A stretch of DNA of 64,000 nt, taken from NCBI GenBank assembly GCA_964016885.1, contig OZ024741.1, forward strand, positions 310,310,001 through 310,374,000, read 5' to 3'. The stretch is from Eledone cirrhosa (taxonomy: Eukaryota). The notes under the pieces are model-generated. The model was not told the origin of the DNA, did not search any database, and saw only the letters and a list, made by a program, of their open reading frames with translations. Both the position numbers and the translations under genes were made by a program. This document shows, piece by piece, positions 1-64,000 of the stretch. The first letter of the stretch is position 1. The number at the start of each line of letters is the position of its first letter.

Positions 1-264
1 CATGATATGAAGCTTAAAAAACACTTGTGAATAGTGAAGTTTTAAATCAACATATGTTGGAATGGCTATTTCAACGTATCTCTCGTTATCATCCAGAGTA
101 ACACCTCAATTTTGTTCTCTGTGGTTCTGCTACACTATCCGGGATCATATCAATGGGGGTCTAAAGTCTGTCTCGATCCCGGAGGCTCATCAGGCTAGTT
201 TTTCCCCCAGTTTCCGTGGCGTGAAATGACAAGACTCTACCCTCTGAACAGAACGCCAGTCCAT

Positions 265-440
265 CGCAGGGTTAACCCCCAACCCAGCTATTACTGGTAC
301 ACATTTGTAGCTGAATATACTGGAGCAACGTAAAATGAAGTGCTTTGCTCAAGAACACAACACAAAATCCAGTTCAGCTATCGAACCCATGACATGATGG
401 TAAGTTCAACACCCTTACCACTAAGCCATGCACCTTCACA
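265..440 (-). mobile_element. tRNA-derived SINE (family B, OK-like), partial
   Basis: Reverse strand reads gtgcatggcttagtggtaaggg...gggttcgatagc...ttcttgagcaaagcacttcattttacgttgctccagt, matching the head of the copy at 3772; A-box-like and B-box-like motifs present. Confidence 0.65.
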
Positions 441-519
441 TGTCATTGGGATGGCGATCTGTAAGTAGTCTTTCTCATATTTTTGTTGCAATCTTTGAAG
501 CTTATTCAACAATTGATAA

Positions 520-985
520 AGTAAGCCGCTAAAGGTGTAATATTAGCTACAAATGTATAGAAATGAGGTTCCTTTGAAGGGTCTTTGGCGTAACCTTACT
601 CGATAGAGTGTTTAGCTCGGAGATCAGAGTCGCTCCAGATAGAGCCATCAGAGCTCTGATATTATGGACACGTGGCTAGAATATCCCAGGAAAGAATGGC
701 AGGAAACGCCCCAAGTAGAGTCACTACTTTTCCGTATTGAGAGATGACAGCTCCGATATTACGGACATGTGGTTAGAATGTCTCAGGAAAGAATCGCTGG
801 ACAGATATTACAGGCAAAACCAACCAGGAATAAACCATGAGAAAGGTGGTTGGATAACATCCATGAGTTCGGCTGATTTCGCAGGGTCAATTGGAGACGG
901 TTGCTACTGACAGGATCCGCTGGAAGGAGTGTTTGAGGACTCTGCCCTCACCGCCCCGCCAAGAATATGTGGGCGAAGAAAAAGA
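520..985 (+). mobile_element. RTE-clade LINE 3' fragment, degenerate, with internal duplication
   Basis: Translates to EMRFL*RVFGVTLLDRV...YYGHVVRMSQER...KPTRNKP..WLDNI, typical of an RTE RT C-terminus; homologous to 5880-6260, 8715-8990 and 12405-12780. Confidence 0.65.
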
Positions 986-1395
986 ATTCACTAAAGGCAT
1001 CCCCAAGTCAACCAAATACACAAAATCTTAGTTAAAACAAATTAAAGGGAAGTAAATCTTGATACCTAAGAAGCAGGACAGAAGGAATTATTTCCCGTTG
1101 ATAGTTACTCTAATCGGTTAAAACAATTTCCACACAATGACAAATAACTTCTTGGTCGCTCTACCAGCTAAAAATACATTGAACAAAATATTTAAGTAAA
1201 ATCATCTTAAGAAACATCAACACCATTCTATCATGAGACACTACTAATGAAAAAGACGAATGTAGGAGAAATCGTCAATCCATATAAACTTTCACCGTTA
1301 ACTCAACAGACGACATGACTTAATATCTACACTCCTACATCGATCTATATGTTAATCCTTTCTCTCTCTCTATTATATATATATAACCTTTCTCT

Positions 1396-1533
<138 letters not shown>

Positions 1534-1869
1534 ACCAAAGACTAGTATGGTTCGTTGATTACTCAACAAAAACAATTTTACAATAGATTAGAAGCACTCA
1601 ACTAAAAAGTTTTCCTGGAGTTTTTAATATTATTCATATATTTTGTCTGATGAAAACGTACTGAAACAACACAGTACCTTTGAAATATATATAATAAAGT
1701 GTATATTTTGATTATGCGAGTATTTTTCATTTGTTAACATTTTGAATATTATATATATCACCTTGATCACTTTGACCGACCAGTCTGTCGGGCGCCACTC
1801 GGCGCCGCTGGTCACAGCACGTCGTGCTGTATTAGCCATAAGAAAACGCCATCATACTGGGTGGGCGGA

Positions 1870-1966
1870 CAGGCCGGTACTCATTTCTACAGCCGAGTAA
1901 ACTGGAATTGAACTCACAACCTTTCGATTGCAAGCCCAATGCTTTAACCACTAAGCCATGCGCCTT

Positions 1967-1968
<2 letters not shown>
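1870..1968 (-). mobile_element. SINE family B head, internally deleted
   Basis: Reverse complement of ggcgcatggcttagtggttaaagcattgggcttgcaatcgaaaggttgtgagttcaattcc, nearly identical to 3772-3835. Confidence 0.7.
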
Positions 1969-2020
<52 letters not shown>

Positions 2021-2023
<3 letters not shown>

Positions 2024-2213
2024 TAATTGTTTCTACTTTAGGCACAAAGCCAGAAATTACCCACCACATTACTGGTACTTTATTTTATCGACCCCGTAAG
2101 GATGAAAGGCAAAGTTAACCTCGGCGGGATTTGAACTCAGATAATAAAGGGACGTAACTCTATGCTAGAAAGCATGGCGTCCAACCCTCTACCGATACTG
2201 CCAATCAACCACT
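2021..2213 (-). mobile_element. tRNA-derived SINE (family A, Ceph/OR-like)
   Basis: Reverse complement of the SINE at 15123-15316 and 60905-61102; TGGCAG A-box-like, GAGTTCAAATCC B-box, conserved core gttaactttgcctttcatccttacggggtcgataaaataaagtaccagt. Confidence 0.8.
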
Positions 2214-2238
2214 TATATATATATAAAATAATAAAAAT

Positions 2239-2575
2239 AAACAAGAAAGACGATTTCATTTGTATATCCCTATTTATTTTGTCACATGTATTTCAAAGAC
2301 CTAAGGCAATTATATAACAACTGCCGTACGTGTTCTCTTCAGACCACAATCTAAACGAGATGTAAATATTCATTGATATGTTACCGGTCATAAATATATG
2401 TTTACTGGTCGGCGAAGGGAATAACACGTATGACTAGTAACATATCAATGGATATTTACATCTTGTTTGGATTGTGGTCTGAAGAGAACATGTATGGCAG
2501 ATGTTATACAACTGCCTTTGAAATACGTAAAACAAAATAAATATGGATGTACAAATAAAACAGTCTTTCCTGTTT
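2239..2575. repeat. Fold-back palindrome of a PLE-like terminal repeat with a degenerate HHR in each arm
   Basis: Arms of ~150 bp (aaacaagaaagac...ggtcata / tatgact...gtctttcctgttt) around a ~36 nt loop; each arm has CTGAAGA...GAAA-tac(g/a)t. Confidence 0.75.
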
Positions 2576-2611
2576 ATTATTATTATTATTATTTTTATTA
2601 TTATTATTATA

Positions 2612-2790
2612 TATCATCATCGTTTAACGTCTATCTTCCACGCTAGCATGGGTTAGATGGGAATTGTTTCATTTGAGGCAAGATTGGTCGGGAGACCGTG
2701 TCTCGCTGGTATAGGACTATATGGCAGGTTTTCTACGGTTGGATGCCCTTCCTAACACCAACCACATTTACAGTGTGGACTGGGAGCTTT
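2612..2790 (-). mobile_element. SINE family B 3' part with (GAT)n tail
   Basis: Reverse complement of gtggttggtgttaggaagggcatccaaccgtagaaaac...cccatgctagcgtggaagatagacgttaaacgatgatgat. Confidence 0.7.
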
Positions 2791-2847
2791 ATATATATAT
2801 ATAATAGAGATAGAGAGATTATATATGTATATATATATATATATATT

Positions 2848-2980
2848 AGGCAGACCTAGAAAAACATGGGATGAGCTGATAAACTCCGACCTCACACACT
2901 TACACCTCTCCAAGACAATGTCACTGGACCGTGACCTTTGGCGGTACTCAGTAACAGAGAAGACCCGCCTTGCCAGTAGG
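2848..2980 (+). mobile_element. RTE-like LINE 3' end fragment
   Basis: GRPRKTWDELINSDL...DRDLWR motif typical of RTE C-termini. Confidence 0.55.
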
Positions 2981-3169
2981 CATCTCTAACAAAATACACC
3001 CCTCCCGCCGCCACCCCCACCCCATCCACACCACCCCGTTCTATGTAAAGTTATGTTGGTGCCGCGCCATCCAGGCCGAAACAAATGAGATCGTGTAGGT
3101 GTCACGACAAAAAAACACACAGTCCACGCTGTAATGTGGCCGTGTAGGCAACACGGTAAAAACCTCCCA

Positions 3170-3345
3170 GACCCACACTGTAAATGTGGTTGGTGTTAGG
3201 AAGGGCATCCAACTGTAGAAAACCTGCCAGACAGTCCTATGCGAGCAAGACAATCACTCTTGCCTCAAGTGGGACTACCCCCGTCCAAACCCATGCAAGC
3301 GTGGAACACGGACGTTAAACGTTGATGATGATGATGATGATGATA
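3170..3345 (+). mobile_element. SINE family B 3' part with (GAT)n tail
   Basis: gtggttggtgttaggaagggcatccaactgtagaaaac...cccatgcaagcgtggaacacggacgttaaacgttgatgatgatg. Confidence 0.7.
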
Positions 3346-3470
3346 TATATATATATATATATATATAATAGCTTTCACCGTATTTTTGACTAAAGGAATT
3401 TTAGCCTGATAATGGGGTTTAGAACCCTCAGATAAATGGAAAAAGGTGAGTATTGACTTCAAAACATACT

Positions 3471-4118
<648 letters not shown>

Positions 4119-4252
4119 TATATATATATATATATATATATATCAAGTAAGTATGTTTTGAAGTCAATACTCATCTTTTTCCATTATATATATATATATA
4201 TATTAATTAAAGATCGGAGGCCATATTCAGTTAGTTCAGGTTTATTTAAAAC

Positions 4253-4312
4253 CCCGTTATACATAGTTCACTGAGGACTATCAGTTTAGATAGTCTGAGC
4301 TCTTCAGACGGG
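4253..4312 (-). ncRNA. Hammerhead-ribozyme-like motif (variant core GAAC); second copy at 14378-14437(+)
   Basis: cccgt-CTGAAGA-gctcagactatc/gatagtcctcagt-GAAC-tatgta-TA-acggg: stem I cccgt/acggg, stem II gactatc/gatagtc. Confidence 0.5.
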
Positions 4313-4584
4313 AAAACCTAAAATAAACATTGACAGTTGCTAATAAACCTTTAAATTTGGAAAATACAATAATTTCCTCCCAATAAGAATGCCTTTCCAA
4401 ACACCAACCACATTTACAGTGTACCAACGTAATATACAAACACGATATGTCATAATGATATACTAAAATAATATATTAACATCATCTACAAACATGTTAT
4501 ACTATCAACATGATGTAACATTTTTAAACTTCTGTTATTCAACCATTTTGTGACTGTATTTCTAATGAAAAACATTTCTAATGA

Positions 4585-4660
4585 AAAATGCCTTCTCCAT
4601 TCTGTCTGCCGGGGCTGTGGAGAGGCGATCAATATGATTGACTGACTTGTCATTTTATCA
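4585..4660 (+). mobile_element. CRE-like retrotransposon 3'-terminal remnant (inverted copy ~14017-14090)
   Basis: aaatgccttctccattctgtctgccggggctgtggagaggcgatcaatatgattgactgacttgtcattttatca matches the 3' ends at 32700-32775 and 40092-40165. Confidence 0.75.
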
Positions 4661-4939
4661 TGTACATCTCGTAAATTAATTTTTCTTTTCCCACAACAAC
4701 AAACTCCATCAGCCTATGATTTTAAAATAAATTTTAAGATAATCAAGAATTTGGAGAGACAAGTAATATTACTAACGTTCTCATTATAAATGAGATGTTT
4801 TTAGGTGGAAGGTTTTTAGATAAATATAATCACATGAAAATAAATAAATTTATATTGTAAAACTTATAAATAAATTTATATTGTAAAACTTATAAATAAA
4901 TTTATATTGTAAAACTTAAATTTATATTCAAAAGAACCA

Positions 4940-7095
4940 ACTAAATATTTAGTGCTTTTATAGATACATGTAGATGCTTCTCTAAAACATAAATCCAGAA
5001 ACTTCCAAATTTATAATCTTTATATATCGTAAATAAATTCCAATTATTTTACATATCAATATTTCTTCTTCAACCAGTGAAGAAATGTTTGTTGAAGATG
5101 AAACAAATGGATTTCTGATCTAATCATTTTCTTGTATTTGGATATTTGGGAAGTACTCAATTTCTCTTTAAGCAATATTAAAGATTAAAGGAGTAATATC
5201 ATATTTTAAATCACACTTGGTCGTTTTAGAAAACATTTCAACATTTTCCTTTTCAGATTACTATTTTATTTAACTGAGGTTAAGATAATTACTTTCCTGC
5301 CTTACATGTTGGTATTTATTCATTTAAAAGTTTACATATCTCAGCAAGCTATGGTTTTTTGTGCACAATTTTTAATTTTTTAAATTTGTTTAACAATCTG
5401 TAAACATGACAAAGCACACAACTTCTTAAGAGCCAATAAACTTCAGAGAAGAAAATATTTTGAAACTTTTTTCCTATCTCTTCACAAGCAAAACACTTTG
5501 ATTTGAAGAAGTTTGATTTTAATATAATTGGATCCTTTTTACCACTGCTTTTATAGCAACTTTCAATTGAGTTCCAGTTGTTTTGAAATTCATACCTCTT
5601 GGAATAAAAATATTTTCATTATCGTTTTTTGCCAAAGCTGTGAAGCCTTTTGGTGAAGTCATTGAGGATGCACCATTTTTTTTATCGTCTTACACAATCT
5701 GTCCATAGTAAATTGTCTTCTTTCATGAAACAATCTAAAATTTGGAATAGTTTTCAAACAAATTTTTGACAACGCAAAGATTTCTCTAGAATTTTGTTCT
5801 TATAAGTAAAAAAAAAACAACCCAAGAGTTGTGTTAACCCACTTACATCTGTTGACTGATATAGTTGCAGTACAAATATTTTTTATCTTCTTTGCCCACT
5901 TATTCCCAAGAGGGTCATGTGGGAAGAGTCCTCAAACACTCCTTCCAGTGGGTCCTGTCAGAAGCAACCACCCCCAAGCTCATGGATATTATCCAACCAT
6001 CTTTCTCGGGGGTGTACTCCTGGGTCTCTTGCCTGTTGGTTTTACCCATAAAATCTGTCCAGCGATTATTTCCTGAGACATTCTAACCACATGTCCATAG
6101 TATCAGAGCTGTGATCTCTCAATTTGGAAAAGTAGCAGCTCTACCTGGAGTGACTCTCTGATCTCCAAGCTACACACTTGATCGAGCAACATTACTCCAA
6201 AAACCCTTTGGAGGAATCCTATTTTAGCCACTTGTATTCGCGATCGTATTCTTTCAGTCATATCTTTTTATGGTTTATATCTTTTTATCATTACAAAAAG
6301 TAGCTTTTAGTTGCATTTTAATACTTTCAGACAATTTGAATCTGCCATCCAATTTTATTACCTGCTAAAGGATTCTTTTCTAATTTCAAATTCAAGGTGA
6401 AGCATTGTTCGAGCTACCAAACAACAAACATATTTTATAATAGTTTCAGCAATAATATGTGGCCCCTTATTTTTGGTTACTATTTGAACAACTAAGTAAC
6501 TTATTTCTTGAACTTTATCTGATGTTTTCAATTCTTGGGAAATACTGCAGATTGCCTCTAAATAGATTTTGAAATCACCTTGAAGTGTTTGAATGGCTTT
6601 TCTAACAAATGATAATGTTTGGAGGCAAAATGGCCCTTTAATTTATTCAGCACCATAATTTCTTTTTCAAGTATATTTCCACAGACCAAACATTAGGGAC
6701 AAAGATTTCTTTCATCAGAAAATGTAAAACACAGTTTCATATAATCGTCATTGTATAAAGGAGGTTTAGAAAAATATTAATGCATTTCTTACCTATTAAT
6801 ATAAAACCTTTAACATTGGATTCTAAAGTAATTTCATGTTAACACTACATTCTGTTGATTTTTCACAATTATCTTCAGCAGAATTTCTTTCCTTAAAAAA
6901 CCTATCCATTTTACTAAACATGAAGTTATTAACTAAACAAGTAAATTATCATACCATATGTAACCAATCACATATCTAATCATACACAACCTTGTCAGTT
7001 TTCAAATATTTTTCACAACTAAAGATTAATTAGATTTGAGTGGATTTTGTGACTCATCTATAGATTATTGTGACACAGAGTTTGGAAACCTCTAC
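4940..7095 (-). mobile_element. Decayed hAT (Buster/Charlie, ZBED5-like) DNA transposon interrupted by an RTE fragment
   Basis: Minus-strand remnants YNDDYMKLCFTF..P*CLVCGNIL..KLKGHF (BED finger), PHIIAETII, and VLQLYQSTDVSGLTQLL (cf. FALQLDESTD); Charlie-like terminus tagaggtttccaaac near 7095. Confidence 0.7.
5880..6260 (-). mobile_element. RTE-clade LINE 3' fragment nested in the hAT remnant
   Basis: MTERIRSRIQVAKIGFLQR...IERSQL*YYGHVVRMSQE...GKRPRSTP on the minus strand. Confidence 0.7.
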
Positions 7096-7159
7096 CATAA
7101 ACTCTCTGACAATATCTACTCCCATGTTAATATTTTTCTACATTGATGTAGTAAGACTC

Positions 7160-7790
7160 TTTGTTTTTAAACTACTTGTGGCTACCTTGGTGACCTAATT
7201 ATCAGCTGGGGAGGTTGCTCTGAGAGCATAATAGCTAGACTAAGGATAGCATGGAAGAAGTTTAGAGAGCTACACCTTCAGTTGACAACAAAGACTTTCT
7301 TCCTGTATATGAAAGGATGGCTGTATGAAGTGTGATGCTGTGTGATGCTGCATGGTAGTAAAACATGGGGTATGACTGGAGAGGACATGTGAAGGCTGGA
7401 GAGAAATGAAGCAACCATAGTTTTTTGAATGTGCAATGTAAATGTAAGAGAACAGCAGAGCTTGGATAAACTGAGGAAGAAACTGAGTTGAAGAATAATC
7501 CGAAGTAGTGTGCAAGAGAGAAGACTGCATTGGTGTAGGCATGTGATGTGCATGGATGATGATTGCTGGGTAAAGAAGTGTTATGAAATTCCAATAGAGG
7601 GAAGCTACACTAGAAATAGACCAAGGAAGACCTGGGTGGAGGTGGTGAGAGCTGATCTCAAATTGCTGTGACTCATGGAGGAGATAATGAAGAAACACAA
7701 TCAGGGAGAGATCTGTGCTGAAAAGGACCCATCCAACCCATGCTAGCATGGAAAAATGGACGTAAAAACAACAATGATGGTGATAACATA
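7160..7790 (+). mobile_element. RTE-like LINE 3' fragment whose tail resembles that of SINE family B
   Basis: LGDLIISWGGCSESIIARLRIAWKKFREL...RPRKTW; ends aacccatgctagcatggaaaaatggacgtaaaaac..gatg. Confidence 0.65.
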
Positions 7791-8017
7791 ATGCAAATAA
7801 CATAATGCAAATAAAAATTGTCTAATAAATTAAGATTATATCCATAATGAAGAGGAAAGTCGTGTGTTAATGAATGAGAACCTGTGTTAAGTTATGTTCC
7901 AAACACAAACAACAACTTTATAACGAGAAAGTTAGTTATATTATTAAATTTGTCTGAATTGTTGATTATTTTCAAATCGTGTCATTAGAAATATTTCTCT
8001 CAATCAATATATAATTG

Positions 8018-8300
8018 AAGGCCCATGGACAAGTAGTTAGGGTGTTGGTCTTATGATCATAGTGTGGTGGGTTTGATTGCTGGACTGGGTTGTGGGGTGT
8101 ACTTGAGGTAAATACTTCATTTCACGTTGCTCTAGTGGTTAGGGTGTTGGTTGTATGATCATAATGTTTTTTGTTTGATTCCTGGTCGGGGTTGTGTGTT
8201 TATGTTTTTGAGTAATACTTCATTTTAATTTGCTTCGGTATACTCAGCTTTAACTCTGTGATGGACTAGTGTTCTGTCCAGGGGGAAGTCTCTTCCACTC
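8018..8300 (+). mobile_element. Two tandem degenerate SINE family B heads
   Basis: Repeated agt(a/g)gttagggtgttgg...tgatcata...gtttgatt..tgg..ggg...aatacttcattt. Confidence 0.5.
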
Positions 8301-8714
8301 AGTCACTTAACATGAATGAAACTATGACACACTTTAAACTTTTGATGGACTGGTGTCCTGTCCAAGTCTTGTTTTCGCAGTAAATTAACACCAATAAACC
8401 GGGATAAGCACTGGCTTGAGACAGACTTTATTCTAATAAAAATAAAAACCAAATTTTTTTAACCATAATTATCCTCACCCTCCGTTTAGCCTCGTATTAG
8501 TGATATGGCATATTGGACGCAGTGAAAATTTGTTATTTACTTTTGGGGTGGGGGTTGTGTGCAATATGCTGGCCAACATGTTAATTTTTATTTGTTCTCA
8601 AGAAATATATGTGGTTCAGGGACCTATACAGGTATTTTAGATGGATTAATACAGGAGTCCATAACGCATTCTGACAGCCGAGGGCTTGTGAGTATTTCCA
8701 CTCCCACCTCTTCT

Positions 8715-8990
8715 ACAAATTAAGAGATAACAGCCCCGATATTACGGACATGAGGTTAGAGAGTCTCAGGAAAGAATCTCTGAACATATTTTATGGGCAA
8801 AACCAACTGGGACCCAGGGGTGGACTCCACCGAGCAAGATGGTTGGATAACATCCATGATCTTGGTTGATCATGCTTGGAGATCCAGCCAGATCAGTTGG
8901 AGATGGTTACTTCTGACAGGACCCCCTGGAAGGTATGTTTGAGGACTCTGCCCCCGCGACCCTCCCAGGAATAATTGGGAGAAGAAGTAA
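8715..8990 (+). mobile_element. RTE-clade LINE 3' fragment
   Basis: Homologous to 730-985 (gatattacggacatg...tttgaggactctgccc). Confidence 0.65.
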
Positions 8991-9239
8991 TAATAGAGGT
9001 AATAAACTGGCAGAGTCGTTAGAACAACAGGTAGATTGCATGTGCTATTAGTTCTGGTTCAACTTTCATCTGTTCAATGTTAATAAAATAAAGTACCAGT
9101 AATGCACTATGGCTGATTATAACTCTATATTACTGTCTCTGGGAGAAATTGGCTGTGTTGAGACATGGAGAGGGGTGTCCCTACAACTCCAAGAGTTACA
9201 CATCCTCACACATACAGTCCCAGTTAAATACTGGGGTGG

Positions 9240-9612
9240 ATTCTTCCTCTATATCTCATCCAAACAACAAAAGCACCTTGATGGCACTTACACTCGCCTG
9301 CTTCAACACATTCAGAGCATAAGCTGGCGACATCTGACTTTGATAGATATATATGCCGGCCTCCCACTCATATCCGTTGTACGTAAAAGGAGAGTAAGAT
9401 TTGCTGGCCACTGTCATCGTGCCACCTATGTGGCTGTGTCCCCATTAGTGCTTTGGAAACCACAAGCAGTCACTAAAAACAGGGGGTGCAAGCTCTCCTA
9501 CCCCGATGTCATCTCCAAAGATTCTGGTATTGAAATCCAGGAATTGGCAATGAACGACAGACCCGTGTGGAGATCAATTGTCCATTTCGGCTGAGGTCGC
9601 CGGATAATGATG
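9240..9612 (+). mobile_element. RTE-X-like LINE 3' fragment
   Basis: LDGTYTRLLQHIQSISWRHLT..IY..LP.IS..RKRRVRFAGHCHRA...DRPVWR in ORF 9109..9594. Confidence 0.65.
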
Positions 9613-9927
9613 ACAGGTGATATCTCTTTCTAACTTACTTTATCTCCCATCTCCATCTCACACACTCACTCTCTGGAAATAATGGTTGGTTGCATTCAGA
9701 CCTGGAGAGAGGTGTTCTCTGATTCCATTGAGATTTAGTGTTCCATAAATACATACAGAGAAAGTACCAGTTTAATATTGGTGTCAATTCTACCTCTATA
9801 TCTATTTATAAATTCCTTTCTATCAGACACACACACACACTCTCTCTCTCCCTTTATAGAAGAAACCATCTATGTTCAGAATTGAAGAGAGGGGAACACC
9901 TCTATGGTTCCATCAGGAGATACAGGT

Positions 9928-10174
<247 letters not shown>

Positions 10175-11138
10175 CCCTCTCTCTCTCCCTTTATAGAAGA
10201 AACCATCTATGTTCAGAATTGAAGAGAGGGGAACACCTCTATGGTTCCATCAGGAGATACAGGTCCACACACACACACTCACACAGACACACAATACCGG
10301 AGGGTGGGAATATTCCCAGTGTCCTTCACATGCTCCACCCTCCAATTCCATTTTTTTTTTGTTGGATGTGGGGGAAGTGAAGAGCATGTCAGAGGTCAGA
10401 TTAGTTAAAAACACACGGTGTGGGAAACCCTAGAAAAATAATTATTTCATAACAAACCCCAACGAGTGCTTTTTTTATAAATAAATTTACTCAAATTTTA
10501 TCAAAATTTAACAATTATTTAAATAAACATTTTTTAAAATAAAGGAAAATAAATTATCATTTTTTTCTTTTACGGAAATTCCCAAATATTTATTCGTAAG
10601 GATACGACGGTGGGTGTGGGTATTTTCATTTTGGATTTACCATGGGAAACTGTTTTACGTTGCACCTGTTGACGTTTACTTGAGTTGTGGACCCCTAATT
10701 GTGGGATAGCAGAAAAAAAGAGGAAACACTTTCAAACAGAAAACCTGGTGTTTTATAAATTTACCGGGGTGTAGTATAGTGTGGTTGGGTGTAGTGTAGG
10801 TTAGTGTGGTGTGCAGTGTTATAAAAAGTGACCTCAAAGATACTCGCAAGAAAAAAAAAAAAATTGAGGAAGAAAATCTTTCACACCGAGATCAATACCA
10901 TAGTGTGATGTAGTATAGTGTAGTTTGGTATATATATATATACATATATAGTTGTTATATAGTAAGGTGTATTATGGGTTGTGTAAAATGGTCCAATAAA
11001 TTTTTGTTAGCAATATTAAGTTCTCCACGCTTTAGTATATCTCCAATTCCATTCAAGGGAACAGCTAAATGATGTAAAACGGAGTATTAGTATCAAAATG
11101 AAAATCCGAAGGCAAGGTAAAATTTCCAATCATTTTAA

Positions 11139-11212
11139 TCACGACACATGTTTCAATAAGAGATAGATCGATCGTGAAGCCATGATCAATTATCACTGAT
11201 CTCATCAGGTGA
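11139..11212 (-). ncRNA. Hammerhead-ribozyme-like motif with an insertion next to stem II
   Basis: tcac-CTGATGA-gatcagt(gata)attgatc-~29 nt-GAAA-catgtg-TC-gtga; stem I tcac/gtga, GUC cleavage triplet. Confidence 0.5.
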
Positions 11213-11414
11213 AAATGAATTGTCTTCAAATTCTTGATATGAGGAAGAAAATTAGCAATGTTCACTCACAGAGTTCATTCCCTCATATGAAAATCAAGCA
11301 GTCAAAATGCGGCGACTGCTATCAACTTCAGTTAAGGTCATAAAACAATCAAATTTCTATATCCCAATAGCTGCAAAAGACGCTGGACATCAATAAAATC
11401 TGTAGAAATACAGT

Positions 11415-11595
11415 CGGTCACAGTTAATGTGAGTGGGTACACACACACTTAACACCCACACACACAGACTCGAAGTCAAAGAAAAAATATATATAAATAT
11501 ATACACACATCAACACAGTAGAACTATAGACGGTCACAATTAGTGTGAGTGGGTACACACACACCGAAGCGGTGTCAAAGAAAAAACAATAAATA
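11415..11595. repeat. Imperfect direct repeat (~115 bp period)
   Basis: ggtcaca..t.a.tgtgagtgggtacacacacac...gtcaaagaaaaaa occurs twice. Confidence 0.75.
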
Positions 11596-11763
11596 TAAGA
11601 ATATACCAACATAGCATTCACCGAAAAGTTAGTTTACAAAACAACAAATACTACATTGGTTAAATCTCAATTTGACGATGCAAATCACAGCCCCCCCCCC
11701 CCCCCCCCACAAAAAAGTAAATTCAGTTCAGTGTTCTGCTATACGTGTATAGATTGAATTGTA

Positions 11764-11850
11764 ACATCCGTATCTCCAAATAGTGTATGTTATGGTATAT
11801 ACACATCCGTATCGTCCAAAAAAGTGTATGTCCGGGTATATACACATCCA
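11764..11850. repeat. ~40 bp tandem repeat, just over 2 copies
   Basis: acatccgtatc(g)tccaaa..agtgtatgt...ggtatatac repeated. Confidence 0.75.
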
Positions 11851-12296
11851 TGTGAAGAGCAAGCAATCAGCTCATATCGAACTCAGTATGTACCGCTGTC
11901 CCATTGAGAATCCGAGTCCCAAAATCTGTGCGTGAAAGCAACCGCTATGTAGGCCAGCAAGGGGCTTCGTGCAGGGTTGGGTATTTGGGTTAAGGTGCCA
12001 GTAAGTGCGATTTCTCGTCATATGGGCCCTTGGGCTTTTAAGATAGGTGTTTGGTTGGTGGAGGTGTGTTATCCAACACAAAAGGTAAAGTAAAATAACA
12101 AAGGATAGCAATGCCTAGAGGATGTGTGTAAGCCCTTTAGTGGTGTGTAACTATTACTGTTCAATCCGTAACTGAGCACTCCATGGTTAGATGATCAAAA
12201 CCAAGAATAGTGTTCAATCGGTAGGAACGTGACCAGTCGTAACTGTGGAAACTCAATGTCTAAAGAAAACGGGTACTGTGTGTAGAGTTATGTATA

Positions 12297-14716
12297 TTAG
12301 CAGGTAATAAGATTGGATAGCAGATTCAAATTGTCTGAAAGTATTAAAATGCAACTAAAAGCTACTTTTTGTAATGATAAAAAGATATAAACCATAAAAA
12401 GATATGACCGAAAGAATACGATCGCGAATACAAGTGGCTAAAATAGGATTCCTCCAAAGGGCTTTTGGAGTAATGTTGCTCGATCAAGTGTGTAGCTTGG
12501 AGATCAGAGAGTCACTCCAGGTAGAGCTGCTACTTTTCCAAATTGAGAGATCACAGCTCTGATACTATGGACATGTGGTTAGAATGTCTCAGGAAATAAT
12601 CGCTGGACAGATTTTATGGGCAAAACCAACAGGCAAGAGACCCAGGAGTACACCCCCGAGAAAGATGGTTGGATAATATCCATGAGCTTGGGGGTGGTTG
12701 CTTCTGACAGGACCCACTGGAAGGAGTGTTTGAGGACTCTTCCCACATGACCCTCTTGGGAATAAGTGGGCAAAGAAGATAAAAAATATTTGTACTGCAA
12801 CTTTATCAGTCAACAGATGTAAGTGGGTTAACACAACTCTTGGGTTGTTTTTTTTTTACTTATAAGAACAAAATTCTAGAGAAATCTTTGCGTTGTCAAA
12901 AATTTGTTTGAAAACTATTCCAAATTTTAGATTGTTTCATGAAAGAAGACAATTTACTATGGATAGATTGTGTAAGACGATAAAAAAATGGTGCATCCTC
13001 AATGACTTCACCAAAAGGCTTCACAGCTTTGGCAAAAAACGATAATGAAAATATTTTTATACCAAGAGGTATGAATTTCAAAACAACTGGAACTCAATTG
13101 AAAGTTGCTATAAAAGCAGTGGTAAAAAGGATCCAATTATATTAAAATCAAACTTCTTCAAATCAAAGTGTTTTGCTTGTGAAGAGATAGGAAAAAAGTT
13201 TCAAAATATTTTCTTCTCTGAAGTTTATTGGCTCTTAAGAAGTTGTGTGCTTTGTCATGTTTACAGATTGTTAAACAAATAAAAAAAATTAAAAATTGTG
13301 CACAAAAAACCATAGCTTGCTGAGATATGTAAACTTTTAAATGAATAAATACCAACATGTAAGGCAGGAAAGTAATTATCTTAACCTCAGTTAACTAAAA
13401 TAGTAATCTGAAAAGGAAAATGTTGAAATGTTTTCTAAAACGACCAAGTGTGATTTAAAATATGATATTACTCCTTTAATCTTTAATATTGCTTAAAGAG
13501 AAATTGAGTACTTCCCAAATATCCAAATACAAGAAAATGATTAGATCAGAAATCCATTTGTCTCATCTTCAACAAACATTTTTTTCACTGGTTGAAGAAG
13601 AAATATTGATATGGAAAATAATTGGAATTTATTTACGATATATAAAGATAATAAATTTGGAAGTTTCTGGATTTATGTTTTAGAGAAGCATCTACATATA
13701 TCTATAAAAGCACTAAACATTTAGTTGGTCTTTTGAACTACATATATTTTTAAAAGTTAGATTTGCAACTGTAATATACCCTTTTGCTGCCAAACTACCT
13801 GAAACTGCACCTGGTTTTACAATATAAATTTATTTATTTTCAGGTGTTTATATTTATCTAAAAACCTTCCACCTAAAAACATCTCATTTATAATGAGAAC
13901 GTTAGTAATATTACTTGTCTCTCCAAATTCTTGATTATCTTAAAATTTATTTTAAAATCATAGGCTGATGGAGTTTGTTGTTGTGGGAAAAGAAAAATTA
14001 ATTTACGAGATGTACATGATAAAATGACAAGTCAGTCAATCATATTGATCGCCTCTCCACAGCCCCGGCAGACAGAATGGAGAAGGCATTTTTCATTAGA
14101 AATGTTTTTCATTAGAAATACAGTCACAAAATGGTTGAATAACAGAAGTTTAAAAATGTTACATCATGTTGATAGTATAACATGTTTGTAGATGTTGTTA
14201 ATATATTATTTTAGTATATCATTATGACATATCGTGCTTGTATATTACGTTGGTACACTGTAAATGTGGTTGGTGTTTGGAAAGGCATTCTTATTGGGGG
14301 GGGGGGGGGGGGGGAATTATTGGATTTTTCAAAATTTAAAGGTTTATTAGCGACTGTCAATGTTTATTTTAGGTTTTCCCGTCTGAAGAGCTCAGACTAT
14401 CTAAACTGATAGTCCTCAGTGAACTATGTATAACGGGGTTTTAAATAAACCTGAACTAACTGAATATGGCCTCCGATCTTTAATTTATATATATATATAT
14501 ATATATATAATCTCTCTATCTCTATTATATATATATATATAAAGCTCCCAGTCCACACTGTAAATGTGGTTGGTGTTAGGAAGGGCATCCAACCGTAGAA
14601 AACCTGCCATATAGTCCTATACCAGCGAAACACGGTCTCCCGACCAATCTTGCCTCAAATGGGACAATTTCCATCTAACCCATGCTAGCGTGGAAGATAG
14701 ACGTTAAACGATGATG

Positions 14717-14770
<54 letters not shown>

Positions 14771-15320
14771 CAGGAAAGACCGTTTTATTTGTACATCCAT
14801 ATTTATTTTGTTTTATGTATTTCAAAGGCAGTTGTATAACATCTGCCATACATGTTCTCTTCAGACCACAATCCAAACAAGATATAAATATCCATTGATA
14901 TGTTACTAGTCATACGTGTTATTCCCTTCGCCGACCAGTAAACATATATTTATGACCGGTAACATATCAATGGATATTTACATCTCGTTTGGATTGTGGT
15001 CTGAAGAGAACACGTAGGGCAGTTGTTATACAATTGCCTTAGGTCTTTGAAATACATGTGACAAAATAAATAGGGATATACAAATGAAATCGTCTTTCTT
15101 TTTTATTATTTTATATATATATAAGGGCGGTGAATTGGCAGTATCGGTAGAGGGTTGGAGGCCATGCTTTCTAGCATAGTTACGTCCCTTTACAGTCTGA
15201 GTTCAAATCCCGCCGAGGTTAACTTTGCCTTTCTTCCTTACGGGATCGATAAAATAAAGTACCAGTAATGTACTGGGTAATTGCTGGCCTTGTGTCTAAA
15301 GTATAAACAATTATTTTATA
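12297..15320. repeat. Right arm of large inverted duplication
   Basis: Reverse complement of 2016-2845 plus 4200-6368; breakpoint falls inside the hAT transposase (cctgctaa). Confidence 0.93.
15123..15316 (+). mobile_element. SINE family A
   Basis: ggcggtgaattggcagtatcggtaga...gagttcaaatcccgccgaggttaactttgcc...aaacaattatt. Confidence 0.8.
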
Positions 15321-15334
15321 TATATATATATACG

Positions 15335-20066
<4,732 letters not shown>

Positions 20067-20067
<1 letters not shown>

Positions 20068-20528
20068 TTCTTAACTCATTGAACCCCTCTGGGTTGCCAT
20101 CTCATCGATTGGAACTTAAGCAAGGATGCCCAATTATGCTTTTAAGGAATCTATACCCACCAAAACTCTGCAACGGCACCCGCTTTACAGTAAATAAACT
20201 AACGCAAAACTTGATCAAGGCGACGATTCTCTCGGGGTGTGGAAAGGAGGAAAATGTTTTTATCCCAAGGATTCCCTTTTGTCCGTCAACATCAGAGATC
20301 CCCTTTTCATTTAGGAGGCTCCAGTTTCCAGTTCGTTGTAGTTTCGCTATGACGATAAATAAGTCTCAGGGGCAAACATTGTCCGTCGCTGGAATAAACC
20401 TAGAAGAGCCATGCTTTTCGCACGGTCAGCTATACGTTGGATGTTCCAGAGTGGGAAGCAAAAGAAACCTTTATGCATTTGCTCCAAACGGTAAAACCAC
20501 AAACATTGTGTACCAAGAAGTTCTGTAA
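20067..20528 (+). pseudogene. Helitron PIF1-family helicase C-terminal fragment
   Basis: [37 protein letters not shown]...[22 protein letters not shown]...[13 protein letters not shown]...[10 protein letters not shown]. Confidence 0.92.
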
Positions 20529-20529
20529 T

Positions 20530-21095
20530 CAACACTGCGACACAAACCGTCTTCTAACAATCAAATATCTCGCTGCTTTCAATAATTACCAAATTGTAGA
20601 CATACTGCCTTTTTGAAATTCATAACACCATACTTTTCGACTGTAAACGTTGTGACCACTTTGAGCTGCACGGTATTGAAATGCACGTTCCCCTCTGGTC
20701 GGTTGAGCCAGTTTTCCATGGATTCGCCAGCGCGTGCAGCAGACGTTGATTCACATGTCTTTGCTGCCGCAGTTGACGCTGTGTTTCGGTTGATACAGCT
20801 CAAACAGCAGACGTTGACTCACAGTTCTTTGCTGCCGCAGTTGACGCTGTGTTTCGGTTGATGCAGCTCGAGCTGCGGAAGTTGACTCCAATTTCTATGC
20901 TGCCACAGTTGACGCTTTGTTTCGGTTGATGCAGCTCGAGCTGCGGAAGTTGCCTCAGCCTTTCTATGCTGCCACAGTTGACGCTTTGTTTCGGTTGATG
21001 CAGCTCGAGCTGCGGAAGTTGCCTCAGCCTTTCTATGCCGCCGTAATGAACGCTGTGGTTCGTTTTCTGCATCTCCTGCAATAGACGTTGCCTCA
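20530..21095 (-). mobile_element. ~69 bp tandem repeat, probable Helitron Rep N-terminal region
   Basis: Repeat encodes HRKAEATSAARAASTETQRQLRQ on the minus strand, followed by AFQY...GSM; resembles charged N-terminal repeats of RepHel proteins. Confidence 0.5.
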
Positions 21096-21096
21096 A

Positions 21097-21195
21097 TATT
21101 AACTTTGCCTTTCTTCCTTACGGGATCGATAAAATAAAGTACCAGTAATGCACTGGGTAATTGCTGGCCTTGTGCCTAAAGTAGAAACAATTATA
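21097..21195 (+). mobile_element. SINE family A 3' half
   Basis: ttaactttgcctttcttccttacgggatcgataaaataaagtaccag...gtagaaacaatt. Confidence 0.8.
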
Positions 21196-21206
21196 ATATA
21201 TATATC

Positions 21207-21279
<73 letters not shown>

Positions 21280-21462
21280 AATATATCTACTAACATAAGC
21301 GCACAGATGTACGCTAATGCCAGAAAATACACAGGTTATGTCATAGTACCTAGGTGGTTCAATGCAGGAGAATGCAGAACAATAATATAAAAGACGTAAA
21401 ATAAGAAAATAATTAAAAAAAAAAAATAAAAAAAAAAATTAACTTACTTACTTAAATTTTCA

Positions 21463-21542
21463 CTCCAACTAATTAGTTTCTGCAATGGGATAAAGACAGT
21501 TACGTAATGAACTGTTGAGAATTTCATTGCGTCATCAGGGAG
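21463..21542 (-). ncRNA. Type I hammerhead ribozyme with extended stem II, in a PLE-like terminal repeat (~21280-21730)
   Basis: ctcc-CTGATGA-c-gcaatg...cattgc-a-GAAA-ctaattag-TT-ggag. Confidence 0.72.
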
Positions 21543-21883
21543 GTCATTCTCAGCTGAGTCTCCAGGCAATGCGCGGACACTGGGGACTCATATAAAAATA
21601 ATAATAATTCGGTAAATGGAACAGCTATCGAGGACTGGATTCCAGCTACTGAAAATTCTCACTGCCACCGATCATATGGCCGATTCTAAAGAATCAATCA
21701 CGTGACACAGAGGCTAGTCAGTAGGAATGGGATGGTAAGATGACAGATATATATATATATATGTATACTAGCTTTGCGGTCAGGGTTTTCGAATCATCGC
21801 CGTAAGGCGATAAGTTGGATTCTTTGAGTAGGTGGCGCGTTGTGTCGTTGAGCAAGGCACTTTATTTCACGTTATAAATATAT

Positions 21884-21931
<48 letters not shown>

Positions 21932-22190
21932 ATGAAATCGAAAATGCAACTGGAGTCTTATTTAAAAAAAAATATATATATTTATTTGGTTCCTTTACTG
22001 GTTTCGCAGTTCTTCTGCTTTTCAAAAGTAGAGTTGAGATGGAGGGTCTGTGGTTTTTGTGAGAAAAACCACAGACCCTCCATCTCAACTCTACTTTTGA
22101 AAAGCAGAAGAACTGCGAAACCGGTAAAGAAACCAAATAAATATATATATATTTTTAAAAATAAGACTCCAGTTGCATTTTCGATTTCAT
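21932..22190. repeat. Near-perfect fold-back palindrome of a PLE-like terminal repeat
   Basis: ~127 bp arms around a 5 nt loop (gtgag, 22059-22063); each arm has a variant HHR core ctt-TTGAAAA-gcag/ctgc-GAAA-ccgg-TA-aag (21993-22028 minus, 22094-22129 plus). Confidence 0.92.
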
Positions 22191-22309
22191 ATTTTTTTCT
22201 TTATACTTTCACTCGTGTAGGACACCTCCGTTATTTTTTTCATTTTGTAAAAAAACCTCACTTTCTAATATATATATAAATATATATATATATATAAATA
22301 TATACAAAT

Positions 22310-23395
<1,086 letters not shown>

Positions 23396-23399
23396 CAAT

Positions 23400-24420
23400 G
23401 ATACTAATACATGGAAACTATCTTTATAAAACCATATTTATTTTATTATATATATTTCAAGGGTACCAAAATTTTCAAGAACTTATCGGTTTAAGTTCAT
23501 TTTGGATAGTCAAAGAAATTTCAAATCTTAGGACGAAATATGTTAATGAGGCTAAACGTACAGTTGAAAAAAATCGTTATATTTAGACGCTAGGTAAATT
23601 AAAATAATTATTAGGATAATTTTTTATTTTTTTATTTTTAAGGGAAGAAGATAGAGTTGTTAATATTAATATTAGGATGTAAGAAAATTTAAGGAATGAG
23701 TATAAGAAAAAAAGTATATTATATTTAGAAATTGTATGGATCAAATCAGTGATGGTGTAAAGAGAGTGATATAATTATAATTATTTATTTAATTATATAA
23801 TTATATATTTTGGTTGTATCTATAAAATAATGAGAATTATAAATGTGTTGAAGTAGTGGAATACCAATTTTAAAAATTGAGAGATAGTACTAATTATTGG
23901 ATCTATTCAAATCGTGAGTTATAATATTATATAGATAATATTTATAAGTATATTTTATGAAGATTTAAGGTTGTAAGTATATTTTACTTTATTATATTAC
24001 AACAGGTTATTTATATAAATATTTATATAAATAATTTTGGTGAGTATAAACGTTTTTTTCCTTAAGATATATAATTTAAATATTTTTATGTATGTTAAGG
24101 GTTTCGAAGAAATTAGTGTTTACATTTTCAATATATAGTTAAGAAAAAGGAAGTAGTTCTATTTTTATTAGAGAAGATTATTTTGTACATTCTTTAGTTC
24201 AATCAAGATAGGAATACATTTACAAAGTTTAGTAAGTTAACGAAATTATACAGAAGATTGAATATTTATGTAAAGTTTAGTTGTTACTTAGAAGAAATAT
24301 TTAAGCGTGTTACATTATAAAGGAAAAGATAACTCCAATGTTTCTTAGTTAAAATAGTTAGGTTAAATTTGTCGTTTATACTAGAATTTACTTTAAAAGA
24401 ATATTCAATTAAGATATATG
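23400..24420 (+). mobile_element. Heavily decayed, cytosine-depleted PLE-like sequence
   Basis: HHR relic aaatatg-TTAATGA-ggct/agtt-GAAA...TT-atattt (23536-23584); only faint RT-like remnants downstream. Confidence 0.35.
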
Positions 24421-24622
24421 CAAAATATATGCAAAATATATGTAAAATATATGTAGAAAAATTTTATATATTATTTTATATATAATTATAAGGTATCCTA
24501 TATTACATATTTTCAAAGATAAACATTCTTTTATATATGTATTTAGATAGCATTATCTACATCGCTGCAAATGTTAATGTCTATATAGTCAATTAGGAAG
24601 AAATATTATAGACATCCAAAGT

Positions 24623-24624
<2 letters not shown>

Positions 24625-24698
<74 letters not shown>
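24625..24698. repeat. (CA)n microsatellite
   Basis: Direct observation. Confidence 0.97.
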
Positions 24699-24705
<7 letters not shown>

Positions 24706-24923
24706 CATTACAAGTAAGTATGTTTTTGAAACAGCTAGTATGTTTGAAATTAGAAATAGAAACCTTTGCCGTATTTTTGAATAGAGAAACTTTTAGCCTG
24801 AGAGTGGGATTTAAAACCCTCTAAGAAATGGAAAGAGATGAGTATTGACGGTGATATATATATATATATATGAAAGACGCAAAATAAGAAAATTATAAAA
24901 ATTAACTTACTTACTAAAATTTC

Positions 24924-25008
24924 ACTCCAACTAATTAGTTTCTGAAAGGGAATAAACATGGTTTCCGAATGGAACAACATAGAGAAAATCCTTTCGTCAT
25001 CAGGAAGT
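24924..25008 (-). ncRNA. Type I hammerhead ribozyme with extended stem II
   Basis: Reverse complement of the motif at 25563-25647. Confidence 0.72.
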
Positions 25009-25562
25009 CTATTCTCAGCTAAGTTCCCAGGCAATGCGTGGACACAGGGAACTTATACAAAAATAATTCATTCGGAAACCATGTTTATTCCCTTTCAGAA
25101 ACTAATTAGTTGGAGTGAAATTTTAGTAAGTAAGTTAATTTTTATAATTTTCTTATTTTACGTCTTTCATATAATTGTTTTGCATCCCCTTGCATTGAAC
25201 CACAAAGTTACTAAGACAAAACCTATATATTTGCTAGCATAGGTATGCATCTGTATATATATGTTGGTAGATATACTAATTCTTTATAATCATCTCCAAA
25301 TTATTTTGTTGAGCAAAAATTTGCCAAAACTACTACTATGGTTCATAGTAATAGTCAGGCTACTGTCTTATTAGCACCCACTCCTCACTGATTAACCTCA
25401 ATGTCACGTGATTGATTCTTTTGAATTTGCCACCGACCAAGTAGGCAGTGATTTTTTCAATGTCCTGGAATTTAGTCCTCGCTTGCTTTTTTCCATCCAC
25501 TGAATTATTTTTGTATAAATTCCCTGTGTCCACGCATTGCCTGGGAACTTAGCTGAGAATAG

Positions 25563-25647
25563 ACTTCCTGATGACGAAAGGATTTTCTCCATGTTGCTCC
25601 ATTCGGAAACCATGTTTATTCCCTTTCAGAAACTAATTAGTTGGAGT
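25563..25647 (+). ncRNA. Type I hammerhead ribozyme with extended stem II
   Basis: acttc-CTGATGA-c-gaaagg...cctttc-a-GAAA-ctaattag-TT-ggagt. Confidence 0.75.
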
Positions 25648-25814
25648 GAAATTTTAGTAAGTAAGTTAATTTTTATAATTTTCTTATTTTACGTCTTTCA
25701 TATAATTGTTCTGCATCCCCTTGCATTGAACCACAAGGTTACTAAGACAAAACCTATATATTTGCTAGCATAGGTATGCATCTGTATATATATATGTTGG
25801 TAGATATACTAATT

Positions 25815-25864
<50 letters not shown>

Positions 25865-25890
25865 CTATTATATATCAAATATATATATAT

Positions 25891-25955
25891 ATATCTGATG
25901 AACAGGCCGGACGTTTCTGTAAGGATCGTCTAGTTTCTTGAAACCTTTGGTAATG
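25891..25955 (+). ncRNA. Hammerhead-like motif abutting a (TA)n tract
   Basis: CTGATGA-...ggacg/cgtct...-GAAA-cc(ttt)gg-TA; stem I is weak. Confidence 0.45.
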
Positions 25956-26167
25956 TAATAATTATATTGTGTTATTTATTATGTAATTAAATAGAATATA
26001 TATATATATATATGATATACAAATCTGGCTGATCAATGGGTCTGCTAATATGCAGATCTGACATACCAGCCAGTCTGCTAATATGCAAATCAGGCCGATC
26101 AGTCACTGTATATTTCAGAATATATTATATATTTTCACTAGCTCTGACAGTTGGACGGTAAGCAGTA

Positions 26168-26216
26168 AACTGCACTGATGAAGGGAAATCATCCAGAAAC
26201 ATTAGTGTCTGCAGTT
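26168..26216 (+). ncRNA. Type I hammerhead ribozyme, near canonical
   Basis: aactgca-CTGATGA-a-gg(gaaatcat)cc-a-GAAA-cat(ta)gtg-TC-tgcagtt; 7 bp stem I, GUC cleavage triplet at 26207-26209. Confidence 0.8.
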
Positions 26217-26331
26217 CTGTTTGTATGCCAACACAAAAGGGAGAATGAGGGGCTCATTCTACTGACATGGCTTATAAAAGAGTTCCATAATTGCAAACGA
26301 ATCAAATTTTATTATTAATATTCGAAAAAAG

Positions 26332-26377
<46 letters not shown>

Positions 26378-26790
26378 CATGAAGTTGATAACCAATTATT
26401 TAACCAACTCTTAACAGACAGTTTAACTACTAAATATCAAAAAGCCCAAATTAACGCCTATAATAATATACAAAATGAAGCTAATGATATAGCAATAAAA
26501 TTAAGAATAGATAATAGAACTGAAAGCCAAGAAAAACGTAGTGCTTACATTAGACGTAAAGACCATAAAATAGATTTCAATAAACGACCTATTTGTAGAC
26601 TTATTAACCTTGCTAAAACAGAAATTGGTTTTGCTAGTAAAAAAAATCTTAAGACATATTAAACCAATATAAAAGAAAACAAAATTATTTCAATGGTAAA
26701 ATACCTCCTCAGTTATATCATGGCATCATGGTTTAATAATAAACAAGAGAAAAATAAGTCTAGTTTTACCCAATTTCATATATTATATTT
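26378..26790 (+). pseudogene. PLE RT N-terminal fragment
   Basis: AYIRRKDHKIDFNKRPICRLINLAKTEIGFASKK, followed by QW*NTSSVISW and FTQFHI; same family as element 2. Confidence 0.8.
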
Positions 26791-28075
26791 AAGGATTCAT
26801 ATAATCTCTCCTGTCCACACTAATGCCCATCTAGGTTTAACTGCCGGCTCATGTTTTTAACAATGATTTACAGTAGTTCAACTTGAACAACAAACAAGGC
26901 ATTCAGACAATAGTGTCATGTGGAATTTCTCTCTGATTTTGACAAGTTTTTTAAAGAAAAAGATCTGAGATACTGATCAATTTTTTTTTTATTGTTTAAT
27001 GAATTTGAGCTTTTGACGGTTTATATTATTAATATTATAAATATAGAAAGAGGAATGCGACACATTTGAGTGGCAAGTAACCCTTCCTTTGATATCTGTA
27101 ACTCAGCCAGCTGGAAATCGGTAGTAGACAACATTCTTCTTTTCAAAGCCTGTAATGATTGAAAGAAAACATGAGATAAAAATAAGCTCCAAGATTAAAA
27201 TGTAGTCTCCCAAAACGCCACGTACATTGTATAGTTCTGCTCTATATAGGTAAAAGTATCAAATGGGAGATATTTTATCTTTCCACACATTGGAAGACAG
27301 TAGCAATATACAGTAGAAGATGATATTGAAAGGAACACGTCAATCTATCGTGTTATCTTCACCCTGTAAACTTGTCCAAACATTTTCAATCAAGTGAACC
27401 ACGTTAAATGTACCCAATGATAAGATTCTGGTCTTAAATAGGGTGGCTAAATATCAGAGCAACCCACAAAAATGTATAAAGAGATATACTATTTTAAATG
27501 GCACAAGAGACTGATCTCAATTCACATTTGGCCTCTCTTATGTAATTTATTGACAGATATATACAGATGTAGCTGAAGATGTCATGCTTATTCTAAGTAG
27601 TTAGTTACAAGTCTGCAAGGCAACCAATGAAGTAGTCTATCAAAAACTAAGAGAGGGCGTGATGTTAAGAAAGGAGAGATGGGTTAGAAAAAGAGAAAGA
27701 GGAAAGGTGAAAGTCCAAAGTAGTGAAGAGAAAGAAACAAAGAAATGAGAAGTGAGCAAACGTAGAGAAGATTTAAAAAAATGTTTTTTTTAGCTGGTCG
27801 TGCCTATTGTAGTCTATTAGTTAAAAATATACTTTTAGCATTCAGGAGTATTGTGCTACTTTGTTTATCAGATATATCGTCCAATGTTTCTTACTTAAAA
27901 ACACCCCAGTAAAGATGTAGGTTATGTCTGAATGTATTAGTGGTCATAAGATTAGTCTTCTACGTTTAATTGGATATCATCATGGTACTCTGACTACCTG
28001 CGAAGACATATAGATAGTTGCTTTGTATTTTCTTTTTCCCTATGATGCGCGTACACACACACACACACACACACG

Positions 28076-28146
<71 letters not shown>

Positions 28147-28156
28147 GCAGAGCGAT

Positions 28157-31100
28157 TATAAAAGAAATGAATACAAGGAGTTTAAAACCGTTAAAACATG
28201 TTTATATAACAGTGCACCTACGTACGCTTCGCCCGGAATGGACTTATCAAGGGCATGGAAAACAAAAAAAATGATCAATACGCGACCCAGGAGGGGTTTT
28301 ACGGTTAAATTCACATCAGAGTTCATTCTTCGCCTACGTGCATGTACTGTTATTATCGCAGAGCAGGGGGAGTAACTCTGGCCGGTGTTCAAACAATCTA
28401 GTCCCACTTGGTTTTTTATAACATCCCTGGACGCACTCATTACCAAGATCAAGAATAACCCACACCTCTTCGTTACCTCTGACAAAACCAAGAAGTTGTA
28501 CAAGTTGGACGTGAGCAAGTACAAACAATTCATTTATAAAGAACTACACACAAATTATAAGAAAACACCTATTAGTACTTTAAATGACATAAATAGGGTA
28601 GGGAAGGATATAGTTACTAGCTTAGACATAGACAAGTACACCAACCCATATGTCCCTATCACAAATGTAACTTTAATGAAAACCCCTCTATTAGACTAAT
28701 ATGCCCCTCTACTTCGGATATAGGCAAAATTAGTAAAGTGATCGTAGAGAGAGTACTACTAGAACTTAATAACAAAGCAAAAGTCTGTCTTTGGAGCAAC
28801 ACCGACCAGGTCATTAATTGGTTCACAGAGTTACCCGATAAAACAACTCTCAAGTTCATCCATAGATGGCTACTACGCATCGATCTCCCCATACTCCTAA
28901 ATAAAGCGCTTATATTAGCTAAGTATAATACAAGCCTCACTAAGAAAGAAATAGATATAGTGCTCGCAGCGCGTAGAACTATTATCCAGTTCGAAGGCTC
29001 CTACTGGACCAGAACCAACCATCCTCATAACTTCGATATCACGATGGGGTCCAGTGACTCGGCGCAAGTGACCGACCTGGTCGGGATATACCTCCTCAAT
29101 AGACTTAGGGACGAGATACCGGCCCTACAGGGCGAGGTATATAGGGACGATGCCCTGTTTACAGTTAGAAGTCACAGCCCCCGCAGGATAGAGAACATTA
29201 ACAAGCGTATACACAGGTTCTTCAAGACATATGGCCTATCCGTGACTATGGACCTCAACCACCAGATAGTCAATTTCCTGGACGTAACCCTGGAGTTGAG
29301 CACGAGCCTATACAAGCCATACCATAAGCCCGGCGAGATTCTGTCTTATATAAACTATGCATCAAACCACCCTAAGTCTACTCTCAACTCCATAGTATAT
29401 AGCATATCCCATAGGATCTCGAGGCTCTCCGCCAATGAAGATATCTTCAACTAAGCGGCCGAATACTACAATTAGGCCTTACTAAATGCCGGATTTAACC
29501 GGAGAATCTCCTACATCCTTAGCGCTAGCTCTAGAAACATACCCCAACATAGTACTAATGTTATAGTAAGCCATACCTATAACAGAGTACGCTACAGCCA
29601 AGACAGAGTCAAGAACTATAGTATAGAGAACCACATTAGGGAACTTGGCCACACCGTTAATTACACGAGTGGCGACCAAGATAACCTACAGCATGGTAAG
29701 GGTTACCCGATTAGTAACGCCACCCGCTGCAGCCTATTAGAATTATTCCCTAACTATAAGATTAGCAACGGTGGCGGCCTATTACCAATACCATCCAACC
29801 CGCGTCTAGCCACACATAAAAATTACGGAAGGCAGGCGCGCCTACCCGAACATAAAGTAATGGGGACGCATAACTGGCTACAGCACAGTAACAACTGTAA
29901 GTACAGTCAACTAGGAAGCACAACCTGTAGCAAACTCACGGTAAAGCGGAAACGCCACCATAATATCCTATGGTCCCCCCGCCTAGTCTCGGAGTGTGGC
30001 CTCCGACCTACCGAGGATATTCTTCGAAGCCTTAGAGAAGAATTTCCCACCTAATCATAAATACAGGAAAGTGCTTAATAGGAACAATATCAAAATATCC
30101 TTCTCTACCACCCCCAATCTAGCAGACGTCATAGGAGCGACTAATCACAATAAGATCAACAAAACACGGCACCTTAGCACAGATACATCTAGACCCGACA
30201 ACAATACTAATAACCTTAACATCTCCCTAACAGCACCAAATAGTGTTGGTGACAGCCCCAGCAGACGAAACCCATGTAACCAAGGCGAGTCTGGGGAATA
30301 TACTGGTGACCCGCACGAGTTACCCACCGGCAACAGAACGGGCTGCGGCGTGCTGAGTGATAATGGTTCAATACCGCACGCCTCGAGATATAACAGTACC
30401 AATGACCGAGATAGAAACATAGATAACAACATAGGGTAGCAATAGTAATAGCTTTACTTCAGGAACTAGGAGCGACCGTGACAGAAAATGCAACTGTCGT
30501 GACAGGGGAGGCTGCACTCTCAGGGGAAACTGCCTGACTGATAAGGTTATTTATAGGTGCACCGTAACTAGTTATAATGGAGTTAAACACTATATAGGGG
30601 CCACCTCTGGCCAGTTTAAAACGAGATTTAGAACACATCTCCGCTCTTTCAGGAACAAAAAACTAAGGCACTCCACGTCACTTGCCAATTACGTCACCAC
30701 ATTACAAGACGCCAACATCAGCTTCTCCACACTCTGTGATATTGTCGGTAGGGCTACACCCTACAACTTCAAGAGGAAATGCCAGCTCTGCCTCATGGAG
30801 CTTTACTACATCATAAGAACACCCCACCAGCTCATAAACAGCCGAGCGGAATCAGTCATAAATTGTAAACACCGAGTGCAGGCGTCGTACTTTGCCTGGG
30901 AAGCGACTGCGGCATGAAAACTATAAACAAGGTCCCCCTGCCCTAACCTGCCGGTGAGCAGGTGTTATAAACAAAGGTCTGTGAACCAAATGTACATCCC
31001 AGACCCTGCTTCGAACAAGCATTAGTGAAGCAACACCCACTAAATAATAAATTGTGCATCCCAGACCCGACTTGAACTGGCATTAGTGAAACAGCACCCA

Positions 31101-31405
31101 TAATAATAAAAAATGCAAAACACCATCATATGAACAAGTATAAAAACACCGAGTGGGGACTAGATTGTTTGAACACCGGCCAGAGTAACTCCCCCCTTCT
31201 CTGCGATAATAACAGCAGATGCACGTAGGCGAAGAATGAACTCTAATGTGAATTTAAACCGTAAAACCCACCTCTGGGTCGCGTAATTGATCATTTTTTT
31301 TTGTTTTCCCATGCCCTTGATAAGTCCATTCAGGGCGAAATGTACGTAGGGTGCACTGTTATATAAACATGTTTTAACGGTTTTTAAACTCTTTGTAATT
31401 CATTT

Positions 31406-31410
<5 letters not shown>
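28157..31410 (+). mobile_element. Penelope-like element 2 with inverted terminal repeat, flanked by (TA)n on both sides
   Basis: 28157-28420 is the reverse complement of 31139-31410; both carry a variant HHR gccc-TTGATAA-gtcc/gggc-GAA(A/G)-(t/c)gtacg-TA-gg (28215-28255 minus, 31312-31353 plus). Confidence 0.92.
28421..30917 (+). pseudogene. PLE RT plus GIY-YIG endonuclease, disrupted
   Basis: SDKT, RLICPSTSDIGKISK, FDITMGSSDSAQVTDLVG, YRDD, VNFLDVTL, YKPYHKP; CNC....C...GNCL...VIYRC...HYIGATSGQFKTRF...KCQLCL. Confidence 0.9.
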
Positions 31411-31472
<62 letters not shown>

Positions 31473-31614
31473 AGTTGGTAGTTCACCACTGGATAGAATT
31501 GGTTATATTCCGTATAGTTAATCATGAATGCGATAGTAGGAAAAAGCACTCAACTTACGAAACTCATCCATCTCTGATATAAGATTCTGTTGGTGGTGCG
31601 GGAACGAGTTAATT

Positions 31615-31691
31615 ATCTCTCTATGTGTGTGTGTCTGTTTCCGCTTAACTTCTACAGATTCTTCAAATTTGGTACAAACATGCGTTATGCT
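31615..31691 (+). mobile_element. Possible Helitron/Helentron-type 5' end truncated by the gap
   Basis: tgtgtgtctgtttccgct...cttcaaatttggtaca motif reminiscent of DINE-1-like elements. Confidence 0.3.
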
Positions 31692-31891
31692 NNNNNNNNN
31701 NNNNNNNNNNNNNNNNNNNNNNNNNNNNNNNNNNNNNNNNNNNNNNNNNNNNNNNNNNNNNNNNNNNNNNNNNNNNNNNNNNNNNNNNNNNNNNNNNNNN
31801 NNNNNNNNNNNNNNNNNNNNNNNNNNNNNNNNNNNNNNNNNNNNNNNNNNNNNNNNNNNNNNNNNNNNNNNNNNNNNNNNNNNNNNNNNNN
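31692..31891. other. Assembly gap (200 N)
   Basis: Run of N. Confidence 0.99.
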
Positions 31892-32800
31892 GCCGGTGAG
31901 ACGTGGGACCGGCTGGGACTTAGCCCAATAGACGTCCCACCTCCGTCTCACGCTGCTGACATCAAGTCCCCCCAAAGCATTTGCGAAGCCATCCAGTGCA
32001 GCCCGGCTTCAGAGAGGCTCACGCACCAGCTCGACGAACACCGCCTTGCCTGTTTTCGTGCGGCCTCCAAACCCCACAGTGGTGCCTGGCTCCAGGCCCT
32101 GCACCCCTTCTCCACTGGCACGCAGCTAGATAACAATAGCCTGCGCATCGACGTTTCCTTGAGGCTCGGCCTCTGGATCTGCGAGCCACACCAATGTCGC
32201 TGTTGATCCACCAGACTCTTTCGGCCTCCACCCGCTCTCCTGTCGCGACAGTACTGGCCGCCTTGAACGTCATGCTGCCCTCAACGAGGTCATAAAGCAT
32301 GGCTTGGACGCTGTCGGCTTCCCTTCCCAGCTCGAGCCGTTGGGATGGACCGAGGGGACAGCAAAAGGCCAGATGACATGACCATCTTCCCGTTCCGTGG
32401 TGGCAAACCCCTCGTCTGGGATGCCACTTACACAGACACTTTCTCCAGTCGCAACCTGGTGCAGTCTGCGACTAAGCCAGGTTCTGCTGCACGTCGGGCT
32501 GAGGAGGCCAAACTGTTCAAATACCGGTCGCTCTCCGACAGGTTTGCGGTTTTACCCTTGACAGCGGAGACTTCTGGTATCCTCGGCCCTAGGGCTTCTT
32601 CCCTACTCACCACCATAGGCGCTGAGCTGACCAACTGCAGGTGTGAGCCCCGCGAGTTGGAATGGCTTTTCCAGCGCGTTTCCCTTGCCGTCCTCCGGCG
32701 AAACGCCTTCTCTATTCTGTCCACCGGGGCTGTGGGGAGGCCACAAATATGATTGACTGACTTGTCATTTCATCAGTCAAATTTTTTTAGACCCCAGTTC
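31892..32800 (+). mobile_element. CRE-clade non-LTR retrotransposon, 3' part (RLE domain), degenerate
   Basis: SGAWL, RH..LNEVIK, KRPDDMTIFPFRGGKPLVWDAT..DT, AEEAKLFKY, PLTAETSG, FQRVSLAVLRRNA. Confidence 0.85.
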
Positions 32801-33404
32801 TGAATAGGAACCAAGTTGACCAAGGATCCACAAAGTCTACAGGTCACCTCCACCCAAGTCACTGTTGACAGTTTTTAGATGATTTCATATTAGAAGAATT
32901 ACGAGCTCGACTAACAATAGAAATGATCCATCATCTATATCACATGTAAGTAGCAAACAATTCTGCAAATAAATAGAAAAGTTGTTGTTATATACAAAGA
33001 GACTATCCTAGTAAAAAGAAGGATATTTTAACGGGACACCCACTCATCACTTCTCTTCTATCTAGCACTGAAACCAATAACTGAGATACTGGACAAAACT
33101 AGACTTGAATATAAATGGTAAGGTAAGAAAAATATAAATCATTGTAAATGGAAAATCTAAAGCTGCATGCTGCAAACAGAAGTAATTTGAAATGCTGGTG
33201 GAAAGACTACATAGATTCACAAAGGAATTAAGCAGAACTTGAGAAAGCGAACATAATCTTTGATGTCCCAATAAGCACAGACGTTAAGATCAAAGACAAC
33301 TGATCCGATAATATAGGGAAACAACACAAAGAAAGAGTATTGCCTACTAACTGACGGATATATATATAAGTAGAAAACAAATTACTGGGATAGCCATGGT
33401 AAAT

Positions 33405-33600
33405 TGAATGTTCCCGAAATACGCCGACTTGTTCGTCAGCTACATCGAAGCTCAAATTTTCTCCCAGTATACTGCACCTACACCTGAGCTATACGGCCGT
33501 TACATCGAGTATTCTATCGGCGCCACTTCTTCCTTCCATGAACAGCTTGACTCCTCTCTTTCCTTTGTTCAGTCTTTCCAACCCACCCTTACCTCCATTA
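33405..33600 (+). pseudogene. PLE RT core fragment
   Basis: PKYADLFVSYIE...YGRYIEY (cf. P.YANLF..Y.E...RYIDD). Confidence 0.6.
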
Positions 33601-33639
33601 TCTTCTTAACTAGGTTTAACTAGGTATTCATAGCAAAGA

Positions 33640-34125
33640 CAGAGGGAGTAAAACAATTGCTCATGTTGTTCGTCGCAAAGATCAGTTGAAGGATGTATAA
33701 AGGATTACAAGAGAGCGTGCTAGAGAAAATCGTGAAATGGTCGAAATGGTAGTGGAACACTTACCCTGTGTTATGCTGAAAAGTAGGAGACATAGAGTAC
33801 TTATTATGAGAGAAATAGAGTACTTAGACGATAGAAATGACGATGAATGTGTAATGCTAATGTGCATGGACGACGCAGAAGTGAACTGAGAAGAAAACAT
33901 TATACAAGAGGATTTGAAAGTAATGTGAAAGGGAGAGAAGATTACTCTGGTATGGATATGTGATGCATATGGAAGATAGCAGCTGAACAAAGAAATGCAG
34001 AGCAATCGCAGTGGCTGGAACACGAGGAAAAGGCAGACCAAAAAAACTTGTGATGACAAAGGATCAAATGGGCTGGCCCTATCCTGTGTTAATGAAGACC
34101 CGACCAGGATCATAAAATATGACCT
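33640..34125 (+). mobile_element. RTE-like LINE 3' fragment, degenerate
   Basis: Ends with VAGTRGKGRPKKT...DP motif. Confidence 0.5.
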
Positions 34126-35974
34126 GGCCCATCCATGAACTACCTCCTCTCTCCTACTATACTCCCCCTATCTGTCCACCCCAATGAGGCACCACTACTC
34201 ATACACCCTCGAGAACCACTCACCCACTAAACACCTTAGATATCCTCACCATTAGCCAATTGTAGTTGCTTTCTTTCCCCATTGTTCACTCCACCCCTAC
34301 TAGCAAACCTTATCCCTCACTATCCCTTACCCATCTCTCTAACACCACCCCAATCTCTATCGACCACATTCTTCGCTACATCTCCCTCCCCGTACACTAA
34401 TCAATTATTCCGAACTCTTACTCATCCCTAACTCCGCTTCCTATCTCTCCATCACGCCCCATATCACCACCATGTTGACCACATCCCTCACACCACTACA
34501 CCCCATACACTAATCAGCAATTCCTACCCTTTACTCATTGGTCTGCCAAATACATCCCCAAACATACCTATAAACTCATTATTATCTCCCTCCCTTATTG
34601 ACCCTTCTCCAGATTTGAGAGGGTTCTGCAGTTGGATTTATGGCCAACATCCCCAGAGTGGTTGGTGAGAAGAGATACGTCCGCTGTAGATTCCATACAT
34701 AAAAGAATTGAGATAACCCTTTAGTTCTTTTAAAAACACAACCTCCTTAGTTCTAGCAATAAAAGCAATCAGTACACGCTGCAAAGCAGTTGGTGTTAGG
34801 AAAGGGATACGGTCGTAGAAAGTTTACTAAACAAAGGGTGAGTAGGACCCTTCAGTTTGTGTCAAAAAACAACTTCTCGATGGCCTGTCTGGTAGGTCAA
34901 TAGCCACGCTTCAGTAGTAATTTGTTCGATGTAATCCGGCCCAACACATGATGACATATACCTATGTATACACACACACTCACACAGAACCCCCCACCCA
35001 CACACACACATACATACATACATACATACATAGTCTACAAATGGCTACAAATGGCTGCGATAGTCTACAAATGGCTGCGATAGCTGGCACCTTCAAAATT
35101 TGCAAAACATTTTTGCGATTCAAGGGATGACAATTTCTTTTCTTTTACAACCTTGCCACCAGGAAGGTAGCCGATCATAAAAATATACTCGAAATTAAGA
35201 GAAAGAGATATCATACATACATACATACATACTGACTACTACGGGTATTAACTCCACGCCAACTATCTTTGTGGACCGCTACTGTTAGGTTGCAGGATCA
35301 GGTGCCAACATGACAGTATTTACCCAGTACCAGTAATGCACTGGGTAATTGCTGGCCTTGTGCCTAAAGTAGAAACAATTATTGAAAAGGAGACAAATAT
35401 TTGTGGACAGACAAGTAATTAAAGTATTCAATAAGTGAATAAGATAACAAATGAGTTATTATCTTACCAGCTGTTAAACTTGACTGCCATCTTAATAATA
35501 TAATAAGTCCAACAATAGAAAGGGACGACATTGCAAGCCGAGTTAAATTATAAATCGAAAGTGAGGAAAACTCAGCTGTTCTACATTAGCTGAAAATTTT
35601 GTCGGAGTGGCGTTTGTCACGGCGATGCTAACGGAATTATCGTTAGCGTTCAGTGTCACGAGACGGCGTGTGCACCGTTTGTGCAAAACTTCAGTAGATT
35701 ACTCATGTTCTATTTCATTATATAATTTGTTTACGAGGCGATAACTATTTTAGATTTAGTGTTATACATATATTTATTTATTTATTGATACAGAAAAGGA
35801 AGCGAAATAACCCTGTCATTTTCAGTTCTGTCGTAGTAGACGAAACCGAAAGGAAGAGATGTATTTTTCAGACATGCCCCGATTAGATCCAAACGACTTA
35901 AGTCTGGTAAAGGCGAACACATATTAGATGGTGATTTTAAACTATACGTAATGACAATCTTTTTGTTTCAGGGA

Positions 35975-36125
35975 ACGGTTATTATTTACGCCCCTTTACG
36001 ATCTGAGTTCAAATACGGCCGAGGTTAACTTTGCCTTTCATCCTTACGGGGCTGATAAAATAAAGTACCAGTAATGTACTGGGTAATTGCTGGCCTTGTG
36101 CCTAAAATAGAAAAAATTATTATTT
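35975..36125 (+). mobile_element. SINE family A, 5' truncated (tail-only copy at 35325-35385)
   Basis: gagttcaaatacggccgaggttaactttgcctttcatccttacgggg...aaaattatt. Confidence 0.78.
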
Positions 36126-36504
36126 GACGTACATGTGTGAAGACGTTACAAGTTTGCGGGAGAAAAGGTTCGTAATTTGAAGCTGTTTTCAAGTATTATT
36201 TTGCGTATTTTCTTGTCGATCACGGAGCATAAGGTACCCACCTAGGTTCCAAAGAGAGGAAACCTCTCAATATTCGGGCTTTAAGCCCGAATGTTCGTAT
36301 TTATTTAAAAAATCACCCCGCCAAAATCATGGACAATTGCGACCTTCAAACGGTAAACAACTTACAGGTCAAAAGGTCAAAACCAGCCACTACAGCTCCC
36401 ACTACTCCGAAAACTCGGCATCCATTGGCAATCACCTATGATGACAGCTTCCAAACAAAACACTATTTTCTTCATTAAATCCTTGAAATATATCATATTT
36501 AACT

Positions 36505-39450
36505 GGGTGATGTCTAAAAAATATCTAACTGATGAAATGACAAGTCAGTCAATCATATTTGTGGCCTCCCCACAGCCCCGGCGGACAAATAGAGAAGGCG
36601 TTTCTCGGAGAACGGCAAGGAAAACGCGATGGAAAAGCCATTCCAGCTCGCGAGGGTCACAACTGCGGCTGGCCAGCTCAGCGCCTATGGTGGTGAGAAG
36701 GGAGGTAGCCCTATGGCCGAGGACACCAGAAATATCCACTGTCAAAAGTACAACCGCAAACCTGTCGGTATTTGAAGGGTTTGGCCTCCTCAGCCCGACG
36801 TGCAGCAGAACCAGCGTTAGTCCCAGATTACACCAGGTTGCGAGTGGAGAAAGTGTCGGTGTAAGTGCAATCCCAGACGAGGGGTTTGCCACCACGGAAC
36901 AGGAAGATGGTTATGCCAACTGGCCTTTTGCCGTCCCCTTGGTCCAGCCCCACCGGCTCGAGCTTGGAAGGGAAGCCTACAGCGTCCAAGCCATGCCTTA
37001 GACCTCGTTGAGGGCAGCATGGCGTGGAATGCGGACGGCACTGCAGCGACAGGAAAACGAGTGGAGATCGAAAGAATTCACTGGGAATCCAAGCGACATT
37101 GGTGTGGCTCACACATCCGGAGGACAAGTCTCAAGGAAACGCCGATGCGCAGGCTATTGTTATCTAGCTGCGTGCCAGTGGAGAAGGAGGGCAAGGCATA
37201 GAGCCAGGCACCAGATGTGTGGTTTGGAGGCCGCACGGAAGCAGGCAAGGCGGTGCTGGTCGAGCTGGCGCGTGAGCCTGTCTGAAGCCAGGCTGCACTG
37301 GATGGCATCCAAAATGCTTTGGGCGGACTTGACGTCAGAAGGGGGAAGAAGAAGGAGGGACGTTTACTGGCTAAGTCCCAGCCGGTCCCACGTCTCACAG
37401 GCGGCCTCACGTTCACTGATCACAGAAGGTTCCAGTGTGTTTTGGAGAACCCTGCTGACGAGGACGTGGCATGAGGTTACCGACGAAAGAAACGCCGGCA
37501 AAGCCAGTAAGATCGGGGACCGGAGGCCAAGGCCGCCATACCTGACAGGTAAAGTGGTCTGTTGCCATCCAATGTAATCAAACCTGACGATGCATATCTC
37601 CTCGGCTGCTGCTCGAATACAAGTATCGAGATCAGCGAGGAGAGATGTGTGGGTGTAGCTCGTGTGGGTCTGGAGTTGTTGGAGTCGGGACCTGATGTTG
37701 GAGCGGATGGCTGGCAGGTGGATCGGTGACGCGAGGATGAGTACATCCGCTTTGGGGATCACCTGCACCTGGTGGAGAATGGACTGCACGTCCGAGACGA
37801 GGCTGCAAAGCTACCAGCATCGTGGCTGACATTCACCACCTCCAACTTGGACGAGTTGACCTGGAGGCCGATTCGCGCCAGGGCAGGAACCACCGATTGT
37901 AGGTCATGGCAGACAGTCTGTACGGGCCCGCCCAACGTAGCATAATCCAGGTACCAAACGTTGAGAAGGGCCATGATACTCCGGGCTATGAGGTCTATAC
38001 CAAGGGAAAACAGGAGGGAGCCCAAAGGACTCCCTGTTGGAAACTAGTGGCCGAAGGTATGACCGTATCAGTAGCAAGGAGCGTGCTCAGGGCTCCATAT
38101 GACGCGTAGGCCAGCGGATAGGCAGAGAGGGCTCGGCTGAGACAGGTATCGAGCAGATGGTTCCGGCGTATGCAATTAAAGGCATTCCTCATGTCAAGCT
38201 TGACAATGATGTGCCTGGAGTCCCTGGATGCCGGTTCCGGTGGGCAGCTGTTGATGAACTGCCTGGTTGCATGTGCGGCCCCCTCACAGCCAGCGGACAC
38301 GCCGACACCCAGTTGCACCGGATTGAACTCCTCACCCAATTCAGGTATTATGGACCTTGAGACCACCTTGGCAGACATCCTCCGGGAGACATTGCCCAGA
38401 GCGATGGGCGTATGCCACCCTCTTTCTTCCTGAGAGTCGTCAGGCTAGCTGAAAAAAAGAGGCATCGGGCGTGAGGGTCCATGGATAAGCCTATTGGTGA
38501 GTGCCACAATTGCACTCAGAATTCGGCGCCCGGCCTCAGCGGAGAGGGGGAAATGAAACTCCTTAGGGTGGCCTGGTCGGAGACCATAAGCACCTCCGCT
38601 GCTGCTAGCTGGGAAGGACTTGATGGCGGACATGATGTCTGCGTCGGAAGCCACAAGGAGCAAGTGAGGATCCGGTGGGGGTATTGATCTGAGGTCCGTG
38701 GGTGGTTCCGGGTGCTTGAGTCGCAGGGCAGCCAGGACCTCCTCGGTGGGTTGGAGGACAGTGTCCTATGAGGCAACCACTCTCGGTCAGCGCCAGAGCT
38801 GGGGAGGCCGCGGGTGAGTCGGGCGAAATAGAATAGTCGCTCTCAGTCGCTGGCTCGATTGAAGTCCAGGGCGCTCTCAATCGAGGAAGCGAGGGTATCG
38901 GCTACCGGCACCCGGGTCGCTCTCGGGATCCTGAGTGGGATCTTTTGGAGCCGCGAGGATTGGGCGTTAGACAAGCTCGCTGACTCATCTGGTCGTGTGC
39001 CAGACGGCCGTGGCTGGGCAGACGAGGGGAAGAGACAGTTTCTGCATCTCAACGCTCCGAGAGCACTGGAAGCTCGACATCAAGCCAACAGAGGTGAGGT
39101 GGTGGACGCAGCCGCACCTCGAACAGTTCCGGCCCCTCTTCCGTCTGTTCGCGGTGCTGCAAGTGCTGCAGGTGTCAACTGGTGGGGATTGCTGATTAGA
39201 TTGTTGGTGTACGCACATATGTGTTGTTGCTAATGTCACTGTTGCTGTCGTTGCCGTCCTCTTGTTAATGGTGGTGGTAGTTGAAACTGCTACTTATTCG
39301 GGCTGCCAGGCTGGTTGCTGGGGCTCGAATGCCTTCTTTCACCGAAGATATGGGGTCGTAGTTATTGTCACTGTTGCTGTCGTTGCCTTCCTCTTGTTAA
39401 TGGTAGTTATAATTGTTGGTGCTTCCTATATCGGCTGTCAAGCTGGCTGC
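36505..39450 (-). mobile_element. CRE-clade non-LTR retrotransposon, near full length, frameshifted
   Basis: N-terminal Cys/His cluster, SSGG..GLRP.H, QLGVGVSAGCE, KLDMRNAFN, WYLD, LPVRYGGLGLR, SGAWL, RLE motifs KRP.GITI...VWDCT; ~130 bp imperfect duplication at the 5' end (39230-39450). Confidence 0.87.
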
Positions 39451-39464
39451 TGTGAGTGACGCTC

Positions 39465-40170
39465 CAGTGGTGCCTGGCTCCATGCCCTGGCCTCCTTCTC
39501 CACTGGCACTCAGTTAGATAACAATAGCCTGCGCATCGGCGTTTCCTTGAGGCTCGGCTTCCGGATCTGCGAGCCACACCAATGTCGCTGTGGATCCACC
39601 ATGGACTCTTTCGGCCACCACCCGCTTTCCTGTCGCCGCTGTGCCGACCGCCTTCCACGCCATGCTGCCCTCAACGAGGTCATAAAACATGGCTTGGATG
39701 CTGCAGGCTTCTCTTCAAAGCTTGAGCCGGTGAGGCTGGACCGAGGGGGCGGCAAAAGACCAGCTGGCATAACCATCTTCCCGTTCCGTGGTGGCAAACC
39801 CTTCGTCTGGAATGCCACTTACAACGACACCTTCTGCAGCCGCAATCTGGTGCAGTCTGCGACTAACCCTGGTTCTGTTGCACGTCGAGCTGAGGAGGCC
39901 AAACTGTTCAAATACAGGTCGCTCTCCGACAGGTTTGCGGTTGTACCCTTGGCAGTGGAGACTTCTGCTGTCCTTGGCTCTAGGGCTACCTCCCTACTCA
40001 CCACCATAGGCGCTGAGCTGGCTAGCCTCAGGTGTGAGCCCCGCGAGTTGGAATGGCTTTTCCAGCGGGTTTCCCTTGCCGTCCTCCGGGGAAACGCCTT
40101 CTCTATTCTGTCCGCTGGGGCTGTGGGGAGGCCATCAATATGATTGACTGACTTGTCATTTTATCAGTCA
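39465..40170 (+). mobile_element. CRE-clade retrotransposon, 5' truncated (RLE domain)
   Basis: ORF 39547..40143: CRCG..D..GHHPLSC...RHAALN...KRPAGIT...AEEAKLFKY...PLAVET...QRVSLAVLRGNA. Confidence 0.88.
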
Positions 40171-40766
40171 GCCATTCCCCACAATTTGTTCTTACCTATT
40201 AAAGGAGATTAATAAAACATTTCCAAAAAGATGCACCCTTATTAAAATGAAGGCTTATTGTTGAAATGACTAAAATGGCCTTCTTGACCGAAGATGCGAG
40301 TCAACGTCTTTCGGCATCATTAGGTAGCACAACGGCAAATAAATATATTCTCTATTTCTTTTTCTCTCTTTCTAATCCGATTCAAATAATTATTTGGCAG
40401 TGAATCGATGTTCGCTATTTTTTTTAATGTTTCCATTTGTTTTTATTTCTTTCTCTCACTCTTCTCGTATATTTTGGTGCGTTAAATTTGTGAGGTTCCT
40501 ATCGATGGTTAATAGCATTTATTATTTGTGGTTATATTTCCATTCTAGGATGTATTCCATCATAACAGCACATTCTGCTTCCCAGCAGCATGTATTAAAC
40601 TGTGAATTAATGCCGCGAATGTTTGGGACGAAAAAGTATTTGACTATTGGGTAATCAGGCAATCCAAGCGTAAAATCATCAATGTAGATTAAACAGATCT
40701 TAAATAGAGCTTGGAGCAGATGTTACGTTGGGAGAACATTCGGACTACTATTACTACCACTGACAT

Positions 40767-43700
40767 GTGCGATATGTCTGTTGTCAACTCTACAAGACAA
40801 GGGAGCGGTTAACAACACTATCGCCTCCAGCCTACATCACCACCACTACCGCTACCCTAAAAACAACCAAGAAAAACAACATCAACAGCTTCAAGATAAA
40901 CACTAATAACGGTAGCAGCAGCAACAACAACGGTAGTAACAACAACAACAAAAACAACAAGAACGACAACACCAACAACAAGAGCAACAATGAAAGCAAC
41001 AACAAGCTCAACGGCGGTGTCACATTTGCAGCGGCCGCAGCCAAAACAAGGCGCTTTATTAACGTGGATATCAGCGATAAGGAACGACAGTTGGCCCAGG
41101 GGTGGAAACTAATTAAATGCGAGAAGTCCTGGGCCAACCTAACCACCACGGACGAGAAAATAGCAGCTATGCAAAAGAGGACGGTATACTTTCGATGCAT
41201 TTCAGTGCAAACTCGCAAAGTGGAATTCGCCAGCCAGGCAGAAGTCGAGGCTGCTTTGGAGTGCATCAAGAGTGACATTGAGTACAAAGCAAGGGCCAAG
41301 CAGTTCGTTACCATCTCGGTACTGTTCAAAACCGAGGCCCTTTCTATTAAGCACTCCGTGAACCCCTGCAGAGCAGAACGGATTATTATGCACCCGTCCT
41401 ACATGAGCAAAAGGACAGCAAAGGTCCGCATTCCTAGGATCCCACCAGGAATGAACATACGTTGGTTCTTGGGAGCGTAATTTAGGAGGATACAACCACT
41501 ACCCTCCTAGATATTAAAAAGAGGGAGAGAGGACTGGTCCGGAATGGATTCGGAGATTCTTCTCCAAATGAAACCTAAACAACATCCCGGATTTTGCTCA
41601 CCTGCAGGACGGGACAACGATTCAATTAATCGCTGAGTGAAGAAGGCCGAACTGCTTCGTCTGGGGGGAAGCAACGCATCTGCAAGCCTTCTGCCCTCAG
41701 CTAAAGAATGCAGCGTGTCGCAACTCTCCTTTGCTGCCAACGCCAGTGTCGACAAGGAAGCTTCCATCACCACCACCAACAACAACACCAACAATGACAC
41801 GGGCAGCCCCACCAACAGCAAAAACAGCCGGACCACCACCAACACCGAAACCAACACAAGGGGAAAACGAGGAAAGCTCTCCCACTCCTCCTACCCCTCA
41901 ACATATACACATGGACAAAACCATAAACGGACACACAGACACAGATACACTCACAACCACAGACCCTTTGTCTTCCAGTAGTGAATATGAAGGAAAACCG
42001 AAAAGTGCCAAAACCAAAAGAGAAAATTCACAAAAAAGCCTCCTCAAAACACAAAAACATACACAACAAAAAATATAGACACTACCAACAGAAGAACAAA
42101 TAAACACACAGACACCTGAAATTGCAGACACCACACCTACAACAAACACGATCGTACCCGAAACAACACCAACAAAACCATCATCATCACAGTCACCGAA
42201 ACGAAAACAAATAAAACCACACCAACAAAACATTAAAAACTTCGTGCTAGTCAGAAGGGCCAACGAGAAATTGATGCCTTTCTTAACACGAAGCGAGGAC
42301 ATTCAAACAGATGGGGAGATCTTGGAATTGAAGAATTGTATCTGGTGCGAATGACGCTCGAATATTACAAAGAAATTCGAGAGAGCTTTTCTCAGGACGT
42401 AGGGACTTTTAAAGGGGTTCCCCCCAAAACATCACCAATCATAGAAGTCGAACCACCCGACCTTCACAAGACCCCGGGAAGTAAGTAAACCTCTCTTCTA
42501 TCTTTTAGCTTGCCAACATGCCCATATTAAGAGTAGGAAGCTTGGGCTCACCCTGGAAGAAGGTTCGCCTGCTCAACGACATCAGGTCTCTGGAAATGGA
42601 TGTGATGGCCGTCAGCGAGACCAGGATTTCCGACACGCGTGCACTAGCCGCAATTTTCAACGACTACCAGATCTTCGCATCTGTTAGCAGGCCGGGAATG
42701 GGAGGTGGGGTAGCAGTACTGTTTAGCAAAGGCCTGGATCACGAGATAAGGTCGATCTTTCGGGACCCAGACTGTACTTTCGTGGTCCTGGATGTGAACA
42801 ATAACGAAGGTGGTGCCTTTAGACTGCTCGCCGTCTACTGGGGCCGGCGACCAGACTTCTTTAGGCGCCTGGAAGCCTCTCTGGGTACGTCTCGCCTCTT
42901 AGTGTTAGCGCGGGACTGGAACGGCATCTTAGACGCACGCTGGGATTGTGTGGGAGTAGCTGATAGCACCTAATCAGACAGTTCCAACTGTCTGACAGCT
43001 ACCGACGAGATTTCCCCAATGCGCCAGTGTGGACGTGGACCAAGCGCATAGGGTCGTCTAGATCGTATATCGACGGTATCTTCATTAGGAAAATAGATAG
43101 AAATAGTGTAGGCTGCGCACTTTTTAAAACAGTCGCCTATTCAAATCACAAATTTGTGATCTGTATGGTCGACCTAGATAAAACGCGTAGATTAGGACCT
43201 GGTTACTGGAAGCTGAACATCTCACTTCCGGCACGTAAGGTTTACAGGGACCAGGTCAACAATTTAGTTAAGCAAAAGTTGACAGGGGGCATCGCCAACA
43301 ACAGATGATGGGTGGGGGGTGCTCACAAAAGAGAGATGAGAGTAACTTTGATAGGGTTTAACAAAGAAGTAGCGTTAGAGGAAAATGGAAAGGAAGGGGA
43401 GGTGGTAGATAAGTTAGACGAGGCTATTTGTAGTGGCATTGCAATGGACATGCTAGCGGCGAGAATTGCATTAGACCATTTCTTCAATGCGAAACACGAA
43501 GGTTGCATTGTCAGAGATAAGGCGCGTGCGCTGAGAAACGATGGAACCAAAGCTGTTCGATGGGCCCGCGTGGCGGAGGCGCAGCGTAGTAATAAAACCA
43601 CAATTCGGTCTTTGGCGGACCGAGACGGATAAGAGATAAGCGATTCCAAGCGGAAGTGTGAGGCCTTTCGCCAGCACTTTGCTCGGTTGTTAGGGGAGAG

Positions 43701-46106
43701 TGGCGAGTCAGAGAGAGTAGCGGATTTCAGTCCCTACCTTGACGGCTTGCAGCGCATCTCGACGGTCGACGCTGTGCGCTGCGAAAGGCCGATTACTTCA
43801 GCCGAAATTCAGGACGCCCTTGTCGACTGCATGAGGCGCAAGTCCACCGGTTTGGATGGCCTGCCCTACGGGCTTTACGTAAATATGCCAGACATGCTCC
43901 CGATCTCCTCGAATCACTCTACTGCAACTGGCAGCAAAATGGGAGTATTCCCAGTTCTGTGAGCAGGGGAGTGGTGACGCTGATGAGGAAAGACGAGAAC
44001 AAGAGTGATACAACTTCAGGCCCATAACTCTGCTCAACACAGAGTTTAAGATTTTGGCCAAGGTGTTAGCAAAGAGATTGGCGCTTGTCGTCGAGGATTT
44101 GGTTGGGGAGGCGCAAATTTGCGCAATCCCAGCCAGGTCTATACACGACAATCTCCACCTCATGCGATACATCATAGAGAGGGTAGGGTGTAAACTTGGC
44201 TTCGGTGGGTCACTGATCAATTTAGATCAATCAAAAGCATTCGATAGGTCGACCATCGGTATCTGGAGATTGTCAGAAGCTGGATCGCTGCAATGCACAG
44301 CGGCACACGCTCGGTGGTCAAGGTTAATGGCCACCTCTCGGAACCATTTCGGCTCTCCCGATCGGTCCGTCAAGGGTGCCCTCTCTCTTCCCTTCTGTAC
44401 GTATTGACTCTCGAGCCTTTACTGCGGAAGCTGGAGCTGTTGCAGGGCATCCAGCTCGAACCGGGACGTGGAAAGGCGGTGTCGGCTTATGCGGACGACA
44501 TCACCGTGATGGTGTCGAACACTTTAGAAACCGAGGTGGTCGGCACCTTATTGAAGGAATATGAAAGGTTGACAGGAGCCAAACTTAACCCGGAAAAGTC
44601 AGTGGGCTTACAGCTCGGAACCTGGAGAGGCAAGCCCATGCCGTCCAACAGCGTCGTGGGGCGCTGGACGGACGGACCGGTAAAGTTGCTCGGGGTTTGG
44701 TTCGGACCAGCCCTCCAGGTGGAAAAGAATTGGGACGAGGTAACGAGCAGAGTAGCCAGTCTCACCCAAAAATGGGCTGGGAGGAATCTATCACTGAAAG
44801 CTCGCCTGACCGTTGTGCCTTGATCCCGTCCGCGCCTCATCAAGCTGGAAAGGCTCCTCTTCAAATTCTTGTGGAGGGGACAAGTTCCGTTGGTGAGGTG
44901 GTCCATCTGCTGCCAGGACCCTCTACGCGGAGGGCTGGGCATGCCGTGGCTAATGATGCGCAGGCATGCGTTGAGGCTGCGATATCTCCAGATATTCTGC
45001 CTAAACGGTGAACAGGTGTGGTCACCGTTTATCAGACGGGCCTTTCCGCAGCTCGTTTCTTTGACTGAGCTGCAGTCCTGGGTCAAGAAGAGACCGAGAC
45101 TGGGTGACTGGCACCTGGAATGTTGCCAGGCACTCACTGCCCTCTACCAAGCCGGCAATGCGATCAGTGGAACTTCCATTCTCGAGATCTAAAGAGGATT
45201 AGTGGTGGGCAAGTGTGATGACGCACTCGGAGAAGCTTTGGGCCTCGACGAAGTCGAACTGACCAGTTTGTACCGGAGGGCTTTTGAGCCGGGGACGATG
45301 GACAATTTCCCGAAATCCCTCGCTTGGCAGTGCTACCGGGGGGGGGGGGGGTGGCACTGCCGGTTCGGGATAATCTCTACAGGCACGGAAGTGCTGTAAG
45401 ACGGACCTGCCCAAGATGCTCACAGAACGACGAAACCGTTCTGCACGCACTTGTCCAATGTCTGTGCATTACTGACTTGTGGAGTTATGTCGAACAGCTA
45501 CTGTCGCGTGTGGAACGAATCTGTCTATCGGCCGAGTCCATAGTGAAGATCGACCCGCCGCCTTCCTTAGGTCAGGAAGAGCAGGAAATTTTCCTCTGCC
45601 TGGTGGCAGTTGCCAAAGAGGTTATATGGTGGACCAGATTAAAAGGACTGAAGACAGACACTTTTCTCTTCGGCCAATCCCTCATCAACTTCTTCAAGTT
45701 TCAACTGGAAAGGAAGGTGAGGGTGGAGAGAGAAGTGCTGCCCCCCCCCGTACATTTGCTAAAAGGTGGATGAATGTGGGGAAAATGGCCCGTGTGAATG
45801 GGCCTACTCTGACCATGCGCCTATAGGCTAGCTAACTTGAGGAGAGGGGTGCTCTCCCTGGGTTCCCTAGAAGCGCAGGGTGGTTCAGGATTGGTGGGGT
45901 ACCCGAGTCACACCAGGGTCGTCCACCCCCTATCGGGGAATTTATTTAGTTATATTTATGCATAGTTTATTTTATAATTTTTATATCTTCATTGTTAAAT
46001 TAGTCTTGCCATTGTGCACTTTTACTCGACCTTATTGTAAACCCCCACTGTCCCTGTCTTTGTATTGTCCCCTACATGTCGGCCCTTGTGGCTAATAAAT
46101 GAAATC
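40767..46106 (+). mobile_element. Tx1/L1-clade LINE copy 1, full length but decayed, with (ATT)n tail
   Basis: ORF1 remnants 40767-42488 (Asn-rich, TFAAAA); ORF2 remnants 42518-45826 (SETR, GPGYWKLN, LDQSKAFDR, SVRQGCPLS, YADD, CPRC..ETVLH); ends ggcccttgtggctaataaatgaaatc(att)n. Confidence 0.9.
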
Positions 46107-46121
46107 ATTATTATTATTATT

Positions 46122-47012
46122 GTTCTTTGAGTCTCAGTCATTGATGTTAGTTAACTGGAAAGTTTATTGAAATGAATATCAAGCCACTACCTGCAGCCTC
46201 AGATATTCAGGACGTATCGGAGGGTTCTTGCTGTTCCCAGCAAGCATGCCTTTTGAAGCGTTCCAAAAAGCGTGGCGGGGCCAATTTTCTTTAACCATCC
46301 CTGGAAACTTTTTGAGATAGTACCTAGTGCGCCTATGACAATCGGGACCACTTTGACTTCATCGCAGTTCCAAATCCTTTTTACCTCCAACTTTAAGTCC
46401 TGGTATCGGTTAATTTTCTCCCTCTCCTTCTCTTGCACTCTCGTGTCGAATGGGCAGGCCACATCCACAATCAGGCACAATCTTTTTTCCTTGTCCAAAA
46501 CCACCAGGTCAGGTCTATTGTGTTCCAGTTTCTTGTCCGTCTGTATCCTAAAATCCCACAGCACCTTCACCTGATCGTTTTCTATCACCGACTCTGGCTT
46601 ATGCTCACACCACTTCTCAGAATGTGGTAAATTGTTTACTTTGCATAGGTGCCAGTGGATCACCCTGCCCATCACATCATGTCTCCAGCCTTTATAGTGA
46701 GTCTGGGCTAGGTGTTTACACTCGGATACAATGTGAGCCACAGTCTCCTCTCTCTCTCCACAGATCCTGCTCAGTGGGCTAGCCTCTTCCTTGTAAATAT
46801 GGTATTTCAACCACTTCGTTTTGAGGGCCTGCTCTTGCGCAGCCATTAGCATTCCTTCTGTAGCCTTTTTAAGATCTCCTCTTTTCAACCAGTTCCATGT
46901 CTGTGGATCTCTGAATTCAGTTTTCTCAAAGAAGGTACTATAAAGGGATTTTTCATGAACGCAGCTCTTTCTCCTTGTTGTTATTGAAGGCTGCTCTTTC
47001 TCCTTGTTGTTA

Positions 47013-47013
<1 letters not shown>
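46122..47013 (-). mobile_element. R4/Dong LINE, 5' truncated, flanked by (TAA)n on both sides
   Basis: ORF 46199..46888 is nearly identical to the C-terminus of 53212..56604 (RHD, RPDLV, DVACP); ~25 bp duplication at the 5' junction. Confidence 0.93.
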
Positions 47014-47049
<36 letters not shown>

Positions 47050-47266
47050 GAATGCTATGGTTGACGGAGGGTCGGCTCTGTAAGGTATTGTAAATTTTGA
47101 CCGCTATAACAATTGTAAATTGTTTAAAACTTTAACCAACTTGTAGACAAAAACACCCTCCTCCTCGTGAGAGGGGTCTTTCTGCCCGTTATTTGGCCCT
47201 TCGGGGTTAAATAATCGCCTATTAGGGTTTTGTGCCCAATATTTATTTTAAACAAAAAAAAAGAAC

Positions 47267-49385
47267 ATGGCTACGAAAAAGAATTTTCCTAGGTCACTCC
47301 CACTCATTCCGTCTTCTTCTTCCTCAATCATCACTACAGCAGAGAGAAGATTGTCTCTCTCCCTCCCTTCTCTAAATGTGTCTCTCTCCCTCCCTTCTCT
47401 TTCGCAAGCGACGCCAGAAAAGAAAAATCACGTGCAAAGCGAGCAAGATTTCTCCACGACGACGACGACAACGACGAAAAAGGTGTGCGGGAAATACGAA
47501 AACCCATTTCATTCGTCTGACGTCAGGAATAATAGCAGTAGCAGCCGTAATAACAGCAGCAACAATGACAAGGAAAACAACAGTAGCAGCCGCAACAGCA
47601 TCAGCAGCAGCATAAACGACAACAGCATTAGCAGCAACAACAACAGCAGCAGCAGCAACAACAACAACTACCACAGCACCAGCGGCGGCGGCAGTAGTCG
47701 TAGTACCTGCAGCAACAACAAAAGTAACAGCAGCTCTGACGACAACAACAACAAAAGTAACAGCAGCTCTGACGACAACAACAACAACAGCAGCAGCAAA
47801 GAAAAACCAATTTCATTTGCAGGTATCGCAAAGAACCTGGAAACCATCCTCATAACAAATGAGGAATTAGAGGAAGCGAAGAAGATGGTGACAAAAACTT
47901 GACACCGAGCAATCTGGAAAGCAGCGGAAACATTTTTCGAAACCCAACAGCACTGTACGGTCACGTACCGTACAGTAAGTACAAAATCCCGTAGGGTTGA
48001 AAGAGCCACAGAGGCTCAAATACAAAAAGCCTTGGGGGGTGTGTGGCAGCGGAAAACGCACATCACCCGAGGCAAGAAATATGCCACCGTAGACGTACTT
48101 TTTGCCACACCTCAGGAGGCAAAGGTTCAATCCTTAGTGACCCTAAGGAGCGAGGAAATGGTGTTGGTGCCCTCCTACTGCGGGCAAAAAATTGTGAGGG
48201 TCAAACTGACCCACGTCTCCCCCGAGGAATCGAGGACAAAACAACTGTACTGCAAGTACAGAAAAAAGTAAGAGATGATTGGGTCGGCACCTCCATTGAG
48301 ATGTTAATCCAAACCAACCAGGAGTGCATCGAAGCTATCCCAGATGTGATAGACTTCGATAACGGCACTCAACTGCCCATAAGTGTTGAGGGCAAACGCC
48401 CGAAATGCTTTCGCTGTGGATCGAAGAATCACCTCAGGGCCTTCTGCAACGAGAAGACCCTGAGAAAGGAGAAAACCCCCTCCTTTCGAAACCGGCTCCA
48501 CGGCTACCAGCAACAGGACAAGCGGCAACCAGGAACGATAGGTCCGTGGCACCCATACCCACTCCACGGAAATCAAAAACAGCAGCAGCAGTGGAAATAT
48601 TAACAACAACAACAGCAATACCAAATGCAGCTGCAACAGAGACTCCAGTGCAAACATCACCAACAACAACAAGTGAAAGAGTGGAGCTGGTACCCCTCCC
48701 CGACCTCACAGAATCAGACATGGAGTGTGAGGTGGGAGAGGGATGGCAAAAGGTCGCAAGAAGGCACAAACGCAGAAGCAGCGCATCGTCGCCTTTGAAA
48801 AGGGAGGAAAGAAATGAGAAAAGGGTAAAGTCTACTGCAAAGAGATCCACAGCAGCAACACCACCAACACCATCACCACCCACACCAGCACCACCATCAC
48901 CACCGGCGACAACCCCACCGCCAACAACACCTTCAACACCACCACCACAAGCACCAACATCGCAAACACAACAACAAAACACACACACCCAGCAACAACG
49001 ACAAGAAAATAGCAGAACCACACCCCACCCCCAGAAAAACAAATGCACGGCAATAAACACACACAACAAGAAACTAATGACTTACATAATTGAACACACA
49101 GACATTTCACAACAGGACTACATAATACCAGCACCAATCAAAACGCCAACTAACATAACACTGCTAAAAATAGCACAGAAACAATACACAAACATTAAAA
49201 CGAAATTCCCCAACGCAGTTGGTGATTTCAGGGACCTAGGAGGAACCATCAATCGAAGAGTATATTCAGACATTCTCTTAGAAGAGCCGACGACCAGCCG
49301 AAGGGACGATTCAACGGCCCCTTCACCAGACGATCAAGTGAAAAGGGATGTAAAAACCATCCCTCCTCTACCAAAAGTACGGTAA
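47267..49385 (+). pseudogene. Tx1 ORF1 (gag-like CCHC nucleic-acid-binding protein) with one stop and two frameshifts
   Basis: Ser/Asn-rich N-terminus, SFAGIAK, zinc knuckle CFRCGSKNHLRAFC, Pro/Thr-rich linker, WQKV..RHKRR. Confidence 0.8.
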
Positions 49386-49420
49386 GTGGTCTTTCCCATC
49401 TTTTCCACTCTATTTTAAAC

Positions 49421-52400
49421 ATGACCTCACTCAGAATAGGCAGCATAAATGCGCGTGGCTTGGGGTCGTCATGGAAGCAGGGTCACCTGCTCAACGACCT
49501 CAGGTCACTAAACATAGATGTAGTGGCCATCAGCGAGACCAGAATCTCCGAAGCACGGGCCTTCGCACCGATCTTCGGCGGCTACGATGTGTACGCATCT
49601 CCCAGCCGTCCTGGATCGGGTGGAGGAGTTGCTGTGCTTTTTCGGAGAGGTTTGGATCTCGCCATACGGGCCATCTTCCTGGACCCAGAGGGTAAGCTGG
49701 TGGTGCTGGACGTGACCAGCGGAGACGGGCAAGCTTTCAGGCTAGTGGCCGTCTATGCCCCGACAGGAGCAGGGCGGCCTGATTTCTTCCGGCGTCTGGA
49801 GACCTTTCTTGGAACGTCCCGCTCTTTAGTGTTAGTGGGCGACTGGAACGGGATCTTAGATGCACGGTGGGACTGTGTGGGATTAGCGGATAGGGGTGGA
49901 GGGTGCAAGAGCCTCACCAACCTGCTCAGGCGTTTTGAACTGTCTGACAGGTACCGATTGGATTTCCCGAATGTGCCAATGTGGACTTGGACAAACCGCA
50001 TAGGGTCATCCAGATCATATCTAGATAGAGTATTTTGTAGGGAAATAGATAGGTCTAGCATAGGCTGTCCACAATTCAAGATAGTCAGCTACACGGACCA
50101 CAAATTCGTGACCTGTGTGCTTGACTTAGATAGGCTTCATAGACGAGGACCCGGCTACTGGAAGCTAAACGCGTCCTTACCAGCGCGCAAGGCCTACAGA
50201 GACCGGATTAGCGAACTAGTTAAGCGGGCGTTGACGGGGGCCATCGTCAACAACAAGTGGTGGTTTGCTCTGAAAAGAGCAATTAGAATAGAATCGATTA
50301 GGTTTAGTAAGGCTTTAGCAATAGAGAAAAATAGAGCAGAGGGAGAACTAGTTAGAAAATTAGACGAGGCGCTTAGCAAAGGCATTGCGACCGACGTGCT
50401 TGCGGCGAAATTGGCCCTTGACCAATTCTTCAATGCAAAGCACGAAGGCTGCGTTGTCAGAGCTAGGGTGCGTGCTCTCAGACACGAGGGGACGAAAGCC
50501 GTTCAATGGGCCCGAGTGGCGGAGGCGCGTCGTGGCAACAAAGCCACGATCCGGTCTTTGGTGGACCACGACGGGCGCATGCTACTCGATCCCGGGCAAA
50601 TGTGTGAAGCTTTTCAGCGACACTTCGCTCAGCTGTTCGGGGGCAGCGGGGGGCCGGGTAGAGGGATGGACTTTAGTGTCTACCTCGACGGACTGCCGCG
50701 GCTCTCGGCCACTGAGGCGAAGTGTTGCGAAAAGCCGATAACAGCCGCTGAAGTAAGGGAGGCAATGACTGGCTGCACAAGGGGTAAATCGCCTGGTTTG
50801 GATGGTCTGCCCTATGAACTTTACGTACAGATGCCAGACTTGTTCGGAGGCCTCTTGGCGGACGTCTACTGCAACTGGCAACAGAACGGGAGAATTCCCA
50901 GTTCTGTGAGCCGAGGAGCGGTGGCACTGCTGAGAAAGGATCCGAACAAGGGGGATAACATAGACAATTTCCGGCCCATAACTCTGCTAAACACAGAGTT
51001 CAAGATTTTGGCCAAGTTGCTAGCAAAGAGGTTGGCGCTTGTCGTTGGTGGTCTGGTGGGAGAGGCGCAGACATGCGCCATTCCCGACAGATCCATCCAC
51101 GACAACCTCCACCTCATGCGATACATCATAGAGAGGGTAGCTAAGGAACCTGGCACGGGTGGGTCCTTGATCAATTTAGATCAGTCGAAAGCTTTCGATA
51201 GGGTCGACCATCGTTACCTAGCGGCAGTCCTGAGGGCGGCTGGCTTTGGGCCCGTCTTCAGAGGCTGGATCGCTGCCATGCACAGCGACATCTGCTCTGT
51301 GGTGAGAGTGAACGGTCACCTGTCGGAACCGTTCAACATCATGCGCTCGGTCCGCCAAGGATGTCCCCTCTCGTCCCTCTTGTACGTATTGACTCTCGAG
51401 CCATTACTGCACAAACTGGAGACGTTGAGGGGAGTCCCGCGCGAACTAGGATGCGGAAGATCCGTGTCAGCATATGCGGACGATGTCACCGTAGTGGTGT
51501 CGAACGCCAAACACATCGAGGCGATTGGCACTACACTAAGAGAATACGAAGCGGTGACAGGAGCAATGATCAACCAGGAAAAGTCAGTGGGCCTGCAGCT
51601 CGGCACCTGGAGAGGCAGGTCCATGCCGTCCAACAGCGTCGTCGGGCGCTGGACGGACGGACCGGTTAAATTGCTAGGGGTCTGGTTCGGTCCGGACCTC
51701 CAGACGGACAAAAACTGGGACGAAGTGACGAGCAGGGTGGCTTCTCTCACCCAGAAATGGGCCGAGAGGAAGCTATCCCTGAAAGGTCGAGCGGAGGTGG
51801 CTAACGCGTACATCGCGTCTGTCATCTGCTACCGCCTAACCGTCGTACCTTGTCCTAAGCCTCGCCTGACTGCGCTGGAGCGTTTGCTCTTTCGCTTTTT
51901 GTGGAAGGGACGTGCTCCGATGGTCAGGCGGTCCATCTGTTGTCAACACCCGCTACGTGGAGGGCTGGGCATGCCGTGGCTGATGATGCGCAGGCACGCG
52001 CTCAGGCTACGACATCTCCACCTCTTCCTCGACGGTGATCAGGTGTGGTCGCCGTTTGCTAGGCGCGTATTTCCCCAGCTCGTTTCCTTGACGGAGCTGC
52101 AGTCCTGGGTCAAGCGAAGACCGAGAGGGAGCGCCTGGAGACTGGAATGTCTTCAGGCGCTCACAGCCCTCGACCAATCGAGCAATGTGATCGGTGGAAA
52201 CTCCACCTCGGCGTTCTATAGAGGAGTAGTGGAGGGGAAGAGCGACGACGTACTTGGGGAAACTCTAGGCGTCGACGAAAATCAACTAGCCAATCTCTTC
52301 GGAAGAACTTTCGGGCCGGGGCCTATGGACAACTTCCAGAAATCTCTGGCCTGGCAGTGCTACCGAGGAGCCTTGCCAGTTCGGGATAAACTCTACAGGC

Positions 52401-52840
52401 ATGGAGGTGCCGTCAGCCGGGCATGTCCGAGATGCGCGCAGGGCGACGAAACCGTCCTGCACGCACTCGTCCAGTGTCCGAAAATTGCTGACTTGTGGGT
52501 TTATGTCGAACACCTGCTGTCGCGTTTAGGACGGATCCGGCTATCATCTGAGTCCATCGTGAGGATTGCCCCGCCCTCCTCCTTTAGCCGGGAAGGGCAG
52601 GCAGTTTTTATCTGCCTGGTGGCCATGGTGAAAGAGATAGTATGGTGGACACGTTTGAAAGGGCTGAAGACGAGCACTTACCTCTTCGGTGATGCTCTGA
52701 TTGACTTTTTCAAATTTCATTTGAAAAGGAAAATCAGAGTAGAGAGGGAAGTGCTCTCTTCCCAGCATTTTGTTGAAAGATGGGTGAGAGAAGCAAGAAT
52801 GGCCCGAGTGAATGGGCCTACTCTGAGTATATATCTGTAA
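49421..52840 (+). CDS. Tx1/L1-clade ORF2: APE endonuclease, reverse transcriptase and C-terminal zinc finger (intact, 1139 aa)
   Basis: SINARGL, SETR, VYAP, GDWN, SYLDRV, TDH (APE); SPGLDG, FRPITLLN, LDQSKAFDRV, SVRQGCPLS, YADD (RT); CPRC...ETVLHALVQC. Confidence 0.96.
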   Translation: MTSLRIGSINARGLGSSWKQGHLLNDLRSLNIDVVAISETRISEARAFAPIFGGYDVYASPSRPGSGGGVAVLFRRGLDLAIRAIFLDPEGKLVVLDVTSGDGQAFRLVAVYAPTGAGRPDFFRRLETFLGTSRSLVLVGDWNGILDARWDCVGLADRGGGCKSLTNLLRRFELSDRYRLDFPNVPMWTWTNRIGSSRSYLDRVFCREIDRSSIGCPQFKIVSYTDHKFVTCVLDLDRLHRRGPGYWKLNASLPARKAYRDRISELVKRALTGAIVNNKWWFALKRAIRIESIRFSKALAIEKNRAEGELVRKLDEALSKGIATDVLAAKLALDQFFNAKHEGCVVRARVRALRHEGTKAVQWARVAEARRGNKATIRSLVDHDGRMLLDPGQMCEAFQRHFAQLFGGSGGPGRGMDFSVYLDGLPRLSATEAKCCEKPITAAEVREAMTGCTRGKSPGLDGLPYELYVQMPDLFGGLLADVYCNWQQNGRIPSSVSRGAVALLRKDPNKGDNIDNFRPITLLNTEFKILAKLLAKRLALVVGGLVGEAQTCAIPDRSIHDNLHLMRYIIERVAKEPGTGGSLINLDQSKAFDRVDHRYLAAVLRAAGFGPVFRGWIAAMHSDICSVVRVNGHLSEPFNIMRSVRQGCPLSSLLYVLTLEPLLHKLETLRGVPRELGCGRSVSAYADDVTVVVSNAKHIEAIGTTLREYEAVTGAMINQEKSVGLQLGTWRGRSMPSNSVVGRWTDGPVKLLGVWFGPDLQTDKNWDEVTSRVASLTQKWAERKLSLKGRAEVANAYIASVICYRLTVVPCPKPRLTALERLLFRFLWKGRAPMVRRSICCQHPLRGGLGMPWLMMRRHALRLRHLHLFLDGDQVWSPFARRVFPQLVSLTELQSWVKRRPRGSAWRLECLQALTALDQSSNVIGGNSTSAFYRGVVEGKSDDVLGETLGVDENQLANLFGRTFGPGPMDNFQKSLAWQCYRGALPVRDKLYRHGGAVSRACPRCAQGDETVLHALVQCPKIADLWVYVEHLLSRLGRIRLSSESIVRIAPPSSFSREGQAVFICLVAMVKEIVWWTRLKGLKTSTYLFGDALIDFFKFHLKRKIRVEREVLSSQHFVERWVREARMARVNGPTLSIYL

Positions 52841-53125
52841 ATTAAAGGTGGAAAACTGGGAGAGGGCACTTGCCTTGGTGGTCAGGGTCATTGTGGCTTT
52901 TTACTGGGCTTTCTCCACAAATGTCCCTCCGAAGTCTCCCCCCTATTGGGGAATTTTTCATTGTTATTTTCATTGTTATTTTTGTTACATCCTCTGTTTT
53001 TGTTTTTTACACGCAGAAATGCCCATTTGTACCGTCCTGCATTGTCCTGCAATGTCCTTAATGTCTACTTTATGTAAACCCTTGTGGTTAATAAAGAAAT
53101 CATTATTATTATTATTATTATTATT

Positions 53126-56100
53126 GTCATTGTTATTCCTTGAATCTCAGTCATTGATGTTGGTTAACTGGAAAGTCCGTTGGATTGAATATCAAGCCAC
53201 TACCTGCAGCCTCAGATATTCAGGACGTATCGGAGGGTTCTTGCCGTTCCAAGCAAGCATGCCTTTTGAAGCGTTCCAAAAAGCGTGAAGGGGCCGATTT
53301 TCTTTAACCATCCCTGGAAACCTTTGGAGATAGTCCCCAGTGCGCCTATGACAATCGGGATCACTTTGACTTCATGGCAGTTCCAAATCCTTTTCACCTC
53401 CCACTTTAGGTCCTGGTATCGGTTAATTTTCTCCCTCTCCTTCTCTTGCACTCTCGTGTCGAACGGGCAGGCCACATCCACAATCAGGCACGATCTTTTT
53501 TCTTTGTCCACAACCACCAGGTCAGGTCTATTGTGTTCCAGTTTTTTGTCCGTCTGTATCCTAAAATCCCACAGCACCTTCACCTGACTGTTCTCCATCA
53601 CCGCCTCTGGCCTATGCTCATACCATTTCTCAGAATGTGGTAGATTGTTTACTTTGCACAGGTGCCAGTGGATCACCCTGCCCATCACATCGTGTCTCCA
53701 GCCCTTATAGTGGGTCTGGGTTAGGTGTTTACACTCGGACACAATGTGAGCCACAGTCTCCTCTCTCTCTCCACAGATCCTGCACAGCGGGCTAGCCTCC
53801 TCCTTGTAGATATGGTGCTTCAACCACTTCGTTTTGAGGGCCTGCTCCTGCGCAGCCATTAGCATTCCTTCTGTAGCCTTTTTGAGGTCTCCTCTTCTCA
53901 ACCAGTTCCATGTCTGTGGATCTCTAAATTCAGTTTTCTCAAAGAAGGTACTATGAAGGGATTTTCCCTTAAGGCTGCTCTTCCTCCTTGATGTTATTTC
54001 CTCCTTGGGTATCCCCTGGCCTACTGTCCCCTCCTTCAGTACAGCTCTGAGCATTGGCTCCTTACTATAGGTCACGTATTTGTATAGGTTGTTTTTCTCC
54101 ATCTGAACACAGTCCTCTATGCTGATAAGACCTCTTCCACCCTCAGATCTCCTTAGGTAGAGTCTATCGACATCACTCCTCTTGTGGAACATGTTGTAGA
54201 TAGTCAATAGCTTCCTAGTCTTCCTATCCATTTCTTTTTGTTCAGCAACATTCCATCTCAGAATTCCCGCACTGTACCTAATAATAGACACAGCTCGGGA
54301 ATTTACTACGCTTATGGCATTTCTGTTGTTCAGATGTGACTTCAATACGCTCCTTACTCTCCGAATGTATTCAGTTCTTAACAATTCCTTCATTTTTTTG
54401 TTCTTTATGCCATCAGCCTCCAGAACGCCCAAATACTTGTATCCTTCCTCAGAGTCAATTTCCTTTATCATCTCACCTGTTGGTATCTGGATCCCGTTAC
54501 TTCTGCTCAACCTACCCCTCCTCATCACAATGACTCCACATTTACCAATACCAAACTGCATACATATATCACTGCTGAAAATACGGACAGTGTCAACAAG
54601 CACATCCAACTCCTTCTCACTTTTCCCGAAGAGCTTAAGATCGTCCATGAAGAGGAGGTGATTGATGGTAAGCTCTCCCCTTCCCAACTTGTATCCTGCT
54701 CTCACTTTTCGCAGCATAATGGTCAAGGGCATCAGGGCAAGGACAAACAACAGAGGGGACAGGCTATCTCCCTGGAAGATACCTCTCTTGATCTTCACGC
54801 TTCCCAAGGATACTCCAGTTGATGTCAACTCTGTCTCCCAGGACCCCATACTCCTGCCCAGCAACTGTCTGATGTTATCTGCCACCCTGAAGATCTCCAG
54901 GCTTTTGGTGATCCAGGAATGAGGCACCATGTCAAATGCCTTTCTGTAGTCTATCCATCCCATGGCAAGATCAGTGTGTCTCCTCCTGCAATTCCCCATT
55001 ACCATCTTATCAATAAGCAACTGGTCCTTTGTACCACGTGACTTCTTTCGGCATCCTTTCTGTTCGTCCGGCAACAAGTTGTTTGTGTGGAGGTGATGGT
55101 AGATTTCCTCAGACACAATGCTCGTCAACAGTTTCCACATTACGGGCAGACATGTGATAGGTCTATAGTTGGTAACATCATTACCCTTGATTCGGTCTTT
55201 CATTATCAGAACTGTGGTACCTTTTGTCAACCACTCTGGCACCTCACCCGACACCAAGCAGTCATTGAACATGGCCGTCAGCTTCGGGTGGAGGGATGTT
55301 AAATGTTTAATCCAATACCCCTGCACACCATCTGGGCCTGGTGATTTCCAGTTGGTTAGTTTTTTGGCTTGCCCCTTAAGAGTTTCAACTGTGATACTCA
55401 AATCAGTCTGTTGCTGTGCCTGCTCACCGATCTCCCTCTGTACTGTCTCAATCCACCCTGCCTGGGCATTGTGTCTAACATCCTGCTCCCATATTCCTCT
55501 CCAGAATGTTTTAGCTTGTTCCGCCCCAGGGATCAAGTCGTTGCCTCTTTCTTTCCCCTCAAGCTGTCCAAACAGCATCTTCTGGTTGTTGTCGAACATG
55601 CGGTTCTGTTTATACTGACTGACTCTGTTCTCGTATCGCCTGATTTTGGCACTCTTTGCTACAATGCGTTGCTTCAATTCCTCTATGATAATATTTAGCT
55701 TTTTACTCCTAGTTTTGTATTTTATTTCCATTCTATTTTTAGTGCCTATGTTTTTTAGTGTCCCATTCAGTAGTGACTCAAGCTTTCCTATGTCATTTCT
55801 CATTTCCCCGATTTGCCCACTCAGTCGCTTCTTCCACCACGGCTCTGCTCTTTCTTGTCTGTTGTTTCCTCTCGCTTTTATACCAAGTAGTTTCCTCACC
55901 GTATTTGCTGTTGCTTTGAGGATATTGTTGCACTGGTGAAGACTCCTCGCCTCAAGGTATGGGATGACTTTGTTTACCTTAGCTGTTGTTTCTTTTAACT
56001 TTTTCCTGTCTACAAATCTTAGGTTCATAGGTCTCCCACTATCATTGTTCAACTCATCTACCACTAAATTTAGGATGTCAACCGAATCTTGTCCTAGCCC

Positions 56101-56740
56101 GTCAGCATTCATCTCCTCAGTGGCCGTATCTCTGTTCCAGGTATTATTTATCTCAGTATTCAGATCATTGTCTGCTTCGGGTGGTTCCTCCGTTCTCAGG
56201 ACCTCCTCACCTTCATTTCCCGCCGGCTCGCTTGTCTGGCATACTACACCCGCCATCTCCAAGCCATTCTCTCTGCTCAGTTCCTCCAGTTCCAGCTCGC
56301 TTATCCACCCATTAGTTCTTATTACCCGAGCCTGCCCGGCCAATTTTTGTTCATCTAATTTAAATAAACCAATCTCGTTCCAGATGTTATGCATCCGTCT
56401 CCTGTAGCCCCTCTCCTTGGGGTTACTTTTCAGGTAGCATTGCATAACAGTTCTATTCAATTCTTTCGTCCAGTTGGTTCTGGCCCCTTTCCTTCTTCTT
56501 CTTCCTCCAACATCAGCAGTATTTGGTTGACAGTCAGGTTCCTGCTGCTGAGCCAGGGGGCACCTGTTGGGTGAGAGTCTGTCACATGACGTTCTAGTCT
56601 CCATTTCACCGTTATTCGAACTATTTATGTTCGATATTTAAACACTCTTATCGAGGATTGGCGAATGTATGTTTACATAGCCATCTGTGGATCCGCCATC
56701 CCACTTGGCCCTTGTGTGGCATTATCACCACGCTGTATAC
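53126..56740 (-). mobile_element. R4/Dong-clade LINE, full length, with (TAA)n tail
   Basis: Single intact ORF; short 3' UTR ending in aataataat; 5' boundary approximate. Confidence 0.93.
53212..56604 (-). CDS. R4/Dong ORF: RT, CCHC knuckle and restriction-like endonuclease (intact, 1130 aa)
   Basis: WT.ELN..VM.CY..S....GYRRRM..IW (R4-type N-terminus), NWKSPGPDG, YRPITCL, WIDYRKAFD, GIFQGDSLSPL, FMDD, CRICG...ETVAHIVSEC, RHD, RPD, DVACP, EK..RY. Confidence 0.96.
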   Translation of the reverse strand: METRTSCDRLSPNRCPLAQQQEPDCQPNTADVGGRRRRKGARTNWTKELNRTVMQCYLKSNPKERGYRRRMHNIWNEIGLFKLDEQKLAGQARVIRTNGWISELELEELSRENGLEMAGVVCQTSEPAGNEGEEVLRTEEPPEADNDLNTEINNTWNRDTATEEMNADGLGQDSVDILNLVVDELNNDSGRPMNLRFVDRKKLKETTAKVNKVIPYLEARSLHQCNNILKATANTVRKLLGIKARGNNRQERAEPWWKKRLSGQIGEMRNDIGKLESLLNGTLKNIGTKNRMEIKYKTRSKKLNIIIEELKQRIVAKSAKIRRYENRVSQYKQNRMFDNNQKMLFGQLEGKERGNDLIPGAEQAKTFWRGIWEQDVRHNAQAGWIETVQREIGEQAQQQTDLSITVETLKGQAKKLTNWKSPGPDGVQGYWIKHLTSLHPKLTAMFNDCLVSGEVPEWLTKGTTVLIMKDRIKGNDVTNYRPITCLPVMWKLLTSIVSEEIYHHLHTNNLLPDEQKGCRKKSRGTKDQLLIDKMVMGNCRRRHTDLAMGWIDYRKAFDMVPHSWITKSLEIFRVADNIRQLLGRSMGSWETELTSTGVSLGSVKIKRGIFQGDSLSPLLFVLALMPLTIMLRKVRAGYKLGRGELTINHLLFMDDLKLFGKSEKELDVLVDTVRIFSSDICMQFGIGKCGVIVMRRGRLSRSNGIQIPTGEMIKEIDSEEGYKYLGVLEADGIKNKKMKELLRTEYIRRVRSVLKSHLNNRNAISVVNSRAVSIIRYSAGILRWNVAEQKEMDRKTRKLLTIYNMFHKRSDVDRLYLRRSEGGRGLISIEDCVQMEKNNLYKYVTYSKEPMLRAVLKEGTVGQGIPKEEITSRRKSSLKGKSLHSTFFEKTEFRDPQTWNWLRRGDLKKATEGMLMAAQEQALKTKWLKHHIYKEEASPLCRICGEREETVAHIVSECKHLTQTHYKGWRHDVMGRVIHWHLCKVNNLPHSEKWYEHRPEAVMENSQVKVLWDFRIQTDKKLEHNRPDLVVVDKEKRSCLIVDVACPFDTRVQEKEREKINRYQDLKWEVKRIWNCHEVKVIPIVIGALGTISKGFQGWLKKIGPFTLFGTLQKACLLGTARTLRYVLNI

Positions 56741-57173
56741 GGACACACATAAACAAACAAACACACGGGCAGAAAGGGCCCCAAAAATGAATAAGCATAA
56801 GTTTCATTGTAATGTAGTATTCGAATGTCTGACTTAGTTTTTGTTTTTTAAGTTTTACTTTTTCCCCCCTCTTCTCTGTCCGTCCGCCTGCTTCTCTCTT
56901 CATTCTTATTTTCTTTACGTTTTTGGGGTTTCTTTTTTTGTTTTTGTTTTTCTCTGTTTTTCTCGTTTTTTACTGTTGTTGCTGTGCTGCTTTTGTTGTT
57001 TGTTTTTTCTTTTTTCTTTTGAGTCTATCTATATATTTTGATGCCTTCCTCTTTGTTAGTAGTAGGAATTCTATAATGTGGAAGTGGTAGCCAGCAGAGA
57101 CTGGCGGCGTTGGCGATACTGAGACAGTGGTGGTGGTGATGTCGATACAGAGGCAGTGGTGGCGGTGATGCGA

Positions 57174-57760
57174 CCGTATTACTGTAGTGATGGTGCTGTA
57201 GCGGTGGCAGCAGCAGTGAAGGAGTCAGGGGGTGGTGGCGGCGGTGATGGGATAGTGGTGGTAATGATGGCCGTAGTGAGCGGTGGCGGTGAAGGTGAAA
57301 ATGCTGTTGTGTTTAGTGTACACAGATGATGGGGTGGGTGGTGTATCTAGTTTCTGGTGTTGGTGAGTTTCGCTGTCCTATATAGTGTAGCCAGAGGAGA
57401 GGAGGGGGGGGGGGGGGTTCTTCTTCTTCCATTTATAGCCATTTTATTTTTATTTGGATATACAGTGTACAATACAAAGTTGAATATTTGAATATTTGAG
57501 CCGTATTACTGTAGTGATGGTGCTGTAGCGGTGGCAGCAGCAGTGAAGGAGTCAAGGGGTGGTGGCGGCGGTGATGGGATAGTGGTGGTAATGATGGCCG
57601 TATCGAGCGGTGGCGGTGAAGGTGAAAATGCTGTTGTGTTTAGTGTACACAGATGATGGGGTGGGTGGTGTATCTAGTTTCTGGTGTTGGTGAGTTTAGC
57701 TGTCCTATATAGTGTAGCCAGAGGAGAGGAGGGGGGGTTCTTCTTCTTCCATTTATAGCC

Positions 57761-57765
<5 letters not shown>
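57174..57765. repeat. ~270 bp near-identical direct duplication (57174-57445, 57501-57765)
   Basis: ccgtattactgtagtgatgg...ccatttatagccattt occurs twice with a ~55 bp spacer. Confidence 0.92.

Positions 57766-57818
<53 letters not shown>
57764..57818. repeat. (TTA)n microsatellite
   Basis: Direct observation. Confidence 0.97.
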
Positions 57819-58102
57819 TGCATTTATCTTGCTTTATGTTCATACGAGTTATCACCAAGTCACAACCAGTGACCTCAAGAGACAACAAGGTCCCCCATGT
57901 TCAAGAAAGAACATACATATTCACACATGCATCCTTAGTGTTTAGACTTGTGATGTACTTATATTGACAGGATCTTCCTTAGTATATGGGCAGTTCCCAT
58001 TAGTACTATCTTTTGTATTTCTCCTATACGCGGGTTTCCTGGGATTTGCGATAAGTAGTCGTTAGACCCCTTAGGTATCATTCCCAGAGCAACTACAACC
58101 AC
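57819..58102 (-). mobile_element. R4/Dong 3' fragment of a second family, flanked by (TAA)n on both sides
   Basis: VVVALGMIPKG...IQKIVLMGTAHILRKILSI* followed by a 3' UTR. Confidence 0.82.
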
Positions 58103-58122
58103 TATTATTATTATTATTATTT

Positions 58123-60882
58123 GTGATCCGTAAGACAGATTCATAGAGAAGGACCTGGTTACTGGAAGCTGAACGCGTCTTTCCCGGCGCGCAAAGCCTA
58201 CAGAGACGAGATTAACGTATTAGTTAAGCGGGCGTTGACGGGAGCGGTCGTCAACAACAGGTAATGGTTTGCCCTGAAAAGGGCAATTAAAGTAGAATCG
58301 ATTAGGTTTAGCAGATGTGTGAGACTTTTCAGAAGCACTTTGCTGAAGTGTTCGGGATCAGCGGCGGGCCAGATCGGGGATTGGACTTCAGTGCCTGGAA
58401 GTACCTCGACGGACTGCCTCGGCTCTCGACGACGGCAGCACCGTGTTTCGAAAAACCATCAACAGCCGGTGAAATACGGGAAGCGATGGCTAACTGCACG
58501 AAGGGTAAATCCCCAGGTTTGGATGGCCAGCCCTACGAACTTTATGCCTTTATGCCAGACTTGTTCGGTGACCTCTTGGCAGACGTCTACTGCAACTGAA
58601 TGGGAGCATTCCCAGTTTTGTGAGCCGGAGAGCGATGCCGCTGCTGAGAAAAGACCCGAACAACGGGTATATTATCGATAACTTCAGGCCCATAACTCTG
58701 CTAAACGCAGAGTTCAAGATTTTGGACAAGGTGTTAGCAACGGGGTTGGCACTTGTCGTCGAGGGTCTGGTGGTAGAGGCGCAGATATGCACCATTCCGG
58801 ACAGATCCATACATGACAACCTCCACCTCATGCGATGCATCATAAAGAGGTTGGTTAAGGAACCTGGCACGGGTGGGGCCCTGATCAACTTGGATCAATC
58901 CAAAGCATTCGATAGGGTGGACCATCGGTACATGGCGGCGGACTTCAAGGCAGCCGGTTTCGAGCCCGTTATCAGGGGTTGGATAGCGGCGATGTATAGC
59001 GACATATGCTCAGTTGTGAGTGTGAACGGTCACCTGTCGCAGCCTTTCAGCATCATGCGCTCGGTCTACCAGGGTTGTCCCTTCTGGTCCCTCTTGTACC
59101 TATTGGCTCTCGAGCCGTTACTGCACAAACTGAGGGTCATGAGGGGCGTCCCACGCGAACTAGGATTCGGGAAATCCGAGTCGGCTTACACCGACGACAT
59201 CACCGTGTTGGTGTTGTGCAACAGACACGTCCAGTTGCTCGGCACCGCTCTCAAGGAATACGAAGCGGTGACAGGAGCAAATATAAATCAGGAAAAGTCG
59301 GCATCCGGAGAGGCAAGTCCATGCCATCCGACAGCGTCGTGGGGGCGTTGAACGGACGGACGGAACGGTTAAATTGGTCGGGGTCTGGTTCGGACCGGAC
59401 CTCCAGATGGAGAAAAACTGAGCGAGGTGACGAGCAGGGTGGCCTCCCTCACCCAGAAATGGGCTGAGAGGAAGCTGTCCCTGAAAGGCGGGGCGGAGGT
59501 GGCGAATGCGTACATCGCGGTGCGCATTCGGCGGTGAGGCGGTAACAGATAACGGATATGTGCATCACATCCGTTATCTGTTACCGCCCCACCGTCGTCC
59601 CTTGCCCCGCCCCACTCTCACCAAAATGGAGCGCCTCCTCTTCCGCTTTTTTTGGAAGGGACGCGCTACCATGGTGAGACGATCCATCTGCTGTCAACAC
59701 CCGTTGCATGGAGGATGGGGCATGCCATGGCTGATGATGCGCAAACATGCGCTGAGACTGTGGCATCTCTGGTACTTCCTTGACGGTGAACAGGTGTGGT
59801 CGCCGTTCGACAGGTACGTTTTCCCACAGCTCGTCTCATTGACGGAACTGCAGTCCTGGGTCAGAAAAAGACCGAAGGATAGCGCTTGGAAACTGGAATG
59901 TCTCCAGGCGCTCACTGCCCTCTGCCAGCTGGGCACCAGTATCGGTGGAACATCCACCTCGGCGTTCTATAGAGGACTAGTGGAGGGGAAGAGCGACGAC
60001 GTTCTCGGAGAGATCCTGGGTGTCGAAGAAAATCAGCTGTCTGCTCTCTTCCTGAGAACTTTCAGGCCAGGGCCTATGGATAACTTCCAGAAATTCCTGC
60101 CTGGCAGTGCTACCGGGGAGCTTTGCCGGTTCGAGATAAGCTCTACAGGCACGGAAGTGCCGTCAGCCGGGCCTGTCCGAGGTGCGCGCAGAGCGACGAA
60201 ACCGTCGTGCACGCACTCGTTCAGTGCCCGAGCATTGATGATTTGTGGAGCTATGTCGAACAGTTGCTGTCGTGTGTAGGACTGATCCGGTTATCGACTG
60301 AGTCCATTGTGCAGATGGTTTCGCCGTCTTCCTTCGAGGAGGAAGGGCAGGCGGTTTTCATCTGCCTGGTGGCCATGGTGAAAGAGATTGTGTGGTGGAC
60401 AAGGTTGAAAGGGTTAAAGACAGACACTTTCCTCTTCGGCGAATCGCTGATTAACTTTTTCAAGTTTCACTTGAAGAAGAAAATCAGGGTGGAGAGGCAA
60501 GTGCTGTCTTCTAGCAAGTTTGTTGAAAGGTGGGTGAATGTAGCGAGAATGGTCCGAGTGAATATACGCTTGTAGTTTGAGGAATGGGAAAAAATTGAGA
60601 GAAGGCGCTTGCCCTGTTGGTCAGGGTGGCCGTGGTCTTTTGTGTGGTTTTCGCCACGAGTAACCCTCGGAGGTTTCCCCCCTATTGGGGAATTTTTCAT
60701 TGTTCGAATTTTCATTTTTATTGTTTATATATATAATGTTTCTGTCTTTTTTTCTTTTTCGTTTCTTATATAAATAATAAAATTATTTACACGCACAAAA
60801 CCCACATCGTACCGTCCTGTACCTTCCTGTGCCGCCTGTAATGTTTTTCTTGATGTCAGCCCTTGTGGCCAATAAAGAAATC
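58123..60882 (+). mobile_element. Tx1/L1-clade LINE copy 3, 5' truncated and decayed, with (ATT)n tail
   Basis: Starts just after (TTA)n, near GPGYWKLN; internal deletion near 58314; frameshifted RT; ends gcccttgtggccaataaagaaatcatc(att)n. Confidence 0.92.
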
Positions 60883-60904
60883 ATCATTATTATTATTTAT
60901 AGAT

Positions 60905-61102
60905 AAGGGCGGTGGATTGGCAGTTTCGGTAGAGGGTCGGACGCCATGTTTTGCAGCAAAGAGTTACGGCTCTTTATGGTCTGAGTTCAAATCCCGCCGA
61001 GGTTAACTTTGCCTTTAATCTTTAGGGGGTCGATAAAATAAAGTACCAGTAATACACTGGAATAATTGCTGGCGTTGTGCCAAAAGTAGAAACAATTATT
61101 AT
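60905..61102 (+). mobile_element. SINE family A, full length
   Basis: A-box-like tggcagtttcggt, B box gagttcaaatcc, conserved core and tail; the sequence attatttatagataa flanks both ends (possible target-site duplication). Confidence 0.85.
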
Positions 61103-62005
61103 TTATAGATAATTTCTTTCTCTGTGATATGTAAAGGTATTATTCTTTTAAAGTTACTTAGTTTTGCAATCGTTAGACCTGAAAACAACTTTCTTTAATT
61201 CGATTCCCATATAATATTAAATTTTTCTACTTTTACTTACTAAATATATAGTAACTTTCTAATATATAGAATGTCTTACATGAATTACCTCCCCTTTTTT
61301 ATTTTGTTTAACCCTTTTTTATTTTTTCAGGATTAATTTTTATAAATTCCATGCTAAGATGGATGATTTGTACTCTTGATGGTATATGACTTTGACTCCT
61401 CTATTCAACTATGTGGTGCTTTAGATGATATGTCTTGAGTGCCTAATTGATAATATCTCCATCTATATTGGAATGTTTACTTTGATGATTATATTTATTT
61501 ATTCAATATTATAATAGCTCCTTTGGACATTTTGAAAAATAATTATTATTACGACTGTATTATGTAGTCGAACTTATAGTCTTGCATCTGTCTGTAATCC
61601 CACGCCATGCTACGAGTACATGTAAACTTTTTAAAATGTATTTTGAAATATGTTTTTGAATACATTAAAAAAAAATGTTTTGAGGAGATGTATTTTTAGC
61701 TTTATATTTCAATTGCATGCCTTCTCTTATTAACTTTATTAACTTTCTTAACTACTCATGATTTATGTTTTTCACTGTACTTAAATCATCTGTAACATCA
61801 TGTTTTTTAATTTTTTTAAATGTTATTCCTTTATCTGGTCCTAATTTTTATTGCATTTATGTGCACCTATTCTCCATATGCTTTTCCCGCCTCTGTTACC
61901 TTATATAAATGTTTATACTTATGCATATCTAGCACCCCATATTATGCATTCTCGTACATTTCTCGTAACAAATTTTGATATTATATTTGTGTTTAGCTTT
62001 TGTTA

Positions 62006-62054
62006 TCAACTCCGATGGATCGGTCTTGTGCTAGGATGAAACGATCGTCAGTGA
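62006..62054 (+). ncRNA. Degenerate hammerhead-like motif
   Basis: act-CCGATGG-atc/gat-GAAA-cgatcg-TC-agt; palindromic stem III, two core mismatches. Confidence 0.4.
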
Positions 62055-62104
62055 TCAAATGTTTGAAAGTTTAAACACTCTTTGATTTCCACTTACATAG
62101 TATA

Positions 62105-62156
<52 letters not shown>

Positions 62157-62164
62157 ATTTTTAA

Positions 62165-62700
62165 TTGAAATACCATTAAAATGTCTTACTCTTCAACTCC
62201 TAAAATTCCACATAACATCACTGCTTCAAATTTAGCTAAATAACCTAGCCGTAGGAACACGTGCAACCCTGTAGCTAGTACTAACTGTAATTGTAGGAAT
62301 CGGGTTGACTGCCCCCTCTCCGGGAAATGCCTCTCGTGTAACATTGTCTACAACTGTAAGGTCGAGACCCACGCTCCGTAGGGCCTACATCGGATTAACA
62401 CCCAATTGATTCCAGCAGCGTCTTTACATGCACACCCATTCTTTTCTTAACCGTTTAAGAGGGAACATGACGTCACTTTTAGCTTATATCTGGAGTCTAA
62501 AAGCAACCACACAGAATATAGGTTACACTGGGAGATCGTAGCTGAGGCTAGATCGTATAACGGAAATAAAAGACCATGCGATCTTTGCGCCGCTGAAGCC
62601 TTGGAAATACTCTACGCCAATGACCACATCTTAAACAAAGAATATGAGGCAATTTCGGCTTGTAAACACAAATTGCATAAAACTTTCCTGTATTACAGCC
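62165..62700 (+). pseudogene. PLE GIY-YIG endonuclease 3' fragment
   Basis: KMSYSSTP, CNCRNRVDCPLSGKCLSCNIVY, YIGLT, TSLLAYIWSLK, WEIV, CDLCAAE..EI, ILNKEYEAISACKHK. Confidence 0.85.
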
Positions 62701-63699
62701 CCACATTATACCTTAACGGACAGTACGAACAATACGCGGATAATTTACGTCTTGATGTGGTAGCTAAGTATATTTTATGTTTATACCATTACTTATTTGT
62801 ATAGGTAAGTGTATATTACCTGTATGTTTTGCGAAGGTACGTATACTTACTCGTACGTATATTTGCTTGTATTTGGTATAGGTGCATATATTATATTATA
62901 TATACTGGTACATGTGTATATGGTTATGTGTATATGTGTATTTTGTGTTTGTGTGTGTATGCGGGTTTGCACATATGTAAGGTGTTTATGTGTACTTTGT
63001 GTTTTGGTTGACGTGCGTTTAGTGAACATATATGTATTTACCTGTAGGAATGTGTGTGCGTGCGTTATATACGTATTTATGTGTGTATATTTATATGTTT
63101 ATATAATTATATGAATACACGCACACATACACATATCTATTTTTTTATGTGTATTTGATGTATACGTTCGTATGTGTGCGGGTACAGGTGTCGCGTAGGT
63201 TTTTGCATGTGTGCGCGTGTTTATGTGTACGTGCTTGTATATGCATACCATGGCGGGTATTTTCGCGTATGCATGGGTATGTACGTATATGGATGCGTGT
63301 ATGTATATATTTAATTATTGTTGATTTCAATAACCTCTGTTATTTTCGTTCTACAAATTTATTTACATTATTCTTAACTCTGAAGCCGAGAATCATTCGG
63401 TTTCCTAAATAGAATATTAGACTACGACTTCATTTATACCATAAACGTGGTTTTGTCTATGCGTGTAATTGTTCTCTCGTTCCACATAATGTCGTATTAT
63501 CTTCGCTTTTTTCCGTTCATTGTCAGGGAATGTCTCCACGAACCAAAGTATCGTCTTCCTGTTTTCTTTCGGTTGCAACGTTTTTCGAAATATTTACTTC
63601 TGCGTCCACAGAATAATTTTTTTTTGTTTAAGAAAATCCCGTTAAGGGTGAAAGCAGCGATTCTTTGCTTAAACTTTAATCTGTTATTTTAATAAATAA

Positions 63700-63741
<42 letters not shown>

Positions 63742-64000
63742 TTATGTAATAAACAGCATAAGGCAATTATTTCATTTACCAGTGGTTTCTTGAAAGCAAA
63801 CAAATTTTGCTTTCAATCATCAGAATGAAAAAATCCTGGTGTATTTATTGACATTGGATTTTAAAAACAAAAATATAATCGATATGAAAGTGAGGCTGGA
63901 AAAGGAAGAAGGAAAGGAAAAATAAACACTCATGCACACACACACACACAATTACATACACATATATATATACATACATATACATATATATTTATACATA

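Follow-up and report, generated by a model that had tools for sequence, protein, structure and literature searches.

The stack of LINEs, roughly 20 kb long, that lies in the 64-kb window (the whole stretch of Eledone cirrhosa DNA analyzed here) is genuine, and the same arrangement is found genome-wide; the junctions in the window itself are as read from the assembly. Elements with two different endonucleases, one APE and one RLE, occupy a single microsatellite at fixed opposite polarity. We are fairly confident that the stack consists of independent insertions at (ATT)n and that it likely grew from one microsatellite; Tx1-like (APE) elements lie on the ATT strand, Dong-like (RLE) ones on the TAA strand.

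Layout of the Array

Three Tx1-like LINEs on the plus strand, three Dong/R4-like pieces on the minus strand, and one SINE are joined by (ATT)n (Table 1). A sequence-only reading had described these coordinates and the Tx1/Dong/(ATT)n junction structure, and all of it holds. The Tx1-type 3′ ends, CCCTTGTGGYYAATAAA(T)GAAATC, stop at 46106, 53101, and 60885; (ATT)n comes next in each, with one additional ATC in the third copy. On the minus strand, Dong 3′ ends abut the repeat directly, at 46122 and 53126, and the pieces at 46122-47012 and 57819-58102 have repeat on either side. Tx1 sequence restarts at 47050 with a true 5′ head and at about 58123 in 5′-truncated form. Alternation is not strict, as two Dong pieces adjoin across 57763-57818, and the array reaches 61112 by way of the SINE. 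The outer Tx1 copies are old (90-94% identical to the nearest fetched copy) and the inner copies are young (97-99.7%). The shortest Dong-type piece was considered as a fixed 284-bp nonautonomous element and rejected: 28 of the 29 copies that match from its first base extend upstream, one of them into simple repeat.

Table 1. Elements and junctions of the array (window coordinates)
Position	Strand	Feature	Basis	Remarks
40767..46106	+	Tx1-like LINE, subfamily A, degraded	tblastn, tree; ORF2 remnants 42518-45740	5′ boundary approximate, placed at decayed ACT/ATT run; top identity to other fetched copies 90.5%
46107..46121	+	(ATT)5 junction, Tx1-A 3′ end / Dong 3′ end	sequence	
46122..47012	-	Dong/R4-like copy, family 1 variant a, 5′-truncated	91.6% aa to Dong ORF residues 870-1130	29-bp tandem duplication at 5′ junction (TRF); top identity to other copies 97.4%
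47013..47049	+	(ATT)12 junction, Dong 5′ side / Tx1-B head	sequence	
47050..53101	+	Tx1-like LINE, subfamily B, full-length	Pfam, PDB match, head recurring genome-wide	ORF1 broken; ORF2 49421-52837 open, 1139 aa, APE + RT + zf-RVT; 3′ hairpin with CTTGT loop, plus AATAAA; 99.3% to another copy over 3.7 kb
53102..53125	+	(ATT)8 junction, Tx1-B 3′ end / Dong 3′ end	sequence	
53126..57762	-	Dong/R4-like LINE, family 1 variant b	ORF 56604-53215 complete; Pfam, PDB match	1130-aa ORF with RT + CCHC + PD-(D/E)xK-type RLE; long 5′ region containing 281-bp duplication; 99.2% to copy L142 along entire length
57763..57818	+	(ATT)18 junction between two Dong-type elements	sequence	
57819..58102	-	Second Dong/R4-like family, 3′ end, 5′-truncated	other copies extend upstream	38-43% (about 40%) aa identity to family 1
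58103..58121	+	(ATT)6 junction	sequence	
58123..60885	+	Tx1-like LINE, subfamily C, 5′-truncated, degraded	tblastn, tree	top identity to other copies 93.9%
60889..61112	+	SINE (60907-61094)	18-bp TSD 60889-60906 / 61095-61112, starting ATTATT	

Identity of the Elements

The Tx1-like ORF2 has an N-terminal APE (49421-50170 in the window), an RT, and a C-terminal zinc knuckle (Pfam PF03372, PF00078, and PF13966), its top PDB match is L1 ORF2p (E 4e-52), and an ORF1 remnant carries a CCHC motif. No named Tx1 reference came up in the homologue, cluster, and atlas look-ups, and the label is taken from architecture, targeting, and the call of the sequence-only reading. Dong elements have a single RT-CCHC-RLE ORF. 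The Dong-like ORF likewise places an RT before a CCHC and a PD-(D/E)xK RLE, contains CRIC..H..S.C and RPD..VVD..E.EK motifs, and has no APE. Its top PDB match is R2, with a second matched stretch spanning the PD..D region; the homologues included no named Dong or R4 sequence, and the class is assigned from architecture and target. The Dong of B. mori carries an HDV-like ribozyme at its 5′ end, according to the available text of PMC3774820, and a scan of 56600-61200 with the general Rfam models listed no ribozyme, only four sub-threshold, unrelated matches.

One Target, Two Polarities

The genome contains 7,105 exact Tx1 ends, 9,515 exact Dong ends, and 87,594 perfect (ATT)n runs of at least 18 nt, or about 1.5e-5 per base and strand. 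Elsewhere in the genome, full-length Tx1-B heads are preceded by an (ATT)n run of at least 16 nt in 30 of 30 cases, the sample being the 30 best matches to this one young subfamily. Given how rare the runs are, this association is not due to chance. Some Tx1 5′ junctions have no repeat (for example, L091, L093, and L114). Dong 3′ ends abut the repeat in 30 of 30 cases, as (TAA)n on the sense strand, and their 5′ junctions are repeat-flanked in 13 of the 17 that were resolved; the other four are deletions or different sequence. Among the first 30 exact Tx1 ends, ATT comes next in 22, and a Dong-type 3′ end follows in 9 of these 22. The proposal that both element types share an (ATT/TAA)n niche with opposite polarity is thus borne out by the Tx1 heads and the Dong 5′ junctions.

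Weighing the Alternatives

One alternative is that a single Tx1/Dong pair was copied, segmentally or in tandem, or that the assembly is at fault. In its favor, the window has two similar Tx1/Dong junctions 7 kb apart (91% over 921 bp). However, the three Tx1 copies are only 72-77% identical to each other and split into three subfamilies (A, B, and C) with 100/100 support in a tree that refutes duplication, the Dong pieces comprise two variants and a second family, and the same junction type occurs at many unrelated loci. This explanation is scarcely credible, and the earlier argument for independent insertions stands. The other alternative is that Tx1 ends in a long (ATT)n tail of its own making, in the manner of CR1-type elements, thereby creating Dong targets, while the 5′ repeats reflect accumulation in repeat-rich regions. 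The (ATT)n after Tx1-B 3′ ends is usually long (median 39 nt, 17 copies), and a templated end of one or two units may exist. Against this, each of the 30 Tx1 heads begins precisely where a run stops. At short-tail Tx1-B sites, 6 of 11 resolved junctions have an exact TSD of 7-19 bp that starts at the last base of the element, and the remaining five are without a clean TSD; at one site (L097), the 3′ side has just 4 nt of repeat. At the imperfect sites L308, L317, L322, and L301, the 3′ flank is the TSD and no repeat has been added. An empty allele of L308 was sought in public contigs, where no listed piece spans the stretch and the flanks are themselves repeats. A sister Tx1 lineage with an identical terminus, whose APE domain is 62% identical to that of the ATT lineage, has (TATC)n flanking both ends. 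The (ATT)n 3′ of Tx1 is chiefly target-site duplication rather than an element-made tail, as the sequence-only reading had taken it to be. A Tx1 tail of the CR1 kind is largely refuted and very improbable.

A specific partnership, in which Dong prefers Tx1 3′ ends and Tx1 prefers Dong 5′ sides to build truly alternating arrays, is a somewhat better candidate that we nonetheless consider unlikely. Tx1 heads lie behind a Dong 5′ side in 13 of 30 cases versus 16 of 89 census arrays (p 0.012). Where Dong is the right neighbor, Tx1 is the left one in 5 of 12 census arrays, versus 13 of 77 where it is not (p 0.06); these p-values and those for the neighbor counts below are approximate, as the Dong sample and the array census both come, with overlap, from the start of one contig. 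The excess could arise from length alone, however, as arrays on the Dong 5′ side have a median of 47.5 nt versus 22-29 nt beside Tx1, CR1, SINE, or unassigned neighbors. Moreover, Dong ends adjoin Tx1 and Dong alike, 10 of 30 each. Fisher tests against the census figures of 18/89 and 16/89 gave p 0.21 and 0.12, and Tx1 ends are not favored over Dong ends. Tx1-Tx1 head-to-tail pairs are frequent (9/30), and a Dong-Dong junction is present in the window. No special Tx1-Dong partnership was found, and alternation is not a rule. What does emerge is clustering: a Tx1 or Dong copy lies to the left in 22 of 30 cases for Tx1 heads and in 20 of 30 for Dong ends, whereas the figure for arrays in general is 34 of 89 (p 0.001 and 0.01, respectively), such that new Tx1 and Dong insertions cluster about 1.8-fold on earlier copies of either. 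Of the self-extending alternating array that had been envisaged, new insertions on old ones survive and the alternation does not. On contig 1, Tx1 tandem runs spaced 6 kb apart were seen as coordinates only.

Probable Target Gain on Insertion

A microsatellite in the 5′UTR of an RTE-type element provided a paralogous test site in 48 copies. Forty of these are empty, with a median repeat of 34.5 nt (length-weighted mean 41 nt), and six hold single insertions, with 53-93 nt of repeat and a median of 80 nt (Mann-Whitney p 1e-4 versus the empties, measured by slightly different rules). Occupied sites thus carry roughly double the repeat length of empty sites, which supports target gain on insertion, in keeping with the earlier suggestion that the target is regenerated. 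The basis is six sites (five Dong and one Tx1) in a single paralogue family, and the extra repeat has alternative sources in that longer arrays draw insertions and slippage may lengthen a run afterwards.

By independent insertion at (ATT)n, each new element would split the repeat and likely leave more of it behind, so that stacks could grow from a single microsatellite. Reasoning from TPRT, we would assign the TAA-strand nick to the Tx1 APE and the ATT-strand nick to the Dong RLE; Dong would prime with a templated (UAA)n end and Tx1 with a few AUU bases at most. Slippage may then re-lengthen the split runs, and longer runs would be targeted more often, a case of the rich getting richer. Repeated insertions that likely split and lengthen the repeat would explain stacked arrays without any special partnership.

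Other elements appear to take part. A CR1-type LINE carries its own (ATT)n end, and it is a better match than Tx1 for the idea of one element providing, with its tail, a target for the next. CR1-like tails and the RTE-like 5′UTR likely seed new (ATT)n targets. The SINE appears tRNA-like by its A and B boxes, as judged by eye, and an Rfam scan of 56600-61200 found no tRNA. In its 3′ hairpin it shares the CTTGT loop with Tx1; this loop occurs in 105 of 129 SINE ends, on a TGGC/GCCA or GCCT stem versus AACC/GGTT or AGCC/GGCC in Tx1, and a TSD of at least 12 bp starting ATTAT is found at 10 of 51 ends versus a shuffled mean of 0.29. These features suggest that the SINE likely uses the Tx1 machinery. 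Our opinion is evenly balanced on a broader reading in which (ATT)n is a niche that amplifies itself and supports a retroelement guild: CR1 and RTE seed it, Tx1 and Dong cut its opposite strands and multiply it with each insertion, the SINE rides on Tx1, and the sister Tx1 has moved to (TATC)n.

Relation to Known Systems

R1 and R2 are APE and RLE elements that share one multicopy niche, the 28S rDNA. They occupy distinct sites within the gene in the same orientation and are not known to multiply their target by insertion, whereas the elements described here take opposite orientations in one repeat. TRAS1Bm and SART1Bm of Bombyx mori are described in the available text of PMC7265360 as site-specific LINEs inserted in opposite directions in the (TTAGG)n telomeric repeats, with an endonuclease that recognizes two to three repeat units. 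Both pairs put two LINEs in one simple repeat in opposite orientation, but TRAS1Bm and SART1Bm are both APE elements confined to telomeres, in contrast to an APE and an RLE element on a dispersed microsatellite of about 88,000 runs. Kibi at (TC)n, Koshi at (TTC)n, and crocodilian families at (TTCC)n/(TTTC)n are microsatellite-specific APE families of the Tx1 clade (PMC4494074 and PMC3812793, available text), and there, too, the repeat unit differs among related lineages. Neither (ATT)n nor (TATC)n is named for Tx1 in that text, and Figure 3 or the supplements of PMC4494074 may list them. Dong of B. mori, DongAg, and DongBg belong to the R4 lineage and target (TAA)n, according to PMC3812793 and PMC3774820; the target is the same here, but two Dong-like families co-occupy it with Tx1. 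Table 1 of PMC13282606 lists Dong-R4 and L1-Tx1 families as recently active in Octopus vulgaris, and the accessible text leaves their targets and nesting unmentioned. For SINEU, mobilization by the target-specific Tx1-Mar was inferred from a common target preference, again from the available text of PMC4494074; its target is a Mariner element, while the present SINE combines a tRNA-like look, a Tx1-type hairpin loop, and short ATTAT sites. Our search, which covered the literature apart from Repbase and most subscription journals, found no paper that places a Tx1 family at either (ATT)n or (TATC)n, and none on Tx1/Dong co-targeting. With TRAS1/SART1, Kibi/Koshi, and Dong as precedents, the addition is an APE and RLE pair on one dispersed microsatellite.

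Two unrelated LINE endonuclease types have converged on one dispersed microsatellite in thousands of copies, and insertion appears to multiply the target, which offers a simple way for long LINE stacks to form and for genomes to grow. The usual reading of (ATT)n repeats as tails is reversed. The RTE paralogous site serves as a built-in assay of empty versus filled targets, and a switch of target by an APE can be studied by comparing the ATT lineage with its TATC sister. Markers based on ATT repeats call for caution here, as they often lie at retroelement junctions in this genome. If the guild reading is true, about 4 in 10 ATT runs in the genome would mark junctions that Tx1 or Dong created, and the two APE domains, ATT and TATC, would serve as a natural system in which to map how an endonuclease changes its repeat specificity.

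Composition and origin of the array

The Tx1/Dong array that the sequence-only reading described is real, and its pattern is general across the genome. In the window, (ATT)n forms the joint at every element boundary from Tx1-A to the SINE.

Elements of the array in the window
Element	Position	Strand	Description
Tx1-A	about 40767-46106	+	Tx1-like LINE
Dong fragment	46122-47012	-	Dong/R4-like
Tx1-B	47050-53101	+	Tx1-like LINE, open ORF2
Long Dong copy	53126-57762	-	Open 1130-aa ORF
Second Dong-like family, fragment	57819-58102	-	
Tx1-C	58123-60885	+	Tx1-like LINE
SINE	60907-61094	+	

The Tx1-B ORF2 contains APE, RT, and zf-RVT domains and has L1 ORF2p as its nearest solved structure, and the Dong ORF has CCHC and PD-type motifs, no APE, and R2 as its nearest solved structure. 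Homologue look-ups returned no named Tx1 or Dong reference, so the two clade labels are putative assignments from architecture and targeting. A 281-bp duplication in the 5′ region of the window Dong (57174-57454 and 57501-57773) is a subfamily feature, since Dong copies at two other loci (L142, L360) have it too; several different kinds of Dong 5′ end exist. Tx1 also comes with other 5′ heads and ORF1 types, at least three in number (loci L012, L014, L015, L376), and the different head on a subfamily-B ORF2 at L376 suggests swapping of 5′ ends.

Duplication of a single unit as the source of the array is ruled out by a tree of 52 Tx1 ORF2 3′ segments, which splits the window copies into three subfamilies with 100/100 support each. 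Identity to the nearest fetched relative is 90.5% and 93.9% for the outer copies and 97.4-99.7% for the inner copies, as expected of a stack growing from inside.

Remnants of other mobile elements lie elsewhere in the window (15300-17912, 28621-30914, and 19998-20525) and comprise two Penelope-like RT/GIY-YIG pieces, recognized by eye, and one Pif1 helicase fragment (Pfam PF21530). Inverted repeated segments about 10-12 kb apart (4558-4918/14017-14119 and 2574-2610/14721-14769, the latter pair holding an internal (ATT)n run) are possibly the terminal repeats of a large element. The 3′ region of an RT element is present in three related copies (86-90%), one inverted, at 32077-32779, 36525-37213, and 39465-40171.

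Targeting across the genome

The 3.0-Gb genome contains 7,105 exact Tx1 ends, 9,515 exact Dong ends, and perfect (ATT)n runs of at least 18 nt with 87,594 right boundaries (44,770 + 21,449 + 21,375) and, as reversed controls, 87,593 left boundaries. The Tx1-B head is preceded by (ATT)n in all 30 best matches, the window's own copy among them. All 30 sampled Dong ends touch the repeat, which is also found at the 5′ side of 13 of the 17 copies whose homology stopped inside the locus; the other four lead into deletions or other sequence. Across these samples the ATT strand carries Tx1 and the TAA strand Dong; a reversed Tx1 is present near one census array (L287). The Tx1 heads and Dong 5′ sides thus support the proposed shared niche with opposite polarity.

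The idea that (ATT)n is Tx1's own tail fared differently. The first 30 exact Tx1 ends are followed by ATT in 22 cases, by TATC or CATC in six, and by other sequence in two; after the 22, the next element is a Dong-type 3′ end in nine and another Tx1 in four. Tx1-B ends at which the repeat breaks after ATTA number 265 genome-wide. Thirty of these loci were inspected, and the alignment start was present in 14, three of them internal deletions. Among the remaining 11 junctions, six (L301, L308, L312, L315, L317, L322) have an exact TSD of 7-19 bp that starts at the final base of the element, and no repeat is added there; an exact duplication was absent at the other five. A sister Tx1 lineage, a separate clade in the tree (about 72% nt identity to Tx1-B in ORF2, 62% aa in APE), shares the terminus, which TATCTA follows at 1,316 exact ends, and is bordered by (TATC)n at both ends (L104, L107, L120, L122, L124, L128; contig 1). 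TSDs of 12-16 bp occur at L104, L107, L122, and L128, and none was found at L106. The flank next to the Tx1 terminus therefore varies with the lineage's target, and the (ATT)n behind Tx1 is for the most part target rather than an element-made tail. A related copy followed by (CT)n (L011) possibly marks a third target. At L125-L127, TATC-lineage copies have inserted repeatedly into an approximately 60-bp minisatellite that includes CTATC. For Dong, AAC or GAC variants recur up to about 15 nt into the 3′ repeat at unrelated loci, which suggests that this end is templated.

Probable target gain, and clustering

Whether insertion enlarges the target could be read from a LINE, presumably RTE-type from its APE start, that has an (ATT)n run inside its 5′UTR and at least 402 exact copies. 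Among 48 scored copies (L330-L379), 40 are empty, a copy that bears a short fragment of SINE tail being scored among them, and their repeat measures 22-81 nt (median 34.5; length-weighted mean 41 nt). Eight are occupied, six by Dong types and two by Tx1. Repeat around the six single insertions, both sides summed, amounts to 53-93 nt (median 80; p 1e-4 versus empty); a site with two Dong copies and a tandem-Tx1 site whose right flank was not reached in 10 kb were omitted from this test. These lengths support the earlier proposal that insertion adds target repeat, and length bias and later slippage are possible contributors.

Alternation as a rule was not borne out. The left neighbours of 89 census arrays (90 loci minus one duplicate) are Tx1 in 18, Dong in 16, CR1 in 11-12, SINE in seven, RTE in six, and none in 31; in an evenly spaced 590-kb sample, Tx1 is left of 5 of 18 arrays. 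To the left of 30 Dong ends are 10 Tx1 and 10 Dong, and to the left of 30 Tx1 heads are 13 Dong and nine Tx1. Either family is thus the left neighbour of 20/30 Dong ends (p 0.01) and 22/30 Tx1 heads (p 0.001) versus 34/89 census arrays, p-values that are rough because the census and Dong samples overlap, both coming from the start of contig 1. Taken alone, Dong beside Tx1 is not significant (p 0.21); Tx1 beside Dong is (p 0.012), but the arrays that flank Dong 5′ ends have roughly double the length. No specific partnership of Tx1 with Dong emerges, yet both families cluster on earlier insertions. Same-orientation Tx1 3′ ends at spacings of about 6.05 kb (contig 1, 55.42-55.45, 56.17-56.18, and 57.09-57.10 Mb) are probably head-to-tail tandems of full-length copies.

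Other elements of the niche

A LINE that we take to be CR1-type from its C-terminal motifs ends in (ATT)n of its own (L138, L210, L281, and others) and likely seeds new arrays; at L047 a Tx1-B head lies inside such a tail. Repeat is upstream at 4 of 21 CR1 alignment starts, three of the four from duplication of CR1's own end, and several of the other 17 are alignment ends rather than true junctions. In several CR1-type copies, a short stretch of the 3′ end is duplicated.

The SINE makes up about 2.6% of sampled bases (38 near-full-length copies in the 590-kb sample). Its 3′ hairpin has a CTTGT loop at 105 of 129 ends, a loop common to all Tx1 lineages here, for which the search pattern demanded it; the stems differ but pair. 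TSDs of at least 12 bp beginning ATTAT occur at 10 of 51 SINE ends (shuffled mean 0.29). Loop and TSDs together make mobilization by Tx1 machinery likely. Pair 3 of the Tx1 hairpin reads A-T in subfamily B; subfamilies A and C and the TATC lineage have G-C there. The GGYY variation noticed in the sequence-only reading corresponds to the 3′ arm of this hairpin.

Proposed mechanism and known systems

Around the observed junction statistics and TSDs, we propose steps of nicking, priming, and slippage. TPRT begins with a nick in the element's complementary strand, which for the Tx1 APE would be the TAA strand and for the Dong RLE the ATT strand. The TSD would then arise from a second, staggered cleavage, and each insertion would split one (ATT)n run into two. 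Dong would contribute templated repeats, slippage may bring the runs back to length, and the longer, more numerous runs would draw the next insertion, whichever the family.

Within a search that lay outside Repbase, the 1993/2004 primary papers, and the PMC4494074 supplements, we found no report of Tx1/Dong co-targeting and none that places Tx1 in (ATT)n or (TATC)n. Published accounts describe microsatellite-specific Tx1 families at (TC)n, (TTC)n, (TTCC)n, and (TTTC)n (PMC4494074, PMC3812793), Dong at (TAA)n, snail included (PMC3812793), and Dong as the R4 lineage (PMC3774820). Octopus papers mention a Dong (PMC9115989) and list recent activity of both superfamilies for Octopus vulgaris (PMC13282606). 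The likeness is to TRAS1 and SART1, which insert into one repeat in opposite directions (PMC7265360), as Tx1 and Dong do here. The evidence supports a niche common to both elements, its use with opposite polarity, and a gain of target on insertion.
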